From an uncultured bacterium (GTDB taxonomy: Bacteria; Chloroflexota; UBA5177; JANWHV01): a DNA stretch of 64,000 nucleotides. The DNA is taken from NCBI GenBank assembly GCA_963827235.1, contig CAWHAE010000009.1:64001-128000 (forward strand). Direction: 5' to 3'. Made by a program: the position numbers and the translations under genes. Positions 1-64,000 of the stretch are shown piece after piece. Position 1 is the stretch's first letter, and the number at the start of each line of letters is the position of its first letter. The notes beneath the pieces were generated by a model. The model saw nothing but the letters and a program-made list of their open reading frames with translations, was not told where the DNA came from and made no database searches.

Positions 1-650
1 TGCTGCGTCTGCGCCGTGCTCGGGCAGTGCAGCGAGACCAGGTCGCTCTCGGCCAGCAGCCGCTCCAGCGGCACCAGCGTGGCGCCCAGCGCCGCCGCTT
101 CCTCCGCGCCGAGCAGCGGGTCGCAGACCAGCACCCGCGTCTTGAAGGGCAGCAGCCGCCGCACCACCTCGCGCCCGATGCGCCCGCAGCCCACCACGCC
201 CGTGGTCATGTCCCGCAGCGTGTGGTAGGTGTTCAGGGGCAGCTGGGCACTCCAGCCCCCCGCCTGCACCGTCACGGCGTGCCGCACCACCTGCCGCGTC
301 AGGGCCAGCATCAGGGCCAGCGTGTGGTCCGCCACCTCGTCGATGCAGTAGTCCGGCACGTTGCACACCGCGATGTTCCGGCTGCGTGCCGCCGCCAGGT
401 CCACGTTGTCCACCCCGATGCCGTAACGCACGATCAGCCGCGCCCGCTGCATGCCCTGGATGGCCCGTGCCGTCACCGGCGCGAACTGCGTCAGCACGAA
501 GTCCGCCTGGGCGCAGCAGGCCAGCACCTCCTCCTCGGTGCGGCACTGCGCCCCCACCAGCGTGCAGCCCAGGGGCTCCAGAATCTGCCGCTCCGTCTCC
601 AGCTCGCCAAACGTGGAATCGGTCACCGCTACCGTATAGCCTGCCATCAT
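1..650 (-). CDS. D-2-hydroxyacid dehydrogenase (CtBP/SerA-like), partial; 3' end lies outside the window
   Basis: Not in ORF track (no stop in window). Minus strand reads MMAGYTVAVTDSTFGELETERQILEPLG...IVRYGIGVDNVD...NVPDYCIDEVADH...GVVGCGRIG; GGGAGG RBS upstream. Confidence 0.85.
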   Translation of the reverse strand, partial: MMAGYTVAVTDSTFGELETERQILEPLGCTLVGAQCRTEEEVLACCAQADFVLTQFAPVTARAIQGMQRARLIVRYGIGVDNVDLAAARSRNIAVCNVPDYCIDEVADHTLALMLALTRQVVRHAVTVQAGGWSAQLPLNTYHTLRDMTTGVVGCGRIGREVVRRLLPFKTRVLVCDPLLGAEEAAALGATLVPLERLLAESDLVSLHCPSTAQTQ

Positions 651-666
651 CGCCTCCCTCAGCCGC

Positions 667-1767
667 TCACGCGCCATCGCGCAGCGTGAACGCCACGCCC
701 ACGCTCGCCGCCGTCTCGATCAGGGTCTCTACCGTGTGCGCGCTCAGCGGACAGCCCGAGGCCGCCCGCTGCCGGGCCGTGCGCAGCTCCGGCTCCCCCG
801 GCAGCAGCACTTCCTCCACCCCCGCCACCGGGGGACTGGCCTTCAGGGCGTCGCAGAAGGCGTCCACCCGCTCCTGGTACTCCGCCAGGGAGGTGAAGGC
901 CGTCACGTCCAACGCCTGCACGTAGTGCGCGATGTCCACCCGCTGGCTGAAGTCTTCCCCCCAGCGCACGATGTGCGGCCCCCACTGCGTGCCCAGCAGC
1001 AGCGAGGAGGTGAACTCGATCATGGTGGCCAGGCCGTAGCCCTTGGCCCCGCCCATGGGCAGCCCGGCATAGGTGGCGAACACCGCCGGGTCGGCCGAGG
1101 GCTCGGTCACCGGCCGCCCCTGGTCGTCGATCACCCACCCCGCCGGTACCCGCTGGTGCTCCTGCGCCGCCTTGTAGTACTTGCCTCCCGCCACCACGCT
1201 GGTCGCCATGTCCACCGTCACCCCCGGCCAGCGCCGGCCGGCCGGGGCCGCCAGGGCCAGCGGGTTGGTGCCGAAGAAGCGCTGCCGCCCGTTGTAGGGC
1301 ACCACGCTCGACTCCGCCGGCGACCACACCGTGCCCACACAGCCCTGTGCCGCCGCCCAGTTCACGTAGTAGGCCGCCGCCCCGAAGTGGTTGGAGTGCC
1401 GCACCAGCACCGTGCCCACCCCCTGCTCCCGCGCCAGCGCCACCGCCTGCTCCATGGCCCGCACCGTGGCCAGGTGCCCCATGCCGCCGTCCGCGTCCAG
1501 CACGCCCACCGCGCCCCGCCGCCGCTCGAAGCGCAGCCGCGGCGTGGGGTTGATCAGCCCCAGGCGCAGCCGCTTGACGTACAGGCGCAGGTTGAAGGCG
1601 CCGTGCGTATCCACGCCGCGCAGGTTGGCGTCGACGATCACCTCCGCGCACAGGGCGGCCTCCTCCGCGGGCATGCCGGCCCCGGCCAGCAGGGCGCCGG
1701 CAAAGCGGCGCAGGCTCTGGGCGGAGACCACGATGTCGCGGGCCGCGGCGCGCTCATTCTCGTGCAT
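667..1767 (-). CDS. Ldh_2 family oxidoreductase (malate/L-lactate/ureidoglycolate dehydrogenase type 2)
   Basis: Motifs RGVDTHG, VRHSNHFGAA, GTNPLA, DMATS, GGAKGYGL, LPGEPE; start trimmed to ATG 1767 after an AAGGA RBS. Confidence 0.9.
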   Translation of the reverse strand: MHENERAAARDIVVSAQSLRRFAGALLAGAGMPAEEAALCAEVIVDANLRGVDTHGAFNLRLYVKRLRLGLINPTPRLRFERRRGAVGVLDADGGMGHLATVRAMEQAVALAREQGVGTVLVRHSNHFGAAAYYVNWAAAQGCVGTVWSPAESSVVPYNGRQRFFGTNPLALAAPAGRRWPGVTVDMATSVVAGGKYYKAAQEHQRVPAGWVIDDQGRPVTEPSADPAVFATYAGLPMGGAKGYGLATMIEFTSSLLLGTQWGPHIVRWGEDFSQRVDIAHYVQALDVTAFTSLAEYQERVDAFCDALKASPPVAGVEEVLLPGEPELRTARQRAASGCPLSAHTVETLIETAASVGVAFTLRDGA

Positions 1768-1911
1768 GGCTGTTCGTTCCTTGCCCCACTCTCGCTGCTC
1801 TCGCGGTGCGCAGCGGCACCCCCGCCCCACCGCCGGACTCAGCCGTGCGGCGCGACGGACGCGCCATCCCCGCGCCGTGCCGCCCTCACCATACCGCAGA
1901 TCCCCGCCGTG

Positions 1912-1973
1912 GTCAACTGTTGACAGAATGTTCGGATTGACGATTGCCGTTCTACTAGCATACTGTTGACAGA
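1912..1973 (+). promoter_or_regulatory. Divergent promoter region with duplicated ACTGTTGACAGA box
   Basis: TTGACG 1937-1942 and CATACT 1959-1964; identical 12-mers at 1916-1927 and 1962-1973. Confidence 0.5.
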
Positions 1974-2035
1974 GATCCGTGCGCGGCGGGCCGCTGCTGC
2001 CCGCGCCGCCATGGCACGGAGGCCGGAGGCCTTGA

Positions 2036-3337
2036 ATGAACCTTGACCTTGCCATCCCGGAGTCGCTGCTCCACGAGCTGCTCGACTCCGTGCCCATACC
2101 GCCGCTGGCCCCCGTGCGCTATGACATGGCCACACCGCCGGCACTCGGCGATCTGCCAAAGCTGGTGGCCGCGCAGGTGCAGGCTGCGCGCGCCTGCATT
2201 GCACCGGGCCAGCGTATCGCGGTCGGCGTGGGCAGCCGGGGCATTGCACAACTTCCCGAGATCGTGGCCGCGCTGGTGCGCAGCCTGCGCGATCTGGGCG
2301 CCGATCCCTTTCTCGTGCCGGCGATGGGCAGCCACGGCGGTGCCACGGGCGAAGGTCAGCGCGCCATGCTTCACAGCCTGGGCATCACCGAAGCGCGCGC
2401 CGGCGCACCGATCGTGGCGCAGATGGAGACGGTCGAGGTGGGCGTGACGCCGGACGGTACCCCGGTGCGGCTGGACCGTCTTGCCGCGGCGGCTGACGGC
2501 ATCGTCTTCGTGGCGCGGGTCAAGCCGCACACCTCGTTTCGCGGACCCTACGAGAGTGGGTTGGCGAAGATGATCGCCATCGGCTTCGGCAAACAGGCCG
2601 GCGCCTCTGCCTGTCACGCGCAGGGCTTCGGCCAGATGCACCGGCACGTGCCGGCCCTCGCCGAAGTGGCTCTCGCCCGGGCGCCGTTCAAGTTCGCCCT
2701 CGCGGTGCTGGAGAACGCCTACGACCAGCCGTTCAAGGTGGAGCTGGTGCCGGCCGAGCGAATGCTGGCCGTAGAGCCGTCACTGTTGGAGGAGGCGCGC
2801 GCCGCCATGGCCCACATCCCCTTCGACCAGCTCGACGTGCTGGTAATCGACCGCATCGGCAAGGATATCAGCGGTGACGGGGCCGACCCAAACATTACCG
2901 GCTGCTATCCCACGCCCTACGCCAGCGGAGGCCCGTCCGTCGCGAAACAGGTGGTGCTCGATCTCACGGATGCCACGCACGGCAATGCCTGCGGCCTGGG
3001 CACGGCAGACTTCACGACCATGCACGCGGCGCGCAAGATGTCCCTCGCGGCCATGTACGCCAATGCCCTGACCTCCACGGTCGTGCGTCCGGTGGCCGTG
3101 CCCATGGTCCTGCCGTCGGACCGCCTGGCCCTGGCCGCGGCACTGCTCACCTGTAACGCGGTGGGCCGGCAGCAGCGGCTGCTCCGCCTGCAGGACACGC
3201 TGCACCTGGGTCGGTTCTGGGTCTCGGCCGGCTTGCTTGAGGAGGTGCAGGCCAATTCGCGGTTGTACCTCGAGGCTGCCCCTGCACCCGCTTGCTTCGA
3301 TGATGAAGGTAACCTGTTCGACCATGGCTGTAGCTGA
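2036..3337 (+). CDS. LarA-like (lactate racemase N-terminal/DUF2088-type) protein
   Basis: GVGSRGI, VPAMGSHGGAT, RVKPHTSF..PYESGLAKM, IGKDISGDGADPN motifs. Confidence 0.75.
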   Translation: MNLDLAIPESLLHELLDSVPIPPLAPVRYDMATPPALGDLPKLVAAQVQAARACIAPGQRIAVGVGSRGIAQLPEIVAALVRSLRDLGADPFLVPAMGSHGGATGEGQRAMLHSLGITEARAGAPIVAQMETVEVGVTPDGTPVRLDRLAAAADGIVFVARVKPHTSFRGPYESGLAKMIAIGFGKQAGASACHAQGFGQMHRHVPALAEVALARAPFKFALAVLENAYDQPFKVELVPAERMLAVEPSLLEEARAAMAHIPFDQLDVLVIDRIGKDISGDGADPNITGCYPTPYASGGPSVAKQVVLDLTDATHGNACGLGTADFTTMHAARKMSLAAMYANALTSTVVRPVAVPMVLPSDRLALAAALLTCNAVGRQQRLLRLQDTLHLGRFWVSAGLLEEVQANSRLYLEAAPAPACFDDEGNLFDHGCS

Positions 3338-3350
3338 TCGGGGGAGAGCA

Positions 3351-4517
3351 ATGGATGATCTGCCGGGCTTCGGCATGGAAGTGGTGCGGATGCGGGAGGC
3401 CCTGGCGCGGGAGGGCGTCGACGGAGTTCTGCTCTCCGAGCCGGGAAGCATCTGCGCGGCCACCGGGTTCGCCGTGCCGCTGCCGATTGGCGCTAGTGCG
3501 GCCTTTGCCGGTGGGCCGCTGCTGGCCCTCGTAGGGCGAGACGCCGTTGGCCTGCTGGTCTCCGGATCGGAGGCCGGTGTCGCCAAGCAGGAGAGCCGGG
3601 TCGACGCGCTCACCGTCTACGAGCCCTTCGACCACTTGCAGGCCCTTGATGCGCGGGCTGAGTTTCTGGCCGGGCTCGACAGGTTGCTGCAGAGTGTGTT
3701 GCCCTCGCATGCATCCCTGAGCCTCGGCATCGAGCCGCGCAGTCTCCCCACGCTGGTGGCGGCCCACCTGGCCGAGCACTATCCTGCGCTGGCGGTGCGG
3801 GATGCCACTGTCGCGGTGGCGCGCGCCCGCATGGTGAAGACGCCGCGCGAGATTGCGCTGCTGCGCCGGGCCGCGCGTGCCGCGGACGCCGGCCAGCAAG
3901 CTCTGCTGGCGCAGGCGAGAAGCGGTGCGAGCGAGCTGTCTCTGTGGAACGGACTGTGCGGGGCCATCGAAGCGGTGGCCGGCGGCTCGGTGCCGATCAC
4001 CGGTGAGCTGGTAGCAGGTCCGCGCACCGCGGTGGTCGAGTACCCGGGCGGCCCGACCGCGCGCACGGTGGAGCATGGGGACACCATAATCTGCGACATC
4101 AGCCCCTGCGTGCACGGCTACTATGCCGACTGCTGTAACACGCTGGTCGTGGGCGAGGCCACCGCAGACCAGAGCCACTTCTGCCGGGCGGCGCGCGATG
4201 CCTGTGAGGCGGCCATGCTGGCGCTCCGGCCGGGCGCCCGCGCCGCCGATGCCTTCGAGGCGGCACGAGCGGCCCTGGAGCGGCACGGTCTCCCGGTAGC
4301 CCACTACGCCGGGCACGGAATCGGCGCTTCGGTCAACGAGCTGCCGCGGCTGGTGCCCCACGACCTGACGCGTATCGAGCCCGGCATGGTATTCGCCGTC
4401 GAGCCGGGCGCCTATGCCGGCTTGGGCGGCAGCACCGGGGCACGCGCCGAGAAGATGGTTCTGGTGACCGCCGGCGGTCCCGAGATCCTCTCGCAATTCG
4501 CCTGGGGAGTGAGCTAA
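3351..4517 (+). CDS. Xaa-Pro peptidase family (M24) protein
   Basis: RMVKTPREI, D...GYYADCCNT, HYAGHGIG, EPG, RAEK metal ligands; GGGGAG RBS before ATG 3351. Confidence 0.85.
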   Translation: MDDLPGFGMEVVRMREALAREGVDGVLLSEPGSICAATGFAVPLPIGASAAFAGGPLLALVGRDAVGLLVSGSEAGVAKQESRVDALTVYEPFDHLQALDARAEFLAGLDRLLQSVLPSHASLSLGIEPRSLPTLVAAHLAEHYPALAVRDATVAVARARMVKTPREIALLRRAARAADAGQQALLAQARSGASELSLWNGLCGAIEAVAGGSVPITGELVAGPRTAVVEYPGGPTARTVEHGDTIICDISPCVHGYYADCCNTLVVGEATADQSHFCRAARDACEAAMLALRPGARAADAFEAARAALERHGLPVAHYAGHGIGASVNELPRLVPHDLTRIEPGMVFAVEPGAYAGLGGSTGARAEKMVLVTAGGPEILSQFAWGVS

Positions 4518-4664
4518 GCCAGTAGCCAACTGCCAGCCACTGCCCGGCCTACGCAAGCGCAGGGTCGACGTCTCATAAGATTGCTTCACTCCAGGATATC
4601 GCTGGCTTTACAGCCTGGGGGGCCGCGTGCGGCCAAGAAGCCCCTGCTTCTGAGTGCGATCTTG

Positions 4665-4712
4665 TTGACTCTCAGAGTACCTCTATGTATACTGTTAACA
4701 CTCATTTGAGTG
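4665..4712 (+). promoter_or_regulatory. Near-consensus sigma70 promoter with two palindromes
   Basis: TTGACT 4665-4670, 17 bp, TATACT 4688-4693; palindromes ACTCT-C-AGAGT 4668-4678 and CACTCA-TT-TGAGTG 4699-4712. Confidence 0.55.
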
Positions 4713-4785
4713 ATGTCGTGCTGCCTGGAGCCGGCATCCGAGGGCCGCGAAATAGGGGGTATTTGAAGGCCCGAGAAGCCCTCCT

Positions 4786-5124
4786 TCGACACGGTTCCGG
4801 GCGGGGTGATAGACGCCCCGTTGGTCGACGGGTGCAGCGCGCTCGGCGTAGCTGCGGCGAATTCTCATCCCGCTTTCGCGCCCTGGTACCGTGGCGGTCG
4901 CCGTGGTGGCCTTCTGCGGCAGCTGGAACGAGCACTTGATAGCTTCGGCGTTCGTAACGAATCGCGCCGCTGGTGCCGGCATCTCGACGTCGATCAGCGA
5001 ACAGAACCTCGAGCTTTGCCGGCTCGAAGCTGCCTGGCTAGGCTTCTCGTTGCTGCCGGTAGTGCTGTATCTGGCGGTGCAGCGCCATGTGGTACGGGGA
5101 CTTGCCGCCGGCGCGGTGAAGTAG
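4786..5124 (+). pseudogene. Decayed C-terminal fragment of a carbohydrate ABC permease (MalG-like)
   Basis: Degenerate EAA loop IDAPLVDGCS in one frame, then ILIPLSRPG..AF..SWNE..QRHVVRGLAAGAVK* in another; no N-terminal half. Confidence 0.7.
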
Positions 5125-5234
5125 CAGGGTGGCCTGCTCTGTTTGGAGGGGGATGGCGCTGACGTGATGCAGGACCGGGAGTATTCGGCTTTTTGTCCGG
5201 TAGGATGTCGTATTGTCAGGCAAGTGGCAAGCCA

Positions 5235-5990
5235 ATGAAGAGCTTACGACCGATCGAAATGCCGTCCGTGCACGATGCATTGGTAGCAAGCGTTAAAGAG
5301 TACATCATCGCCAATCGGCTTCGGGCCGGGGATCCGCTTCCCACCGAGGCGCAGTTGGCCGAGCAGCTTCGCGTGAGCCGCTCCGGGGTTCGGGAAGCCC
5401 TGCGATCGCTGCAATCGCTGGGAGTGATCACGTCGCGGCGCGGCGAAGGACATTACGTCAATAGCTTCAATCTCGACCCTATCGTGCAGAACCTGAACTA
5501 CAGCATGCTCTTCGACGTCGAGGATGCCCGCGAAGTGCTCGAGATACGCGAGCGACTGGAAATAAGCTTCATTGCCGACGCCGCATCCGCCATGAACGAC
5601 GCGACGCTCGAGACCCTGAACGCCCTCGTCGAAGCCATGCATCTCAAGGCGAAACACGGCCGCTTGTTTCTCGAAGAGGATATTGCCTTTCACCGAACGA
5701 TCTATGAGACGACGGGCAACCGCCTGCTGCTCAAGCTTCTGGACGTCTTCTGGGACGTATACAAACACCTGCGCGACCGGTCTCTGCTCGACGTGCGCGA
5801 CCTCAGCCTGGAAGCCGGCAGCCACGAGCAGATCCTGCAGGCGCTGGCAGCAAGAGACGGCGTGGCGGCAAGCCGGTACCTGGTGCCTCACTTTGCCAGT
5901 ATGGACGAGCGGCTAAAGCCGAGCCGATCGCGGCGGGGAGCCGGATCTTCCACCGCCGCGCAAACCCCGGACCCGGATGAGCCGCGATAG
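5235..5990 (+). CDS. FadR/GntR family transcriptional regulator
   Basis: GDPLPTEAQLAEQLRVSRSGVREAL wHTH; FCD domain DIAFHRTI..GNRLL. Confidence 0.92.
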   Translation: MKSLRPIEMPSVHDALVASVKEYIIANRLRAGDPLPTEAQLAEQLRVSRSGVREALRSLQSLGVITSRRGEGHYVNSFNLDPIVQNLNYSMLFDVEDAREVLEIRERLEISFIADAASAMNDATLETLNALVEAMHLKAKHGRLFLEEDIAFHRTIYETTGNRLLLKLLDVFWDVYKHLRDRSLLDVRDLSLEAGSHEQILQALAARDGVAASRYLVPHFASMDERLKPSRSRRGAGSSTAAQTPDPDEPR

Positions 5991-6004
5991 TAGCGGGAGG
6001 ATTT

Positions 6005-7186
6005 ATGCTGCCAAAAGAACGCGTGATAGCCGCCCTGGAGTTTGGTCACCCCGATCGTATTCCCGTCGGCGAGACGGGCATCGACTACGCCATCACCGAG
6101 CAGGTGCTCGGTCGCCCCACCCTGTACCGGGCCAAGTGGAAAGAGTTCACGGCGCTCTGGCAGGGCAGGCGGGACGAGTACGTGGACTCATGCAAGCGCG
6201 ACATCGTGGACCTGGCGCGCGCACTCGGACACGACGTCGTCCCCGCATTCCTGGTGCCTCCGAGGCACAAGGCGCCTGAGGTACCGGAGTTCCTTGAGAC
6301 CTATAAGTGGCGCAACCCGGACGGGCGCGTCTTCGTCTACTCGCCGGTGAGCCAGGGTCACGCCATGCTGGTGGAAAGCCCCGACGTCACCGTGGACGAT
6401 ATCCAGGACATTCCCGTCGACATCGACGAGTCGGAGCTCGAGCTGGTGCGGCACGTGGTCAAAGAGATGGGCGACACGCACTTCATCCTGGGGCGGCCGG
6501 GTGACGGCATCTTTCCCTGCATGCGCTACACCTTTGAGTTCTTGCTCCGTAACATGGTGGAGCGGCCGGAAGTCGTGGCCCGCATCATCGAGGTCGAGAC
6601 GAAACACTGCATCGCCGTGGCCGATGCATTGCTGGACGCCGGGTGCGATGCCGTGCTGCCCACGAGCGACGTGGCCGGCAACAGCGGCCCCTTCATGTCG
6701 CCCCGCATGTTCCGCCGGTTCATGTTCCCCTGGCTAAAGGCCGAATGCGACGCCGCGCATGCCAAGGGCAAATACCTGATCAAGCATACCGACGGCAACA
6801 TGTGGGCCCTGCTGGACATGATGATCGAGGCCGGGATCGACGGCTGGCAAGGCATACAGCCGCGCCTTGGCATGACGTTCCCGGCCCTGCAAGAGCGCTA
6901 TGGCGGGCGCCTCTGCTTCTGGGGCGGCGTCGACGTCGATACCCTGGTCGCCGGGAGCGAGGCGGATGTCGCCGAGGAGGTGCGCGTGGCCTTCGAGAGC
7001 GCGCCGCCGGCCGGCGGCATGGTGCTCACCTGCGGCAACAGCGTGATGGTCGGCGTGCAGCACGCCAACTACATGGCGATGATGCGCGCGGCCAAGAGTC
7101 TCAACGATAGCCGGCAGGGAGGAGGTGACCATCACGACGTCCACGATGAGCGAGCGCGAGAACTTGTTGCGCGCGATCAGGCATGA
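6005..7186 (+). CDS. Uroporphyrinogen decarboxylase (URO-D/MtaA-like) family protein
   Basis: PDRIPV N-terminus, FMSPRMFRRF, KHTDGN, YGGRLCFWGGVD; last ~20 codons overlap the next gene. Confidence 0.8.
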   Translation: MLPKERVIAALEFGHPDRIPVGETGIDYAITEQVLGRPTLYRAKWKEFTALWQGRRDEYVDSCKRDIVDLARALGHDVVPAFLVPPRHKAPEVPEFLETYKWRNPDGRVFVYSPVSQGHAMLVESPDVTVDDIQDIPVDIDESELELVRHVVKEMGDTHFILGRPGDGIFPCMRYTFEFLLRNMVERPEVVARIIEVETKHCIAVADALLDAGCDAVLPTSDVAGNSGPFMSPRMFRRFMFPWLKAECDAAHAKGKYLIKHTDGNMWALLDMMIEAGIDGWQGIQPRLGMTFPALQERYGGRLCFWGGVDVDTLVAGSEADVAEEVRVAFESAPPAGGMVLTCGNSVMVGVQHANYMAMMRAAKSLNDSRQGGGDHHDVHDERARELVARDQA

Positions 7187-8123
7187 CGACCCGGAATACG
7201 TTCCGGTCCGGCACCTCGACGGCAGCGTACCCGGCATGGCCCGTCTCATCTATCGCAACAGCCGGGCCCTGCTGAGCGGCACCGATCGTTGGGGCGTCAC
7301 GTGGGCCGGCGGCATCGCCGGCAAGTCAGACTTTGAGCCGGAGATCCAGGGCTACCCGGTCCATCACCCGCTGGCGGATCTGGACCGCCTGGACGACTAT
7401 CCGTTCCCCGACCCGGATGAGCCGGGCATCATGGACGGGCTCTACGACGGCGTCGATCGCCGGCAGGTTCTGGTCGCCGGCGAGCTGATGTTCCCCGTCC
7501 AGGACCGGGCACATACCCTGATGGGAATGGACAACTTCCTCCTGGCTCTCATCGATCGGCCGCAGCAGATGCACGTGCTGCTGCAACGCATCGCCGACTA
7601 TCAGATCGGCATCATTCGCCGGTACCTCGCCATGGGCGTGGACATCATTCGCGTTCTGGACGACTACGGGACGCAGCGTTCGGTGCTGGTGGGGCCGCGC
7701 CTCTGGCGCACCTTCATCAAGCCCGAGCTTGCGCGTATCGTCAGGGCCGCCAAGGACGGCGGCGCCCTGTTCTGGCTGCACTCGTGCGGGCGCGTGATGG
7801 AGATACTTCCGGACCTGGTCGAGATCGGCGTGGATATCCTGGACCCCGTCCAGGTCATGGCCAACGATCAGGCCGAAGCCAAGCGTCTCTACGGCGACCG
7901 GCTGTGCCTGATGGGCGGCATGGATACGCAACGGGTCTTGACCCTCGGTACGCCCGAGGAGGTCGAGGCAGAGGTGCGAGCGCGAATGGAGATGCTGAAG
8001 CCGGGCGCCGGCTTCATTCTGGCACCGGACACGCTGATCACGATGCCCGAGGCCAACTATCGGGCCTACCTGGCGGCCGGCGCGCGCTATGGCCGGTACG
8101 CGCGCCTGGCCGGCGCCGTCTAG
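7125..8123 (+). CDS. Uroporphyrinogen decarboxylase (URO-D/MtaA-like) family protein
   Basis: DDYGTQ, LHSCG, YGDRLCLMGGMD, GTPEEV, GFILAP; GGAGGAGG RBS (start 7125 or 7146). Confidence 0.85.
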   Translation: MTITTSTMSERENLLRAIRHDDPEYVPVRHLDGSVPGMARLIYRNSRALLSGTDRWGVTWAGGIAGKSDFEPEIQGYPVHHPLADLDRLDDYPFPDPDEPGIMDGLYDGVDRRQVLVAGELMFPVQDRAHTLMGMDNFLLALIDRPQQMHVLLQRIADYQIGIIRRYLAMGVDIIRVLDDYGTQRSVLVGPRLWRTFIKPELARIVRAAKDGGALFWLHSCGRVMEILPDLVEIGVDILDPVQVMANDQAEAKRLYGDRLCLMGGMDTQRVLTLGTPEEVEAEVRARMEMLKPGAGFILAPDTLITMPEANYRAYLAAGARYGRYARLAGAV

Positions 8124-8148
8124 TTGCCGGCCGAGGAAAGGATGGATT

Positions 8149-9135
8149 ATGCCGACGGTCCTGATCACCACTGATATGCTGAAACCCGGCGAAGCAGGTG
8201 GAGTCCGGCTGCTCGACGAGGCCGGCATCAATCTGCGCTATGCGCCGCGCAGGCCGCGCTCGATCGACGAGCTGCTCCAGCAGGCCGAGGGCTGCGACGC
8301 CAGCATCTGCGGCGACGAAGCGTACACGGACGAGGTCTTCGCCGCCCTCCCCTCGCTGCGGCACGTGGCACGCCACGGCGTCGGCTACGATTCGGTCGAC
8401 GTCAAGGCGGCGACGAAGCGAGGCGTCATCGTCACCGTGACGCCGGGTGCGAACACGGAGCCGGTCGCCGACCACGCGTTCGGGCTGATGCTCGTACTGG
8501 CCCACCGCATCATGCGGGACGACCAGGCAATACGCCGGGGAGAGTGGCTGGGTTCGATGCGAGCCGACGTCTTTCGCAGGACGCTCGGCCTGGTCGGTCT
8601 GGGCGGCATCGGAAAGGCCGTCGTCCGCCGTGCCCAGGGGTTTGCGATGCGCATCCTCGCCTACGAACCGGCGCCGGACGACGCGTTCGTGGCCGCGCAC
8701 GGGGTGGAGCTGGTCGAGCTGGACGACTTATTCCGCCAGAGCGATATCGTCTCCTTGCACGCGCCGCTTCTCCCAGGCACGGTTGGCCTCGTCGACGCGC
8801 GTCGCCTGGCCCTGATGAAGCCAAGCGCGTACCTGATCAATACGGCGCGGGGCGGCCTCATCGACGAAGACGCGCTGTACGAGGCGTTGAGCAACGGCCG
8901 GATCGCCGGCGCAGGACTCGACGTGCGAGCCGCCGAGCCGTCCACGGGAGGGCGTTTTGCCACGCTGGACAACGTGGTGCTGACGCCGCACGCGGCCGGC
9001 AGGACCGAAGCGATGTGGCTGGCAGGAGGCACGATGGCCGCCGAGGCAGTGCTGGCCGTCTTGCGCGGCGCGCGGCCGCACGGCCTGGTCAATCCCGCGG
9101 CGTGGGAGCAGCGAGTGGCCGCTGCTCAGGCGTAG
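8149..9135 (+). CDS. D-2-hydroxyacid dehydrogenase (phosphoglycerate dehydrogenase-like)
   Basis: RHGVGYDSVD, GLGGIG, LINTARGGLIDE, GLDV..EP, TPH. Confidence 0.9.
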   Translation: MPTVLITTDMLKPGEAGGVRLLDEAGINLRYAPRRPRSIDELLQQAEGCDASICGDEAYTDEVFAALPSLRHVARHGVGYDSVDVKAATKRGVIVTVTPGANTEPVADHAFGLMLVLAHRIMRDDQAIRRGEWLGSMRADVFRRTLGLVGLGGIGKAVVRRAQGFAMRILAYEPAPDDAFVAAHGVELVELDDLFRQSDIVSLHAPLLPGTVGLVDARRLALMKPSAYLINTARGGLIDEDALYEALSNGRIAGAGLDVRAAEPSTGGRFATLDNVVLTPHAAGRTEAMWLAGGTMAAEAVLAVLRGARPHGLVNPAAWEQRVAAAQA

Positions 9136-9213
9136 ACTGGAGAACAGTGACTCATTTCCCACAGGATATAGGCACACAGAGAGCCCAGAGATGCATAGAG
9201 GGATGGAAGAAGG

Positions 9214-10164
9214 ATGAGCCTGGCAGAGGAGCAAACTAGGCAGTGGACATGGTCTGAAGCACTTCGTGGTGTCGTACCCCCAGTGATCACCCCACTAAAA
9301 GCAAACGGGGACGTCGACGAAGCCGCGGCGGGCGCGCTGGTGGAGCACGTTCTGGAAGCCGGCTGCAGCGGCATCTTCGCCATTGGCGGCTGCGGCCTCG
9401 GTCCGTGGCTCACCACCGAGGAGCGCAGTGTCGCTCTTCGCGCGATCGTCGCCGCCGCCCGCGGACGAGTGCCCGTGATGGCCGGCTGCATGCTGCCGGC
9501 CACTGGTCCCGCTCGCGAAGCAGCTCGCCGGGCGGAGGCGGAGGGAGCCGACGCCATCGTCGCGGGCACACCGTACTACAACTCCGTGGCATCCGCGGAG
9601 CAGCTTCGCCATGTGGAGGCCATCCTTGCCGCCGTGAGCCTGCCCGTCATGCTCTACAACATCCCGCAGTGCACGGGCTATCCCATCTACACGGATGTCG
9701 TCGCCAGCCTGGCGCGCGAGCCGCGTGTTCTGGGTATCAAGGACACCTCTGCCGACATCACCATCTTCCAGGGCCATCTCGCGCTGAAGAAGCAGCGCCC
9801 GGACTTCCGCGTATTGCAGGGAGCGGAGCGGGTGATGGCAGCCAGCATGTTGCTGGGCGGCGATGGCGTGATCGCCGGCCTGGCCAACGTCGCTCCGCGC
9901 TACTTCGTCGATCTGGTGCGCGCCGGCCACCGCGGTGACGCAGCGACCTGCCTGTCGTTGCAGGAGCGTATCACCGATCTCTACTCGTTGTTCTTCCAGG
10001 GCCAATTGCTCGCCGCCCTGATCGCGGCCTGTGGCGACCTCGGCTTTGGCAGCGGCCGTCCGTCCGAGCCCTACGAGACGCCCAATACAGCGCAACGGGA
10101 AGAGATCAGGACCGTTCTTCGCCGGCACGGCCTGCTGAAAGAGGCGGCGGTCCTCGGCGCGTAG
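9214..10164 (+). CDS. DapA/class I aldolase family (likely 2-keto-3-deoxy sugar-acid aldolase)
   Basis: PPVITPL, PYY, LYNIP, GIKDTS Schiff-base Lys; GGCG replaces the canonical GTTG. Confidence 0.85.
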   Translation: MSLAEEQTRQWTWSEALRGVVPPVITPLKANGDVDEAAAGALVEHVLEAGCSGIFAIGGCGLGPWLTTEERSVALRAIVAAARGRVPVMAGCMLPATGPAREAARRAEAEGADAIVAGTPYYNSVASAEQLRHVEAILAAVSLPVMLYNIPQCTGYPIYTDVVASLAREPRVLGIKDTSADITIFQGHLALKKQRPDFRVLQGAERVMAASMLLGGDGVIAGLANVAPRYFVDLVRAGHRGDAATCLSLQERITDLYSLFFQGQLLAALIAACGDLGFGSGRPSEPYETPNTAQREEIRTVLRRHGLLKEAAVLGA

Positions 10165-10276
10165 GCCTGCGATCGGCGGAACGACGTGAGCCGGTGGCGC
10201 ATGCGTGGAAAGCGCTCCGCGCCACCGGCCGAGCAGGTAGACTTGTGGTGAAACAGCGAGAAAGTGAGGAGAAATC

Positions 10277-11152
10277 ATGCGGCTGGTAACCTTTGTCCTC
10301 GAGGGACGGACTCGGCTGGGCGCTCTACGCCGCACTGCGGGCGTCGATGAAATCGTCGATCTCAACGCTGCCGACGCGGACATTCCGGCGGACGTACTGG
10401 CCTTCCTAGAGGGTGGAAGTGCGGTTCTGGCGCGCGCACGCGCGGCGCTGGATCGTGCAGGCGCCCAGGCGATTCATCCGCTCGGCAAGGTAAAGCTGCT
10501 GTCGCCGGTACCGCGCCCGGGCAAGATCGTCTGCATCGGCCAGAACTATGTCGCCCATGCCTCGGAATCGAACGCCGCTCCCTCGACGTATCCGATCATC
10601 TTCGCCAAGTACGCGAACACGATGATCGCCTCGGGCGACGCCATCGTGCTGCCCAAGATCAGCACGCAGGTGGACTATGAAGGCGAGCTGGCGGTCGTGA
10701 TCGGCCGCACCGCCAAGAACGTGGCGGAGAAAGACGCTCTGCAGTACGTGGGCGGCTATGCTCCCTACAACGACGTGAGCGCCCGCGACTTCCAGAACCG
10801 CACCAGCCAGTGGGTAATCGGCAAGACGTTTGACACCTTCGGCCCCATGGGCCCCGCACTGGTCACCGCGGACGACGTGCCCGATCCGCAGAAGCTCGAC
10901 CTTCGTCTCACGATCGGCGACGAGGAGCTGCAGTTCTCCAACACGAGCAAGATGATCTTCCCGATCGCCAGACTGATCGCCTACATCAGCGCCGCGATGA
11001 CTCTGGACCCGGGCGACGTGATCGCCACCGGGACGCCGGAAGGGGTCGGCGCCGCGCGGACACCGCAGCGATTCCTGCGACCGGGCGACGTCGTGCGCGT
11101 GGAGATCCAGGGCGTCGGCACTCTGGTCAATCCCGTCACGGCGGAGGCGTGA
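10277..11152 (+). CDS. Fumarylacetoacetate hydrolase family protein
   Basis: GKIVCIGQNY, DYEGEL, NDVSARD, GKTFDTFGPMGP, GDVIATGTP. Confidence 0.92.
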   Translation: MRLVTFVLEGRTRLGALRRTAGVDEIVDLNAADADIPADVLAFLEGGSAVLARARAALDRAGAQAIHPLGKVKLLSPVPRPGKIVCIGQNYVAHASESNAAPSTYPIIFAKYANTMIASGDAIVLPKISTQVDYEGELAVVIGRTAKNVAEKDALQYVGGYAPYNDVSARDFQNRTSQWVIGKTFDTFGPMGPALVTADDVPDPQKLDLRLTIGDEELQFSNTSKMIFPIARLIAYISAAMTLDPGDVIATGTPEGVGAARTPQRFLRPGDVVRVEIQGVGTLVNPVTAEA

Positions 11153-11395
11153 CGGCGGAGGTGTAGCAGCGCGCTCATCCCTCCACGAGCCCTCCAGAGC
11201 CTCTCCGTGCCTGAAGGAGCAGCTACAGGCGCGTCGCTCCCTGGACCGGCACAACAATCCGCCGCACGGTCGGCCACGTGCATGCATGGACGATGCCGGC
11301 CGGATGCCTCGGCACTTGAGGCATCCGGCCGGCATCGGCAGCACCAGCCGGTTGCTCTGGCAAGAAGTATTCACACACAGCGAGGATGGGTCTTC

Positions 11396-12397
11396 ATGTC
11401 GAACGTCGAGAGTAGCTCGGACATCCCGGCCGCGCCTGCCGGCGCGGACGTCACCGGCCTCGCCCTATCACCGGATTTTGACGGCGACCGCACTGCGTTC
11501 GCGGCCACGCTCGCCGGCCTGTACCACTCGACCGATGCCGGGTTCACCTGGAAGCGTCTCGGGCCGCCCTCCGGAGGGTCGTCCCTGACCGCCGTGGCCG
11601 TCTCTCCTGCCTTCGCGGGCGACCGTGTGCTGCTTGTGGCCGGCCTGGACGGCGCTCTCTACCGCGTGACCGCCGGCGGGACGGCCTGGGCTGCCGCGCA
11701 GCTGCCGAAGTATGGCGAGGGAATCGTCGCGCTTGCCATGTCGCCCGTCTTTCCGCGCGACGGCACGGCATTCGCCGCCGTGATGTCGGGCGGCGTGCTC
11801 GTCTCCCGCAACGGTGGCTCGACGTGGGAGCCGGGCGCGTTCGGATTGCTCGACCTCGACGTGCTGGCCCTGGCCGTGTCTCCGGCGTATGGGCAGGACG
11901 AAACACTCTTCGCCGCCACGGCCTCGGGCGTGTTCCGCAGTCCGAATGGCGCGCGGGCCTGGCGAGAGGTCGGCGCTCCCGGAGAAGGTGAAGCCGTGCA
12001 GTGCCTGGCCATCTCGCCCGCCTTTGCCGAGGACGGCACCCTCTTTGCCGGCACGGACGGTGCGGGCCTGTTCTGCTCGCAAGATCGCGGCGTCACCTGG
12101 CGGCCGATGGCGCCGGCGCTGCACGATACCAGCGTCAACGCAGTGGTGCTCTCCCCCGGCTTCGCCGTCGACCGCACGGCATTGATGGCCACTGCATCCG
12201 ATCTGTACGTCTCCCACGACGCTGGAGAGACCTGGTCCTATTGCGTGGATGCCCCGGGCGCCCTGTGCATCGCGGTCGCGCCGTCATTCCCCGCCGACGG
12301 ACTCGTTCTGGCCGGTCTGGCGGAGAACGGCGTCCTTCGCTCGACCGGCAACCTCTCGGGCTGGCACTTCGCGAACGCGGGCATGGCTCCTGCGTGA
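11396..12397 (+). CDS. BNR/Asp-box beta-propeller protein
   Basis: Repeated S-x-D-x-G-x-T-W units (STDAGFTW, SRNGGSTW, SQDRGVTW, SHDAGETW) with SPxF spacers. Confidence 0.75.
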   Translation: MSNVESSSDIPAAPAGADVTGLALSPDFDGDRTAFAATLAGLYHSTDAGFTWKRLGPPSGGSSLTAVAVSPAFAGDRVLLVAGLDGALYRVTAGGTAWAAAQLPKYGEGIVALAMSPVFPRDGTAFAAVMSGGVLVSRNGGSTWEPGAFGLLDLDVLALAVSPAYGQDETLFAATASGVFRSPNGARAWREVGAPGEGEAVQCLAISPAFAEDGTLFAGTDGAGLFCSQDRGVTWRPMAPALHDTSVNAVVLSPGFAVDRTALMATASDLYVSHDAGETWSYCVDAPGALCIAVAPSFPADGLVLAGLAENGVLRSTGNLSGWHFANAGMAPA

Positions 12398-12503
12398 GGC
12401 CCAGCGCCGCCGCCGCACGCGCGCCACGACCCACCCAGTAGGGACGGCCTCCGGCCGCGGCCTGCAGCAATAGCCACGTGGCCGCGGCCGGCTCGTCCCT
12501 GCC

Positions 12504-12636
12504 CTCCTCGCAGCTGGAGGCTCCCGTCCACCCGGGACCGCAGTCCCCCATCCGCTGCCATGCGACCTCAGTCGCAGGCTTGGTCCACCCGGCCGCCGCC
12601 GGCCCCGTGCCTGCCTTCCTGCCGCAGCTGGAGGCT
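12504..12636 (+). repeat. Cluster of REP-like hairpin elements (CNCA-loop family)
   Basis: GGGAC-CGCA-GTCCC then CTGCCA-TGCGAC-CTCA-GTCGCA-GGCT at 12533-12580; two CGCAGCTGGAGGCT copies; lies between convergent genes. Confidence 0.7.
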
Positions 12637-13073
12637 TATATCGTCGCGGCCGCTTTCCAGCTGGCGTCCGCCGCGGCATGCGGCGAGGCGGGCATGATCT
12701 GCATCAGCTCGATGCGATTGCCGTCAGGATCGGTGATCCAGTACTGCCAGTTGCCGTCGATGCCCTGGCTGGGCTCACCGACGATCTCCAGTCCCCGTCC
12801 GGCAAGATCGCGCAGCGTCGCCTGTATGTCGTCGACCGCGAGACTGAAATGGCTGTAGCTGGCCTCACCGTCCGGCGGCGTGATCTTGTGCGCGACGGGG
12901 AACAGCTCGATGAACTGGCCCGGACTCACCTGCAGGTAGACGATCCATGGCGATGGCGATCCGTCTCTGTCCAGGGTAAAGGCTTCTTTGAAGCCCAGCT
13001 TCTTGCAGTAGAACTCGCGGGCGCGTTCCAGGTTCGAGATGTTGAACGCGGCATGCCCAATCCCGGTGATCAC
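12636..13073 (-). CDS. VOC/glyoxalase family protein
   Basis: ITGIGHAAF..FYCKKLGF, FIELF, HFSLAVDD, WITDPDGNRIELMQ; GTG start after GAGGAGG. Confidence 0.9.
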   Translation of the reverse strand: MITGIGHAAFNISNLERAREFYCKKLGFKEAFTLDRDGSPSPWIVYLQVSPGQFIELFPVAHKITPPDGEASYSHFSLAVDDIQATLRDLAGRGLEIVGEPSQGIDGNWQYWITDPDGNRIELMQIMPASPHAAADASWKAAATI

Positions 13074-13286
13074 TTCTTGCGCCTCCTCGACCGCGCACGC
13101 GGTCACGTATCTGCTGTACTCACGATTCACGCCATCGCCGGCCGCCGCGGTGCACGGCGGCATCGGAGCGGCCTTCCACCCGCACACTCCGCGCCGGAAG
13201 CAGAGGTGCCGGAGGACCAGCAGCCGCTCAAACAAACGATTGCGGACAATCTTTTGTCCAGACCTTAACACAGCGACTGGAGGCTG

Positions 13287-14375
13287 TCAACCGCCGTTCG
13301 AAGGCGGCGCGCACGATTCGCGAAGCACCAGTGACGGCGGGAAGATCACGGTCCGTTCCCGCTGATCGCCGCAGGCTGGCGTCGCGGTGTCGATGGCGTC
13401 AAGCAAGGCGTTGGCGGCGTGCGAGCCCATGTCCTCGATCGGCTGGCGCACGGCAGTGAGGCTCGGCGTGCAGAGCGACGAAAAGGAGATGTCGTCGAAG
13501 CCGATCAGCGACAGATCGCCGGGCACCTTCAAGCCTTCGGACGACATCGCCTTGAGCACCGTGATCGCCGTGACGCAGTTGTTGACGAGCACGGCGGACG
13601 GCGGCTTGGGGAGTGCAAACAACGGCATCAGCGTCTTGCGAACCGACTGCAGGTCGCGCCCGCCGACGGTAACTTCAAGGCCCGGTTTGTCCGGCAGGTC
13701 GTGGAGAGCCAGGAAGCCGCGATAGGCCTGCCTGCGCAGGCGATCCTCCCAGGAGTGCGGGTGGAAGCCGTCGAGCACGTACGCGATCTGACGGTGGCCG
13801 AGCTCGTAGAGATAGTCCATGGCCATTGCCATGCCGGCGCCGTGCCCGACCGTGACGGACCACTCGCCGGCTACGCTGGGCCGGCTGCCGACGGTCACCA
13901 CGTGCTTGTGCAGCCGCACCAGACGCTCCATGGCTTTCGCGAACGTCTTCTCCTGCTCCATGTTGCGCGTGAGCGTGTCGCCAATCATCAGCACGCCGTC
14001 GACACGATCGGCGCGCAGGATGTCGCTGAGCGCCCAACCTTCGTTCGAGTCGTGCTCAGCAGTGCCGAGCAACAGATGATAGCCCCGCGCGCGGCAGGCC
14101 GCGTTGATCACGTGGAGCAGCTCACAGGCAAAGGGATGCGATAGGTCGAACACGATGGCGCCCACGCACCTGGTCTGTGCCGTGCGGAGACTGCGTGCCC
14201 AGGCATTGGGACGGTAGTTCAGCTGCCGGGCAGCCCGCTTCACGCGCTCGATGGTATCGGCACTGATCGATACGGTGCCGTTCTTGTCGTTGAGCACGCG
14301 CGACACCGTCGACGTCGACACGCCGGCTTCGCGAGCGACATCGCGGATGCCGCCTGAGAGAGGTATCTCGGCCAC
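13287..14375 (-). CDS. LacI family transcriptional regulator
   Basis: IRDVAREAGVSTSTVSRVLN, YRPN..ARSL, VPGDLSLIGFDD. Confidence 0.92.
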   Translation of the reverse strand: MAEIPLSGGIRDVAREAGVSTSTVSRVLNDKNGTVSISADTIERVKRAARQLNYRPNAWARSLRTAQTRCVGAIVFDLSHPFACELLHVINAACRARGYHLLLGTAEHDSNEGWALSDILRADRVDGVLMIGDTLTRNMEQEKTFAKAMERLVRLHKHVVTVGSRPSVAGEWSVTVGHGAGMAMAMDYLYELGHRQIAYVLDGFHPHSWEDRLRRQAYRGFLALHDLPDKPGLEVTVGGRDLQSVRKTLMPLFALPKPPSAVLVNNCVTAITVLKAMSSEGLKVPGDLSLIGFDDISFSSLCTPSLTAVRQPIEDMGSHAANALLDAIDTATPACGDQRERTVIFPPSLVLRESCAPPSNGG

Positions 14376-14531
14376 CGCGACCCTCGCATTAGCAAACGAT
14401 TGACTGTGGTGCGTCCACATCCTAGCACGCCTCCTGAGCGCCGTCAACGGTGCTCTGAGCCCGATGCTATGCCGGGAATTGCGCGCCTCTGCGCCGCGGT
14501 CGTCGCGGATCGCACACCTTCACAGAATCGC

Positions 14532-14603
14532 TTGACGCACAACGCCGTGCGTGCTAGTGTAGGCAAAGGATTTTACACAAACGTTTTCCGTGAAGCGTTT
14601 TGA
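14532..14603 (+). promoter_or_regulatory. sigma70 promoter with LacI-type operators
   Basis: TTGACG 14532-14537, 17 bp, TGn-TAGTGT 14555-14560; AAACGTTT and GAAGCGTTT boxes downstream. Confidence 0.6.
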
Positions 14604-14619
14604 CGGGCGGGATTGCGAC

Positions 14620-15720
14620 GTGGGCGTGGGAATACGTGACGTAGCCAAGCTGGCCGGCGTGGCGCCGTCGACCGTGTCACGCGTGCTCAATGGCAAGGGC
14701 GCCGGCGTGCCGATCAGCGAGAAGACGGCAGAGCGCATCCAACAGGCTGCGGAAACCCTTCAGTATCGGCCCAATGCCGCGGCGCGCAGCCTCCGCACCA
14801 CGCATGCGCAAACGGTTGGTCTCATCGCTCGTGACCTGCTGCACCCGTTCGTCGCCGAGCTGCTGCGTGTCATCTCCGCCGAGTGCCGGACCCGCGGCTA
14901 TCACTTGCTGCTCGCGCACGCCGAGCACAGCATCAGCGAGGGCTCGATGCTGGGTGACATTCTCAGCGCCGATCGCGTCGACGGCGTCCTCATTATTGGC
15001 GACATCATGTCGGACGCCTCTCGCATCGAAGATACGGAGCGCCTCATTCAAACGCACGGCCACGTGCTGACCGTGGGCGCCCACCCGAGCGTAGCTGGCG
15101 AGATATCCCTCGTGGTGGACGACCAATGCGGCGTCTCGCTGGCGCTGGAGCACCTGCTGTTGCTCGGCCATCGCTCCATCGGCTATATCGCGCGGTCCAG
15201 CGGGCCCGAGCCGTGGGAGGACACGCAGAGGCGGTCGGCCTATGAGCAATTCCTCAGGCGCCACGGCATGCCTGTCAGGAGCGAAGCCGAGCAGGGTGTC
15301 GACGACAGCATAGCATCGGTCACGCAGGCACTGAAGGTGATGATGGCTCTCCCGGATCGGCCCACCGCCGTGTTCGTGAACAACGATTTCACGGCGCTGG
15401 CCGCGGTCAAGGCCGCGTTGATGTGTGGCCTCCGTGTTCCCGAAGACCTGTCGATAGTCGGCTTCGACGACATGCCATTCGCGGCACTGTGCTCGCCGGA
15501 GCTCACCACGGTTCGCCAGCCAATCGAGACCATGGGCCGCTATGCCGCGAGCATTCTTCTCGATCGGATCACCGGTGTGGATCCACCGTCTGTCCTGCCG
15601 GAGGGCATCCCGGATGGCAACACACTCGTGTTTGCTCCGACACTGGTGTGTCGTGAGTCGGCGTGCTCGCCGTCTCCGCAGTCGCAGAGCTACGGCGCGC
15701 AACCGACCCCGGCAGAATAG
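14620..15720 (+). CDS. LacI family transcriptional regulator
   Basis: IRDVAKLAGVAPSTVSRVLN, YRPNAAARSL, VPEDLSIVGFDD. Confidence 0.92.
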   Translation: MGVGIRDVAKLAGVAPSTVSRVLNGKGAGVPISEKTAERIQQAAETLQYRPNAAARSLRTTHAQTVGLIARDLLHPFVAELLRVISAECRTRGYHLLLAHAEHSISEGSMLGDILSADRVDGVLIIGDIMSDASRIEDTERLIQTHGHVLTVGAHPSVAGEISLVVDDQCGVSLALEHLLLLGHRSIGYIARSSGPEPWEDTQRRSAYEQFLRRHGMPVRSEAEQGVDDSIASVTQALKVMMALPDRPTAVFVNNDFTALAAVKAALMCGLRVPEDLSIVGFDDMPFAALCSPELTTVRQPIETMGRYAASILLDRITGVDPPSVLPEGIPDGNTLVFAPTLVCRESACSPSPQSQSYGAQPTPAE

Positions 15721-15866
15721 TCCGCGAGCAGAAAGGGGGACAGGCTGCAGGGTAACCTCCCTCGTCCACGCGCAACTCGAAGAGATTCGCGCTTTGCCGA
15801 GCTGAACGCTCGTTCTTTCCCAGGCATATAGTGGGCCAAGGTCATGCTCGAAGGAGAGTTCACACC

Positions 15867-17225
15867 ATGAGTCTCGATTCCTCTCTGTCCCGGCGCCGTT
15901 TCTTGGCAGGCGCTGCCGCCACCGGGGCGGCCGTAGCTGCAAGCTCTGTCCTTCCCTCCCAAGCCCAGGCTTCATCCGCGAAGAGCCCGGTGGAGATCAC
16001 CTACTGGTATCCCTGGGGCGGCGACTCGAAGACCTACGAAGAGAACCGGATGAAGCAGTTCAATTCGACGCATCCCGCCATCCAGGCAAACGGCCTGTAC
16101 GTGCCTCCCGACAGCGGTGTGACAAACGGCAAGCTGCTCTCCGCCATCGCCGCCGGCAACCCGCCCGATCTCGTGGTGACCAACCTTTCCGGCGCCGCGG
16201 CAGTGCTCGGCTATCAGGGAGGTCTGATTGATCTGAGCCCATACTTGAAGGCGGTCAACTGGACGCCGAGCGAGATGGTGCCGGGCATACTCCCGCTCAT
16301 GACGTACGGCAACAAGATCTGGGCCCTGCCCGAGACCGGCAACCTCACCTACTTCTACTGGAACCGGACCATGTTCAAGAACGCCGGCCTGGATCCCAAC
16401 AAGCCGCCGACCACACTCGCGGAAGTCGACGCCTACGCCGAGAAGCTGACCACCAAGGACAGCAAAGGCAACTTCAAGACCATCGGCTTCATTCCCTGGG
16501 CCTGGGACGGCAACGATCCCTGGATCTGGCCCTGGGTCTTTGGCGCCAACTTTACCAAGATGGTCAACGGCAAGCTGGAGCTCACGCTGACCGATCCCGC
16601 TACGATCCGCGCACTGAATTACCTGGCCAGCTACAGCAAGAAGTACGGCGTCTCCAAGCTCCAGTCGGCCGTGTCCTCGTTCGGCGCCGCGTTCTCGCCG
16701 AACGACCCGTTCATCTCTGGCCTCACGGCGATGATGGTGGGCAGCGATTACCATACCGAGGCGCTGCGCACCTACAATCCGAAGCTCGACTACATGGTGA
16801 CTCCGATGCCGATGGCCCCCGGTGGGCGAAAGCTTGCCACCGAGCTCTCGTGCAATATCTATATGGTGCCGCTCGGCTCCAAGCACCCGCTGGAGGCCGT
16901 GCAGTTCGCCATGTGGGCCGGCAACGGCGTGGCGGTGATCGGCAACGAAAACGTGTGGCATACCTACAGCGGGTACAAGCAAGGTGCGAATGCTCCGAAG
17001 AACATCTGGCAGCAGCGCGGCGATCCCGTATATAAGGTCACAGAGCTGCTGCTGGCCTCGGGAGCAACGACCAACGGCCCATTGCTGCCGATTTCCGCCC
17101 AGCTGAACAACGAAATGCAGACTGCCGAGCAGTCAGTCTACTATCTCAAGTCCACACCTGAAAGCGCGTTGTCCGATCTGCAGAGCCGCATGCAGCCTCT
17201 CCTGGACAAGGGCATGCATCAGTAG
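15867..17225 (+). CDS. Carbohydrate ABC transporter substrate-binding protein, Tat signal
   Basis: SRRRFL twin-arginine motif; AGNPPDL, YWNRTMFKNAGLDP; AAGGAG RBS. Confidence 0.88.
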   Translation: MSLDSSLSRRRFLAGAAATGAAVAASSVLPSQAQASSAKSPVEITYWYPWGGDSKTYEENRMKQFNSTHPAIQANGLYVPPDSGVTNGKLLSAIAAGNPPDLVVTNLSGAAAVLGYQGGLIDLSPYLKAVNWTPSEMVPGILPLMTYGNKIWALPETGNLTYFYWNRTMFKNAGLDPNKPPTTLAEVDAYAEKLTTKDSKGNFKTIGFIPWAWDGNDPWIWPWVFGANFTKMVNGKLELTLTDPATIRALNYLASYSKKYGVSKLQSAVSSFGAAFSPNDPFISGLTAMMVGSDYHTEALRTYNPKLDYMVTPMPMAPGGRKLATELSCNIYMVPLGSKHPLEAVQFAMWAGNGVAVIGNENVWHTYSGYKQGANAPKNIWQQRGDPVYKVTELLLASGATTNGPLLPISAQLNNEMQTAEQSVYYLKSTPESALSDLQSRMQPLLDKGMHQ

Positions 17226-17241
17226 TCCGCGGCAATGACCC

Positions 17242-17277
17242 GGGGCCGTGGCGCGCCGATCGGCGCGCCACGGCTCT
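17242..17277 (+). terminator. GC-rich intercistronic hairpin (mRNA stabiliser or attenuator after SBP gene)
   Basis: GCCGTGGCGCGCCG-AT-CGGCGCGCCACGGC perfect stem, no U tract. Confidence 0.5.
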
Positions 17278-17396
17278 CACGGCGCGAGCAGTGGCTGCGC
17301 TGGCGCGGTGGGTACGGGGTCTCTGGTCGCGCAAGCCCATTCCAGGGGTCGGAACAAGATGCATTTGCCGGCCGCGTGAGAGGAGAGGGGTCAACA

Positions 17397-18317
17397 ATGC
17401 GGATGGGTGCTCACGAACGTCGCAACCTCCGTGTGGGTCTGATGTTTGTCAGCCCGTGGTTGGTCGGATTACTCGTTTTCTATCTGTACCCAATTGCCGC
17501 GTCCGCCTATTACAGCTTGACCGACTACAACGTGCTGCAGCCTCCGACCTGGGTGGGCTTGGACAACTACAAGGCGATCTTCAATGATCCGCTGTTCTGG
17601 ACTTCCCTTGGCAATACGCTCTTTCTGGTCGTGGTCGGCATCCCTGTCTATACCATCGTGGACATTGCCGTGGCCATACTGCTGAACAACAAGGTGCCGG
17701 GTCAAGCCTTTTACCGCACCGTGATCTTCCTGCCTACCCTGATCCCGGCCGTCGTCCTCTCCGTGCTGTGGCTCAGGCTCCTGGATCCGCGAAACGGCCT
17801 GGTCAATGTCGTGCTGTCCCAGTTCAACATCAATGGGCCCGGCTGGTTCTCGGACCCCGACTGGTCGAAGCCCAGCTTCATCTTGTTGACGCTCTGGGGC
17901 ACGGGCAATTCGGTGGTGATCTACCTGGCCGGCCTCCAGAACGTCGACAGTACCCTGTACGAGGCGGCCGACGTCGACGGCGCCAACTGGCGCCACAAGA
18001 TCTGGCACATCACGCTGCCCAGTCTCTCTCCCGTGATCCTGTTCAACATCATCCTGGCGGTGATCGCCACCTTCCAGTATTTCACACAGGTATTCATCAT
18101 CAGCACCGTCGGCGGCAACGGCGCCAATGCCGCGCCGGGCTCGCCGCTGAATTCGGTGCTCTTCTATTCGCTCTATCTCTACCAGAACGCCTTCGCCTAC
18201 CTGCACATGGGGTACGCGTCCGGCCTGGCCTGGATTCTGTTGATCATCGCGCTGGCGATGACCGTCCTGATCCTCCGCACGTCGGCAAGGTGGGTGTACT
18301 ATGCTGGCAGCAGGTAG
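17397..18317 (+). CDS. Carbohydrate ABC transporter permease (MalF-like)
   Basis: WVGLDNY, YLAGLQ..LYEAADVDGA EAA motif, HMGYAS. Confidence 0.92.
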   Translation: MRMGAHERRNLRVGLMFVSPWLVGLLVFYLYPIAASAYYSLTDYNVLQPPTWVGLDNYKAIFNDPLFWTSLGNTLFLVVVGIPVYTIVDIAVAILLNNKVPGQAFYRTVIFLPTLIPAVVLSVLWLRLLDPRNGLVNVVLSQFNINGPGWFSDPDWSKPSFILLTLWGTGNSVVIYLAGLQNVDSTLYEAADVDGANWRHKIWHITLPSLSPVILFNIILAVIATFQYFTQVFIISTVGGNGANAAPGSPLNSVLFYSLYLYQNAFAYLHMGYASGLAWILLIIALAMTVLILRTSARWVYYAGSR

Positions 18318-19197
18318 GCGTCCCAAAGCACCGCCATCGGTGTCGATGCCGCTGGTGCACCGCCGCACGCTGAACTGGCGCAAGATCGCGCGCGTCATGG
18401 TGGTCGAAGCGCTGCTGATCCTGATCGCCATCCTCTTCTTCGGCCCGTTCGTCTGGCTCATCTCCACCTCGCTGGCGCCTGAAAGCCAGCTCTTCACGCG
18501 CTCGATCGTGTGGATCCCTTCGCCGATCCAATGGTCGAATTACGCCAACGGGCTGAACGAATTCCCGTTCTGGACCTACTTCAAGAACACCATGACCATC
18601 TGCGCCCTGACCGTGATCGGCGCCACGGCTTCGTCCTCGTTCGTGGCCTACGGCTTCTCGCGCGTGCAGTGGCGCGGTCGTGAGACGCTGTTCGTGGTGG
18701 TGCTGGCAACGCTCATCCTGCCGTACCAGGTGACGCTGATCCCGCTCTACCTGCTGTTCAAGGACTTCGGCTGGCTGAACACGTACCTGCCGCTGGTGGT
18801 GCCGTCGTTCTTCGGCAACGCGTTCTTCATCTTCCTGTTCCGGCAGTTCTACCTGGGCCTGCCGACCGAGCTGTCCGATGCGGCGCGGATCGACGGCTGC
18901 AGCGACCTTGCCATCTACAGTCGCGTCATCCTTCCACTCTCGAAGCCGGTGCTGGCGACGGCGGCGATCTTCTCCTTCATCGGCGCCTGGAGTGACTTCC
19001 TGGGCCCCCTGATCTACCTGACGGACTCGAGCAAGTACACGCTGTCGATCGGCGTGCAGCAAGTGATCGGCCAGGAGCCGCACTGGACGTGGCTGATGGC
19101 CGTCGGAGTGGTCATGACTCTACCCATACTCATCCTGTTCTTCTTCGTGCAGCGCACCTTCATCCAGGGAATCAGCTTCTCGGGAATCAAGGGATGA
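18301..19197 (+). CDS. Carbohydrate ABC transporter permease (MalG-like)
   Basis: LPTELSDAARIDGC EAA motif; QRTFIQGISFSGIKG terminus. Confidence 0.92.
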   Translation: MLAAGRRPKAPPSVSMPLVHRRTLNWRKIARVMVVEALLILIAILFFGPFVWLISTSLAPESQLFTRSIVWIPSPIQWSNYANGLNEFPFWTYFKNTMTICALTVIGATASSSFVAYGFSRVQWRGRETLFVVVLATLILPYQVTLIPLYLLFKDFGWLNTYLPLVVPSFFGNAFFIFLFRQFYLGLPTELSDAARIDGCSDLAIYSRVILPLSKPVLATAAIFSFIGAWSDFLGPLIYLTDSSKYTLSIGVQQVIGQEPHWTWLMAVGVVMTLPILILFFFVQRTFIQGISFSGIKG

Positions 19198-19907
19198 CCG
19201 GTGCCGAGCCCATAGTCGCCGTCCGCAACGTATCTCGCACCTTCGGCAGCGGCCACGGCAGCGTGACCGCGCTGCGTAACGTGACGCTCGAGGTTGCGCG
19301 CGGCACGCTGGTGGCCGTCACCGGGCGGTCCGGGGCGGGCAAAACCACCTTGCTCAACTTGGTTGGCGGCCTGGACACGCCTACGACGGGAACCATCCTG
19401 GTGAACGGCAGAGACGTGACTCGCCTCAGCGAGCGCGAGCGGACGCTGTTCAGACGCCACGACGTGGCGTTCGTGTTCCAGTCGTTTACCTTGCTGCCGA
19501 CGCTGTCGGCGTTCGAGAATGTGCTGCTGGCATTGCATATCTCCGGCACTGCCGCTCATCTGCGGGCACGGCGTGCCCGCGAGATGCTGCAGGTGGTCGG
19601 GCTCGCTGAGCGTGCCGATCATCGACCCTATGAGCTGTCGGGAGGAGAGCAGGAACGCGTGGCCATCGCCCGCGCCCTGGCCACCGGTGCGCCGCTCATC
19701 CTTGCCGACGAGCCCACCGGCGAGCTGGACACCGGGACCGGCCGGGAGATCGTCAACCTGCTGCGCGACGTCGTGCGGGAGCAGAGCGTTGCCGTGGTGG
19801 TGGCGACTCATGACCTCGCGGTGGTGGCAGCCACCTTCCGGTCCTACCGGCTCGCAGACGGCGTGCTGACCCCGCTGGAAGGGGTATCGCTCAGTGGCGG
19901 GCAATGA
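19194..19907 (+). CDS. ABC ATP-binding protein (LolD/MacB type)
   Basis: [40 protein letters not shown]; ATGA overlap with upstream permease. Confidence 0.92.
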   Translation: MTGAEPIVAVRNVSRTFGSGHGSVTALRNVTLEVARGTLVAVTGRSGAGKTTLLNLVGGLDTPTTGTILVNGRDVTRLSERERTLFRRHDVAFVFQSFTLLPTLSAFENVLLALHISGTAAHLRARRAREMLQVVGLAERADHRPYELSGGEQERVAIARALATGAPLILADEPTGELDTGTGREIVNLLRDVVREQSVAVVVATHDLAVVAATFRSYRLADGVLTPLEGVSLSGGQ

Positions 19908-20808
19908 TCGTGCCACGGACCTGATCGTCTGCGACAACCTGAGCAAGATCTACCGAATCGGCAGGCTCGAGGTGGCCGCGCTTCATGGTCTGGACCTGCG
20001 CGTCGGCGCCGGCGAGATGATCGGCATCGTCGGCAAGAGCGGCAGCGGCAAGAGCACCTTGCTGAATCTGCTCGGCGGCCACGACGTCCCGACGTCGGGC
20101 CTGATTCGAGTAGCAGGGTATGACCTGCACGCGATCGGCGCCGCAAAGCTGGCCGCCTATCGACGGCACGTCGTGGGTTTCGTCTGGCAGCAGACCGGTC
20201 GGAACCTGTTGCCGTACCTGTCGGCGGTACAGAACGTCGAGCAACCGCTCTATTACGCGGGCGCGTCGCGTCGCGCGGCTCGATCCCGCGCCGTTGAGCT
20301 GCTCGAGATGGTCGGTCTGCGCGACCGCATACGTCACAAGCCCGCCGACCTCTCTGGCGGCGAGCAACAACGCGTCGCTATCGCCACGGCCCTCGCCAAC
20401 AGTCCGCGTATGTTGCTCGCGGATGAGCCGACCGGTGAGCTGGACAATCAAACGGCCCACGACGTCCTGGGCGTGTTCAAGGCCATCCGCGAACAGCAGG
20501 GCGTCACCGTGGTGGTCGTCACACACGATCCGGCCGTGGCAGACATCGCCGATCGCACGGTGGCCATCCGGGACGGGCGTATCACCGAGGAACGAGTCAG
20601 GGTACGGCATGACGAAGCCGGCGACGCGCGGCCCGACGCGACTCACAGGGAGTATGTGGTGCTCGACCGCACGGGGCGCCTGCAGATACCGCAGACGTAC
20701 CTGCACACGCTGGGAATCACCGACCGGGCAGTCATTCGCATGGAGGATGGCCGTATCGTGATCGAGCCGGCGCAAGCCGGCGGATCGCCGGTAAGGACGG
20801 AGCAATGA
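19894..20808 (+). CDS. ABC ATP-binding protein (LolD type) with AbrB-like C-terminal extension
   Basis: [27 protein letters not shown]; tail [20 protein letters not shown]. Confidence 0.88.
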
Positions 20809-20842
20809 TCGTCGCCGTGACCCGGGCCGCGGAAGCCTCGCG

Positions 20843-23617
20843 ATGAAGGGCCTGAGAGGGCTGGTTCTCCTGGCCGTACGTCGCGCCACGGCGACGCCGC
20901 AGCTGCTGGCGATTCGCTTCGCCGGTCTCCTGGTGGCCGTGATACTCGTGGCCGGCGTGACCTTGTACGGCGGTGCCATGGGCGACGCCATGCTGCAACA
21001 GCGCGTGGGGCTGGATGCAACCAACACGAACTTCGCCGTCAGCCTCTCCGGCCAGGCCCTGAGCGGCGCGCAATATGGGAGGCTCGACTCGTATATCCGG
21101 CAGGGCGAGTCGGCCGACGTGGGATTGCCGCTTGGCAATCTGCACGTGCACCACAACACGTCGACCGTGCGCGTGTTCCGCCTGCCGGGCCGCGGGACCG
21201 CCATCAACGGTGCGCCGCTGGCCAGCCTTGCGCTCGACTACTACCAGGGGCTCATGAGCCAGGTATCGGTCTACGGCGGCCCGGCCAATCTCCCGGACAG
21301 GATGCCCGACGGCGATGCGCCGGTCCTGATCTCGCCGGAGACGGCGCGAAGTCTCCACCTTCAGCCCGGCGACCGGCTGGCGTTCGGTGAGAGCTTCACC
21401 CACGCCGTGACGCCGCCCCTCGTCGTGGCGGGCATCTTCCTCCCCAACGACATCAACAGCGCCTTCTGGGACATTCATGCCGGCGACCGCGGCTACGAAT
21501 CGCTCGTGACGCCGAGCCTGCAGGTCTTCCAGACCTTCGCTGCCGATGCGAGCCTGTTCAGCCCCGACTACTATTGGCAATCGAGCACCAGCGTCGGGGC
21601 CATCCATCTCGGCAGCGCCAACGCCATCGTCGCCGGGATCGGCCGTGCCCGCGCCCGGATGTCGGCGATCGCCCCGGGCACGACGCTGATCACCTCACTG
21701 GACGTGGCGATCGGCGGCTTCCAGGACCAGTACCAGCTCCTGTCTCAGATCCTCCTGATCCTGGTAGCGCCGGTGCTGGCACTGATCCTGTTCGCGATCT
21801 TCGTCACCACCAACCTTGCCCTCGAGAGGCAGGCGGGAGAGATCGTGTTGATGCGCAGCCGGGGCGCCACGTCGGGCCAGGTCTTCGCGCTGTACGCAGG
21901 CGAGGGAGTTGCCCTCGGCATCGCCGGTCTCGCGGTGGGCCCGTTCCTCGGTCTGCCGCTTGCGCGAGTGATCGGGCGGTCGTCGGGTTTTCTCACCTTC
22001 GGGGGCGCCCTGCAGTTCGACCTTGCTCTGCAGCCTGAGACGTATCTCTACTGCGGCGCCACGGTCGTGCTGGCTATCCTGGTCGGCCTCCTACCGGCGA
22101 TGAGCCTCGCACGGCGATCGATGATGTCGTTCAAGCGCGAGCAGTCGCGACCCAGCCGCCGGCCGCTGTGGCAACGGCTCTACCTGGATTTCGTCGTCCT
22201 GGCCGCTTCGCTCTATGGGCTGTACTTGCTGGTCGGGCAGGGAACGGTGAGCTCGAGCGACGTCACGGCGGTGGTGGCGAAAGACCCCGTGATCGGGCTG
22301 GCGCCGCTGCTCTTCGCCGTCGCCATCACCATGATGCTGGCGCGCGTGGCGCCGCGCGTCGCCGCGCTGCTGCTGTATCTGCTCGGCCGCTTCACCTCTC
22401 CCTCGGCGTACGTGGCGCTCCACAGCCTGACGCGAGCGCCGAAGCAGCCCATGCGCCTGATGCAGCTGTGCACGCTCACGCTCACCCTGGGCATCTTCGC
22501 CGCCACGGTGGCGGGCGTACAGGAGCAGAACCTGAGCGATCAGTATCTCTACCAGGCGGGAGCACCGCTGCGCCTGCGCGAGACCTTTGACCGGCAGGGC
22601 CTGCCGGTCAATCAGCAGAACGTGCCCGATGCGATGCCGATCTCGGCCCATCTCGCGCTGCCGGGCGTGCATGCCGCCACACCGGCTCTGCGCTTCGAGT
22701 CGTTCGGCAACGTGATCAACACGACGGACAACAGCACGGCCGTGAACGTGCTGGGCGTCGATCCGGCCACGGCGGCGTCGGTGATGTGGTATCGATCCGA
22801 CTTCGCCGATCAGCCCTTCGGCCGGCTCCTGCAGTCAATCGCATCCGATGGGCCGAGCGCCGTGGTGAGCGACAACCTGCTCAGCGCCACGGGCATGCAC
22901 ACGGGCGACACGTTCGGGGTCACCCTGACCAACAACACGCGGGTGTCGTTCCATATCGTGGGCACGGCCCACTTCTTCCCCAGCCTCGATCCCACGCAAT
23001 ATCCCTTCGTCGTCTGTAACCTGGCCTACCTGAGTGCCGCGAGCAAGAGCCACGGCGCCAACGAGATGTGGCTCGAGACCGACCAGACCGAGTCGGCGAT
23101 CAACACCATCCTGATTGCCGTGGGACAGTGGCCCCGCACGATTCTAAGCTACGACGGTCTGCCGCCGGCCGACGCCGCCCAGGGCAATCCGCTCTCCACC
23201 GGCATCTACGGCGTGGTCTCGGTCGGCTTCCTCATCGCCGTGGCTCTCGTGCTGCTCGGCTTCGGCACCTACGGCTACCTCACCCTGCAACAGCGGCTGA
23301 CCGAGGTAGCCATTCTGAGAGCGCTGGGACTGTCACAGGGACAGGTGCGCTCGCTGTTGCTGTTCGAGCAGGTGTTCCTGGTAGCGGCGGCCATCGCCGG
23401 CGGCATAGCGGCCGGCCTGCTGACGACCCAGCTGTTCCTGCCCTACCTGCCGGTGGCCACGAGCGTGGTGCCGCCCTTCGTCGTCGTGATGCCCTGGCTC
23501 GCCGTGGGAGAGTTCGTGCTGGCGCTGCTCGTCGTGTTCGTGCTGGTGTTGAGTGTGCACATGACCGTGCTGTTGCGCGCGCAGCTCAGTCGCGTGCTCC
23601 GTCTGGGAGAAGGATAG
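20843..23617 (+). CDS. Large FtsX/MacB-like ABC permease
   Basis: Two FtsX modules (RQAGEIVLMRSRGAT; RLTEVAILRALGLS) with large extracytoplasmic loops. Confidence 0.85.
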   Translation: MKGLRGLVLLAVRRATATPQLLAIRFAGLLVAVILVAGVTLYGGAMGDAMLQQRVGLDATNTNFAVSLSGQALSGAQYGRLDSYIRQGESADVGLPLGNLHVHHNTSTVRVFRLPGRGTAINGAPLASLALDYYQGLMSQVSVYGGPANLPDRMPDGDAPVLISPETARSLHLQPGDRLAFGESFTHAVTPPLVVAGIFLPNDINSAFWDIHAGDRGYESLVTPSLQVFQTFAADASLFSPDYYWQSSTSVGAIHLGSANAIVAGIGRARARMSAIAPGTTLITSLDVAIGGFQDQYQLLSQILLILVAPVLALILFAIFVTTNLALERQAGEIVLMRSRGATSGQVFALYAGEGVALGIAGLAVGPFLGLPLARVIGRSSGFLTFGGALQFDLALQPETYLYCGATVVLAILVGLLPAMSLARRSMMSFKREQSRPSRRPLWQRLYLDFVVLAASLYGLYLLVGQGTVSSSDVTAVVAKDPVIGLAPLLFAVAITMMLARVAPRVAALLLYLLGRFTSPSAYVALHSLTRAPKQPMRLMQLCTLTLTLGIFAATVAGVQEQNLSDQYLYQAGAPLRLRETFDRQGLPVNQQNVPDAMPISAHLALPGVHAATPALRFESFGNVINTTDNSTAVNVLGVDPATAASVMWYRSDFADQPFGRLLQSIASDGPSAVVSDNLLSATGMHTGDTFGVTLTNNTRVSFHIVGTAHFFPSLDPTQYPFVVCNLAYLSAASKSHGANEMWLETDQTESAINTILIAVGQWPRTILSYDGLPPADAAQGNPLSTGIYGVVSVGFLIAVALVLLGFGTYGYLTLQQRLTEVAILRALGLSQGQVRSLLLFEQVFLVAAAIAGGIAAGLLTTQLFLPYLPVATSVVPPFVVVMPWLAVGEFVLALLVVFVLVLSVHMTVLLRAQLSRVLRLGEG

Positions 23618-23666
23618 GAACGAGGCGCGTCGCCGCACCGGCCAGAGTTCAGTGCAGAGGAGAGAG

Positions 23667-24890
23667 ATGGTGAGCACGGAGACGTTTACACTCGGAGTCA
23701 ACTACTGGCCGCGCAAGAAGGCCATGTATTGGTGGAAGGACTTCGACCGGGCCGAGGTAGAGACGGAGTTCGCGCAGATCGCCGGCATGGGCTTGCAGGT
23801 GGTGCGCATCTTTCTCTTCTGGGAGGACTTCCAGCCCGCTCCCGATCGCATCAACGACCGCGCGCTGGCCGATCTGGGCACGGTGCTGGACGTGGCCAGC
23901 GAAGCCCGCCTCAAGGTAATGCCCACGTTCTTCACGGGCAACATGTCGGGCATCTGCTGGTGGCCCCTGTGGGCGCTGACGGACCGGGACGATCCCAGCG
24001 GGAGCGTACGGCGGGCCGGAGGCGAGTACACGTTGCGCCAGGGCCGCGATCCCTACGCCGATCCCTTCATGCTGGAAGCGGAGACGCGGCAGATTGAAGC
24101 CGTGTGCGGCCGCTACGGCAGCCATCCCGCGGTGTATTCCTGGAACTTCTCCAATGAGCCCGACCTCTTCTTCACCCCGAAGACGTATGCGGATGGCGCC
24201 GGCTGGAACCGTATCTTGAGCCGGACCGCGCGGAAGTGCTCGCCGCTTCCCGTGAGCGCCGGCATGCACCTCCCGACCCTGAATTCGTATAACGGCTTCC
24301 GCCCCGACATGCTGGCACCGAATAACGATTTCCTTTCCATGCACGCCTACAGCATCTACTTCGGGCCCACCGAGCTGGTCGACCCATTGAACAGCGACGT
24401 CATCCCGCTGGCAAGCCTGGTGACCGAAGCATTGGGCGGCAAGCGCGTCCTGCTGGAGGAGTTCGGTTACGCCAGCTCCGAGAAGGGTGACGTGTCGGAG
24501 CACCGGATCGTCAAGCGTGCCACGCATGAAGGCAGGCAGTACTTCGCGGCCGACGATCCCGGCGGCGTGTTCTACCGCGACACGCTGACCAAGCTGGCGA
24601 GGTGCGGATCTCTGGGCGCCTTTGCCTGGATGTTCTCCGACTACGATCCCAGCCTCTGGAGTCTGCCGCCATTCGACTCCAACGAGCACGAGCGATTCTT
24701 CGGATTGACGCGCTACGACGGCACGGTGAAGCCGTCCGGCCGGGCCATGAGCGAGATGGCTGCCCAGGTACGCGAGAACGGGCTGCCGGCGCGCACCGTG
24801 GAGCCGCCGGAGCTCGACGCCGACGCCTGGTACCGCGACCCCAGGACGAGCTTCGAATCGCTCTTCAGGCGCATGCAAGGCACGATCTGA
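23667..24890 (+). CDS. Clan GH-A glycoside hydrolase (GH5/GH2-like)
   Basis: GVNYWPR, VRIFLFWEDFQP, NFSNEP acid/base, LLEEFG nucleophile. Confidence 0.85.
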   Translation: MVSTETFTLGVNYWPRKKAMYWWKDFDRAEVETEFAQIAGMGLQVVRIFLFWEDFQPAPDRINDRALADLGTVLDVASEARLKVMPTFFTGNMSGICWWPLWALTDRDDPSGSVRRAGGEYTLRQGRDPYADPFMLEAETRQIEAVCGRYGSHPAVYSWNFSNEPDLFFTPKTYADGAGWNRILSRTARKCSPLPVSAGMHLPTLNSYNGFRPDMLAPNNDFLSMHAYSIYFGPTELVDPLNSDVIPLASLVTEALGGKRVLLEEFGYASSEKGDVSEHRIVKRATHEGRQYFAADDPGGVFYRDTLTKLARCGSLGAFAWMFSDYDPSLWSLPPFDSNEHERFFGLTRYDGTVKPSGRAMSEMAAQVRENGLPARTVEPPELDADAWYRDPRTSFESLFRRMQGTI

Positions 24891-25569
24891 AGCCGGCACC
24901 TGTCTCGCTGCTTTGCTTGGAAGAGCTTGCGGGCCGCACGCAGGTTTTCGCCCGTGTGGTCACGTTCCGGGTTAAGCCCAATCGTGAGCCGCGATCGATG
25001 GCCCACCCGCTCCTCCGGCTCGCAGGCCACGTCAACGCGCGCGGCAATGCTCGCCGCGATACGTCGGCGCAGCTTCTCGCGGGAGAATGCTGTCCCCATC
25101 CTCCGAATGGCCGAAGAACGCGCGGCCCTGCGGAAAGACCGGCTCCACCAACAGCGACCGATCAAGATACTTGTTGCCGCCCTCACACGCACCATACCGT
25201 CCGTGCGCCCGTGCGGTGGTCGTCCGGTTGGCTCGCTCCTTGCACGATGGGGTCTGCTGCGTTTGGCAACGCCAGGCCCAGGTCCACTCCACTATACTGA
25301 TGAGCAGAGGCGCAGGGCATGCACTGACCAGCCAGGCGCCATTGGTCGACCAGGGGACGATGAGCGTGCATGATTCCGGCGCGGAGCACTTTGAGTTGGA
25401 GACGGCGCTGCACGGCGGGCTGCAGGCCTTCGCCTCCGGTGACATGGCAGCAGTAATCGCGGCGCAGGGTCCGGACCCTGAGCGCACCGGCGATCTCGCA
25501 CGTGTTCTGGCGACCCGCTCCTGGCCCGCGTAGTAGCGAGTCATGCTCTCTAGCGCGCACGGAGGCGCG

Positions 25570-26313
25570 ATGATTCCGCCCCCACCCTTCAGGCTGCGCC
25601 TCGATCCGCGCTTTGCACCGCGCTTCCCGGGCTATACCGCGCTGGTGATCTACGCCCAGAACCTCACGAACGGGCCGAGCGACGCCGGCAGTATCGCGGT
25701 GCTCCGTGCGGCCGAGCGGGACCAGCGTGCTGCGTTCGCCGGCGGGAAGGCGGCGGATCACCCGCACATCCAGGCCTGGCGCGCGGCGTTTGGGGCGTTT
25801 GGCGCTAAGCCAAGCAAGTATCCGTGCTCGGCGGAGGCCTTGCTCTCGCGGACGCTGAAAGGTCAGGATCTCCCCGCCATCAATCGCGTCGTCGACTTCT
25901 ACAACGCGGTGAGCGTGCGGCACGTCCTCCCGGTCGGCGGTGAGGACTGGGATTGCCTGGACGGCGACCTCGTCTTGACGGAGGCAGAGGGGACCGAGCC
26001 GTTCGTGAGCGTGGAGGCCGGGACGGAGGTGACAACCTATCCCGAGCCGGGTGAGATCATCTGGGCTGACCCTAGGGGTGTCACCTGCAGGCGATGGAAT
26101 TGGCGGCAGGGGCGGCGCACGCTGCTGACTCAGGAGACGCGGCAGGCGTACTTTGTGCTGGACCGCCTCACCCCGTACACCGAGGATGCGCTGCTGACGG
26201 CGGGAGAAGAATTGACCGGACTGCTACGGACCGCGAGCCCCGCGTGCCTGTTGACGCTGGTCCTGCTGGGCGGAGAGCACGGGCCAACAGGCCGGGACAT
26301 CTCCAGTCCCTGA
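25570..26313 (+). CDS. B3/B4 domain protein (PheRS-beta-like editing domain)
   Basis: AWRAAFGAFGAKPSKYPCSAEAL, INRVVDFYNAVS, GGEDWD, CRRWNWRQ. Confidence 0.88.
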   Translation: MIPPPPFRLRLDPRFAPRFPGYTALVIYAQNLTNGPSDAGSIAVLRAAERDQRAAFAGGKAADHPHIQAWRAAFGAFGAKPSKYPCSAEALLSRTLKGQDLPAINRVVDFYNAVSVRHVLPVGGEDWDCLDGDLVLTEAEGTEPFVSVEAGTEVTTYPEPGEIIWADPRGVTCRRWNWRQGRRTLLTQETRQAYFVLDRLTPYTEDALLTAGEELTGLLRTASPACLLTLVLLGGEHGPTGRDISSP

Positions 26314-26534
26314 GGCGCGCGCCCCGGTCGCGACGCGCTGCGCTACTATGCCGCGTCTTCGCTGCCAGGGCAGACCACGAAGAACGGGTTGCAGCCTCCG
26401 CTGACTCCACAGCGCGTCGGCCGCTGCATTCTCGATGCTTGTGTCGGGCAACCGAGCCCAGCGTACGACGTGTATCTCGGTCAATCTGAACCGGCCCGAC
26501 CAAGCCACCGGCCCTGAGCGCAGAGTGTAAACTG

Positions 26535-26562
26535 TTGACTAGCCCGGCGCCTACTGTATCAT
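26535..26562 (+). promoter_or_regulatory. Putative sigma70 promoter of the groEL paralog
   Basis: TTGACT 26535-26540, 16 bp, TATCAT 26557-26562. Confidence 0.45.
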
Positions 26563-26663
26563 GCACCTGGGTTTACGGCTGAGCGATCGCGTCGTCGCCG
26601 AGCTCAGGCGAGACGAACCCTGCGCCGGAGCATACCGAGTTTTGGAAGGGTCTGGTTGGCATA

Positions 26664-28319
26664 ATGGTCAGTAATCGTAGGCCTGGCAGGATTGCGCCTG
26701 AGCCGCTAGAGGACACCATACCTCCCGGCATATTGAGCGGCACCCCGGCGCGCGCCGCGCTGCGACGCGGAGTTGACTGCCTGGCTGAGGCCGTGCGGCC
26801 GACCCTCGGACCGCTTCCGCGCACCGTGGCGCTGAAGGAAGAGATAAACGGCGGACCGGTCGAGATACTCGACGACGCGTCGACGATCGTGCGGCGCATC
26901 ATCGAGGTGCCGGACGTCTATGTCAATATGGGCGCCATGCTGCTTCGCCACGCCGTCTGGCGGACCTTCGAAGCGGTAGGCGATGGAGGAGCCACCACTG
27001 CCATCCTGTTCCAGGCGCTCTTGCGCCGCTTGAGTCCCTATATAGCGGCCGGCGGCGACCCCGTTGCCCTCCGGCGGCACCTGGAGCACGGCCTTGCCGC
27101 CGCCACCGCCGCTTTGCGCGCCCAGGCCAGGAAGCTGGAGGGGCCCGAGGAGATTCGACGCGCCGCCGAGACGCTGTGCCACGATCCCGCGCTGGCCCGC
27201 ATGCTGGGTGAGATATTCGACATCGTGGGCTCGGACGGCTACGTGCAGGTGGAGAACCTCTACTCTCCCGGCCTCGAGCGCCAGTACGTGGAAGGCGTCC
27301 ACTGGGACCAGGGCATGGTTTCGGCGTACTTCGTCACCGACGAGGACAAACAGGAAGCGCGCCTCGAGATGCCTATGCTCCTGATCAGCGACCTCCGCAT
27401 CTCGTCTGCGGAAGAGCTCCTTCCGCTGCTGGACAAGCTGGTCGCGGCGGGCTGCCCGGGTCTGATCGTGATCGCCGACGAGATCGCCGAGACTGCCCTC
27501 GCCCTCTTGCTGGCCAATCACCGGCAGGGCACCCTCCATTCCTTCGCCGTCAAGGCACCCTCGCACGAGCCGCACCGGTCGCGTATCCTGCAGGATCTGG
27601 CCGTGCTCACCGGAGGCAGCGTGGTTAGCCAGGACAGCGGGCAGCGCCTCGGCAGCGTCGGCCTGGACGACCTGGGTCGAGCGCGCCACGCCTGGGCAAA
27701 CAGCGGCAACTTCGGCGTCTACGGCGGGGACTCGGATCCCGCCGCGCTTCGCAGGCGCATCGTCGAGGTCAAGGCAGAGCTGGCGGCGACGACCAAGACA
27801 GAAGATCGGGAAGTCGTCCGCCGCCGCTTGGGCAGACTGATGGGCGGCGTGGCAATCCTCAAGGTGGGCGGCGACACGGAGAACCACCAGAAGACCCGCA
27901 AAGCGCTGGCCGACCGTGCGGTCACCGCGCTCAGGTTGGCGCTCGACGCCGGCGTGGCTCCCGGTGGCGGAGCCGCATACCTGGCCTGCCGCCGCGCCCT
28001 GCGGGACGCCCCGGGCTCGACCGAGGAACGGGTAGCCCACGAGGCCCTGGCCCTGGCTCTGGAGGAGCCGCTGTCCGCCATCGCGGCCAACGCCGGATTC
28101 CAGCCCAACGTGGCCGTCGCCGCCGTGGATGACGCTCCGGCAGGGTGGGGCTTCGATGCCTGCAGCGGTCAGATCGTGGACATGTGGCAGGCCGGCATCG
28201 TCGACCCGTTGCCGGTGCTGCAGAAGGCGCTCGAGGTCGCCGTCAGCGGCGCCGCCATGACCCTGGGCAGCGAGGTGCTGGTACACAAGCGAGACCCGCT
28301 CAAGAAGGTCAATCCCTGA
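26664..28319 (+). CDS. groEL: Divergent GroEL/Cpn60 chaperonin paralog
   Basis: PTLGP, GDGATTA, YFVTD, VKAP, LQDLAVLTGG, GVAPGGGAA, AGIVDP; no GGM tail, no adjacent groES. Confidence 0.85.
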   Translation: MVSNRRPGRIAPEPLEDTIPPGILSGTPARAALRRGVDCLAEAVRPTLGPLPRTVALKEEINGGPVEILDDASTIVRRIIEVPDVYVNMGAMLLRHAVWRTFEAVGDGGATTAILFQALLRRLSPYIAAGGDPVALRRHLEHGLAAATAALRAQARKLEGPEEIRRAAETLCHDPALARMLGEIFDIVGSDGYVQVENLYSPGLERQYVEGVHWDQGMVSAYFVTDEDKQEARLEMPMLLISDLRISSAEELLPLLDKLVAAGCPGLIVIADEIAETALALLLANHRQGTLHSFAVKAPSHEPHRSRILQDLAVLTGGSVVSQDSGQRLGSVGLDDLGRARHAWANSGNFGVYGGDSDPAALRRRIVEVKAELAATTKTEDREVVRRRLGRLMGGVAILKVGGDTENHQKTRKALADRAVTALRLALDAGVAPGGGAAYLACRRALRDAPGSTEERVAHEALALALEEPLSAIAANAGFQPNVAVAAVDDAPAGWGFDACSGQIVDMWQAGIVDPLPVLQKALEVAVSGAAMTLGSEVLVHKRDPLKKVNP

Positions 28320-28335
28320 GCAGGTAACACCTGCC

Positions 28336-29511
28336 TTAACGCAGAAAGCGCTCGGCGACCGCCACCATCATGTCGACGCCCGCCGGTAGTGCCGACTCGT
28401 CCATGTCGAACCGCGGGTGATGGTGGCCGTAGACCAGGTTCCTATCCGGGTTTCGCGTGCCCAGGAAGAAGAAGCTGCCCGGCACTCGCTCGAGGAAGGA
28501 CGAGAAGTCCTCCGCGCCCATGCTCGGAACCTCGACCAGAACTCTGTCTACCGGCACCACGCCGCGCGCGGCTTCGAAGACGAGCGCCGTCATCGCCGGA
28601 TCGTTGACCACCGCTGGGTTGCCGAACGAGTAGTGACAGACACACTCGAGGCGTAGCGCGTGCGCGATGCCGGACGCCACTTCTTCGATCCGCCTGGCCA
28701 GATGGCGGCGCACGCCCTCGTCGAAGGAGCGCACGGTGCCGGTCATCGTACACGTCTGCGGAATGATGTTCGGCGCGTTGCCCGCGTGGATCGCCCCTAC
28801 CGTGATCACGGCGCTCTGCATCGGATCGACCTCCCTGGACACGATCGTCTGCAGGGCAAGCGTGATCTGGGCGGCGGCGACCACGGGGTCGATGCACTGG
28901 TGCGGATAGGCGCCGTGCCCGCCTACCCCGGTCAGCCTCAGCGTGAACGTGTCGGCCGCCGCCATCACCGGACCGTCGCTCGTCGATACGGTGCCCACCG
29001 GGCCGTCCTGCGAGACGTGAAGCGCGAAGGCAGCATCCACTTTCGGGTTCTCGAGCACGCCCTCTGCGATCATGGCCACGGCGCCGCCGGGCGCCTGCTC
29101 CTCGCACGGCTGGAAGACCAGCTTGACGGTGCCCGCCAGGCGATCCCGGTGCTCGACGAGAACGCGCGCCGCGTTCAGCAAGATGGCAGTATGGGCATCG
29201 TGCCCGCACGCGTGCATGACCCCCTGATTCCGGGAGGCATAGGGAACGTCGTTCTCCTCCTGTATGGGCAGCGCATCCAGATCGGCTCGCAGCAGAACCG
29301 TCTTGCCCGGCTTCTCGCCCCGGATGAGCGCCACCACGCCGGTGCGGGCCACTCCCGTCTGCACCTCTAGCCCCAACGCACGCAGTCGCCTGGCCACGAA
29401 CTCGGCGGTCTCGACCTCCTTGAAGCCTAGCTCGGGGTGCGCGTGCAGGTGGCGCCGGTCGAGCACCACTTGCTCGGCCACCGGCAGAAGAGATGCCGCG
29501 GGTGTCTCCAT
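28336..29511 (-). CDS. M20D amidohydrolase
   Basis: RRHLHAHPELGFKE, LRADLDALP, MHACGHDAH, FQPCEE, GGHGA, AEDFS, HHPRF. Confidence 0.92.
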   Translation of the reverse strand: METPAASLLPVAEQVVLDRRHLHAHPELGFKEVETAEFVARRLRALGLEVQTGVARTGVVALIRGEKPGKTVLLRADLDALPIQEENDVPYASRNQGVMHACGHDAHTAILLNAARVLVEHRDRLAGTVKLVFQPCEEQAPGGAVAMIAEGVLENPKVDAAFALHVSQDGPVGTVSTSDGPVMAAADTFTLRLTGVGGHGAYPHQCIDPVVAAAQITLALQTIVSREVDPMQSAVITVGAIHAGNAPNIIPQTCTMTGTVRSFDEGVRRHLARRIEEVASGIAHALRLECVCHYSFGNPAVVNDPAMTALVFEAARGVVPVDRVLVEVPSMGAEDFSSFLERVPGSFFFLGTRNPDRNLVYGHHHPRFDMDESALPAGVDMMVAVAERFLR

Positions 29512-29901
29512 AACGTTCTCCTGACTGCTGCGCTCGCCAAAACAGTTCTGCTTCAACCGAGCTGTGACGACGACCCAGGTCCGCTGCCGGCTCCCGAGAT
29601 GCCGCCTCCGGGCGGGCGGGAATGTGCCGGACGTACCACGAACGTACGGCTCGTCCAGTGACATGGTAGTCCCTGCCTGGCGTCGGATGCCACACGCGTG
29701 ACCGCCGCGGCCACGAACCGGCGGCGCCCGTCCGATCGTGCCTGCCGCGGCCCTGACGGCCCGGCCGCCCGGGCTGTACCATGACCTCGTTTGTAGGCGC
29801 GCAGCCGGGGCCGGCGCTCCTATCTCTCGATCGCGCCGCCCCGCGTACGCGTCGATTCCGGAGACGAGTAGCTTGTCAACCATAAATCTTCACATCACCT
29901 C

Positions 29902-29947
29902 GACACCGCAGTGTCCGTCTGCTGCCATGACACCGCAGTGTCAGGCC
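29902..29947 (+). repeat. Double-hairpin element, variant of the CNCA-loop family
   Basis: GACAC-CGCA-GTGTC twice (29902-29915, 29929-29942), linked by CTGCTGCCA and followed by AGGCC. Confidence 0.65.
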
Positions 29948-30017
29948 GCTTCCCACCGAAACTATTGCCTGTTGACAGACCACTAGCCCTGCTCTGACGC
30001 GGATCGGAGGGCGACCT

Positions 30018-32039
30018 ATGCGCGGTGTCCCCGGCAGATCCGGCGTGCGGATCGCCGCGGGCGGTGCCGCGGTCGTGCTTGCCCTGGCCGGCCAGCATCA
30101 GTCACCGCGCGACCATGTGCCGCCCTGGGTGGTCGCCGTCACCGTCCTGGCTATCGCCCTCGCCGCGGCTGCCCTTCCCGATCCGATACCGCACGCCGAT
30201 CGGCCATCCGGCGCCGCGTCGCCCCGGCCCGCGTCGCGGCCGGCCCTAGCGCTGAGCCCGCTTCTTCCCACGCTGGCACTGGGACTGCCGGCCGCCCTCA
30301 TATGGAACGCCCAGACGTTCACGCCGGCGCACGTGTTGGCCGGCGACGCCTCGTCGTTCGCCGCCGCGCTCTGGATTGCCGGCCTGATCCTCGCGCTGGC
30401 AACCGCCTGGCGGGTTGGCCGCCCCGCCGGATCGACGCTCGCGGCCGCTCGGGCCACAAAAGGCGACGCGGACACGCCGTCATGGCGTCTCTTGCCTCCC
30501 ATCCTGCTGGCCGCGACGCTTCTGGCGGCACTCATGCTGCGCCTCTGGCATCTCGCTTCGCTGCCGTTCGGCCTCTGGATCGATGAGGCCGACAGTCTCT
30601 CCAATGCCCAGGCGCTCTCCCATCTGCCGTTCCAGCCCTATGCGCCCGGCAACTATGGACACACGCCCAGTCTCTATGCTTATGCCCAGGCCGTCGCCAT
30701 ACACTTTCTCGGCACCGGCATCTTCTCCATCCGCCTGGCCTCGGCCCTCTTCGGCGTTCTCGGCGTGCTGGCCGCCTTCGCCCTGGCGAGGGCGGTTGGC
30801 GGACCTGCCTGCGGACTGATCGCCGCCGTGCTGCTGGCCGTCTCCGCCTGGTCGATCACCATCTCTCGCCTGGGTATGTCGAACATCGCCGCGCCCGCCC
30901 TGCTGGGTCTCGGCGTCTGGGCGCTCTACACGGCCATCCTCAGCCCGGCAGGTTTCTGGTTCATGCTGAGCGGCGTATTCCTTGGCCTGGCTATGATGAC
31001 CTACGTCGGCTCGCTCGCCACCATCGTCGCCGTGGCCGGCTTCCTCGCTTTGAAGCTCTATCTCGATCTCCGCTACCGCAGGGCGGGAGGCTGGCCCGCG
31101 GCCCTGCTCTTGCCGGCCGGCTTCCTGCTCGCCGCCCTGCCCCTTCTGGTAGCCGCGCATCTCGATCCGGCCTACTATTCTGCCCGCGCGAACAGCGTCG
31201 CCCTCAGCCACGAATACGCCGGCTGGGCGCGCTTCCTTCCTGCCCTTGCCCGGAATGCCGGCCGCCATCTGCTCATGTTCACCACGTCCGGCGATCAGAA
31301 CGGGCGCCAGAACCTGCCCGGTGCACCCATGCTCGATCCCATCACCGGCGCCTGCTTCCTCCTCGGCGCCGGGATAGCGGCGCGGCACCTGTCTCGCCCG
31401 GTCTATCAGCTCCTTCTGCTGTGGATCGTGGCCGCCCTTTCCGGCGGCATCCTGGCGCTGGACGGCGAAGCACCGCAGAGTCTGCGCTCTCTCGCCTCCA
31501 TGATTCCTGCCGTCGTGCTCGCCGCCCTGCCGCTCCTCCTGCTCTGGCAGGCACGGGACGCACCGCGGCCGCTCAGGGTGTGCCCGGCACTACCGGCGCT
31601 CCTGCTCGTCGTGCTGCTGGGCTTGGCCGGTTGGGTGAACGTCGACCGCTATTTCTCCACTCAGGCCACGAGCCTGGCTGCCTGGGAAGCCGGCGGCGGC
31701 GCGCGCATGCTGGCCGGTCGCGAGACCATCACGCTGCGCCGGCAGGGGTACACGGTGCTCGTGGACCCCGCGCTGGCTACGGGCATCTCGGGACTGGAGT
31801 ACCCTACATTGCGCTACGACGCCGGCGGCGATGTGCCCCTGCTGGACCCGGCACAGCCTATTCCCAGACATAGAGCGCGGCTGAGCCTGGCCCTGATCGT
31901 GGCGCCTGAGCGTACCAGCCTGCGCCTGACCCTGCAGCGCCGCTATCCGCACGCTACCGCTGTAGCCCTGACACCCGACTTCGACCACCGAGCGGTGGAG
32001 GCGTGGGTGATCCTGCTCCCCGACCTGCCTCCCGCTTGA
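30018..32039 (+). CDS. GT-C fold glycosyltransferase (family 39/ArnT-like)
   Basis: LRLWHL..PFGLWIDEA loop, RLASALFG, many transmembrane segments. Confidence 0.8.
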   Translation: MRGVPGRSGVRIAAGGAAVVLALAGQHQSPRDHVPPWVVAVTVLAIALAAAALPDPIPHADRPSGAASPRPASRPALALSPLLPTLALGLPAALIWNAQTFTPAHVLAGDASSFAAALWIAGLILALATAWRVGRPAGSTLAAARATKGDADTPSWRLLPPILLAATLLAALMLRLWHLASLPFGLWIDEADSLSNAQALSHLPFQPYAPGNYGHTPSLYAYAQAVAIHFLGTGIFSIRLASALFGVLGVLAAFALARAVGGPACGLIAAVLLAVSAWSITISRLGMSNIAAPALLGLGVWALYTAILSPAGFWFMLSGVFLGLAMMTYVGSLATIVAVAGFLALKLYLDLRYRRAGGWPAALLLPAGFLLAALPLLVAAHLDPAYYSARANSVALSHEYAGWARFLPALARNAGRHLLMFTTSGDQNGRQNLPGAPMLDPITGACFLLGAGIAARHLSRPVYQLLLLWIVAALSGGILALDGEAPQSLRSLASMIPAVVLAALPLLLLWQARDAPRPLRVCPALPALLLVVLLGLAGWVNVDRYFSTQATSLAAWEAGGGARMLAGRETITLRRQGYTVLVDPALATGISGLEYPTLRYDAGGDVPLLDPAQPIPRHRARLSLALIVAPERTSLRLTLQRRYPHATAVALTPDFDHRAVEAWVILLPDLPPA

Positions 32040-32073
32040 CCGCCACGCCGGCAGAGCGACCGGCCCACCCCGC

Positions 32074-32116
32074 TTGACAAACTAACTACATTAGTATAAA
32101 AACTAAGATAGTTAGT
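32074..32116 (+). promoter_or_regulatory. Promoter with tandem ACTAA-N5-TTAGT operators
   Basis: TTGACA 32074-32079; palindromes at 32081-32095 and 32102-32116; upstream of the MBL-TetR operon. Confidence 0.75.
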
Positions 32117-32166
32117 ATTCAGCCGGGCGCGGTGCTCGGCACCGAGGACAACTGAGGGGACAAGCA

Positions 32167-32895
32167 ATGCGGATCACCACTCACGGAACCTACCTCACAC
32201 AGCTCACGCGCCTGCCGCGCGTCTTTCCGGTAAACTGCTATCTCGTGCGGGAAGACGACGGATTCACCCTGATCGACGCGGCATTGCCGGGCAGCGCCCC
32301 GGCCATCCGCGCCGCCGCGCGCAAGCACGGACTGCCCATCCGGCGCATCGTGCTCACCCACGCACACATGGATCACGTCGGCTCGCTCGATGCCCTGCAC
32401 GAAGGACTGCCGGAAGCAGAGGTCCTGATCTCGGAGCGCGACTCCCGCATGCTTGCCGGCGACCTGCGGCTCGATCCGGGTGAGTCGCCCGCCAAGCTGC
32501 GCGGTAGCTGGAAGACCTGCACCACGCGCCCAACCGCCTTCCTGAAGCACGGCGACCGCATTGGGTCGCTGCAGGTGCTTGCCGCGCCCGGCCACACGCC
32601 CGGGCACATGGCTTTCTTCGATCCACGCGACGGCACGCTGATCGCCGGTGACGCCTTCCAGACTCGCGCCGGCGTTGCGGTCTCCGGTACCATGCGGCCC
32701 CTGTTCCCGTTCCCGGCCATGGCAACCTGGTCCAAGCCGATCGCGCTCGACAGCGCCATCGCCCTTCGCGCTCTGCAGCCCAAGCGGCTTGCTATCGGCC
32801 ACGGCGAGGTCCTGGAGACGCCCCTGCCTGCCATCGACCGCGCCATCGCCGTTGCCGAGCGCGCCCTGGGAAGGATGGTGCAGCACGGCCGCTAG
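32167..32895 (+). CDS. MBL-fold metallo-hydrolase
   Basis: LTHAHMDHVG, GHTPGH, IAGDA, GHG. Confidence 0.9.
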   Translation: MRITTHGTYLTQLTRLPRVFPVNCYLVREDDGFTLIDAALPGSAPAIRAAARKHGLPIRRIVLTHAHMDHVGSLDALHEGLPEAEVLISERDSRMLAGDLRLDPGESPAKLRGSWKTCTTRPTAFLKHGDRIGSLQVLAAPGHTPGHMAFFDPRDGTLIAGDAFQTRAGVAVSGTMRPLFPFPAMATWSKPIALDSAIALRALQPKRLAIGHGEVLETPLPAIDRAIAVAERALGRMVQHGR

Positions 32896-33505
32896 AGCAG
32901 GCATCGACCATGCCGCAGTGGTGCGCACGGCCTACGCGCTGGTGGATAGCAACGGGCCGCACGCCCTCACCCTGGCCACGCTCGCCGCGGTGCTGGGCGT
33001 GCGCACGCCCTCGCTCTACAACCACATCGACGGCCTGCCCGGTCTGCAGCGCGATCTCGCGCTCATGGGCGCTCGCGACATGGCACGCGCGCTCACTGGC
33101 GCCACGGTCGGGCGCTCGCGGGACGAGGCGGTGAGGGCGCTCGCCGCGGCCTATCGCGACTTCGTGCACGATCATGCCGGGGTCTACGAGATGCTGCTGC
33201 GAGCCGCGCCGGCCGATCGTGCGCCCGATCCCGAGCTGGACGACGCGGAACGCGATCTGGTGAGTATTCCTCTCGCCATCCTCAGCGGCTACGGCTTGCA
33301 CGACGCCGGCGCGCTGCACGCCGTGCGCTGCCTGCGCAGCGTCGTGCACGGCTTCGCTACGCTGGAAGCACGGGGCGGCTTCGGCCTGCCGCTGGACGTG
33401 GAAGAAAGCTTTCGCCGCCTGGTCGACCTCTACATAGCCGCCCTGCAGCCCGACCGGGAGCTGCAGCGGACCGAGGCGGCATGCGAACAGGGAGTGGGCC
33501 GCTGA
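32885..33505 (+). CDS. TetR family regulator with WHG-type C-terminal domain; probable non-canonical ACG start
   Basis: LAAVLGVRTPSLYNH HTH, RSVVHGFATLE; no in-frame ATG before helix 1. Confidence 0.82.
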   Translation, partial: TAARAGIDHAAVVRTAYALVDSNGPHALTLATLAAVLGVRTPSLYNHIDGLPGLQRDLALMGARDMARALTGATVGRSRDEAVRALAAAYRDFVHDHAGVYEMLLRAAPADRAPDPELDDAERDLVSIPLAILSGYGLHDAGALHAVRCLRSVVHGFATLEARGGFGLPLDVEESFRRLVDLYIAALQPDRELQRTEAACEQGVGR

Positions 33506-33536
33506 GCATGGCGGCTCTCGTGAAAGGTATCGCTCA

Positions 33537-34601
33537 TTGTCGCTAGATACCTACATCCAGGAGATGCCCAAGGTCGAGCTGCACGTGCACCTCGAAGGCT
33601 CTATCCAGCCGGCAACGCTGCTGGCTCTGGCCCAAAAGCACGGCATTGCCCTGCCGGCCGATACCGTCGAGGGCCTCCGGCGCTGGTATACCTTCACCGG
33701 CTTCCCGCATTTCGTCGAGATCTACGTCGCCATTTCCCGTTGCATCACGTCTCCCGACGACGTCGAGACGATTGCACGCGAGTTCCTCGCCGGCCAGGCC
33801 GCTCAGAACGTGCTCTACAGCGAGGCCACGTTCACCGCCTACACGCACTATCAGCTCAACCGCATTCACGTCCGCGATTCGCTGGCCGCCCTGGATCGCG
33901 CCGCGCGTTGGGCCGCCGCGACGCTCGGAATCCGCGTGGGCTGGGTGATCGACATCGCGCGCGAAATGGACGGCGACCGGAGCGTCGAGGTCGCGGACTG
34001 GGCGATCGCCGGGCGGGAACAGGGCGTGGTCGCCCTCGGTCTGGGCGGCTATGAGGTCGGCAACCCGCCCGAAAAGCACGCCAGGGCATTCGCGCGCGCT
34101 CGGGAGGCCGGACTGCCGCGAGTGCCGCACGCCGGCGAAACGGCAGGGCCGGCAAGCATCTGGGGTGCCCTCCGCGCCCTGGATGCCCAGCGCATCGGAC
34201 ACGGCGTCCGCTGCCTCGAAGATCCCGATCTCGTAGCCGAGCTGCGGCGGCGGCAGATCCCGCTCGAAGTGTGCCCGACCAGCAACCTCTGTCTGGGCGT
34301 GGCGCCCGGCATGAAGGAACATCCGCTGCCGCGCCTGCTGGCCGAGGGCCTCTACGTGACGCTGGGCTCCGACGACCCGCCCATGTTCAATACGACGCTG
34401 ACCGGCGAATACCTGGCCGTGGCGCGGGCCTTTGGCTGGGGCGCGGCCGAGCTGGAATCGCTGGTGCGGGCCGGCGCCGGCGCGGCGCTGCTGCCCGACG
34501 GCGAGCGCACGGCACTGCAAAGCCGGGTCGAGCGGGAATTCGATCGAGCTTCGTCCGGCACACCTCGTGTGAGCAGGGCGGCGCTCAACTCACGCGCATG
34601 A
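33537..34601 (+). CDS. add: Adenosine/adenine deaminase
   Basis: PKVELHVHLEGS, HAGE, RIGHG, EVCPTSN, SDDP. Confidence 0.92.
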   Translation: MSLDTYIQEMPKVELHVHLEGSIQPATLLALAQKHGIALPADTVEGLRRWYTFTGFPHFVEIYVAISRCITSPDDVETIAREFLAGQAAQNVLYSEATFTAYTHYQLNRIHVRDSLAALDRAARWAAATLGIRVGWVIDIAREMDGDRSVEVADWAIAGREQGVVALGLGGYEVGNPPEKHARAFARAREAGLPRVPHAGETAGPASIWGALRALDAQRIGHGVRCLEDPDLVAELRRRQIPLEVCPTSNLCLGVAPGMKEHPLPRLLAEGLYVTLGSDDPPMFNTTLTGEYLAVARAFGWGAAELESLVRAGAGAALLPDGERTALQSRVEREFDRASSGTPRVSRAALNSRA

Positions 34602-34648
34602 GCCTGGTTGAGCGGGCGGCAAATCTGCTATAGTTGCTGTAAGCGCGA

Positions 34649-34716
34649 CACTCGTATAAGCTCGAGGATTGGCTCGGCGTTTCTACCGGCGGCCGCAAAC
34701 CGCCTGGCTACGAGGG
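34649..34716 (+). ncRNA. Purine riboswitch aptamer, guanine type
   Basis: P1 CTCGTA/TACGAG; UA junction; L2 with TGG; TTTCTACC J2/3; P3 GGCGG-CCGCAAA-CCGCC; C at the position-74 equivalent; TGn-TATAGT -10 at 34626-34634. Confidence 0.88.
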
Positions 34717-34862
34717 AAGTGCATCTAGGGTTCCGTGCTTCGCGGTTGTGCTCGCTACGCTGTGGCAGTAGCCGCGGGGTGGTCTGGACCGAGCGATGCT
34801 GGCGAGGAGAGGGTTTCTCTTCGCTACACCACGGGGATAAAAGCCCGGATGGCAGGTTCCAC
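34714..34862 (+). ncRNA. ykkC-motif riboswitch aptamer, PRPP-sensing subtype 2b-like
   Basis: GGAAGTG..CTAGGGTTCCG..CTGGACCGAGCG..ACACC..GGGATAAAAGCCCGG..GGCAGGTTCC; P0 pairing present; G (not A) before GTTCC. Confidence 0.82.
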
Positions 34863-34902
34863 TCAAATACTGTGGGACCGCCATCCGGGCTTTGCGTTTT
34901 GT
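34840..34902 (+). terminator. Riboswitch expression-platform terminator overlapping the 3' end of the ykkC aptamer
   Basis: AAAGCCCGGATGGC(A)GGTTCCAC pairs with GTGGGACCGCCATCCGGGCTTT, followed by GCGTTTTGT. Confidence 0.75.
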
Positions 34903-34964
34903 CCGCGACAATACGGCCGAGCGCACGGTAGCTCGCGCGGTAGCAGAAAGGATAAACGGTTCCT

Positions 34965-35966
34965 GTGAACATTTGCCGCTATTTGTCTCGATCTGCCGTT
35001 GTTGCTGTCCTCGTGGGGGCAGCCATGATCACTCCAATCTCCCGGCCAGATGCTCGCGCCGCCTCGACGACCAACGTGTCCATCGCCCTGAACTGGATCA
35101 AGAACGTAGAGTTTGGCGGAATCTGGGCGGCACAGGAAAAGGGCTGGTGGTCGCAGGCCGGCCTGCAGGTCTCCGTGCGCAGTTACGACGACGGCTATCA
35201 GGATCCAGTGCTGCTGGTCGGCGCCGGCAAATACCAGTTCGGCTTCCAGGATGGAGCATCGATCATCCTCGGACGGGCCGCCAAGGTTCCGGTCAAGGCC
35301 ATCTGGGCATCGGGTGAAACGTCCCCCTTCGCGTTCATCACCATGCCGAAGAGCGGCATCAAGTCACCCAAGGACTTCAAGGGCAAGCGCATCGGCTACC
35401 AGAGTCATGAGAAGTACGTGCTCGACGCCATGCTCAGCGCGGTCGGCCTCAAGGAGAGCGACGTGTCACCGGTCGTCGTGCAGTATGATCCCACGGTGCT
35501 CCTGGCAGGCAAGGTCGACGCCTACCTGGCGTTCCTGACCAACGAGCCGATCGAGCTCGCGCAGAAGTATCACGTCAACGTGAACATCATTCCGGCCAGC
35601 GCCTACGGGTACGATTTCTACAGCGACGTGCTCTTCACCACGGACAGCACGATCAAGTCCAATCCGGCGCTGGTGCAGAAGGTCGTCTCCATCATGGACA
35701 GGGGCTGGAAATACGCCCTGGCACATCCGGATGAGATTGCCAAGGTCGTGGTGCCCAAGCTCGACCCAACCGACTCGGTCTCGCAGCAGATGGCAGAGAT
35801 GAAGGCGCTGGCCAAGCTCGCCTCCCGGCCGGACGCGCCGACGGGCTCCATGACCGCCGCCCGCTGGCAAGCAGGCATCGATCTGCTGCTCAAGTACAAG
35901 CAGATCACGGCGCCCGTGGCCGCCTCCGACGTCTACACCACGCAGTTCCTCGGCTCGACGCACTGA
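34965..35966 (+). CDS. ABC substrate-binding protein, SsuA/THI5/NMT1 family
   Basis: Signal peptide; LNWIKNVEFGGIWAAQEKGWW..GL, IKSPKDFKGKRIG, NEP. Confidence 0.88.
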   Translation: MNICRYLSRSAVVAVLVGAAMITPISRPDARAASTTNVSIALNWIKNVEFGGIWAAQEKGWWSQAGLQVSVRSYDDGYQDPVLLVGAGKYQFGFQDGASIILGRAAKVPVKAIWASGETSPFAFITMPKSGIKSPKDFKGKRIGYQSHEKYVLDAMLSAVGLKESDVSPVVVQYDPTVLLAGKVDAYLAFLTNEPIELAQKYHVNVNIIPASAYGYDFYSDVLFTTDSTIKSNPALVQKVVSIMDRGWKYALAHPDEIAKVVVPKLDPTDSVSQQMAEMKALAKLASRPDAPTGSMTAARWQAGIDLLLKYKQITAPVAASDVYTTQFLGSTH

Positions 35967-35967
35967 G

Positions 35968-36822
35968 ATGGGTGCTATATCCTGCCAGGGCGTGCAGTTC
36001 AGTTACCCTAACGGCGTACGTGCCCTGCGGGATATCAATCTCACGGTCGCCGCCGGACAATTCGTATCCTTGATCGGCCCCTCCGGCTGCGGCAAGTCCA
36101 CCTTGCTCCGCATCGTCGCCGATCTGCTGGAGCCGGAGGCCGGCCGGATCACGATCGCCGGCATCTCGCCGCGTGCCGCTCGCACCTCGCGCAAGATCGG
36201 CATGGTCTTCCAGGAGCCGGCCCTGCTCAAGTGGCGCCGCGCCTCCCGAAACGTCGAGCTCCCCCTCGAGCTGGGGGGGAAGCTCGACCGGGCCGGCCGC
36301 ACGCGCGCCATCGAGGTGCTCGAGCGGGTCGGCCTGGCGGATTGCGCCGGCAGGCTGCCCGCGCAGCTCTCCGGCGGGCAGCGCCAGCGCGTCGCCCTCG
36401 CCCGCGCGCTCTTGCAGGAGCCCGAAGTGCTGCTCATGGACGAGCCGTTCGGCGCTCTCGACCAGATCACGCGCGACGAGATGAATGCCGCCCTCCTGCA
36501 GGTCTGGGAGATGACGGGCATCACCGTGCTCTTCGTCACCCACAGCATCTCCGAGGCAGTCTACCTCAGCGACCTGGTAGCGGTATTCACGCCCAGGCCG
36601 GGCAATCTCTACCACACGATTCCGGTGCCGCTTCCACGTCCGCGCGACCCCTCTGTGCGGCGGACCGCGCAGTTCTTCAGGCTGGAAACGGAAGTGCTCT
36701 CTGCGCTGGATGGCAGACCGGTCGAATCCGACGACTGGACGCGCAGCAAGACGCTCAAGTCCGGTGAGCCGCTGGCGGCGCCCGGCTCGTTTGAACGGAG
36801 CCTGAACGATGCATCAAACTGA
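35968..36822 (+). CDS. ABC ATP-binding protein (TauB/SsuB type)
   Basis: GPSGCGKST, LSGGQRQR, LMDEPFGALD, VTHSISEAVYLSD. Confidence 0.92.
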   Translation: MGAISCQGVQFSYPNGVRALRDINLTVAAGQFVSLIGPSGCGKSTLLRIVADLLEPEAGRITIAGISPRAARTSRKIGMVFQEPALLKWRRASRNVELPLELGGKLDRAGRTRAIEVLERVGLADCAGRLPAQLSGGQRQRVALARALLQEPEVLLMDEPFGALDQITRDEMNAALLQVWEMTGITVLFVTHSISEAVYLSDLVAVFTPRPGNLYHTIPVPLPRPRDPSVRRTAQFFRLETEVLSALDGRPVESDDWTRSKTLKSGEPLAAPGSFERSLNDASN

Positions 36823-37654
36823 ACGAGCGATGGAAGTCATAGGCGCTAGGCCGCGAGCTTCGCGACAGGCCAGGCAGCACTCCGTACACTGGAAGCTCGT
36901 CGCCGACCGCGTTCTGGACGTGCTGCTGCCCGTGCTGGCCGTGGGCGCCGTGCTGGCATTCTGGCAGTTCTACGTGATCTGGCAGAAGGTGCCGCCCTTT
37001 CTCTTCCCACGACTCGACGACACCCTCAACAGCCTGTGGACGAACCGGGGCGATCTTGCCTCGAGCCTGTTGACCACCCTCGAGGAAGCCGGCATGGGCT
37101 TCCTGTTTGCCAACCTGCTGGCCATCGCAGGCGCCACCATCTTCGTGCACTCACGCCTGGCGGAGCGCTCCATGTTTCCGCTGGCGGTGCTCATCCAGAC
37201 CATCCCGATCATCGTCTGGTCGCCGATTCTGGTGATCATCATGCCCAACGACAGCATCTGGCCGCAGGTCGTCATTTCCTTCCTGATCACCTTCTTCCCT
37301 GCCCTCGTCAACATGACCCAGGGCCTGCGCATGGTCGAACCGCTGCACCTGGACCTCTTCCGTGTGCTCAACGCGTCCCAGTTGCAGGTCTTTCTCAAAC
37401 TGCGCTGGCCGGCCTCCATCCCCTCGCTCCTGGCCTCGCTGCGCATCACCAGCACGCTCAGCCTGGTCGGCGCCATCGTGGGCGATTATGTGGCCGGAGG
37501 CGGCAACAACCTGGGTAACCTGCTCAACCGCGCCCACCAGTCCTACGACACTGCTCTCATGATGGCCGTCGTCCTGGTGGCCACGATGACCGGCATCGTC
37601 ATCTTCCTGCTCATGTCCTCGGTGGAGCGAGTAGTGCTGAGCCGGCGCGGCTAG
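36809..37654 (+). CDS. ABC permease (TauC/SsuC type)
   Basis: FFPALVNMTQGL, FLKLRWPASIP, LVGAIVGDY. Confidence 0.9.
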   Translation: MHQTERAMEVIGARPRASRQARQHSVHWKLVADRVLDVLLPVLAVGAVLAFWQFYVIWQKVPPFLFPRLDDTLNSLWTNRGDLASSLLTTLEEAGMGFLFANLLAIAGATIFVHSRLAERSMFPLAVLIQTIPIIVWSPILVIIMPNDSIWPQVVISFLITFFPALVNMTQGLRMVEPLHLDLFRVLNASQLQVFLKLRWPASIPSLLASLRITSTLSLVGAIVGDYVAGGGNNLGNLLNRAHQSYDTALMMAVVLVATMTGIVIFLLMSSVERVVLSRRG

Positions 37655-37791
37655 CGCGCGGCTGCCCGGTCGCATCGCTCGCCTCCGCAGCCTTCGGTCC
37701 CGGGGCGCCGGCCGTGACTGGCACCACAGGTCGATTCACCGTATGCTGATCTCGTGAACGCCGGAGTACTGGTAAGCCTGGAGGACGAGAA

Positions 37792-38772
37792 ATGCGACCC
37801 TCAATAGAGTGGCTGGGACATGATTCATTCCGCCTCGGCGACGGGCACACCGTCGTCTACGTCGACCCCTGGAAGCTCAAGGGTAGCCAGCCAAAGGCAG
37901 ATCTCATCCTCATCACGCACGACCATTTCGACCACTTCTCCGCCGACGACATTGCCAACCTGACGAAGGACGGCACGGTCGTGGTCGCGCCGCCGCCCGT
38001 GGCGAAGCAGCTTACCGGCGACGTGCGTAGCGTGCGTCCCTATGAGACGCTGGTTGTCGCCGGCTTGTCTGTCGAGACGGTTCCCGCTTACAACATCGAC
38101 AAGTTCCGCGAGCCGGGTAAGCCGTTCCATCCCAAAGAGGCCGGCTTCGTGGGCTACATCATCACCCTCGGCGGCACGCGCGTCTACCATGCCGGCGACA
38201 GCGACCATACACCGGAAATGGACAAGGTCAGCTGCGACATCGCGCTGGTGCCGGTGAGCGGCACGTACGTGATGACGGCCCCCGAAGCAGCCGCGGCCGT
38301 CAACTCCTTCAGGCCGTCGCTGGCCATCCCCATGCACTACGCCGATATTGTCGGCTCGCTTGGCGACGCCGAGGAGTTCAAGAAGCTCGCCCAGGTTCCG
38401 GTCGAGATTCTGGAGCTCGGTGTAGCTCAGGGCGCGAACCAGGGGAGGCTGCGCGCCGCGGGCCCGATGCGGTCCGCGACCGTGTTCCGTTCCGCGTCCG
38501 CCGCTCCGCACGGTCACGAGGGAACGAGGATCTCGTTCCATCCCCGGATCTGCCAGGCGCGCACCACGCCGTTCACCACGAACGGGTCTCCCGTGGCGAA
38601 TTCCTCGGCAGCCTCCCGGCTGCTGAAGATGGCCATCGCGCCCTCCTCCTGTGGATTGGCAAACGTGCCGACCATCAGCAGCTCGCCCCGTGCCTGGAAC
38701 TCGTCGATGCGGGCGCGGTGGGCAGCAAACTGCGCGGGCGCCTTCGCGGCGACGTCCTCGGCGGACTCGTAG
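37792..38772 (+). CDS. MBL-fold hydrolase (UlaG/YtkL-like); recognisable domain ends near 38415
   Basis: WLGHDSF, ITHDHFDH, YHAGDS, IPMHY; remaining ~115 codons look like read-through. Confidence 0.8.
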   Translation: MRPSIEWLGHDSFRLGDGHTVVYVDPWKLKGSQPKADLILITHDHFDHFSADDIANLTKDGTVVVAPPPVAKQLTGDVRSVRPYETLVVAGLSVETVPAYNIDKFREPGKPFHPKEAGFVGYIITLGGTRVYHAGDSDHTPEMDKVSCDIALVPVSGTYVMTAPEAAAAVNSFRPSLAIPMHYADIVGSLGDAEEFKKLAQVPVEILELGVAQGANQGRLRAAGPMRSATVFRSASAAPHGHEGTRISFHPRICQARTTPFTTNGSPVANSSAASRLLKMAIAPSSCGLANVPTISSSPRAWNSSMRARWAANCAGAFAATSSADS

Positions 38773-38789
38773 AACAGCACGTACTTCAC
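38514..38789 (-). CDS. YciI family protein
   Basis: AHRAR, GAMAIF..AAEEFATGDPFVVNGVV..W.IR.W; GGGAGG RBS. Confidence 0.85.
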   Translation of the reverse strand: MKYVLFYESAEDVAAKAPAQFAAHRARIDEFQARGELLMVGTFANPQEEGAMAIFSSREAAEEFATGDPFVVNGVVRAWQIRGWNEILVPS

Positions 38790-38956
38790 GATCTACCTCC
38801 CAGAGCGCTTACGGCCTGCCCGCCGGGCGGCGAATCCGTTACCGAGCGGATTGCCGCCACCCATCCCTGCAATGCCGCCGGTCGCCACTCGCCGGCGCCG
38901 GGTATCGCCGTCATTTCATCCTCCCCCGGCTCACCGCGAGGCACACAGCGCCGGCC

Positions 38957-39374
38957 CTATGTGTGCTTGCCGCCGGCGCGATCGTAGTCCCGCTGGGCGG
39001 AGCCGATCTGCGACATGTGCTGCTCGACCCAGACCAGCATGTCCCGCGCGCGCTCTGCCGCGTCATGGCCAAGGTCGGTAAGGCAGTACTCCACGTGGGG
39101 CGGAATGGCCGACTGCACGGAGCGTTCCACCAGGCCATCGCGCTCGAGCGCGTGCAGGGCCTGCGCCAGCATCTTCTCGCTCACGCCGTCCACCCGGCGC
39201 CGCAGCTGGCCGAACCGCAACGTGCCGTCCAGCAGCCCGACCAGGGCCAGCATGCCCCACCGCCCGGTGACGTCGTCGAGTACCAGGCGTGATGGGCAGC
39301 CCCAATCGAAGACGTCGTAAGGTCGGTGCTCGCCGCCTTCAGGGGTTGCGATCGTGGTCCGCGTGCGCGTTCAT
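38957..39374 (-). CDS. HxlR family wHTH regulator with a +1 frameshift near the 5' end (artefact or pseudogene)
   Basis: YDVFDWGCPSRLVLD..GRWGML, GVSEKML..L..LERDGLV, PPHVEY; ATG 39374 joins this frame if one base of the G4 run at 39342-39345 is removed. Confidence 0.8.
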
Positions 39375-39503
39375 GCTTCCATTGTACCCGAAACCGTGCG
39401 AGCAGTAAGCACGGCGCAATCCATTGCACTGCGTAATGGAAAGTGCTATCCTTCAGGCAGTGCAGGCGATGCTCCTGCACGGGTACTCGAAAAGGAGATA
39501 ATC

Positions 39504-40385
39504 ATGTCCATCCTCGTCACCGGTGCCGGCGGGCACCTCGGCCGCCAGGCGGTAGCGCACGTGCTCGAACGCGTGCCGGCCGGCCGGGTAGCGGTAGCCG
39601 TGCGCGCTCCCGAGAAGGTCGCCGACCTGCGGGCCAGGGGCGTGGAAGTCCGTCAGGCCGACTACGACAAGCCGGAGACCATGGCAGCGGCCTTTGCCCA
39701 CGTCGACACGCTGCTGCTCATCTCGACCAATGGACCGGACGATCTGCGCGTCGTCCAGCACCGGGCAGCGGTGGCAGCCGCGCAGTCCGCGGCGGTCAAG
39801 CACCTCATCTACACCTCTGCCACGGACGCCGATACCAGCAAGCTCGGCGTGGGGCGCGTGCACAGGGAGACCGAGCAAGCGATCAAGGCCTCGGGCCTGA
39901 CCTACACCTTCCTGCGCAACGCCATGTACACCGACAACTGGACGGCCGCCGCGCCGCAGTATGCGTCTTCCGGCATCGTGGCCGCCAACACCGGCGACGG
40001 GCGCATCGCCACGGCAACGCGATCAGACCTGGCGCTGGCGGCAGCGGTCGTCGCCACCACGAGCGGGCACGAGAACAGGACCTACGAGCTTACCGGTCAC
40101 GAGCTCTGGAGCTTCGCGGACCTGGCCGCCGAGGTGGCGCGCCAGACCGGCAGGCCGGTCCGCTACAACGCCATCGGCGACGACGAGCAGCGCGCGTTCT
40201 TCGCCGGCATCGGACTGCCCGGCTTCCTGATCGAGACGCTGGTGGACATCCAGGCCGGTATCGCCAGGGGAGAGCTCACCACGCGCACCGGCGACCTGGC
40301 ACGGCTGATCGGCCGACCCGCCCAAACCCTGGCGGACTCCGTCGCCGAAGCGCTGCTCGCCGCCGGCCAGTTGGCCCAAGCGTAG
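39504..40385 (+). CDS. NmrA-like/SDR NAD(P)H-binding oxidoreductase (QorB/YtfG-like)
   Basis: ILVTGAGGHLG, ADYD, HRETEQAI..SGL.YTFLRN, YELTG; AAGGAG RBS; divergent from hxlR. Confidence 0.88.
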   Translation: MSILVTGAGGHLGRQAVAHVLERVPAGRVAVAVRAPEKVADLRARGVEVRQADYDKPETMAAAFAHVDTLLLISTNGPDDLRVVQHRAAVAAAQSAAVKHLIYTSATDADTSKLGVGRVHRETEQAIKASGLTYTFLRNAMYTDNWTAAAPQYASSGIVAANTGDGRIATATRSDLALAAAVVATTSGHENRTYELTGHELWSFADLAAEVARQTGRPVRYNAIGDDEQRAFFAGIGLPGFLIETLVDIQAGIARGELTTRTGDLARLIGRPAQTLADSVAEALLAAGQLAQA

Positions 40386-40719
40386 CACCTCACTGGGCCG
40401 AGCAGGGCACAGTGCACCGGGCCGCCCGAACGATGCGGCCCGGCGCACTGCGCCTCCTGCCGGATAAGCGGCGCGGCGATTGGCCGCGTCCCCCAGATGA
40501 ATGGGCTCACATGGTCTCGCTCTCGAGCTCTCGCGCGGCTCCGTGGCAGGCTCAGGGCCGAGACGGCCCCGCGGCGCGGGCGCCAATACTGGACTCATCC
40601 GCCCTCTCGCCGATGCCGCCGCACGGCTCGCGGCTGCCGGCGAGGTGCCTTGCATCCGGCCGCAACTCGAGGTCCTGTACCCCCCACACCACGCAGCTGG
40701 GAGGACGCCGCCAGCTGGA

Positions 40720-40950
40720 CTACGTGGTCATGAAAGCGATCACGGCAAGTGTGTTTTGTAGCGCGTGCAGGATCATGCAGCAGTACACCGACCGCGTCCG
40801 CTCCAGGACGAGCGCCTGCACCACGCCCAGAAAGAACAGCTCCGGGAAGATCACGGGAATGCAGTGCACCGCGGCGCAAGTGTCCCGCCGAATCCGCCCC
40901 AAGCGTAGCAGGTCTCCTGGGAAGCGCAATAGTCGTTCTGGGTGAAAGCC
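40720..40950 (-). pseudogene. C-terminal remnant of a CPBP (CAAX/Abi) intramembrane metalloprotease
   Basis: AAVH...P.LFFLG..ALVLERTRS..C.ILHALQN motifs; N-terminus absent. Confidence 0.6.
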
Positions 40951-41179
40951 CAATCTGCCTCCTGTCGTGGGCATCCAGATGCGCATCTGCTTCCGTTCGG
41001 TGTATAGTAGGGTCCGTATGTAGCAGATCGGCGGTGAGCCGGCGCCGCGTGCCCGGGCGGGAAGGCTGGACGGGTACGTTCGGTCGCTGCCCGGCGCCGC
41101 GGTTCCGCCAACCGGCAGCGCTGCATGCCCGTGCCCCGTTCCGCGCATCCGTGCCGGTTGGCGGCAGAAGGCTGGCCCG

Positions 41180-41644
41180 ACGACGACACAGCAGAACAGA
41201 CCGGCGGCGTTCAAGAGCTTCGCCGATCTGCGGAGACAGCTCGAGGCTGAGCCCGATGACCTCGAGCCATTCATCGCCGCGGATCTGCCGTTTGGCGCGT
41301 TCTACTGGGTCCCGGACGAGGAGTCGTGCTTCGGCTATCGCGACAACCACCCCTGGGTGATCGTCATTCCCTACCAGGCCGGCCGCATGACCGTTTCGGC
41401 CTCCCCGCGCACGTCCTGCCGTTCCGAAGCGCGCGACCGCTCCGAGCTCGCCACTCCCGGCGGGCTCGTGGTGGGCCTCGACCGTGACGGCGTCATCGTC
41501 CTGGACAGGCGCCAGCCCTTCCCTGCCCTGAGCTTCCGACGCTACCACTACATCGGTCGCCTGCCCGAGGCATGGCAGCGCCGGCTGCGGGAGGCGCTTC
41601 TGGCCGAGGGACATCGCATCGCCCGCGAGAGCGAGGCATCCTGA
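41180..41644 (+). CDS. Hypothetical protein with MazF/PemK-like pattern; probable ACG start
   Basis: Frame open 41024-41644; FGAFYWVPD..HPWVIV..ASPRTS..GLDRDG.IVL..YIGRLP; AGAAGG 8 nt before ACG; TGATG overlap with the next gene. Confidence 0.6.
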   Translation, partial: TTTQQNRPAAFKSFADLRRQLEAEPDDLEPFIAADLPFGAFYWVPDEESCFGYRDNHPWVIVIPYQAGRMTVSASPRTSCRSEARDRSELATPGGLVVGLDRDGVIVLDRRQPFPALSFRRYHYIGRLPEAWQRRLREALLAEGHRIARESEAS

Positions 41645-42645
41645 TGGACCTTCAGGCTCTGCTCGAGGAGTACTCCTCCTCGGGTTTCGGCGACCTGCTC
41701 TACCGCGAAGCGCTGCTCACGGTGCACGCCGTCGTGCGCGGACACCGCTACCCCACCGGCTATTCGCCGACCGGAATCTGGGACGACGATGCTTTCGGCG
41801 CCCTCGCCCACGACTGGGTGATGAACAAGCTCATTCGTCGCGGACAGCTCGACCACCTGCTGCTCACCAATCAGACGCTGCGCGGCTTCCGCAAGGGACT
41901 CGAGCTCTCGTTCGTGGACTTCCTGATCGGGCAGCGCAAGCGCACCGCACTCGATAATCTCTTCGACCGCGCCGCGGCCATCCTCGAGACCGATCGCCGG
42001 TTCCACCTCTTTCTCGACAGCCGGAAGCGGGCGTCGCGCTTCTGGGGCCTCGCCGCGTGGTCGTCGCCCCGTCCCTACCAGGGCTCGGACGACGACCTGA
42101 TCGCCGCCGGGCTCCGGCAGCAGGGCGTGCGGCTCATCCACTACCGCGGCGATGCCCGTAAGCACAGCCCGGTGCTCGGCGACCATGATCTCGGCGATCT
42201 GCTGGCCTCCCTGCTCGACGATCTCGGCCGCCTGCTCAGCCTCGCCCACTTCACCACCATCTTCGCCTACCGCTTCGATCTGCTCGATGCGGCGGTGCTC
42301 AGCACGGAGCAGCCCGCGCCCGGCGGATTCTCGCCCGGCACGCTGACCCTCGGCGACACACTGCGCTCCGATGCACCGGCCGTGGATGCCCGGCTGCTCG
42401 TGGACGAAGCGGCATCGACCGTGTTGCCGGCGCTCTCGGACCGGCAGCGCCGCGCCCTGCTGGCCTACGCCCGGCCGGATGCCACGCTCACCTCCGTCGC
42501 CGTGCTGCTCGGCTGTTCGAAGAGCACCGTCGACAACGAGCTGCGCCGCGCCCTGGCGTCGATTCGCCGGCAGGCCGCGGACGCCGACGAGGCTGAGCGT
42601 ATCTATGCTCGCCTGCTCGAGCACCTTGCCTCCGCTATCATCTGA
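41644..42645 (+). CDS. Divergent sigma70/ECF-like protein with C-terminal region-4 HTH
   Basis: LSDRQRRALL..TLTSVAVLLGCSKSTVDNELRRAL; VLSTEQP...TLGDTL linker; followed by a zf-HC2 protein. Confidence 0.6.
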   Translation: MDLQALLEEYSSSGFGDLLYREALLTVHAVVRGHRYPTGYSPTGIWDDDAFGALAHDWVMNKLIRRGQLDHLLLTNQTLRGFRKGLELSFVDFLIGQRKRTALDNLFDRAAAILETDRRFHLFLDSRKRASRFWGLAAWSSPRPYQGSDDDLIAAGLRQQGVRLIHYRGDARKHSPVLGDHDLGDLLASLLDDLGRLLSLAHFTTIFAYRFDLLDAAVLSTEQPAPGGFSPGTLTLGDTLRSDAPAVDARLLVDEAASTVLPALSDRQRRALLAYARPDATLTSVAVLLGCSKSTVDNELRRALASIRRQAADADEAERIYARLLEHLASAII

Positions 42646-42722
42646 GCCATGGCGCCGCCGGTTGGAAATCGTGGGCGAAGCGCTGTTTGAGTCTCGTGCG
42701 GTGATCGCGGAAGGGAGGCGTC

Positions 42723-43880
42723 ATGGCGATGCAGCAACCGCCTGAAAGCACCTGTCCCGCCGCCGGCGATCTCGCCCTCTACCTGGCGAGCCGGCTTCCG
42801 GAGGCAGACCGGATGGCCGTTGCCGCCCACCTCGAACGATGCACGCGCTGCCCCGAGATCGTCCGCAACCTGCAGGAGGCGGACACGGCAAACGGGATGA
42901 TTGGCGTTGCCGCGCAATCGTCGCCCGCCAGGCTGCGCGAGGCGCGGGCAGCCGGCGAGCAGCCGGCGCGACGGTTCCGCGAGTTGCTGAGCCGGCCCCG
43001 GCCCGACCATCTGCGGTTTGGCCAGTGCTGGACGGTGGCGGCACCGGGCAACCCACCCGACGACGAGTGCGCCGCCGAGGCGCGCATCGTCGTGCTGCTG
43101 GCCGGCGACCCGGCGGCCGCCGTCGCCACGGCGCCCATCTCGCTCGCGCTTCCCTATTGCTCGCCGGACGATCTGCTCGTGCGCGCGGACGAAGGACCGC
43201 TTGGCTACGCGTTCATGATCGAGGCCTGGAATACCGTGACCGTGCTGCGCGATCAGCTCGCACGCTACGCCGGCACGCTCCAGCAGCCGGTGAAGCGCTT
43301 CCTGGGACTGCTCTGCCAATCCCAGCTTGGCCTGCCCGTCGACCTCTCGGAGCTCGAGACGCGCCGTGGCCCGGCGATACTCGAGAGCAGCGATCCTCGC
43401 CTCCGGTTCCAGGAGCAGGAGATCCTCGCCTGCGCGCATCTGCGCCGGCCCGCGCTGCGCGCGCTCGAAGCGCCGGTCGCCGCTCCGGCGGCGCCGGAAG
43501 CGCATCCGTTTGCCGGCATCGTGGCCGAGGGCAAAGCGCGCGGCCTCACGCTGCACCAGATCGCCGAACGGCTCGGCCTCACGCCCGCGCTGGTGCGCAG
43601 GCTCGACCTGCGGGCCTTCCGCTTCGGCCCGCGCGAGCGGCCCGTGGCGGCGGCGATCGGCAGCCTTCTCGGCTGGGATCTCGCGGCACTGGCGCACTAC
43701 CTGCAGCAGCGGCCCGCTCTGGCACCCAACGCCAGCTTTCGCGCCGATCGGGCCCCCGAGACTCAGGAGCAGCAGGACTTCTTCGAGGCCGTGCGCGCGG
43801 ACCCGCGATTGACCGATGAGCAGCGAAGCCGCTGGTTGCGCCTGATGGACCCCGGCGAGCAGGAAGTCCCTCCCACGTGA
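42723..43880 (+). CDS. Multidomain protein: zf-HC2 anti-sigma + MazF/PemK-like + XRE-like HTH
   Basis: HLERCTRC; GQCWTV..RIVVLL..APIS..DQLARYAGTL; RGLTLHQIAERLGLTPALV; GGGAGG RBS. Confidence 0.65.
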   Translation: MAMQQPPESTCPAAGDLALYLASRLPEADRMAVAAHLERCTRCPEIVRNLQEADTANGMIGVAAQSSPARLREARAAGEQPARRFRELLSRPRPDHLRFGQCWTVAAPGNPPDDECAAEARIVVLLAGDPAAAVATAPISLALPYCSPDDLLVRADEGPLGYAFMIEAWNTVTVLRDQLARYAGTLQQPVKRFLGLLCQSQLGLPVDLSELETRRGPAILESSDPRLRFQEQEILACAHLRRPALRALEAPVAAPAAPEAHPFAGIVAEGKARGLTLHQIAERLGLTPALVRRLDLRAFRFGPRERPVAAAIGSLLGWDLAALAHYLQQRPALAPNASFRADRAPETQEQQDFFEAVRADPRLTDEQRSRWLRLMDPGEQEVPPT

Positions 43881-46800
43881 GCCACTGGGATGCGATCCGC
43901 GCCCAGGCGCGCGCGCACCACGACACGCTGATCGCGCGGGCGGAAGGCAATCCCGCCGCGGAGGCGCTGCTGGCGGCTGCCGAGGCGGTGAGCGGCATCG
44001 CCAGGGAGCCCGTTCCGCCCGGCGATGCATTGCTGGCCGGCGGCGCAGCAGTGCTCGACCGTGAAGCCGGCACGATCTGGTTCGACAACGGTGTCGAGCC
44101 GTGGCAGGCCCTCCTCACCCAGGCACACGAATACGGGCACTTCTGGCTGGGTGACGATCACGGCGCCTGCAGCGCGACCGACGTCGACGCCGGCCTGGCG
44201 GACGATGACCTGGTCTCCGGCGCCGCGCGCGTGGAAGGGTACGGCCCGCGCGAGCGCCGGGAGCGCGAAGCCAACGTGTTTGCCCTGGAGCTGCTGCTGC
44301 CCACCGGCCTGCTGCGCCGCTGGTACCTTGGCGAAGGGCTGGATGCGCCGGCAATGGCCGCGCGCACCGGCCTGCCCGAATGGCTGATCGCGCCGCAGCT
44401 CAGCCGCGCCGTTCTCGTCTCGCTACCCGCCGGCGGCCCACGGCCCGAGGAGCCGGAGGGCGCCGCCATGGACCCGCTTGCCCTCGACCCGAGCCAGGCG
44501 TCCGCCGCCTTCGCCCCGCGCGGTCCGCTCCTGCTCGAAGCCGGGCCCGGCACGGGCAAGACACGCACGCTGGTCGGCCGCCTCGCCCACCTGCTCCGGC
44601 AGGGCGTGCCCCCGGCCGCCATCCTGGCCCTCACCTTCTCCAACAAGGCGGCGGAGGAGATGCGGCAGCGAGTGGCACGGGCCGCTCCCGGGGCGGCGCT
44701 CGGCATCTGGATGGGCACCTTCCACGCCTTCGGCCTCGACCTGCTGCGCAAGTACGGTACGCGCATCGGATTGCCGGCCGATCCCGTCGTGCTCGACCAG
44801 ATCGACGCCCTCTTCCTGCTGGAGGATGCCCTGCCGGATCTGGATCTCGCGCACTACCAGAACCTCTACGAGCCCACCATGTACCTGCGCGACATCCTGG
44901 GCGCCATCTCGCGCGCCAAGGACGAGCTGATCGGGCCGGACGAGTACCGGGCCCTCGCCGATCGCATGCGGGAGTCCGCCGGCGACGACGGTGAGGTGGA
45001 AGCGGCCGAGAAGGCGCTGGAGGTGGCCCATGTCTACGCCGTCTACCAGGCGCGCCTCGAGCAGGACGGCCTGCTGGACTTCGGCGACCTCATCTTCCGC
45101 CCCGTCACGCTGCTGCGCTCGCACGCGGATATCCGCGCGCCGGTTCAGGCCACCTACCGGCATGTCCTGGTCGACGAGTACCAGGACGTCAACCGCGACG
45201 GCGGGCTCTTCCTGCGCGAGATCGCCGGGGACGGCGCCGGACTGTGGGCGGTGGGCGACGTTCGGCAGGCCATCTACCGCTTCCGTGGCGCCGCGCCGGC
45301 CAACATGCGGCTGTTCCGGGGCGACTTTCCCGGTGCCCGGGTCTGCTCGTTGCGCCGCAACTACCGCTCGCAGCCCGCCGTCGTCCAGGTCGTCGCCGGC
45401 CTGGCGCCCCGCATGCTGGCCACGGCCGGCGAAGCATTCGCCCCATGGGAGACCGATCGCCACGCCGCCGGCGGCAGCGTCCGTTTCGAGCTGGCGGTGG
45501 ACGAGGAGGCCGAGGGTGCCGGGCTGGCAGCGGATCTACGGCGCAACCGGGAAGCCGGCGTCCCCTACCGCGATCAGGCCGTGCTGTGCCGCTCCCATAC
45601 CGGGCTGGAGCGCATCGCCGCGATCCTGGAACGGGCCGGCATTCCCGTGCTCTACCTCGGCAATCTCCTCGAGCGCGAGGAGATCCGCGACCTGCTGGCC
45701 CTCCTGTCCCTCGCCTGCGAGGGCAACGGCTCCGGCTTGGTCCGCGTGGCCCGCTTGCCCGAATACGGCATCCCGCTCTCCGACGTCCGCGCCCTCCTGG
45801 CCGCGGCGCGCGAGCAGCAGATCCCCTTCCCCCGCGCGCTCGAGCTGGCCGGGGAAGCGCCGCTCCTCCCTGCCTCGGGGCATGCCGAGCACCTGCCGGT
45901 GGCCGGCGCTGCAGACCGGGCAGACGGGGCGACCATCGCCCAAACGCCGGACCGGGCAGAACACGTGCACCGTCCCCATCCGCACGACCCGGCGGAGCAG
46001 GCGAGCCCGCCCGGCGCTGCCGATGTGCCCCGCCACCCGCCCGCCCTCTCGGCGCAGGGCAGGCGGGGACTCTCACTGCTGGCCCGGCACCTGGACGGCA
46101 TAGCCTATGGCAGCTCGCCGGCCGGCTTCCTCCACGCCTACCTCTTCACGCGCGGCGCCTACCTGCGGCCGCTGCTGGCTGATACGTCGGTGGTGGGCGA
46201 CCAGAAGCGCATGGCCCTCTACCAGTTTCTCCAGTTCGCCCAGGCGTGGCAGCCCCGGGAGCGCGACGCGCACCGTGAGCCGAGGCAGGCCTTCCTGCGC
46301 TACGTGCGCCGGCTGCGAGCGTTCGGCGAAGATCGCGCCCTGCGCCAGCTGCCGGACTGGGCGGAGTCGCTCGACGCCGTCCGCCTGCTCACCGTGCACG
46401 CCTCCAAAGGCCTGGAGTTCTCCGCCGTCTACCTGCCGCGCCTGGGGCAGGGCATGTTCCCGGCCAGGGGGCAATCCCGGGCCTGCCCGCCGCCCAGGGG
46501 CATGCTGGCGGCGGAGCGTGACGAAGACGCCGAGGAGGAGGAGTGCCTGTTCTTCGTCGCCCTCTCCCGGGCGCGCGATACCCTCTGCCTGTCCCGCGCG
46601 CAGCGCTACGGCAAGCGGAACAGCAACGCCTCGCCCCTGCTCGCGCACCTCGCCGGCCTACTGCCCGCTCCTCCAACGCCGACCTGGACCGCGGCCTCCC
46701 TCGCCGCCCCGGGCGCTCCACCAACCTCCGATGCCGGGTCTGCGTCGAAGACCGCGTCCGCGCCGGACACTCCGCCCTCGCTGGATTCCCTGTCCGCCTC

Positions 46801-47707
46801 TTATGCCGCGCCGGCGCTGGACCCCGTGCCTTCGAGCGCTATCGCGCCGGCGACAGATGCTCCTCCGGCCGCCAACACCGCGGCCGTGCTGGATGTGACG
46901 TCTGCGCTGGATGCCCCGCGGTTCACCGCGGGGTCTCTCACGGCGCGCCAAGCGCGGACTTCAGTCCGCCCCCCTGCCGGCGCCCACCCGACCCTCCGTG
47001 CGGAGGTGCTCGAGGTATACCTCGACTGTCCCCGCCGGTTCTACTACGAATACCTGCTCGGACTGGGCGGGCACCGCGATGACACCGCCTACGTCCAGTT
47101 CCATCGCTGCGTCTACGGCGTGTTGCGCTGGCTCCAGGAGCAGCGCGCCGCCGGCCAGGAGGTCGACCTGCCTGCTGCACGGGAACGGCTCACCGCGTTG
47201 TGGCAGGCGCACGGTCCGGTGGACCATCCCTACGAGGCCATCTACCGGCGCGATGCCGAGAAAATGGTGGCGCGTGCCGTCAACCGCCGGGTACAGGGAT
47301 TTGGCCGTCCGGTGCGGCAGGACATGACGGTGCGCCTGGAGCACGGCTCCGTCTCGCTGCGGCCCGACCACGTCGAGGTGAGCGACGACGGCGCCGGCCG
47401 CTCGGTTCTCGTGCAGCGGCTGCGCACGGGCCGCGTGAGCAAGAGCGAAGCCGACAAGGACATATACGCCCTCTACCAGCAGGCCGGCGCCGAGGCCTTT
47501 CCAGAGGCGAGCGTCACCGTGCAGACCCTGTACCTGGCCACCGGCGAGACCCAGGACATCCGGATCCACGAACGGAGCATCTCGACGCGACTCGCCCACT
47601 ACGATCAGGCGTTTCTCGGTATCACGGACGGCGACTACCACGCGCGCCCCGACGACCGCCGCTGCCCGCGCTGCCCGCACTACTTTGTTTGCCCGAGTGG
47701 ATCGTGA
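43877..47707 (+). CDS. ImmA/IrrE metallopeptidase - UvrD/PcrA helicase - PD-(D/E)XK-like Fe-S domain fusion
   Basis: HEYGH and EREANVFALELLLP; AGPGTGKT, LTFSNKAA, DEYQD, GDVRQAIYRFRGA, NYRS, TVHASKGLEF, EEECLFFVALSRA; CPRRFYY..RPD..CPRCPHYFVCP. Confidence 0.9.
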   Translation: MSHWDAIRAQARAHHDTLIARAEGNPAAEALLAAAEAVSGIAREPVPPGDALLAGGAAVLDREAGTIWFDNGVEPWQALLTQAHEYGHFWLGDDHGACSATDVDAGLADDDLVSGAARVEGYGPRERREREANVFALELLLPTGLLRRWYLGEGLDAPAMAARTGLPEWLIAPQLSRAVLVSLPAGGPRPEEPEGAAMDPLALDPSQASAAFAPRGPLLLEAGPGTGKTRTLVGRLAHLLRQGVPPAAILALTFSNKAAEEMRQRVARAAPGAALGIWMGTFHAFGLDLLRKYGTRIGLPADPVVLDQIDALFLLEDALPDLDLAHYQNLYEPTMYLRDILGAISRAKDELIGPDEYRALADRMRESAGDDGEVEAAEKALEVAHVYAVYQARLEQDGLLDFGDLIFRPVTLLRSHADIRAPVQATYRHVLVDEYQDVNRDGGLFLREIAGDGAGLWAVGDVRQAIYRFRGAAPANMRLFRGDFPGARVCSLRRNYRSQPAVVQVVAGLAPRMLATAGEAFAPWETDRHAAGGSVRFELAVDEEAEGAGLAADLRRNREAGVPYRDQAVLCRSHTGLERIAAILERAGIPVLYLGNLLEREEIRDLLALLSLACEGNGSGLVRVARLPEYGIPLSDVRALLAAAREQQIPFPRALELAGEAPLLPASGHAEHLPVAGAADRADGATIAQTPDRAEHVHRPHPHDPAEQASPPGAADVPRHPPALSAQGRRGLSLLARHLDGIAYGSSPAGFLHAYLFTRGAYLRPLLADTSVVGDQKRMALYQFLQFAQAWQPRERDAHREPRQAFLRYVRRLRAFGEDRALRQLPDWAESLDAVRLLTVHASKGLEFSAVYLPRLGQGMFPARGQSRACPPPRGMLAAERDEDAEEEECLFFVALSRARDTLCLSRAQRYGKRNSNASPLLAHLAGLLPAPPTPTWTAASLAAPGAPPTSDAGSASKTASAPDTPPSLDSLSASYAAPALDPVPSSAIAPATDAPPAANTAAVLDVTSALDAPRFTAGSLTARQARTSVRPPAGAHPTLRAEVLEVYLDCPRRFYYEYLLGLGGHRDDTAYVQFHRCVYGVLRWLQEQRAAGQEVDLPAARERLTALWQAHGPVDHPYEAIYRRDAEKMVARAVNRRVQGFGRPVRQDMTVRLEHGSVSLRPDHVEVSDDGAGRSVLVQRLRTGRVSKSEADKDIYALYQQAGAEAFPEASVTVQTLYLATGETQDIRIHERSISTRLAHYDQAFLGITDGDYHARPDDRRCPRCPHYFVCPSGS

Positions 47708-49046
47708 ACTGGATTGCCGCTATGCCCCAAGCTCGTCGCAGTCCAGGAGTATTGACTATGTCTTCACTGATCCGCCATACGCTGGCAAGGAGCAGTATGG
47801 TGAACTCAATTATGTCTGGGAAGCATGGCTTGGTTTGAACACACAATGGCTCGATGAAGAAATCATTGTCAATTCGGTACGTGGCAAGAGTGAAGCCGAC
47901 TGGGCGGCCATGATGCGGCGCGCTATGACCGAGTGTTATCGCGTGCTCAAACCAGGTCACTGGCTCTCGCTGTGCTTTCACGGTACGACCGGCACCTGGA
48001 CAATTGTTCATGATATTATGGCCGAGGCCGGCTTTCTTCCTGACAGCGGCGACAGGGCCCTCTTTATCGACACCGACCAGAAGACATACAACCAGAATAC
48101 TGCCGACAACGTGCCAATGCCCGACCTGGTGATCAACTTTCGCAAGCCGCGTCCAGTGGAGACAGGCGGCTTGGCCATTCTTGGCGACGAGGATCTCACC
48201 ACCTTTGCCGAGAAGGTGCGCGCCGTGATCCGTGGCTATCTGCTCGCCCACCCTGGCGAGACCAAGGATCGTATCTACGACGAGGTTGTCAGCGCGATGG
48301 TGCGTGCCGGTCGCATGGAGGCGCACAACTTCGACGAGTTGCTGACCCAGGTGGCCGACGAGACAATCGAGCTGCAAGGACGTGGTCGGTCGGGCGATGG
48401 TTTGGCCGACGGCCGTGCGCCATATGAGATTCACTGCTGGTATCTGACGGACAGCGAAAGTGATGTCGTGGATGCCGCGGAGACCGCGAAAGAGGACCGG
48501 TCAGCCGCTATGCTTGGCGCCTTCGTCGAAGCGCGGATGCAAGCACAGCCGGATCTGGACGGCGTGCACTACAGCCACCTGTTTGAGAACTACATCCACA
48601 GCGTGAAAGACAAGCCCCGGCGCGAATTGGCCGATTGGCTTGCCGACTATTTCTTCCGCTCCGCGAGCGGTAGCTATCGCCTACCTGAATCCGAAGAAGA
48701 GGAGCAGGCAAAGACCTCCGCGCGAGCAGCGGGCGTCAACCGCCACATCAAGCGCTATCTAGCGTATATCAAGCAGGGCGTGGCGATTCCGGAGCGCGAC
48801 CGGCAGGGCGCGGCGACGCTGGCCGAGTGGGTGCGCAAGTGCAAGCGGACCGGACTCTACGACGAAGGCAAGCTCCTCTACGAGCAGGGAGGGCTTACGC
48901 TTGACGCGTTGAGCGAAGAGCATCAGGTCGAAGTCGAAGAGGACTATGCTACCTGCGTTCGCATGCTGGAACGCACAGGCAGCGTCCAGAAGACGGTACC
49001 AAGAGGCAGGAGAGTGATAACGACGGACGCACCTACCCTATTCTGA
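47708..49046 (+). pseudogene. 5'-truncated N6-adenine DNA methyltransferase
   Basis: SIDYVFTDPPY motif IV within ~20 codons of the upstream stop; ECYRVLKPG; no motif I and no RBS/start. Confidence 0.75.
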
Positions 49047-49168
49047 CAGGTTGTCGTTGGGCTGTCGGAGCGGTAGCAGTACCACCAGCCACTAGTCAGG
49101 GTTTGGGAGATCGACCAGGTTTGACTACAGCGATAGCGGCATCGGTCCGAGCAGATGACTGCTGAATG

Positions 49169-49197
49169 TTGTGAAGTGATAGCGCAGGTGCTATCAT
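49169..49197 (+). promoter_or_regulatory. hicAB promoter overlapped by a palindromic operator
   Basis: TTGTGA 49169-49174, 17 bp, TATCAT 49192-49197; TGATAGC-N6-GCTATCA 49177-49196. Confidence 0.7.
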
Positions 49198-49218
49198 ATG
49201 AGTGTCATCGGTACTACT

Positions 49219-49458
49219 ATGTCGCGGATTGAGAAGCTTATCGCGCTGATCAGGAAGCGTCCGGTGGAGGCGGAGTTCGATGATGTCGCGACTGTGCTGG
49301 AGCATTTCGGCTGGAAAGCCGCTCGGACCAAGGGAAGCCACGTCTCGTTTACCAAGGCAGGGGAAGCGCCGATCGTGATCCCGAAGAAGCACGGGAGGAA
49401 GGTCAAGCGCGTCTACCTTGACGACCTATCTGGCCGCCTTGGTCTGGATGACGACTGA
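49219..49458 (+). CDS. hicA: HicA family toxin (mRNA interferase)
   Basis: LEHFGW..RTKGSHVSF..IVIPK; catalytic GSH His. Confidence 0.88.
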   Translation: MSRIEKLIALIRKRPVEAEFDDVATVLEHFGWKAARTKGSHVSFTKAGEAPIVIPKKHGRKVKRVYLDDLSGRLGLDDD

Positions 49459-49507
49459 CGTCGAGCCGCAGTCTCACACGTATTAAGAGATCACGTTGGG
49501 GTGACAC

Positions 49508-50032
49508 ATGACTTCTGCACCACGCAAGACTCTGGAAGAGTACCTTGCCCTCGAGTATCCGTTTGAAGTGAAAGTCGATCCGGAAGGCGGCTACGCCGTT
49601 CTGTTTCCGGATCTACCCGGCTGCTACACCGAGGCTGACACGCTCGAGGAGCTGCCGGCGACGGTGGCTGAGGCGCGCGAACTCTGGCTGGAGACCGCAT
49701 TCGAGCAGGGCGTCGACATCCCGCTGCCCTCCGTGCCGGAAGAGTGCAGTGGGAAGATTCTGCTGCGCGTGCCGAAGTCTCTTCACCGACGGCTGCTCGA
49801 TCAAGCCGCGCGGGAAGGTGTGAGCTTGAATCACTATACGAGCAACGTGCTGGCGCGCGGTGACACACAGCTAGCAGTTGAGCGCAGACTCGACTCAATT
49901 GACCTCCGGCTAGATATGCTGGCCGAACGACTACAGCGCTATGCAGTGGAGGTACGGCGTCCGCGCGGCGAGTCCACGCTCAAAGTGATCTATGGTAGTG
50001 CCAAGCCGGGCGAGTATGCGAAGGCAATATGA
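49508..50032 (+). CDS. hicB: HicB family antitoxin with RHH domain and C-terminal extension
   Basis: GGYAVLFPDLPGCYTEADTLEE..IPLP; SGKILLRVPKSLHRRL..EGVSLN; ~55 aa extra tail. Confidence 0.9.
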   Translation: MTSAPRKTLEEYLALEYPFEVKVDPEGGYAVLFPDLPGCYTEADTLEELPATVAEARELWLETAFEQGVDIPLPSVPEECSGKILLRVPKSLHRRLLDQAAREGVSLNHYTSNVLARGDTQLAVERRLDSIDLRLDMLAERLQRYAVEVRRPRGESTLKVIYGSAKPGEYAKAI

Positions 50033-50568
50033 GCAGCACGAACGAAGAGGACGTGCCATCGTCGGTGAGCCCGAGCGAGTACGGAAAGTTCATCGGGCAG
50101 ATCGAACTGCTTTCTATCTGGTTAGCACGCGCCGAGGTCGAGAATAGAGCCGGGCCAGAACCACCGGCAAGAGGAAAGTTCAGCATAGAAGACGACTCCA
50201 CCTGGGCGCCGCAGCCAGGCGTTGGCTTCGTGGTGAACGATCGCTACACCGTGGAACTGCATGGCGAGACGAGCCTGGCGATGAGCGTTAAGGCGGAATA
50301 TGCGGTGCTCTATCGATCGTCGACTCCTCTCACAGACGAGTTGTTCCAGGTTTTCAAGCGCGTGAATCTGCCTCTCAACGTCTGGCCCTACCTGCGCGAA
50401 TACGTGTCCAGCACGATGGGACGCTTCGGCTGGCCGCCGTTCACTCTGCCCGCGTTCAAGGTGAACACCCCGCGCGACAATCAGGATGGGTCGGCGGAGC
50501 CAGCGAAGAAAGGGCGACGCGCTGTGGGCAAGACTCGCGTCTTGACCGAGCCAGTCAGCCGTGAGTAA
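50029..50568 (+). CDS. SecB-like chaperone
   Basis: FKRVNLPLNVWPYLREYVSSTMGRFGWPPFTLP SecB signature; ATGA overlap with hicB. Confidence 0.8.
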   Translation: MSSTNEEDVPSSVSPSEYGKFIGQIELLSIWLARAEVENRAGPEPPARGKFSIEDDSTWAPQPGVGFVVNDRYTVELHGETSLAMSVKAEYAVLYRSSTPLTDELFQVFKRVNLPLNVWPYLREYVSSTMGRFGWPPFTLPAFKVNTPRDNQDGSAEPAKKGRRAVGKTRVLTEPVSRE

Positions 50569-50616
50569 GCAAGCTGGCAGGGTTGTCGCGCAATTGGGAG
50601 CAGCACGAACCTCCAA

Positions 50617-52637
50617 GTGCGCTCGGTGTTTCGCGGCAAGGTGGTGAACAAGGCTCACACCATCAACACCGGTGTCGACGAGTTCCCACGTTACGTGGTG
50701 GAATACCTGATCGACAACTACTGCTCCGAGGACACGTTCCAGCAGGACATGGAAAAGGTGGTGCGGCGCCTGAAGGATGCCTTCGTCTACGGCGCCGAGG
50801 CGGAGAAGATCCGCCATTACATCCGCGAGTCGCGGCGCCACTCGGTAATCGCCAGTCTAGAGGCTCGCTTGGTCGAGACTGAAGACAAGTACTGGGGCAC
50901 TATCTCGGCGATCAACGAGGATTTCGTGAACATCCCGGAAGCGATTGTACGCCAGTACCCGATGTTGCTGTCCGGCGGGATGTGGGGCACGATCGAGCTG
51001 ACCTACGACGAAACCGAAATCTACAGTGGACGAATCCGGCCGTTCAAGGTGCTGACTTTCACCCAGTTCCAAGTCAGCGTGATAAACCTGGACGAGTACA
51101 TCGATAAGCGGAAGGAGTTCAGCGCTGACGCATGGACTGATCTGATGATCAACTCGTGCGGATTGAACCCTGCGGTGATGACGCGAAGGCAGAAGTTGCT
51201 GTACCTGTGCCGGTGCATTCCGCTTGTCGAGCAGAACTGCAACATGATCGAGTTGGCGCCGCGTGAGACCGGGAAGACATACCTGTACCGGAACATCTCA
51301 TACTACGCGCACGTGCTGTCCGGCGGCAAGGCCACGCCGGCGCAGCTCTTCGTCAACCTGAACACGGGCAAAATTGGCGAAGTGGGCACGCGCGACGCCG
51401 TGGTGTTCGACGAGATCGCCAATACAGATTTCACGGACCCCGAGGCGTTCGTCAGCATCATGCAGGGCTACATGCAGGATGCGAAGTTTAGCCGGGGCAA
51501 GAAGGAGCTGCTGGCGTTTGCCAGCCTGGTCTTCGTCGGCAACATCGACGTACAGGGTAGCCAGCCGCATGAGAAGTACTACCATCTGTTCGAGCCCCTA
51601 CCCGACTTCATGCAGGTGATCGCCTTTCTGGACCGCATCCACTCGTACCTGCCGGACTGGGAACTGCCGAAACTCTCGCCGAACAGCTATGCTAGGGATT
51701 ACGGCTTCATCGCGGACTACTTCTGCGAGATCATGCACGAGCTGCGACGTACGGATCTGGTGCAAAGCGTGCACCGCCGCTTCGAGCTGCTGGACACGGC
51801 GAAGACATCCCAGGGCGTCTCCGGTCGCGACCAGCGCGCGGTGCTCAAGAGCGTATCGGGCCTGCTCAAGCTGCTCTATCCGGACGGTCACATAGAGGAT
51901 GACGCGCTGGAGGAAGTCCTGCTCCTGGCGTGCGAGCTGCGCCAGCGCGTACGGGATCAACTCCATCTGATCGCACCGGGAGAATACGATCGCGTCAAGC
52001 TTGGCGTACGCATGACAGCCACAGATAGGGAGATTGCGCCTACCGTGCCGGAGAGCGGTCGTGTGCAGCGTGTCACGGCCCGCGAGTATCCGGCAGTGGG
52101 CGAGGTGACTGGCCTTGCCGTCAGCGGAGACCATGGGACGCTGCTATCGTTTGAGATGCAGGCACTAAAAGGCAAGGGGCGCATCACCGCGCTCGGCTCG
52201 ATGCAGCGAGTGATGAAGGAGAGCGTTGAAGCAGCGGTACAGTACATCCGCGGACATGCCAAGGATCTTGGAATCAACCCAACCTGGCGCGACAACTATG
52301 ACGTCGCCGTCCTGGCCACATTCATGGGTTGGCCAAAAGAAGGGCCTTCTGCCGGGGTGACGATCGCCACAGGCATCGTCTCGGCATTGACAGGCAGGAA
52401 GGTGCGCGCCGACCTGGCCATGACCGGTGAGATAACGATCATTGGGAAAGGTGTTGCCGGTCGGCGGGATCCAGCAGAAAGTGCGCGCTGCATTTGACGC
52501 CAAGATCAAAGAGGTCCTGCTACCGGCACAAAAAACTCGCCGACGCCCAGCTATTGCCGTCCTACATTCTGGAGGCGGTCACGTTGACCCCAGTGACGAC
52601 GGTAGAGGAGGTACTGCAGAGCGCACTGCTTGATTGA
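50617..52637 (+). CDS. brxL: BrxL-like AAA+/Lon protease with two frameshifts near the 3' end
   Basis: [50 protein letters not shown]; [12 protein letters not shown] and [12 protein letters not shown] continue in shifted frames (~52447, ~52530). Confidence 0.8.
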
Positions 52638-52655
52638 TCGCGGTTTGGCGCCAAG

Positions 52656-52952
52656 CTAGTGCCTACGCACTCTCGCACCTGACTCCGGTTGGTCACGTAC
52701 TGCCCACCTGACAGAATCACGGCGAGCACGACCGGTTCCTGGCTCGAAGAGTCGCTGCACAGGTACGTCCGGGTTATCGCGCACGGCTACGTAAAGCTGG
52801 GCCGACATCGTACTTCGCGGCGTTTTCCCGGCCGGCGAGATAAGCCCTCTACGTAATGCTTCGTCGGTAATCTCAGCAGCCGTGAGTGGCTTGGCGGCAT
52901 CACGCAAGACCTGCACGGCGGCTGACAAATAGCTGCTTGTGGCACCCATCAT
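52656..52952 (-). CDS. Stand-alone HARE-HTH (HB1/ASXL/restriction endonuclease wHTH) protein
   Basis: AAVQVLRDAAKPLTAAEI..ALRRGLI..GKTPRSTMSAQLY. Confidence 0.8.
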   Translation of the reverse strand: MMGATSSYLSAAVQVLRDAAKPLTAAEITDEALRRGLISPAGKTPRSTMSAQLYVAVRDNPDVPVQRLFEPGTGRARRDSVRWAVRDQPESGARVRRH

Positions 52953-53106
52953 ATCACCCCCGAAACTATATTAACTCACTCGGCCTACGGGCTTGCGAAC
53001 TGTCGCCTATCAGCACAATGATGAGCGCGGACGATTGCCATTTTACAACCCGGGGGGTGCGCCCGGCGTCATCATGATCATGCGGGGAAGAGGAACGAGG
53101 TAGAGC

Positions 53107-53643
53107 ATGACACGTGTCTCAATGCGCGACCGGTACGTTCGCGCAGTAGCCAAGTATATCGTCGACCACTACAACAGCCAGCCCCTTCCGAGCATCGAGC
53201 AGCTCATCGAAATCAACGGCAGCACCGGGTTCCCCGTGGCCATCGAGGTACGGAGTGCCATGAACGTCACTAGCGTGGCACTGCAGGACGATGAATTGGA
53301 AGCCGCACACAGGCTCGCCAAGAACGCGATCGTGGAGCAGGTGCCTCACTTCCCCATCGAGCAGGCACGTATCCTGGCTCAGGTGGTCAAGGTGTGGCGG
53401 CCGAGTACCAACGACATCCAGCGCGCCAAGCTGATCAGTCGCGTAAAGCAGTGGCTCGCCGACGCCAAGCTTGAAGGCAATCACGATAGCCTGCTTCAAC
53501 GACTCACCACGCTCACCCCGAAAGAATCATCAGCGCTCATCAACGCGCTTCTGCGCGCCAGCCGTGGCACACTCACGGACCAGGCTCTCCAGGCAAGCGG
53601 CATACTCCTTCTCCCTGTCAATAGACGCCCAGGCTCCCGCTAG
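53107..53643 (+). CDS. Hypothetical protein
   Basis: GAGGT RBS, protein-like composition, no recognised motif. Confidence 0.55.
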   Translation: MTRVSMRDRYVRAVAKYIVDHYNSQPLPSIEQLIEINGSTGFPVAIEVRSAMNVTSVALQDDELEAAHRLAKNAIVEQVPHFPIEQARILAQVVKVWRPSTNDIQRAKLISRVKQWLADAKLEGNHDSLLQRLTTLTPKESSALINALLRASRGTLTDQALQASGILLLPVNRRPGSR

Positions 53644-54413
53644 TCTTGTGCCTTCGGGCTCGCACCGCGGGCTGTCCGGGCAAGGTCGCGGCAGCGGTCG
53701 GCTGCAAACCTCTATTGCCGGTTGGAGGTCCGCGATGCAAGACATTGCGAGCGATGACGGGTTGCGTCGCCTGTCGTCTGCAGGTGACGGCTACATCTAC
53801 AGGGCAGTCGGCGAAGCCACTTACGACGCGACGGCCCGACAAGTACTTCGCCGCCGACCTGGAGACGGCGGAACGCTGGCTCCTGGCCCACAGGCGAGGC
53901 AACCGGAAGCGGTGCGGAACCTGCGCGCCGTAGCTGCAGGCAGAGAGTCCGGCGCCGCACCCGGGCGAAGGCGAGCGGACTGCCCTGAACGTCGATCCGC
54001 AGGCACCCTCGAGGGCGTTGGCAAAGCGGCTCGACGCCCTGTTTGTAGAACACAGGACGATGAACGGGCAGCGGCACGGATCACGCTACGGCTCACGTCG
54101 CGGACGAACGGACTGCCGCTCTATCCTGTGCGGCTTCGACTGCCATGCCAGAATCCAGTCTTTGGACGTCGGCCACGCATTTGACAGGCTTCGGTCTTGC
54201 TGGAACGCTGGCGCCCCATCTGAAGAACTGGCATGCCAAGTCCCAGCCGAACCAGGTGTGTCTGAAGTCACCCGTCGATGGCCCTCAGGCGAGCTTCGGC
54301 CGGCCGATATTCTACAACACGCAGCCTGCATTTGCTGGACAGGTGCTGCTCCAAGGGCTGGCTCACAGCAGTTGTGCAAGTAAGCCAACGGGCTCGAGGA
54401 AAGGAGCGACGCG

Positions 54414-55439
54414 GTGACTCAACAGGTGACGGTGCGGGAACGCCTCGCAACATGGCTCGGAAGCCAGTCGAGGAGTCTAGCCAGCTTTTCGGAACCGGTG
54501 TTGTACGCTTATCTGGCTGAACAGATCGGGGCTCAGCCTGAGGAAGTTCGTGCGGCCGTCTGTACGGAAGGCCCTCCAGTCTACGCCCTGTTCGAGCATC
54601 TCTGGCAAGGACGATGGTCGCCGAGCAAGCCGTTCGCACTCTACGGGTATGACTCAAACCATTGCGTGCTCGATTGGGAGATCTCTCTCGTCGCTGGTTT
54701 TGCCCAATGGTTGACAGCGCAGGGCTACGTCGCCGTGCGCGAGTTCGGCGGCTCCGTACATACTCAGCATCTTGCGCTTGGCGGCACTCTCCACGGTCTC
54801 CAGGCCGGCACGAATCAGCGGGACCTCGCCGCGCACAAGGATACGCGCGACCCACAAGATCTCTGGCTTTTCGAGGCCAAGGGGAAGGTTGCAGGTGGGT
54901 TTGACATTTACGAGTCCGCGGAGGCGCTTGGGCAGATCTTCATGTATCCCGATGCACTGCTAAGCGGGCTGCTCGGCAGCAAGAGTTCGCGTGTAGGTGG
55001 ACACCTGTGGAACATCGTCGACCAACTTGGCGATGGTTGGATTGCGGGCGGACGACGCACTCACCTTGCTGCGGTCGTCCCAGCATTCTCGCCAACGCCG
55101 GTCTGGCAGGGTGGTGGTAAGGTCACGATGCAGCCACGGCCGTACTATGAGCGCCCCGTGCAGCGTGTGCTGGACTTCGTTCAGAATCGGAATGCTCTCG
55201 TCTCGCGGGCCGTCTTTAAGCAGGACGTGTTGTTCGCTGAGGTTCTCGGTGCAATTGAGACGCGGTATGGGCTGAGCGACCTCGTGGCAGGCAATGGTCC
55301 TGTAACCTTCCACATCGTGGAACTCTCCACGACGCCCTCTGGCGAGTTGAGGGTATACGATCGGACCAGGGAAAGTCTGTGGGTGCCCGCGCTCGCAAAC
55401 GCCGCAAACGCCCGTGCCGGGCCTTGCTATCGCACCTAA
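54414..55439 (+). CDS. Hypothetical protein with PD-(D/E)XK nuclease-like motif
   Basis: AAGGAG RBS; E..L..WL..GY.AVRE..RDLAA..LWLFEAKG..ALGQI. Confidence 0.55.
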   Translation: MTQQVTVRERLATWLGSQSRSLASFSEPVLYAYLAEQIGAQPEEVRAAVCTEGPPVYALFEHLWQGRWSPSKPFALYGYDSNHCVLDWEISLVAGFAQWLTAQGYVAVREFGGSVHTQHLALGGTLHGLQAGTNQRDLAAHKDTRDPQDLWLFEAKGKVAGGFDIYESAEALGQIFMYPDALLSGLLGSKSSRVGGHLWNIVDQLGDGWIAGGRRTHLAAVVPAFSPTPVWQGGGKVTMQPRPYYERPVQRVLDFVQNRNALVSRAVFKQDVLFAEVLGAIETRYGLSDLVAGNGPVTFHIVELSTTPSGELRVYDRTRESLWVPALANAANARAGPCYRT

Positions 55440-55537
55440 TAGCCCGTTAGCTGCGACAGCACGGTACGGCCTGCTAGCACAGGAGCAGAGCCGATCCCAA
55501 GGCCTTTGCCTTGTGCAGGTGCCAAGAACCCGATCCA

Positions 55538-56241
55538 TGTGTATCCTGAGGGCGGGCACGTGGCTGTTCGCCGAGGCTGTTCCATGGGACGGCTCACGTC
55601 GTTTCTGTACCACATGTGCGACAGAGAAAGACCCAAACGTGGCCGAGCATCGACGTCCAGGGGTTCGTGTCCTACTGCTCTGGGATTGGGAGCTGCTCCT
55701 GCGTTGGGTGTTATCGAGTGTTGCCGGCAGCCTCGCCATGATGCTTGTGTTCTTGCTTTGGGGCGACCGCACCGTTGATGGCCTCGAGATGTGGCTTGGA
55801 TTCTTAACACCTGCTCTCGTTGCCGCAGTATGGCAGTGGCTGGAAATCTGCCGACGTCTCGCCGTCAGCGCTTGGGGCCTATTCCCGTGGCTGGTCGGGG
55901 CCACCATTAGTGGGCTGGCCGTGCTCGGACTCCTGGACTTCACTGGCACCACAGAAGACTACGCAAGGCTCGCAGTATTTGCGGCCATGTTCGGAGCAAC
56001 AGGCGGATTCTTCCAAGGGCTGTGCCTGCGGCGGCAAGCGCAGTGGGCAGATTTGTGGGGACTCATAAATGGAGTTACCTGCGGATTCGGGTGGCCGGCA
56101 GGCGTGTATGCTGGTTCGGCCTTGTTCGGCCACAACGGCACGGTTGTCGGATGGGTAGGCTACGGCACCGCGACAGGGCTCATTCTTGCGTGCCTATTCC
56201 GTGGATGGCAACAGCGCGGCCCACGGATTCGACAAGAGTAG
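55538..56241 (+). CDS. Hypothetical membrane protein (start uncertain)
   Basis: Several hydrophobic Gly/Trp-rich segments (QWLE..R, QGLCLRR..W). Confidence 0.45.
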
Positions 56242-56387
56242 TCGCTCGATCGTCACTGACGCCGACTTCTGAATCCACTGACACTGACTTCTGCATATTG
56301 TCGTTGACTTCTGAAAATGACAACAAACGTATTCAGTCCGTGCCAGATCAATCCGGCAGAAACATGTTCGAATCCTGGAGGTCTGTC

Positions 56388-56652
56388 TATGATCGTCGTC
56401 AACCTGTCACGGACCTGGCCAGCCGTGCTTGCCGGCAAGATCGACGCCGCTGCCCCCACGCTCGTTAGATGGGCACAGATCAAGGATGCCGACCTGGAGA
56501 CACAAGCCGACGTGATCCTCGGCATATACAAGAATCAAGTGGTCACTGCCTTCGATATCGAGGGTTGGACGCGAGGCGAAGACACGCGCGTCACATTCAT
56601 TGGACCTCGACTGCATAGCGGCAGCACTCCATCCTCTTCCGCAGGGAGATAG
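56388..56652 (+). pseudogene. Truncated hypothetical gene
   Basis: GGAGG RBS + ATG; protein-like to ..RVTFIG, then runs into an unrelated fragment. Confidence 0.4.
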
Positions 56653-57229
56653 GCTGTATCTGGCGATGGCGGTCGACGTCCAGACGCCGGAGCACCTGCA
56701 CACGCACCACGACCTCGACAACTATCTCTATCCGGTGGTCAGGCGACTGGGCTGCCCGCGATTCGTCCTCGTCCGCGGCGAGAAGCGCGTTGGCGGCGGC
56801 TCATACCTCAGTATTGGCCTTGCCTTACCCGCGCCCGATCCTGGCACCGCTGAAGGCTGGACCTGCTTCCGTCACATGGCCGGGAGCGGGGCGGAAGGGA
56901 AACGCTGGAAAGCCGGGCTGTGGAGCGCGCTGCACGCGGCGCGACCAACCGCATTGCCGCCCGGCGGAGCCGAGGTTCGCCTCGCCTGGCGCTGCTCGAA
57001 GGGACGTGACTGGTACCAGCGGCGCAACTGGGCTGCCCCGTGGAAGCCGGCCATCGACGCGATGGGCCCGGCGCTGCGTCCAGCGGCGGCACAGGATCCA
57101 ACCGACGACAAGCGCTTTCAACCCGGCGACGGCCGCATCGTCTCGCTGGAGCTGCACCTGGTGGAAGACCCGTCGATGGCGTTCGACGTCGAGGTCGGCA
57201 TGTGGTGGCGAGCGGCAGCGCGGAGTTGA
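56600..57229 (+). pseudogene. 5'-truncated protein with RusA-like motifs
   Basis: HDLDNYLYP and WKPAIDAMGP..DGRIVSL resemble RusA D-x-D-N / DAL..DD.I motifs; no RBS. Confidence 0.35.
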
Positions 57230-57289
57230 CAAATGCCTCCGGACAAGAGTCGCGGTATCCGGCGCACCATCCGGCCGCGGCCGGTCCCG

Positions 57290-57690
57290 CCCCTGCCGCA
57301 ATCGCAGGCCACTGTCCTCGCCACACCCGGGACCGCAGTCCCGCACCTGCTGCCATGCGCCCGCAGTCGCAGGCCACTGCCATGAGCGATCGCAACCGCA
57401 GGCCACCGTGCCCCGCCACACCCGGGACCGCAGTCCCGCACCTGCTGCCATGCGCCCGCAGTCGCAGGCCACTGCCATGAGCGATCGCAACCGCAGGCCA
57501 CCGTGCCCCGCCACACCCGGGACCGCAGTCCCGCACCTGCTGCCATGCGCCCGCAGTCGCAGGCCACCGTCCCCGCCACACCCGGGACCGCAGTCCCCCA
57601 CCTGCTGCCATGCGATCGCAATCGCAGGCCACTGCCATGCGCCCGCAGTCGCAGGCCGCTGCCATCTTGCCGCGGCTGGAGGCTCCTCGT
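57290..57690 (+). repeat. Tandem array of hairpin modules (BIME-like), periods 95, 95 and 65 bp
   Basis: CCCGGGACCGCAGTCCC at 57326, 57421, 57516, 57581 with near-identical intervening sequence. Confidence 0.9.
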
Positions 57691-57849
57691 CCGCCGTGCC
57701 GCGGATTCAGATGGGAAGCCTTTGGTAGATCGACTGCAGAGCATGTTTCCGTGGGCATTGCCGGGTTGCATGCGGCGATACGCCGGGCGGCTGGACTGAC
57801 GGCTCCGGCTGACGCGAGCGCGCCGGTACCATCGACAGAGAGTCCTGTC

Positions 57850-57985
57850 CCCCGGCGCGGACGGCATGGCAGTCGTCTACCTGGCCCGCGACCTCATCCT
57901 GGACCGGCTTGCGGCGTTGAAGATCCTGCCGCTGTTCGCACCGGGCGTTGAAGCGCGGGAGAGATTTCGGCGCCAGGCCATCGTG
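57850..57985 (+). pseudogene. N-terminal fragment of a Hanks-type Ser/Thr kinase
   Basis: G.DGMAVVYLARDLILDRLAALKIL..ARERFRRQA (subdomains I-III), then lost. Confidence 0.7.
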
Positions 57986-58104
57986 TTTTTCATCCGAAGC
58001 GCTTGCTGCCAGAATCACACTGATCGGCGATCAAATCACAGCGCGGCGCCGCATCGAGACAAGGCCGGTTATTGGCGGCCACCGGCAGCCTCGGCCGTTG
58101 GAGC

Positions 58105-58350
58105 GAAGCCTCTGTGACCACTCTGCCATCGCCAGTCGCCACGGCCGCCACGACCCAACCCGCCCGGTCGAGCGTCCACTGCTCCGGCAGGTGGAGACCC
58201 TGCTTCCGTGGGGACGTCGGCGCGTAACCCTTCCGCGTCGCGTCCGCGCCGAAGAATCCGGCAACTTTGGACCCATCGGTGAAGGCGACGATGACCCACG
58301 CGGCGTCCGGTATGTGTTGGCTGAAGAGCCAGTCCCACATACTCGGAGGA
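58105..58350 (-). pseudogene. C-terminal fragment of a DUF6338-like protein
   Basis: PSMWDWLF..WVIVAFTDGSKVAGFFG..L.L.EQW.LD..G pattern. Confidence 0.45.
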
Positions 58351-58543
58351 CACAATAAACTATGGTGCGGCCTGGTACCGCGTTCTCCGGTCGTCGTACT
58401 CGGCGGCAGTTCGGCGCCGGTAGCATCGATGTCTTCCTTGACATCCTGCCCGTTCGTGCTAGACTTCGTTAGGAGATAGAACATATGTTCGTCTTTCCGG
58501 CACTCCGTCGCGCAGCCTGAGCCGGGTCCTCCCGCGCGACCCG

Positions 58544-58581
58544 AATGCTTGCAAATGGTTGCAAATGCTTGCAAATGCTTG
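58544..58581 (+). repeat. 10-bp tandem repeat (AATGCTTGCA, about 4 copies)
   Basis: AATGCTTGCA AATGGTTGCA AATGCTTGCA AATGCTTG. Confidence 0.85.
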
Positions 58582-58699
58582 GAGGGAATGGTTGATGCCT
58601 GCTTCCAGCGCCGCGTGTATCGGCGGCGGCCGCCGCACGGCCTCGCAGTCCCTCCCGCACCGCTCGCCGCCCCGGCGTGCGGGCAAACGGCGATACCTT

Positions 58700-58965
58700 G
58701 CCGCGAACAGGCGCTGGTGGCCGTCACGCACCAGCTGCTCGAGGTGATCTACCACATCCTCACGACGGGGGACCGCCATCACGAGCTCGGGGCCGACCAC
58801 GACCAGACCGCGGACCCGCGACGCACGGTTCGGCCCCTCGCCAAGCGGCTCGAACGCCTGGGCTTTACCGTCACCCTCGCACCGGCCGCGAAGGCGGGCT
58901 AAGCAGGCGGTGCAGGGTCATGGGAACCCTCCCACGAGCGCTTCCAGGGCATTTCCGAGAGAACC
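58700..58965 (+). mobile_element. IS110-family transposase C-terminal remnant with probable element end
   Basis: ALVAVTHQLLEVIYHIL..ELGAD..R..KRLERLGFTVTL*, followed by ATTTCCGAGAGA. Confidence 0.75.
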
Positions 58966-59004
58966 CCCGAGGGCATCTCCCGTCGACAACCGGCCCCGTC
59001 ACCT

Positions 59005-59216
59005 GGGACCGCAGTCCCCCTCGTGCTGCCATGACTCCGCAGAGTCAGGCCTGCGCCCGCCGCAACCGGCGGCCGCCACGCCCCCACGTGCGTGCTTGGG
59101 GTTCGCGTCGATTCGTGCTATATGCTTCCCAGAAGTAGTTGAAGTGCGAACCTGCCTGCCGCTTGCCCGCGACCGCAGTCGCCCCGTGCGCTGCCATGCG
59201 ACCACAGTCGCAGGTC
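59005..59216 (+). repeat. Two double-hairpin elements of the CNCA-loop family
   Basis: GGGAC-CGCA-GTCCC + TGACTC-CGCA-GAGTCA (59005-59050); GCGAC-CGCA-GTCGC + TGCGAC-CACA-GTCGCA (59169-59212). Confidence 0.75.
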
Positions 59217-59272
59217 CGTGCCGCAGCTTCTGGTTGGAAGCATCTAGATCCAGATCGGGAGCATGAGCAGGC

Positions 59273-60322
59273 GTGTCATCTGCAGAGGAGCATCCGGTGA
59301 TAGCATCCGGTCCGGTCCAGGACCGAGCGCGCGGCTGCCTGATGGGGCAGCTCGTAGGCGACGCGCTCGGCAGCATCGTGGAATTCCAATCTGCCGCCGC
59401 CATCCGCGCCGCCTACCCCAACGGCCTGCGCGAGATCATCCCCAGCCCCGTCCACCACACGCTGGCCGGGCAGCCAACCGACGACTCAGAGCTGGCGCTC
59501 GCCCTGGCCCGCTCGCTCGTCGAGCGCCGCGGATACGACCGGGAAGACGTGGCCGGCGCCTACGCCGATTGGTATGAAAGCGATCCCTTCGACGTCGGCG
59601 CCACGATCGGGCAGGCTCTCCGCGCCGCCGCGGCTGCCCGTGCCGCCGGTACCTCTGTTGCCGATGCCGCCTGCGCCGCCGCCAGCCGGCAGAGCCAGGG
59701 CAACGGCGCCCTCATGCGCCAGAGTCCCCTGGCCATCTGGGGTTGGCGGAGGGACCCCCAGGATCTCGACCGATTCGTGCGCGCGGATACCATGCTCACT
59801 CACCCGCACCCCGTCTGCCAGGCCGGCTCCGCCGTCTACGTCGGCGTCCTCTCCCTCATCGTGCGTGAGGGCACCGGCGGCCGCGAGGCGTACCGGCGCG
59901 CGCGGGACTGGCACCAGCACTACTCCGGGCGCTCGGTCGAGGTACCGGCGGCGATCGATGAGGCCGAGACCGTCCTGCCGGTCTTCAGCCGCAATCAGGG
60001 CCACGTGCTGATCGCCCTGCAAAACGCCTTCTACCAGGCCCTGCACGCACCCAGCTTCGAGGAAGGCCTGGTGCAGACCGTGATGGCCGGCGGCGACACG
60101 GACACCAATGCCGCCATCGCAGGTGCCATGCTCGGCGCGCTGTATGGCGTGGAGGCCATCCCGCGGCAGTGGCGCGACGCCGTCCTGAGCTGCCGCCCGC
60201 GGCTCGGCAGCCCGGGTGTCCTGCAGCCTCGGCCGTCACGGTATTGGCCGGTGGATGCGCTCGATCTTGCCGATAGCCTCCTGGAAGCAGGTATCGAGCA
60301 GGCCGGACAGGCCGGCACCTGA
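59273..60322 (+). CDS. ADP-ribosylglycohydrolase (DraG/ARH family)
   Basis: GQLVGDALG..EF, PTDDSE, GNGALMR, GGDTDTNAAIAGA. Confidence 0.92.
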   Translation: MSSAEEHPVIASGPVQDRARGCLMGQLVGDALGSIVEFQSAAAIRAAYPNGLREIIPSPVHHTLAGQPTDDSELALALARSLVERRGYDREDVAGAYADWYESDPFDVGATIGQALRAAAAARAAGTSVADAACAAASRQSQGNGALMRQSPLAIWGWRRDPQDLDRFVRADTMLTHPHPVCQAGSAVYVGVLSLIVREGTGGREAYRRARDWHQHYSGRSVEVPAAIDEAETVLPVFSRNQGHVLIALQNAFYQALHAPSFEEGLVQTVMAGGDTDTNAAIAGAMLGALYGVEAIPRQWRDAVLSCRPRLGSPGVLQPRPSRYWPVDALDLADSLLEAGIEQAGQAGT

Positions 60323-60478
60323 CCACACGCCCGGTAACCATCCCATCGCCCGCGCCACAACTGTGACGCGTGCTCGCCTCGCCATCGACCACGGGCGGTG
60401 GTACCGGCAATGATCCGCACATCCCTTGCCTGCACCGGCACGGTGAGAGCTGCCGTCCCGGCCGGTACGCAGGGGCGG

Positions 60479-60680
60479 GCGGATTGAAATCCGCATCTTG
60501 GCCGGCCATGAGGCTCCCCGGGCTGAAGCCACGGGGAATCGTATCGGAAATCACGCCCACTCGCAGAGCCCGCGACCGCAGCCTGCGCACCACATCCGGC
60601 CGCAGCCAGCCCGCGCCCTGCCATCCGACCGCAGTCGGAGGCTCCCGTCCCCCGTCCATCCGACCGCAGTCGGAGGCCCC
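60479..60680 (+). repeat. Hairpin cluster: REP-like, IS200/IS605-end-like and CNCA-loop hairpins
   Basis: GCGGATT-GA-AATCCGC 60479-60494; TCCCCGGGCT-GA-AGCCACGGGGA 60515-60537; TCCGAC-CGCA-GTCGGA at 60624-60639 and 60659-60674. Confidence 0.65.
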
Positions 60681-60728
60681 CGCGGCCGGCCAGTTTGCCT
60701 GAATCCAAATCGGGGCTATATTGCGTAT

Positions 60729-61160
60729 ATGGAAGTGATGCATATACACATTAGCTGCCGGCCCAAACCGCTCGTCTACCACTTCGCGTGGGCGCCGATG
60801 CGGTTGAAGCCGGTACTCGTGGGATGTATCGCCGATCGACTGGCGCATCTGCTCACCGAGAAGGCAGAGGTGCTGAACGTGGGACTGCGCAGCCTGCGCA
60901 TTCAGCCCGCTTTCGTCTATCTCATGGTCGAGGCGCCGCCGACCGTTTCCCCTCACAGCATCATCTGCGGCCTGAAAGCACATTCGTCGAGCGTGCTGCG
61001 CAGGGAATTCAAGGAGCTGACTACCATTCCCACCCTCTGGACTCGTGAATATCTCGTCGCGGCGGGCGAAGATGTTTCCGCGGATGACCTGCTCGTCGCG
61101 TTCAACTCGCAGCTCGGCCCCCGGCGATCGCCGGGCCGCCCCCGCTGCACCCGATCCTGA
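60729..61160 (+). CDS. IS200/IS605 TnpA (Y1) homolog lacking the HUH motif and catalytic Tyr
   Basis: YHFAWAP..KPVL, PPTVSP..I..LK..SS..LRREF, LWTREYLV; QPAFVYL replaces xPDHVHL; VAFNSQ replaces YIxxQ. Confidence 0.75.
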   Translation: MEVMHIHISCRPKPLVYHFAWAPMRLKPVLVGCIADRLAHLLTEKAEVLNVGLRSLRIQPAFVYLMVEAPPTVSPHSIICGLKAHSSSVLRREFKELTTIPTLWTREYLVAAGEDVSADDLLVAFNSQLGPRRSPGRPRCTRS

Positions 61161-61269
61161 AGCTGCGGCAACACGGCGGCTCCGCACCTGTCTGCCGCCG
61201 CTACGCCGGGGTTTCACCGCTCCCGGGCACCGAGCCCGAGAGCTTCAACCGAGAGGAATCTAGACCATC

Positions 61270-63525
<2,256 letters not shown>

Positions 63526-63552
63526 ACCGCGCCGGCGATCCACGCACTGCAC

Positions 63553-63593
63553 GAAGCGGCCGGACCCGAGATTCGGGTCCGGCCGCTTCTTTT
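63553..63593 (+). terminator. Intrinsic terminator after the clp gene
   Basis: GAAGCGGCCGGACCCGA-GAT-TCGGGTCCGGCCGCTTC followed by TTTT. Confidence 0.9.
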
Positions 63594-64000
63594 CGTCTCC
63601 GGCTCAGCTATCTACGAGAATGGCCGCCCACGGCCGATCTTGAACACACAGGCGTGGTCACACGGCTTCCGCGCGGGCCGATCGATGATCAAGCCTTCCG
63701 GCCTGAGTCGCCAGCTCAGTGTGCCGTGCCACCCCCGTACATCGTCACGGTGCCTGCGGGCAGCACTGAGTGACGGTGTTCTCAGTGACCGTAGCCGAGA
63801 AGGTCACCGCCGGACGGTCCTGGGAAGGGCCGGCGCTCGACATGGCGAGCCGGCGCGCGGCCCGAGTGGCAGACCGGGCCCGGCACCCAGACCTATCCGT
63901 AGGCAGCGGGCGGCAGTGGCAGCTCAGGCCCTGGCCAGCGCGGGCGGCCCAGCTGCCGGCGCAGTGCGGCGACCCGCTCCGGCGTCCGGATCGGGATGAC

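Follow-up and report, generated by a model that had tools for sequence, protein, structure and literature searches.

A predicted tandem guanine–PRPP riboswitch upstream of an NMT1-type ABC importer operon in Chloroflexota

Introduction

The closest described counterpart of the leader studied here is the codA tandem of Bacillus megaterium (Sherlock et al. 2018, eLife 7:e33908; PMC5912903), in which, according to the passages of that paper on tandem arrangements, a guanine aptamer precedes a PRPP aptamer of the ykkC family with 5–7 nt between the P1 stems, the ykkC core carries conserved 5′ and 3′ extensions and a single intrinsic terminator serves both aptamers. The same passages describe a gate that shuts down under a single combination, guanine present and PRPP absent; since termination nears zero when both ligands are high, PRPP overrides guanine in the published gate. 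The 257 subtype-2b RNAs counted there in 2018 all came from Firmicutes. The PRPP aptamer of Thermoanaerobacter mathranii (PDB 6CK5; Knappenberger et al. 2018, eLife 7:e36381; PMC6031431) provides the structural reference, and by that account ykkC subtypes are distinguished by very few bases, position 49 being a pyrimidine in subtype 2 and A in guanidine-I, and position 96 being G in more than 97% of PRPP aptamers but another base in those for ppGpp.

Two further systems resemble the locus in its genes. The NMT1 motif (xanthine/urate) riboswitch (Yu and Breaker 2020, RNA 26:960; PMC7373994) is, in the portions of that report on its genomic setting, a purine sensor before NMT1/THI5-like, tauA-like ABC genes and near adenosine/guanine deaminase genes; unlike the tandem described here, it has an unrelated fold and is an OFF switch with one input. 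ThiY (PDB 3ix1) and RibXY of Chloroflexi (Sun et al. 2013; PMC3766115), whose cargoes are flat heteroaromatic bases, represent the fold family of the binding protein encoded here, and the passages of the latter source on regulation place a Chloroflexi ThiXYZ-like system under FMN riboswitch control.

Here we analyse a 64,000-nucleotide stretch of DNA from a member of the Chloroflexota (the window), in which a first-pass annotation had proposed a tandem guanine–PRPP riboswitch. Judged by its sequence, the leader at 34651–34901 is very probably a tandem of the kind described from Firmicutes, controlling whether transcription reads through into the three genes of an ABC importer operon at 34965–37654. 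It shares with the codA tandem the aptamer order, the spacing, the single shared terminator and the core extensions, and it differs in its Chloroflexota rather than Firmicute host, its G+C content of 60%, a P1 hairpin lengthened by 33 nt, G73 in the guanine aptamer and genes for an NMT1-type importer in place of cytosine deaminase or purine biosynthesis; the window tandem is known from sequence.

Results

Two covariance models match the leader side by side. RF00167 (purine) aligns over its full length (model positions 1–102) to 34632–34730 on the forward strand with 56.4 bits against a cut-off of 37 (E 5e-9 for the 601-nt region searched), and RF00442, the only Rfam model matching the ykkC half, aligns in full to 34714–34853 on the same strand with 53.3 bits against a cut-off of 63 (E 1.1e-8 for the region). 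The Infernal and Rfam comparison suggested in the first-pass annotation thus bears out the purine half outright and the ykkC half at a sub-cut-off score; at Rfam's own threshold, the purine half alone is reported for this leader. Our own PRPP model R1, derived from 56 PRPP aptamers in Firmicute tandems, matches 34709–34867 with 81.3 bits (E ~1e-22), and together with the Rfam matches and the subtype bases discussed below it upholds the proposed identity of a guanine-type aptamer joined to a PRPP-type ykkC aptamer of subtype 2b. The 266-nt leader as a whole has a folding z of −4.8 (200 shuffles), and the genome has no other aptamer of the purine or the ykkC type. The parts of the leader are as follows.

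34626..34634, + strand: candidate extended −10 promoter element (TGnTATAGT), read by eye, ~17 nt upstream of guanine P1
34651..34714, + strand: predicted guanine-type purine aptamer (RF00167; helices from sequence and centroid fold)
P1 34651-34656/34709-34714, P2 34660-34678, P3 34686-34707, + strand: helices of the guanine aptamer
34711..34718, + strand: P0 5′ strand and extension, sharing four bases with the 3′ end of guanine P1
34720..34856, + strand: predicted PRPP-type ykkC (subtype 2b) core (RF00442 53.3, R1 81.3, marker bases)
P1, P1a/b with extended hairpin 34738-34779, P2 34800-34826, P3 34834-34846, + strand: parts of the ykkC core
34857..34864, + strand: P0 3′ strand and extension (UUCC-A-CUC), also in the terminator 5′ arm
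34840..34901, + strand: intrinsic terminator, stem 34840-34862/34872-34893 (22 bp), in the MFE and centroid folds

The transcript probably starts downstream of the candidate −10 element, which is kept in a congener (G001); similar TGGTA(G/C)AAT elements stand at the equivalent place in relatives from the same class. A consensus scan of 34400–35100 returned no promoter and no terminator; the scan allows loops of 3–8 nt and the terminator loop has 9 nt, so the terminator and the −10 element were taken from folding and from reading by eye. Contigs of three RNA libraries (X3, X4, X13) span 34651–34835, a weak hint of expression. Of 24 sequencing runs screened, each containing 5–9% of the sampled words, four were aligned; 34500–34593 and 34872–35336, including the terminator 3′ arm, were uncovered in these, gaps that carry no weight because the contigs had been filtered.

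The two aptamers are physically interlocked. In the RF00442 alignment the 3′ strand of guanine P1 is separated from the 5′ strand of ykkC P1 by six nucleotides (34715–34720), and 34711–34714 belong both to guanine P1 and to P0, much as the first-pass annotation had it in describing a purine P1 that abuts the ykkC P0 strand. The P0 duplex (34711–34718/34857–34864) reaches −7.6 kcal/mol with one bulged A, against a shuffled mean of −4.1 and with 8 of 200 shuffles as good. Among 100 aligned tandem or singlet aptamers, the overlap of P0 with guanine P1 is conserved and P0 complementarity averages −7.9 kcal/mol (−3.8 when shuffled), while across 61 distinct combinations of P0 strands a sequence pairs better with its own partner (−7.1 kcal/mol) than with foreign ones (−4.9 kcal/mol). 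These duplex energies were calculated on ungapped ends rather than from column counts because MAFFT with RNAalifold, applied to R1, recovered neither P0 nor P1a, and because the model-guided alignment placed the 5′ strand of P0 in the wrong register for some rows.

On the 3′ side, the terminator hairpin alone has −42.7 kcal/mol, is followed by a broken U-tract to 34901 (UUUGCGUUUUG) and is kept in G001. Its 5′ arm takes in the P3 3′ strand and the whole ykkC 3′ tail, so that the proposal of one terminator competing with the ykkC 3′ end holds, the 22-bp stem swallowing that tail. There is accordingly one shared expression platform, of the ON type in that the terminator 5′ arm is the aptamer 3′ tail, and guanine P1 and PRPP P0 are mutually exclusive, both using 34711–34714, as they are in the T. 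mathranii system (PMC6031431).

From this architecture we infer a switching scheme in which PRPP binding would lock P0 and P3, withholding the terminator 5′ arm and unzipping guanine P1, and the operon would be transcribed. With PRPP absent, guanine would lock its own P1, P0 could not form, the terminator would fold and transcription would stop. The operon would then be made whenever PRPP is available and shut only if guanine is plentiful and PRPP scarce. The first-pass annotation had the gate ON with PRPP but overridden by guanine, which inverts the dominance in the published gate, where PRPP prevails (PMC5912903, passages on gate behaviour).

The tandem could be real and its logic still depart from IMPLY in this GC-rich version, with guanine dominant or with the two ligands read by a graded ratio meter that has another set point. 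The window P0 is GGAA/UUCC broken by a bulged A, at just −7.6 kcal/mol, where Thermoanaerobacter loci (L049) have a perfect GUGAAA/UUUCAC, and the very strong terminator is already present in the ligand-free MFE fold. Against this, the overlap geometry, spacing and tail sequence match those of the Firmicute gates, for one of which the experiments described in PMC5912903 gave IMPLY-like behaviour, and thermodynamic folds inform co-transcriptional decisions little; we regard a different logic as unlikely, if a serious alternative, and retain the PRPP-over-guanine scheme as the working prediction.

By its sequence, the purine half is a guanine-type aptamer for which guanine binding is predicted. 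The ligand-contacting bases U22, U47, U51 and C74 all match the consensus, with the C74 equivalent, which is U in adenine types, at 34708. The U22/U47/U51/C74 numbering we take to be that of the xpt structure literature. It agrees with passages of PMC2018637. UAUAA, GUUUCUACC and the G-C-U before P1 align with the RF00167 consensus and the centroid fold recovers P1, P2 and P3, in agreement with the earlier description of a complete purine aptamer. The position-73 equivalent at 34707 is G rather than A. The possibility that position 73 switches specificity was weighed and not adopted, since guanine aptamers that naturally carry G73 are documented: in the passages of PMC2018637 on this position, A73G in the B. 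subtilis xpt aptamer abolishes 2-aminopurine binding, yet natural G73 aptamers bind, conservation at 73 is only ~90%, and L. monocytogenes pbuG is a functional natural G73 aptamer.

G73, with the altered P3 base, could nonetheless signal a first aptamer shifted to xanthine, hypoxanthine, 8-oxoguanine or 2′-deoxyguanosine. All relatives of the window's class have GGCUA in place of GACUA and additional unpaired nucleotides at the base of P3; for L010 and L013, two purine-type aptamers in class relatives, 2dG-II is the top-scoring model, with scores below its cut-off; and the xpt A73G result (PMC2018637, as above) would fit. Set against these points, the four ligand-contacting bases are consensus, the variability of position 73 and the activity of pbuG weigh as in PMC2018637, and some Firmicute tandems (L024, L113) likewise carry G73. 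Such a shift is quite improbable, and we continue to read the purine half as a guanine sensor.

All sequence markers point to the PRPP type (subtype 2b) for the ykkC half, and PRPP binding is predicted. The subtype marker is C at 34794, within GAGCG; ACACC at 34826–34830 holds C75 and C77; the AGG tail at 34854–34856 holds G104; and the G96 equivalent, the second base after the CCC of P3, is G at 34848, a position occupied by G in every one of the 56 Firmicute tandem aptamers and one that the first-pass annotation had correctly called as the PRPP-type base in the tail. The window therefore has in common with the T. mathranii aptamer (PMC6031431) the C49-type pyrimidine, C75/C77, G96, G104 and P0; its tail from G96 to AGG is one base shorter. 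The pairing of the ykkC helices is well supported by covariation, 97.9% of cells being paired among 100 aligned sequences including the window, with 0 of 500 shuffles as high. The RF00442 alignment places a 33-nt insert in the P1 hairpin, the long P1-region insertion noted earlier, and because of this insert the window's R1 score exceeds only three of the 100 aligned sequences; Firmicute tandem aptamers score 94–120.

Could the second aptamer instead respond to guanidine, or to the ligand of subtype 2a (ppGpp), 2c (nucleoside diphosphates) or 2d? ABC transporters of the NitT/TauT type are known to follow guanidine-I riboswitches. The genes downstream of the window tandem encode an NMT1/TauA-like ABC system, and L190, a clear guanidine-I aptamer from this phylum (RF00442 84.3 bits), lies ahead of an NMT1-like binding protein; the overall ykkC fold is the same, and the subtypes differ by few bases (PMC6031431). 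Those bases, however, argue for PRPP. The guanidine controls L138 (83.9 bits), L190 and L197 score 68–84 bits on RF00442 and all have GAGAG and ACACGG, whereas the window has the marker C rather than A and ACACC, P0-forming extensions and a score of 53.3 against the cut-off of 63, all of which speaks against a guanidine-I identity. The G96 equivalent is the base absent from ppGpp aptamers (PMC6031431), P0 is present, and the fusion to a guanine aptamer is exactly as in PRPP tandems. R1 gives 81 bits for the window against 42–50 for guanidine-like, ppGpp-like and 2d-like controls (49.6 for the guanidine-I control L138; 42–50 for ppGpp-like L145 and L146), and the separation of PRPP from subtype 2c comes solely from likeness to the Firmicute tandems. 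Another ykkC ligand is thus very improbable, and PRPP remains the expected input.

Tandems of this type recur in the phylum. Of 151 Chloroflexota genomes sampled, 13 have an R1 match, eight of them among the ten genomes of a single family, and purine and ykkC matches lie side by side in 10 of 14 relative loci found by BLAST. The lineage is unusual, as the first-pass annotation held, when set against the all-Firmicute collection in the 2018 description (PMC5912903, passages on subtype 2b), but the arrangement is common there and no one-off, given the tandem's presence in eight of ten sampled genomes of that family. A literature search found no printed report of a guanine–PRPP tandem in Chloroflexota; the eLife supplementary alignments, outside the search, might list such sequences. 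In class relatives the tandem stands upstream of purL-like genes, and in other Chloroflexota upstream of NCS2 or NCS1 nucleobase permeases. Among 39 Firmicute-type loci, in a tally that drew on 54 of 87 computed downstream ORFs, the first gene encodes a xanthine/uracil permease in 15, a phosphoribosyltransferase in 7, PurE in 5 and a PurL-like protein in 4, with one each of purK, purD, a PnrA-like binding protein, an amidohydrolase and an ABC ATPase, and three without a Pfam match.

The combination of the tandem with a ThiY/NMT1-type ABC importer beside adenosine deaminase was found in the window and one congener. Three other congeners (G002–G004) have a ~70%-identical transporter without a riboswitch, so the association of riboswitch and transporter is young and narrow. 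Between the window and G001 all core bases are kept, changes in P2 (G-C to A-U) and in the insert hairpin are compensatory, remaining substitutions lie in loops, and the flanks diverge. A decaying relic whose regulation has been lost is barely credible: absence from three of four congeners, the lack of any second purine or ykkC aptamer in the genome and the unusual insert would suit it, against a core fully conserved amid diverging flanks and an insert that forms a helix with compensatory changes.

The genes around the leader are these.

33537..34601, + strand: adenosine deaminase gene, context outside the switch (TIGR01430 288 bits, cut-off 216.6; Pfam A_deaminase)
34965..35966, + strand: substrate-binding protein of ThiY/NMT1/THI5 type, first operon gene (Pfam NMT1 2.9e-51; N-terminal signal-like segment)
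35968..36822, + strand: ABC transporter ATPase (Pfam ABC_tran 2.6e-35)
36809..37654, + strand: ABC transporter permease (Pfam BPD_transp_1 9.7e-24)

The tandem therefore stands upstream of uptake-transporter genes and not of purine-synthesis genes, and the downstream ABC importer named in the first-pass annotation is borne out by the three Pfam families. The adenosine deaminase gene ends 50 nt upstream of guanine P1. An AAAGGA ribosome-binding site and a GTG start precede and open the binding-protein gene, both conserved in G001. The nearest solved chains to the binding protein are 4nmy (E 4.7e-24) and, more distantly, the formylaminopyrimidine-binding protein ThiY (3ix1, E 5.4e-16); unlike ThiY and RibXY, it is under predicted guanine/PRPP control. 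The best NCBIfam models for the ATPase are taurine, sulfonate and nitrate ATPases, all sub-cut-off. Entirely by inference, the cargo may be a purine base, or else a heteroaromatic base or nucleoside related to one, with salvage that consumes PRPP.

In G003, a 70%-identical homologue of the window operon adjoins a gene for pyrimidine-nucleoside phosphorylase. No purine, ykkC, TPP or FMN aptamer was found at E <= 0.001 before the 38–70% identical binding-protein homologues in 16 relative loci; with the window genome's own paralogue, 17 loci were scanned, and the sole riboswitch among them is an AdoCbl riboswitch before that paralogue (G000:C3), an orphan binding protein 67% identical to the one in the window. 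It is speculative, and rather unlikely, that the operon encodes a so far unrecognised importer of the ThiY/NMT1 type, one for a purine or a base resembling it, and that the paralogue may dock on the same permease with a cobamide lower-ligand base (such as a benzimidazole or a purine), so that two binding proteins under separate riboswitches would serve one membrane unit.

Discussion

The window tandem leaves knowledge of the riboswitch class itself unchanged. What it does is extend the predicted guanine–PRPP two-input gate past the phylum from which it was described, with tandem and singlet PRPP-type aptamers established in Chloroflexota. Default Rfam annotation catches the guanine half alone, so that such leaders will be misread as plain OFF guanine switches. 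The GC-rich version, with its weaker P0 and very strong terminator, is a natural test of the idea that the balance between P0 and guanine P1 stability sets the gate's logic. The riboswitch also offers a functional lead to an uncharacterised branch of NMT1/ThiY-type importers, one that may take up a purine or related base in step with the availability of PRPP.

A tandem guanine–PRPP leader

The sole match at curated Rfam thresholds in the 64-kb window is a Purine riboswitch (RF00167) at 34632-34730 (+). The first-pass annotation had proposed the Rfam purine and ykkC models as a check on its tandem reading; the purine half scored above its cut-off (56.4 bits versus 37), whereas the ykkC half, in a permissive scan of 34500-35100, was matched full-length by Guanidine-I (RF00442; 34714-34853 (+)) but below cut-off (53.3 bits versus 63; E = 1.1e-8 for that region). 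In the Guanidine-I alignment, the P1 hairpin carries an insert of 33 nt. The permissive scan gave no further meaningful family in this region, and none of the matches in any Rfam scan run carried a PRPP name, a family that the library may not hold. The centroid fold of 34640-34905 contains the helices of both aptamers and a 22-bp hairpin followed 3′ by UUUGCGUUUUG, and the leader folds with z = -4.8, better than 200 of 200 shuffles. A simple consensus scan reported no promoter or terminator; the loop of the leader hairpin exceeds the length that it allows. The observation of a purine aptamer joined to a ykkC aptamer and one terminator was thus upheld in all parts by the Rfam matches, the fold helices and the 22-bp hairpin.

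Features of the leader and operon (window coordinates)
34626-34634 (+): TGnTATAGT element, read by eye; conserved in the congener G001
34651-34656 with 34709-34714 (+): guanine P1, centroid fold
within the leader (+): guanine aptamer P2 and P3, recovered in the centroid fold
34711-34718 with 34857-34864 (+): P0, interrupted by a bulged A; -7.6 kcal/mol, which 8 of 200 shuffles match
34738-34746 with 34771-34779 (+): extended insert hairpin (ykkC P1 insertion), centroid fold
34794 (+): pyrimidine marker, C in GAGCG, read against PMC6031431
34800-34826 (+): ykkC P2, centroid fold
34826-34830 (+): ACACC, read against PMC6031431
34840-34862 with 34872-34893 (+): 22-bp hairpin (putative terminator), centroid fold; -42.7 kcal/mol alone
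34848 (+): G96 equivalent, second G of CCC-G-G, read against PMC6031431
34854-34856 (+): AGG, read against PMC6031431
34965-35966 (+): NMT1/THI5-like binding protein with signal-like N-terminus, operon gene
35968-36822 (+): ABC ATPase, operon gene
36809-37654 (+): ABC permease, operon gene

Every core base of the leader is kept in G001, at a mean column identity of 90% over the whole alignment (34590-34975). Substitutions in P2 are compensatory (G-C to A-U), and the insert hairpin changes from A-U to G-C, identically to contigs of the RNA libraries X3, X4 and X13, which span 34651-34835 at 90-95% identity; one X4 piece is identical to the window over 34651-34735. Two of these contigs end in what we take to be sequencing adapters, which would imply short inserts. 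Because the contigs are filtered and their libraries may include DNA, they offer only a weak hint that leaders of relatives are present as RNA. An adenosine deaminase gene ends upstream at 34601, and the TGnTATAGT element, being kept in G001, suggests that the leader has a promoter of its own.

In the Purine alignment, the window's ligand-contacting bases are those of the consensus, C74 included. Throughout the window's class, the relatives have G at position 73, and extra unpaired bases sit at the P3 foot. Position 73 is about 90% conserved; A73G impairs the xpt aptamer, yet a working natural aptamer has the same change (PMC2018637), and we did not adopt G73 as a change of ligand. Two class relatives (G007 and G010) also hold purine-family aptamers with no ykkC partner (L010 and L013), for which 2dG-II is the best model at 46.1 and 50.6 bits, under its cut-off of 60.

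Assignment of the ykkC half

Subtype 2 ykkC aptamers have a pyrimidine at position 49, where guanidine-I has A; PRPP aptamers have G at position 96 in >97% of cases, paired with C75, where ppGpp aptamers lack G; C77 and G104 contact the ribose, and the two ends of the PRPP aptamer pair as an extra helix, P0 (PMC6031431). All of these markers are present in the window. For comparison, a three-motif pattern scan of a species-representative genome collection gave 116 loci, nearly all Bacillota by title and five titled Chloroflexia, Chloroflexi or Chloroflexota. Three (L054, L079 and L112) were rejected as chance matches in which the aptamers are absent, and L052 has no recognisable purine aptamer upstream. 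L080 (Bacillota), whose ykkC aptamer is atypical at its 3′ tail and at its 5′ end and scores 63 bits on the model described below, sits before an ABC ATPase and may belong to another ykkC subtype.

The reference alignment comprised 56 non-redundant tandem PRPP aptamers from Firmicutes, each 110-132 nt long; longer ones, near-duplicates, Chloroflexota rows and L080 were excluded. All 56 have G in the G96-equivalent column. On the covariance model derived from them (R1), the window scores 81.3 bits, Chloroflexota relatives 63-104 and Firmicute tandems 94-120, compared with 49.6 for a guanidine-I control (L138; 83.9 on RF00442) and 42-50 for two ppGpp-like controls lacking the G (L145 and L146). 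Judged by every sequence criterion, the ykkC half groups with PRPP aptamers, and the earlier PRPP-type assignment, made on a G at the discriminating position, is borne out by G at 34848 and by the R1 score relative to the 42-50-bit controls. A ligand of subtype 2c is set aside only by the likeness of the ykkC half to the PRPP comparators.

Gate architecture and logic

Six nucleotides separate the two P1 stems, compared with 5-7 in the published tandems (PMC5912903), and in the T. mathranii tandem P0 and guanine P1 are mutually exclusive (PMC6031431). For 100 aptamers aligned to R1, we computed duplex energies between the 3′ tail and the 5′ end, the latter taken to include the bases that close the 3′ strand of guanine P1: P0 averages -7.9 kcal/mol versus -3.8 for shuffled tails and, over 61 distinct end combinations, -7.1 with own versus -4.9 with foreign partners. 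It covaries between lineages (GUGAAA/UUUCAC, GGAAA/UUUCU, GAGAA/UUCUC, GGGAA/UUCC). In the ykkC core (P1, P1a, P2 and P3), 97.9% of cells are paired across the 100 sequences and 11 of 18 pairs vary on both sides, with a covariation score reached by 0 of 500 shuffles, in an alignment fitted to R1 and biased towards it. The 5′ arm of the terminator consists of the P0 3′ tail and the P3 3′ strand; since these are common to P0/P3 and the terminator, the wiring is the published one.

Ligand binding, terminator function and gate logic in the window are what we infer: PRPP would keep P0 and P3 formed and block the terminator, and guanine would keep P1 formed and release the 3′ tail to it. In the published gate, expression is shut off only if guanine is present and PRPP absent, and termination approaches zero when both ligands are high (PMC5912903); the earlier description, ON with PRPP but overridden by guanine, reverses this. 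Compared with AT-rich examples, the window has a weaker P0 and a stronger terminator, and gate logic may depend on the P0/P1 balance (PMC6031431).

The downstream operon

Among solved structures, those closest to the binding protein are 4nmy and ThiY (3ix1), which binds formylaminopyrimidine; sulfonate binders match much more weakly. In class relatives the tandem precedes purL-like genes; elsewhere it precedes NCS2 (L012, L014, L188) or NCS1 (L042, L189) permeases. First genes at 39 Firmicute-type loci are mostly xanthine/uracil permease (15), phosphoribosyltransferase (7) and purE (5), a count using 54 of 87 computed downstream ORFs. Because tandems elsewhere precede permeases and base salvage consumes PRPP, a base importer, as this transporter is presumed to be, is a normal kind of target for a guanine–PRPP gate. 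The pairing with an NMT1-type ABC system was observed in G000, the host, and in G001 alone. Three congeners carry a riboswitch-free system of ~70% identity, which in G003 stands back to back with a pyrimidine-nucleoside phosphorylase. Precedents are the xanthine (NMT1 motif) riboswitch for purine-related NMT1/TauA-like transporters (PMC7373994) and RibXY for riboswitch-controlled ThiXYZ-like systems in Chloroflexi (PMC3766115).

Flanking the adenosine deaminase/importer block (32167-33505, 37792-38772) are a TetR-family regulator and two genes encoding hydrolases with a metallo-beta-lactamase fold; the hydrolase at 37792-38772 starts 137 nt after the permease and may share the importer's transcript. 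Ahead of a 67%-identical paralogue of the binding protein (G000:C3:21371-22493; L178 1871-2994) lies an AdoCbl riboswitch, matched by RF01482 at 53.2 bits (cut-off 50), and the 3′ end of this riboswitch extends to the start codon. The paralogue is an orphan with neither ABC ATPase nor permease behind it, followed by genes for a sigma-70 region 4 protein and a GFO/IDH/MocA oxidoreductase, and could bind a B12-related base or precursor.

Distribution across the Chloroflexota

BLAST with the leader matched 14 of 41 relatives, G000 counted; without it, matches fall in 9/12 genomes of family f3, 1/4 of the host's own genus, 1/4 of f2 and 2/2 of f7. Rfam places purine and ykkC aptamers side by side in 10 of the 14 loci, ykkC alone in L011, purine alone at that threshold in L012, whose ykkC half has very long inserts, and purine-type matches alone in L010 and L013. 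Under stricter filters, which lose long-insert variants, R1 matched 13 of 151 sampled genomes of the phylum (8/10 in f3); its 19 matches comprise 10 tandems, six singlet PRPP-type aptamers, two guanidine-I-like aptamers and one variant before an EamA transporter. The unpublished genomes G018 and G060 enter only as non- or weak-matching members of the denominators and homologue-locus scan, and no claim depends on them. The tandem loci L004, L003, L005 and L009 of class relatives recur unchanged in the pattern scan as L045, L046, L087 and L109, whose titles read Chloroflexia, Chloroflexi or Chloroflexota, and on this basis we place the host in the Chloroflexota. L076 is likewise identical to L015; we took its title, Proteobacteria, as a label error.

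Several variants accompany these tandems. In another class of the phylum, the tandem leaders L012 (G036) and L014 (G024), before xanthine/uracil-family permeases, are enlarged by AT-rich sequence: the P1 hairpin by between ~30 nt (L014) and roughly 200 nt (L012), and P2 by roughly 100 nt, giving aptamers of ~220 nt (L014) and ~320 nt (L012). Singlet PRPP-type aptamers (L011/L180, L179, L181, L184, L185 and probably L182), which score 85-104 bits on R1 and lack a purine aptamer, lie in six genomes of the window's class (G012, G016, G015, G013, G008 and G011) directly 5′ of histidine-phosphatase-superfamily genes (His_Phos_1, ~213 aa), with a conserved GC-rich hairpin immediately upstream and a ribosome-binding site shortly after the 3′ tail; the available portions of the 2018 papers PMC5912903 and PMC6031431 do not mention this association. 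L190 (G143) is a clear guanidine-I aptamer (84.3 bits) before an NMT1-like binding protein, and L191 (G053), before the EamA-family gene, is a divergent ykkC variant (50.8 bits on RF00442, 42 on R1) in a context resembling the published orphan subtype 2d.

The original description reports 257 subtype-2b RNAs in Firmicutes, 127 of them tandem (PMC5912903), and no report of the tandem in Chloroflexota turned up in the literature searched. The first-pass remark on an unusual lineage agrees with this. By sequence, the leader is a genuine, conserved tandem guanine–PRPP riboswitch of known kind, in a phylum and over a gene set that both lie outside the original description of the tandem gate.

Follow-up and report, generated by a model that had tools for sequence, protein, structure and literature searches.

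A probable hybrid copy of a sigma-factor controller cassette with an M78 peptidase–helicase fusion in an uncultured Chloroflexota bacterium

Background

CapH+CapP regulators, to which the DdrO/IrrE-PprI and ImmR/ImmA pairs are related, are encoded ahead of defence operons, among them CBASS, Bil, and Bub; their ssDNA-activated M78 peptidase cleaves an HTH repressor. According to published reports, capH/capP is accompanied by a sigma-70-family factor in 24 CBASS systems, and CapH/CapP-related proteins also control the mobilisation of prophages and mobile elements (bioRxiv 10.1101/2022.04.27.489752); CapH+CapP is reported with 168 of 544 Bub operons (PMC11601596), and among Type II Bil operons, capH/capP has a divergent orientation with a single exception (bioRxiv 10.1101/2023.09.26.559546). 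Other DNA-damage-responsive controllers, namely CapK+CapS and CapW/BrxR, take up an equivalent position ahead of immune operons, Bub among them (PMC13373217).

The locus studied here comprises four genes in the window, by which we mean the whole 64-kb stretch of DNA that was analysed. A sequence-only reading had described these genes as a self-contained defence system, in which the peptidase of a helicase fusion would cleave a tri-domain partner and thereby release a sigma-like factor and/or RNase domains. Its observations are partly confirmed by our analysis, and its interpretation is partly supported. The explanation that we favour, with a probability of roughly 60%, is that the locus is an orphaned hybrid copy of a transcriptional controller cassette in which a nucleic-acid-sensing protease would cleave an anti-sigma partner.

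Results

Layout and surroundings of the locus

Frame and composition analysis identifies genes 1–4 as co-directional frames on the + strand with high third-position GC, genes 2, 3, and 4 being full-length open frames (Table 1). The TGATG overlap between genes 1 and 2 and the GTGA overlap between genes 3 and 4, both noted previously, are located at 41642–41646 and 43877–43880, and 77 bp separate gene 2 from gene 3. The ORFs around the cassette include N6_N4_Mtase-like, HicA, HicB, SecB-like, and BrxL ORFs, as had been proposed, whereas a proposed nuclease-like gene could not be substantiated, no Pfam family being found in the four downstream ORFs tested (53107–53643, 54414–55439, 53471–54184, and 55414–56241). 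The GC content drops from ~0.70 to ~0.60 precisely where gene 4 ends, at 47.7 kb, and the following ORF overlaps gene 4 by 23 bp. An IS200-like transposase is present at 60498–61160. The window contains no tRNA, and no integrase, relaxase, or phage families were found among the window ORFs scanned.

Table 1. Features of the locus, in window coordinates
Feature	Position	Strand	Basis or content
Gene 1 (P0001), MazF/PemK-fold protein	41180..41644	+	Frame, homologues, model
Gene 2 (P0002), sigma-like, 333 aa	41644..42645	+	Region 4, residues 258–310
TTGGAAAT, −35-like candidate	42662..42669	+	Gene 2/gene 3 gap; lead only
Gene 3 (P0003)	42723–43880	+	zf-HC2 + middle domain + Xre-type HTH
Gene 3 residues 1–56, zf-HC2 anti-sigma domain (HxxxCxxC)	42723..42890	+	Pfam
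Gene 3 residues 85–250, conserved middle domain	42975..43472	+	Homologue alignment
Gene 3 residues 255–375, Xre-type HTH domain	43485..43847	+	Partner profile, model
Gene 4	43877–47707	+	M78 + UvrD + PD-(D/E)xK/4-Cys
Gene 4 residues 1–190, M78 (IrrE/ImmA/CapP-type) metallopeptidase	43877..44446	+	HEYGH at 84–88
Gene 4 residues 203–910, UvrD/PcrA-type SF1 helicase	44483..46606	+	Walker A GPGTGKT, DEYQD intact
Gene 4 residues 1044–1273, PD-(D/E)xK (Cas4/AddB-like) domain	47006..47695	+	Four invariant Cys

Domains of the four proteins

The frame of gene 1 is open from ~41023, and conservation with its homologues begins near 41210. The start previously placed at 41180 lacks a start codon, and the first ATG, GTG, or TTG is the GTG at 41357, which is codon 60 and already falls within the conserved fold. 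Residue 1 of P0133, the closest homologue (145 aa, 69% identity), pairs in the alignment with an Ala codon in the window. The homologues, with 52 representatives at E ≤ 0.001, are typically 140–165 aa long and share near-invariant HPW...PRTS motifs, of which the H/R-P-W falls at what we take to be the position of the MazF catalytic Arg. No profile in Pfam (including PemK_toxin), NCBIfam, or PADLOC matches gene 1. Its AlphaFold2 model (pLDDT 90.7), on the other hand, has 74 structure matches at E ≤ 0.001 and points to a MazF/PemK fold, the best match being 4of1_A (E 2.6e-5, TMt 0.72). No MazE-like antitoxin ORF was recognised near gene 1.

In gene 2, Pfam detects region 4 only (Sigma70_r4_2, E 2.9e-6), the NCBIfam match to TIGR02937 (E 6.5e-6) is under that family's cut-off, and all PDB profile matches are to region 4 or LuxR-type HTHs. 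No family matched the N-terminal 245 aa, and region 2 was not detected by Pfam, NCBIfam, or PDB profile search. The protein falls in an Atlas cluster at 0.95, 27% of the members of which have Sigma70_r2, and we regard a divergent region 2 in the N-terminus as a lead only.

The N-terminus of gene 3 matches zf-HC2 just above the cut-off (E 8.1e-5, 23.1 bits versus 22.2), shows further weak matches to anti-sigma families, and is modelled as three helices with a pLDDT of 58–77. The middle domain is strongly conserved, with the motifs RFGQxWT, APIS, ESPLGY, IEAWN, GPAIL, DPR, and FQEQE in 8/8 homologues. A MazF-like fold is possible for this domain, which the Atlas gives as a lead at 0.76; it aligns in register, but non-significantly, with the family of gene 1 (hhalign E 0.016, probability 2.8%), and the model has a pLDDT below 50 at residues 92–192. 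The C-terminal domain is modelled with a pLDDT of 92–98 and resembles the CapH NTD (7t5u, TMt 0.70), DdrO, and the 434 repressor, all at E > 0.001, and Pfam gives weak HTH matches at residues 271–300. It is common to partner proteins of ~200–220 aa encoded beside the fusion gene in other genomes: it is matched by 30 of 78 ORFs upstream of the fusion (phmmer), and P0003 residues 254–379 align to the partner profile with an hhalign probability of 98.4% (E 4.8e-15). The N-terminal helices of this partner family give an in-register, non-significant alignment (E 0.015, probability 2.9%), and zf-HC2 had no match in the eight partner proteins scanned; one idea is that these helices might represent a zinc-less anti-sigma domain.

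Gene 4 combines a Peptidase_M78 domain (E 9e-5, 22.7 bits versus a cut-off of 22), in which H84, E85, and H88 are invariant in 20/20 aligned family members, with a UvrD-helicase (E 2.2e-63, plus UvrD_C) and a PDDEXK_1 domain (E 3.2e-11) that was absent from the earlier account. The invariant cysteines of the latter are C1051, C1263, C1266, and C1272, and the orthologue in locus L011 has a weak Cas4 match. Cas4-type enzymes carry (D/E)xK-TG at the site where gene 4 has RLRTG, and no obvious canonical (D/E)xK lysine can be seen. The HExxH, Walker A, DEYQD, and four-Cys motifs are intact, and every family-invariant catalytic residue is kept. Two window-specific, low-complexity inserts lie at residues 662–721 within the helicase (45860–46039) and at residues 957–1023 just before the nuclease-like domain (46745–46945); of the 19 further sequences in the alignment, at least 17 lack them. 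The absence of PADLOC matches that had been expected holds for genes 1–3, for which there is no model, but gene 4 matches the DRT UvrD helicase RTasHel (E 2.2e-73) and Gabija GajB (E 1e-69) most strongly. Taken together, the earlier domain calls stand for the MazF fold of gene 1 (as modelled), region 4 of gene 2, the zf-HC2 and HTH domains of gene 3, and the IrrE-type peptidase–helicase fusion of gene 4, but not for the MazF-like middle domain of gene 3.

Predicted docking of gene 3 on the peptidase domain

A complex prediction with gene 4 residues 1–200 and gene 3 residues 250–385 gave a score of 0.66, compared to 0.00 for the best control. Among solved complexes, 58 of 80 attain this mark, compared to 2 of 110 pairs that are mismatched, a calibration that is only approximate because custom alignments were supplied. 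The runs have at least 57% of contacts in common, with a partner pLDDT of at least 77, and place the partner interface on M78 residues 40–68, away from the HExxH site. The model, which carries no information on cleavage and whose predictor may have met similar protease–repressor pairs, supports binding of the gene 3 C-terminal domain to the M78 domain.

The fusion family and its neighbours

The fusion family is large, with 5932 of 8000 scored candidates at E ≤ 0.001; among the 120 matches listed, most are ~1130 aa long and have PF06114+PF00580+PF12705. Genome contigs contain 536 fusion relatives, distributed patchily over many phyla, and the best 80 of these were analysed as loci. A co-directional partner ORF of ~190–235 aa ends at the fusion start in 76/80, and a sigma-like gene lies just upstream in 67/80 by BLAST clustering and 75/80 by HMM, two of the five loci missed by HMM having no upstream flank. 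The proposed co-occurrence of these genes elsewhere is thus upheld.

Downstream of the fusion, 66/80 loci have a Bil or Bub operon, and five of the remainder have no downstream sequence. BilA/B/C/D follows directly in 29 loci, plus two that are cut by contig ends (in L011, BilABCD gives PADLOC E-values of 1e-49 to 2e-171), Bub type II (Multi_ubiq, DUF6791+ThiF, DUF6527) in 21, and Bub type I (JAB+ThiF, DUF6527) in 14. Divergent Bub genes are found upstream in L022 and L069, bringing the loci with Bil/Bub neighbours to 68/80; L069 has SAVED + CD-NTase (CBASS) downstream, and L002 a WGR-PARP gene. Six of the 80 have no Bil/Bub operon despite at least 4.6 kb of downstream flank. The effector operon begins a median of ~84 bp after the fusion gene (63 measured gaps). 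Since the trio of sigma-like, partner, and fusion genes forms the leading portion of Bil and Bub operons and, in a single locus, of a CBASS operon, it behaves like a controller of the effector next to it, and it is probably a widespread switch that turns on the ubiquitin-like anti-phage operons behind it. The occurrence of Bil, Bub I, Bub II, and CBASS behind one trio would be the signature of a portable controller, a view taken from gene order, which alone cannot tell a sensor/regulator from a co-effector.

For an ECF-like motif, T[TA]CCG-N17-CGA[TC], 1,267,279 bp of sequence contain 152 matches on the coding strand versus 22 on the other. It is present in the fusion–effector gap in 46/75 loci, before the partner gene in 37/78, and before the sigma gene in 22/77, and in L069 it stands before the CBASS genes. 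A looser form is found in 45 of 63 fusion–effector gaps, whereas 200 shuffles gave 0.26 on average and never more than 2. We predict that this motif is a conserved sigma-type promoter. It does not occur near the window cassette, the sole strict + strand match in the window being at 35590.

A second cassette and the hybrid nature of the window copy

Gene 1 is absent from the fusion-containing loci (0/80 by tblastn, best 80 of 536 relatives). Homologues of genes 1, 2, and 3 (residues 1–249) are instead adjacent to each other in metagenome loci without a helicase match, and gene 2 homologues at 53% identity adjoin homologues of genes 1 and 3. This triad, many loci of which are close relatives of one another, is followed by a Lon_C+RNase_HII protein in nine loci and by Prok-E2_E + ThiF in six. 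Genes 1–3 thus belong to a second conserved triad, which makes the window a hybrid of two controller cassettes, and gene 3 may have acquired the C-terminal docking domain that accompanies the M78–helicase fusion. Gene 2 and the sigma-like family of the Bil/Bub loci have region 4 alone in common (hhalign E 7.3e-7, 73 columns). Upstream of the gene 1 homologues, TGGAAA-N14-22-TAWAAA is found in L086–L092, L099, and L100, and TTGGAAAT resembles the −35-like element conserved there in triad loci; it is the sole match of its type in the 64-kb window, with at least one match somewhere in 36 of 100 shuffles.

The partner was found in 0/60 relatives, and of 400 further genomes from the phylum, four gave a match to its C-terminal domain alone, a distribution suggestive of a cassette that is accessory in nature. 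In the source genome (7.98 Mb, 95.9% complete), family searches, with a positive control for DUF6527 only, found no Bil, Bub, or E2 genes behind the cassette or elsewhere, and tblastn yielded only a ~30% identical ThiF-like stretch on contig C16. Given the absence of a ubiquitin-like operon, the foreign, lower-GC BREX/TAC remnant behind the cassette, and the missing gene 1 start, the window cassette is either orphaned or re-wired to these neighbours.

Discussion

In the favoured mechanism, gene 3 would hold the sigma-like product of gene 2 and dock, as modelled, on the M78 domain of gene 4 through its Xre/CapH-like C-terminal domain. The UvrD helicase and Cas4/AddB-like domains would sense abnormal DNA, such as ends, single strands, and phage or damaged DNA, whereupon the peptidase would become active and cut gene 3. 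The freed sigma factor could then activate its own promoters together with the effector operon next door, a position taken in other genomes by BilABCD, by Bub of type I or II, or by CBASS; the target promoters of the sigma factor in the source genome are putative. Of the original proposal, a protease that cleaves an HTH/anti-sigma partner to free a sigma factor fits the synteny, the HTH fold, the docking model, and the promoter, but an RNase output does not. Nor are the four genes probably a self-standing defence system, as the trio is elsewhere the upstream part of Bil/Bub/CBASS operons and no such effector is present here.

The two low-complexity inserts of gene 4, the lack of Bil/Bub genes in the genome, the GC step with its 23-bp overlap at the end of gene 4, and the absence of a gene 1 start before codon 60 would all be expected of a decaying remnant whose effector operon disappeared as recombination brought in the lower-GC BREX/TAC island at 47.7 kb, and that is now functionless or near loss. 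This is possible, if doubtful, considering that genes 2–4 are full-length with high third-position GC and that gene 4 keeps all family-invariant catalytic residues; moreover, the six of 80 loci without Bil/Bub imply that the source genome is not alone in having a copy that lacks an effector or is wired differently. Such decay does not conflict with what we favour for the family; the two readings part only over whether the window copy is still functional. A different role for gene 4, as an effector that itself acts on invading DNA in the manner of RecB/AddA or of GajB plus a nuclease, with M78, partner, and sigma tuning its expression and Bil/Bub being separate island systems, is suggested by its top PADLOC matches, by the AddA/AddB-type end-processing architecture of UvrD, PD-(D/E)xK, and four Cys, and by the motif before the sigma and partner genes, through which the cassette would induce itself. 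We consider this unlikely in view of the short gap to the effector operon with a shared promoter in it, the four effector types behind the same trio, the lack of a GajA-like partner, and the lack of an evident canonical lysine.

Rather improbable is stand-alone abortive infection, in which proteolysis of gene 3 would release an RNase (gene 1 and/or the gene 3 middle domain) and the sigma factor would be a side branch. The confidently modelled MazF fold of gene 1 with its conserved PRTS, the joint travel of genes 1–3 in metagenome loci, and the in-register profile alignment of the gene 3 middle domain speak for it, but gene 1 lacks a start codon here and is found in none of the 80 fusion loci, the middle domain alignment is non-significant, and no MazE-like ORF was recognised. 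Pairs of an M78 peptidase and an HTH protein are classical regulators of ICEs and prophages, and an ImmR/ImmA-type immunity module that controls excision or transfer of an integrative mobile element would agree with the M78 + HTH pair, the IS200-like transposase, and the patchy spread across phyla. With no tRNA in the window, no integrase, relaxase, or phage family among the ORFs scanned, and Bil/Bub operons rather than mobility genes as neighbours in 68/80 loci, we consider this highly unlikely.

Gene 1 resembles MazF/PemK toxins in that its model superposes on MazF structures, but it differs by a long C-terminal helix and by a further pair of helices at the N-terminus, lacks a PemK_toxin match, a recognised MazE-like neighbour, and a canonical start, and is genetically linked to a sigma/anti-sigma pair. 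As for ECF sigma factors with a ZAS released by regulated proteolysis, a region 4 sigma gene adjoins a zf-HC2 HxxxCxxC gene, and in the related family a fixed-spacing −35/−10 motif precedes the sigma gene, as expected for an auto-regulated ECF. Unlike in these systems, gene 2 is without region 2 in profile searches, the gene 3 anti-sigma is cytoplasmic and shares its polypeptide with a middle domain and an Xre-type HTH, and the protease would be the M78–helicase gene 4 rather than site-1/site-2 proteases or Clp. Gene 4 shares a UvrD/PcrA-type SF1 core, with strong profile matches, with Gabija GajB, DRT UvrD helicases, and AddA/RecB, and a C-terminal PD-(D/E)xK domain with AddA/RecB; in contrast to these, the fusion has no GajA, reverse transcriptase, AddB, or RecC/D partner, and its N-terminal M78 domain and constant sigma/partner neighbours are specific to the fusion family. 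CapK+CapS and CapW/BrxR, which control Bub, CBASS, and BREX, have the same genomic role and position as the trio but are unrelated proteins (a GHKL kinase with a STAS-wHTH protein, and a WYL repressor).

The closest parallel is CapH+CapP, where an M78 HExxH peptidase gene likewise lies beside an Xre-type HTH partner, directly upstream of Bil, Bub, and CBASS. The fusion family differs in that the peptidase makes up the N-terminal 190 residues of a ~1130–1276 aa protein with a UvrD helicase and a Cas4/AddB-like domain, in that the HTH of the partner is C-terminal and a helical domain (zf-HC2 in the window) N-terminal, in that the trio is co-directional with the effector operon, and in that control appears to proceed via a dedicated sigma factor and promoter rather than de-repression. 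The claim that no named system has this composition holds for the helicase fusion, which is not described in the accessible parts of the literature searched on CapH+CapP-type regulators, where the word "helicase" is absent, but not for the pairing with a sigma-70-family factor. As CapH+CapP regulators, some with such a factor, are in print, the regulator principle is known, and the helicase fusion is what differs.

Results

Composition of the cassette

The sequence-only reading described four co-directional genes, MazF-like, sigma-like, anti-sigma/MazF-like/HTH and peptidase-helicase in character, and took them for an undescribed defence system. Its description of the genes was largely right: the region (GC 0.68–0.73) contains four frames that run in the same direction and show, at third codon positions, the GC bias typical of real genes, and both the TGATG and the GTGA overlaps are seen in the DNA (see table). 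Its expectation that PADLOC would return no match held for genes 1–3, which have no hit at E ≤ 0.01 (none for genes 1 and 3, and for gene 2 one at chance level, E 0.034), and failed for gene 4, which is matched by the RTasHel and GajB models through its UvrD core only.

Features of the cassette and its surroundings in the window
Feature	Position	Strand	Remarks
Gene 1	41180-41644	+	MazF fold
Gene 2	41644-42645	+	333 aa; start inside the TGATG overlap with the gene 1 frame
Gene 3	42723-43880	+	385 aa; 77 bp after gene 2, same strand
Gene 4	43877-47707	+	1276 aa; start inside the GTGA overlap with gene 3
N6_N4_Mtase-like ORF	within 47685-52497	+	DPPY motif; profile match limited to positions 1–54 of 221
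HicA	49198-49458	+	member of a TAC-type module
HicB	49508-50032	+	member of a TAC-type module
SecB-like ORF	50029-50568	+	TAC-type module with HicA and HicB
BrxL	50617-52497	+	full-length, E 4.3e-112
ADP-ribosylglycohydrolase	59273-60322		beyond the low-GC block
IS200-like Y1 transposase	60498-61160		beyond the low-GC block
ClpB/ClpC-like double AAA+ ATPase	61270-63525		beyond the low-GC block

The gene 1 frame is open from ~41023 to 41644 and has no ATG, GTG or TTG ahead of 41357; this copy either uses an unusual start codon or has lost its start. An exhaustive search collected 52 representatives at E ≤ 0.001, mostly 140–165 aa long, the closest being 69% identical across residues 11–153, and HPW and PRTS motifs are near-invariant in their alignment. 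Judged from sequence, the frame represents a real gene family. The label 'MazF-like' also proved right: AlphaFold2, supplied with the family alignment, gave a model with a pLDDT of 90.7, for which Foldseek returned MazF/PemK structures (best E 2.6e-5, TMt 0.72) and 74 PDB matches at E ≤ 0.001, every row among the matches listed being a MazF-family structure. Only this fold search resolved the fold, as nothing was found by sequence in Pfam (PemK_toxin included), NCBIfam, PADLOC or the PDB sequences. The Thr of PRTS is conserved in the family, and the position of the catalytic Arg of E. coli MazF is mostly His. No antitoxin-like ORF was recognised upstream of gene 1 among the ORFs of the window.

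In Pfam, gene 2 matches sigma-70 region 4 only. Region 2 was not found by Pfam, NCBIfam or PDB profiles, the one lead to it being an Atlas cluster at 0.95, 27% of whose members carry Sigma70_r2.

Gene 3 has a zf-HC2 domain at residues 17–43 (23.1 bits against a cut-off of 22.2) and weak Pfam HTH matches at residues 271–300. Its model is confident solely at residues 260–375 (pLDDT 92–98), for which Foldseek reports Xre-type HTHs, including the N-terminal domain of CapH (7t5u, TMt 0.70), DdrO and the 434 repressor, all at E > 0.001. CapH and DdrO are known substrates of M78 peptidases. Only seven full-length relatives of gene 3 were found; three (P0126–P0128) contain all three of its parts, and the other four combine zf-HC2 and a strongly conserved middle domain with a different C-terminus. 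The MazF-like character proposed for the middle domain is unproven: it lacks a confident model, Foldseek reports the HTH alone, and Atlas provides a weak PemK lead.

Gene 4 carries Peptidase_M78 (E 9e-5, 22.7 bits against a cut-off of 22), UvrD-helicase/UvrD_C and PDDEXK_1 matches in Pfam. Proteins of this kind, hereafter the fusion, form a very large family: of 8000 candidates scored, 5932 have E ≤ 0.001, and the members listed are mostly ~1130 aa long with the same three domains. The HExxH motif, Walker A, DEYQD and four Cys residues are invariant across 20 aligned members (H84, E85 and H88 in 20 of 20), and all are kept in gene 4, which differs from the other aligned members in having low-complexity inserts at residues 662–721 and 957–1023. 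One of the invariant Cys residues is N-terminal and three are C-terminal, as in the Cas4/AddB pattern. The family has (E/Q)RLRTG, with R1181, T1184 and G1185 invariant (window 47380-47440, residues ~1177–1186; alignment A1), at a position where Cas4/AddB-type nucleases have (D/E)xK-TG. Instead of cutting DNA, the nuclease domain may therefore serve to bind DNA ends.

The fusion and its partner precede ubiquitin-like operons

Scanning one genome per species turned up 536 relatives of the fusion, and the best 80, from Chloroflexota, Acidobacteriota, Gemmatimonadota, Alpha-, Beta- and Gammaproteobacteria, Planctomycetota and others, were kept for locus analysis, in which ORFs were grouped by all-against-all clustering. 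Neighbourhood conservation, one of the checks suggested for the sequence-only reading, showed a constant pair of genes upstream of the fusion: an ORF of ~190–235 aa, the partner, ends at the start of the fusion in 76 of the 80 loci, and a sigma-like gene of ~270 aa stands before it in 67 loci by clustering and in 75 by HMM. These sigma-like genes have Sigma70_r4_2 and a weak TIGR02937 match that extends back into region 2.

Pfam contains no match to the partner family. Homology to gene 3 residues 254–379 is seen in its C-terminal 115 residues (hhalign probability 98.4%; phmmer detects 30 of 78 upstream ORFs), and hhalign of the whole partner profile against gene 3 detects this C-terminal domain alone. 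When the comparison was truncated, the N-termini aligned in register at a level that is not significant, and an anti-sigma domain in the common partners is accordingly not claimed. Complex prediction of the M78 domain (residues 1–200) with the partner domain of gene 3 (residues 250–385) scored 0.66, against 0.00 for the best control; 58 of 80 solved complexes attained this mark, as did 2 of 110 mismatched pairs, a calibration that is only rough because our own alignments were used. At least 57% of contacts agree between runs, the partner pLDDT is at least 77, and the modelled contact involves M78 residues 40–68, beside the active site and not inside it. The prediction supports binding of the partner to the M78 domain; the pass could also reflect likeness to protease–repressor pairs that the model has seen.

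Downstream of the fusion, BilA, BilB, BilC and BilD are present in 29 loci and in 2 more that are cut by contig ends (in L011 with PADLOC E-values of 1e-49 to 2e-171), Bub type II genes (Multi_ubiq, DUF6791+ThiF, DUF6527) in 21, and Bub type I genes (JAB+ThiF fusion, DUF6527) in 14. A Bil or Bub operon thus follows the trio of sigma-like gene, partner and fusion in 66 of the 80 loci in total, and five of the others have no downstream sequence. Since the trio precedes such operons in 66 of 80 other loci, the proposal of a stand-alone defence system was not upheld. Judged by gene order, the trio is a portable head-piece for several effector operons, mainly bacterial ubiquitin-like ones.

The remaining arrangements vary. 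In L022 and L069 the Bub genes lie divergently upstream of the trio. In L069 these are Bub type II genes (1964-4320), and a CBASS pair of a SAVED effector and a CD-NTase with AGS_C lies downstream (10297-13580). In a Chloroflexia MAG (L002:10629-11915) a protein with WGR and PARP catalytic domains (PARP E 2e-34) takes the place of the ubiquitin-like operon after the trio; it is a possible ADP-ribosylating effector of this controller. Six loci with ample flanks (L003, L021, L027, L045, L064 and L067) contain no Bil/Bub, CBASS or PARP genes.

A promoter element recurs at three positions

The gap between the fusion and the first effector gene (median ~84 bp) contains a bipartite element, TT(T/A)CCGGT and CGAT(T) separated by 16–17 nt, which is visible by eye across phyla. 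A loose form of this pattern occurs in 45 of 63 gaps, whereas 200 shuffles gave 0.26 on average and 2 at most, and across 1.27 Mb of loci T[TA]CCG-N17-CGA[TC] has 152 occurrences on the coding strand against 22 on the opposite one. The exact pattern clusters at three positions: 46 of 75 loci have it in front of the effector operon, 37 of 78 within the 3' portion of the sigma-like gene, ~100–200 nt upstream of the partner gene, and 22 of 77 in front of the sigma gene. For a private ECF-type sigma factor with its own regulon, one expects fixed spacing, a repeat of the element before the sigma gene and a position ahead of the attached effector. Because the promoter architecture fits such a regulon, we infer that the trio controls transcription, and this is our main argument. 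The copy of the motif that precedes the partner gene in those 37 loci suggests that partner and fusion are induced together with the effector, forming a negative-feedback or reset loop. In L069 the pattern precedes the CBASS genes, directly after the fusion gene, so that one controller may there serve two systems.

A second controller type and the hybrid in the window

A tblastn search with genes 1 and 2 against the 80 fusion loci returned nothing. Divergence as the reason for this was dropped, as an HMM of the sigma-like cluster, compared by hhalign with the gene 2 family, has only region 4 in common with it (E 7.3e-7). A metagenome scan with the gene 3 family yielded 31 loci, many of them near-duplicates and representing perhaps six lineages, in which homologues of gene 1 (≤51% identity), gene 2 (53%) and gene 3 residues 1–249 (~40%) adjoin; no helicase match was found in these loci. 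This triad is followed by a Lon_C + RNase_HII protein of ~790 aa in nine loci, then by a TPR/cold-shock-domain protein in eight, and then by Prok-E2_E and ThiF genes in six. The order in L086:4277-16407 (also L087-L092, L095 and L099) is MazF-fold, sigma-like, zf-HC2, 791-aa Lon_C+RNase HII, TPR+cold-shock, 94-aa ORF, Prok-E2_E and ThiF E1. A DUF499 ATPase lies upstream in four loci of this second type, L086 included.

Two controller types thus exist. Each combines a sigma-like protein and a partner with a protease that is fused to a nucleic-acid enzyme, and each is linked to genes for ubiquitin-like conjugation. In the window, the first three genes of one type are joined to the other type's fusion protein and docking domain. 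We infer that this hybrid occurs at least a few more times, because relatives of genes 3 and 4 pair on contigs of equal size: P0127 and P0006 are both on a contig of 53,076 bp, and P0128 and P0007 both on one of 9,053 bp.

In the second-type loci, the first gene is preceded by a conserved TGGAAA-N-TAWAAA element. This element is absent upstream of gene 1 in the window, where only TTGGAAAT, between genes 2 and 3, resembles it, as a lead only.

State of the cassette in this genome

The genome searched comprises 7.98 Mb in 21 contigs and is 95.9% complete with 9% contamination. Ubl, E2, E1 and JAB/DUF6527 peptidase were found neither in the window nor in the genome, and searches for BilB (DUF7665), DUF6527, Multi_ubiq and BilD gave no genome match, the DUF6527 search being the only one with a working positive control. 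When genes 1–3 and fifteen proteins taken from other loci (Bil, Bub, Lon-RNase HII, TPR/CSD, E2, E1, sigma-like and partner) served as tblastn queries, the only match beyond the cassette itself was a ThiF-like stretch of ~30% identity on contig C16. The cassette is accessory, because the partner is missing from all 60 relatives (four same-genus genomes included) and only its C-terminal domain, nothing more, is present in 4 of 400 further genomes of the phylum.

Upstream lie ordinary genes (ABC transporter, MBL hydrolase, HxlR, NmrA-like protein), and the ~800 bp between the NmrA-like gene and gene 1 (40386-41180) contain no convincing coding frame, tRNA or promoter-like site; recombination may have left this stretch as a scar at the cassette's left boundary. 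A tRNA scan of the whole window was empty. GC falls to ~0.60 exactly at the end of gene 4, and a block of this lower GC (47685-52497), with its genes on the same strand as the cassette, directly abuts it. For BREX, whose full set is brxA/B/C-pglX-pglZ-brxL, the ORF family scan showed BrxL and the N6_N4_Mtase-like ORF beside the cassette.

What the cassette now controls can be read in two ways: either it has lost its effector, or it reads into the low-GC neighbours. A search of the window found no Bil/Bub-type promoter motif near the cassette, and a scan of 40300-49300 for sigma-70-type promoters and terminators gave nothing above shuffles. The cassette is an accessory hybrid and probably an orphan.

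Discussion

The most far-reaching reading is that the M78–UvrD–nuclease fusion family, which spans phyla, is the dedicated DNA sensor of a three-part switch, with its own sigma factor, an anti-sigma/docking partner and its own promoter at three positions, that gates Bil and Bub type I and II operons and occasionally CBASS or PARP effectors; that a parallel switch uses a Lon–RNase HII protein and a MazF-fold protein; and that the window captures the two recombining through a domain swap in the anti-sigma partner. We put this reading as a whole at slightly less than even (roughly 0.45). The mechanism first proposed, in which the helicase would sense phage or damaged DNA and activate the peptidase to cleave the gene 3 product and release the sigma-like factor and/or RNase domains, is still the best available in outline; what has changed is the thing itself, a controller of adjacent effector operons instead of a stand-alone system.

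Bil systems were tested under an inducible and not a native promoter (bioRxiv 10.1101/2022.05.11.491447), and phage protection by Bub operons is reported as still to be demonstrated (PMC13373217). If true, the reading above would be a first clue to the native triggers of Bub and Bil operons. The architecture suggests that DNA ends or single strands act as the trigger, and a helicase-nuclease, protease, anti-sigma and private sigma with a recognisable promoter make the question of what switches these operons on testable by reporters. The message of this genome is modest: the cassette is an accessory, probably orphaned hybrid and not a new defence system in itself.

Related controllers have been described. 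The CapH/CapP preprint places CapH+CapP, in which the ssDNA-bound M78 peptidase cleaves an HTH repressor, upstream of CBASS, DISARM and two ubiquitin-related operon types, and reports 24 CBASS systems in which the pair occurs together with a sigma-70-family factor (bioRxiv 10.1101/2022.04.27.489752). According to other reports, CapW accompanies 43 and CapH+CapP 168 of 544 Bub operons (PMC11601596), CapK+CapS 59 further Bub operons (PMC13373217), and divergent capH/capP 25 of 162 type II Bil operons (bioRxiv 10.1101/2023.09.26.559546). The word 'helicase' is absent from the CapH/CapP, Bil and Bub texts checked, PMC11601603, bioRxiv 10.64898/2026.05.16.725639 and PMC1779556 included. In the literature searched, no description was found of the fusion, the sigma factor or the promoter, and the family-level picture (fusion, private sigma, docking/anti-sigma partner, three-site promoter and tight Bil/Bub linkage) appears to be absent; supplementary tables outside this scope may list the fusion as 'CapP'.

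Comparison with known systems places the cassette as follows. Gene 1 has the MazF fold in common with MazF/PemK toxins, whereas a PemK_toxin profile match and an antitoxin-like neighbour were not found. As in ECF sigma/ZAS pairs, a region 4 protein (gene 2) is encoded 77 bp from a zf-HC2 domain with HxxxCxxC on the same strand (gene 3). Gabija consists of GajA (an ATPase/TOPRIM nuclease) and GajB, whereas here the match runs through the UvrD core of gene 4 only and genes 1–3 have no PADLOC match at E ≤ 0.01; the Ubl, E2, E1 and JAB or DUF6527 peptidase set of Bil and Bub was not found in this genome. The closest likeness is to CapH/CapP, IrrE/DdrO and ImmA/ImmR, with which the cassette shares an M78 HExxH peptidase and an adjacent Xre-type HTH partner. 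In CapH/CapP-type pairs the peptidase stands alone with an ssDNA-binding C-terminal regulatory domain and the partner has an N-terminal HTH and a C-terminal oligomerisation domain; here the peptidase is fused to UvrD and PDDEXK_1, and the HTH is C-terminal, behind an N-terminus that is zf-HC2 or helical. The cassette is thus a variant of the CapH/CapP-plus-sigma theme, and its controller would extend the CapH/CapP principle from de-repression to sigma release.
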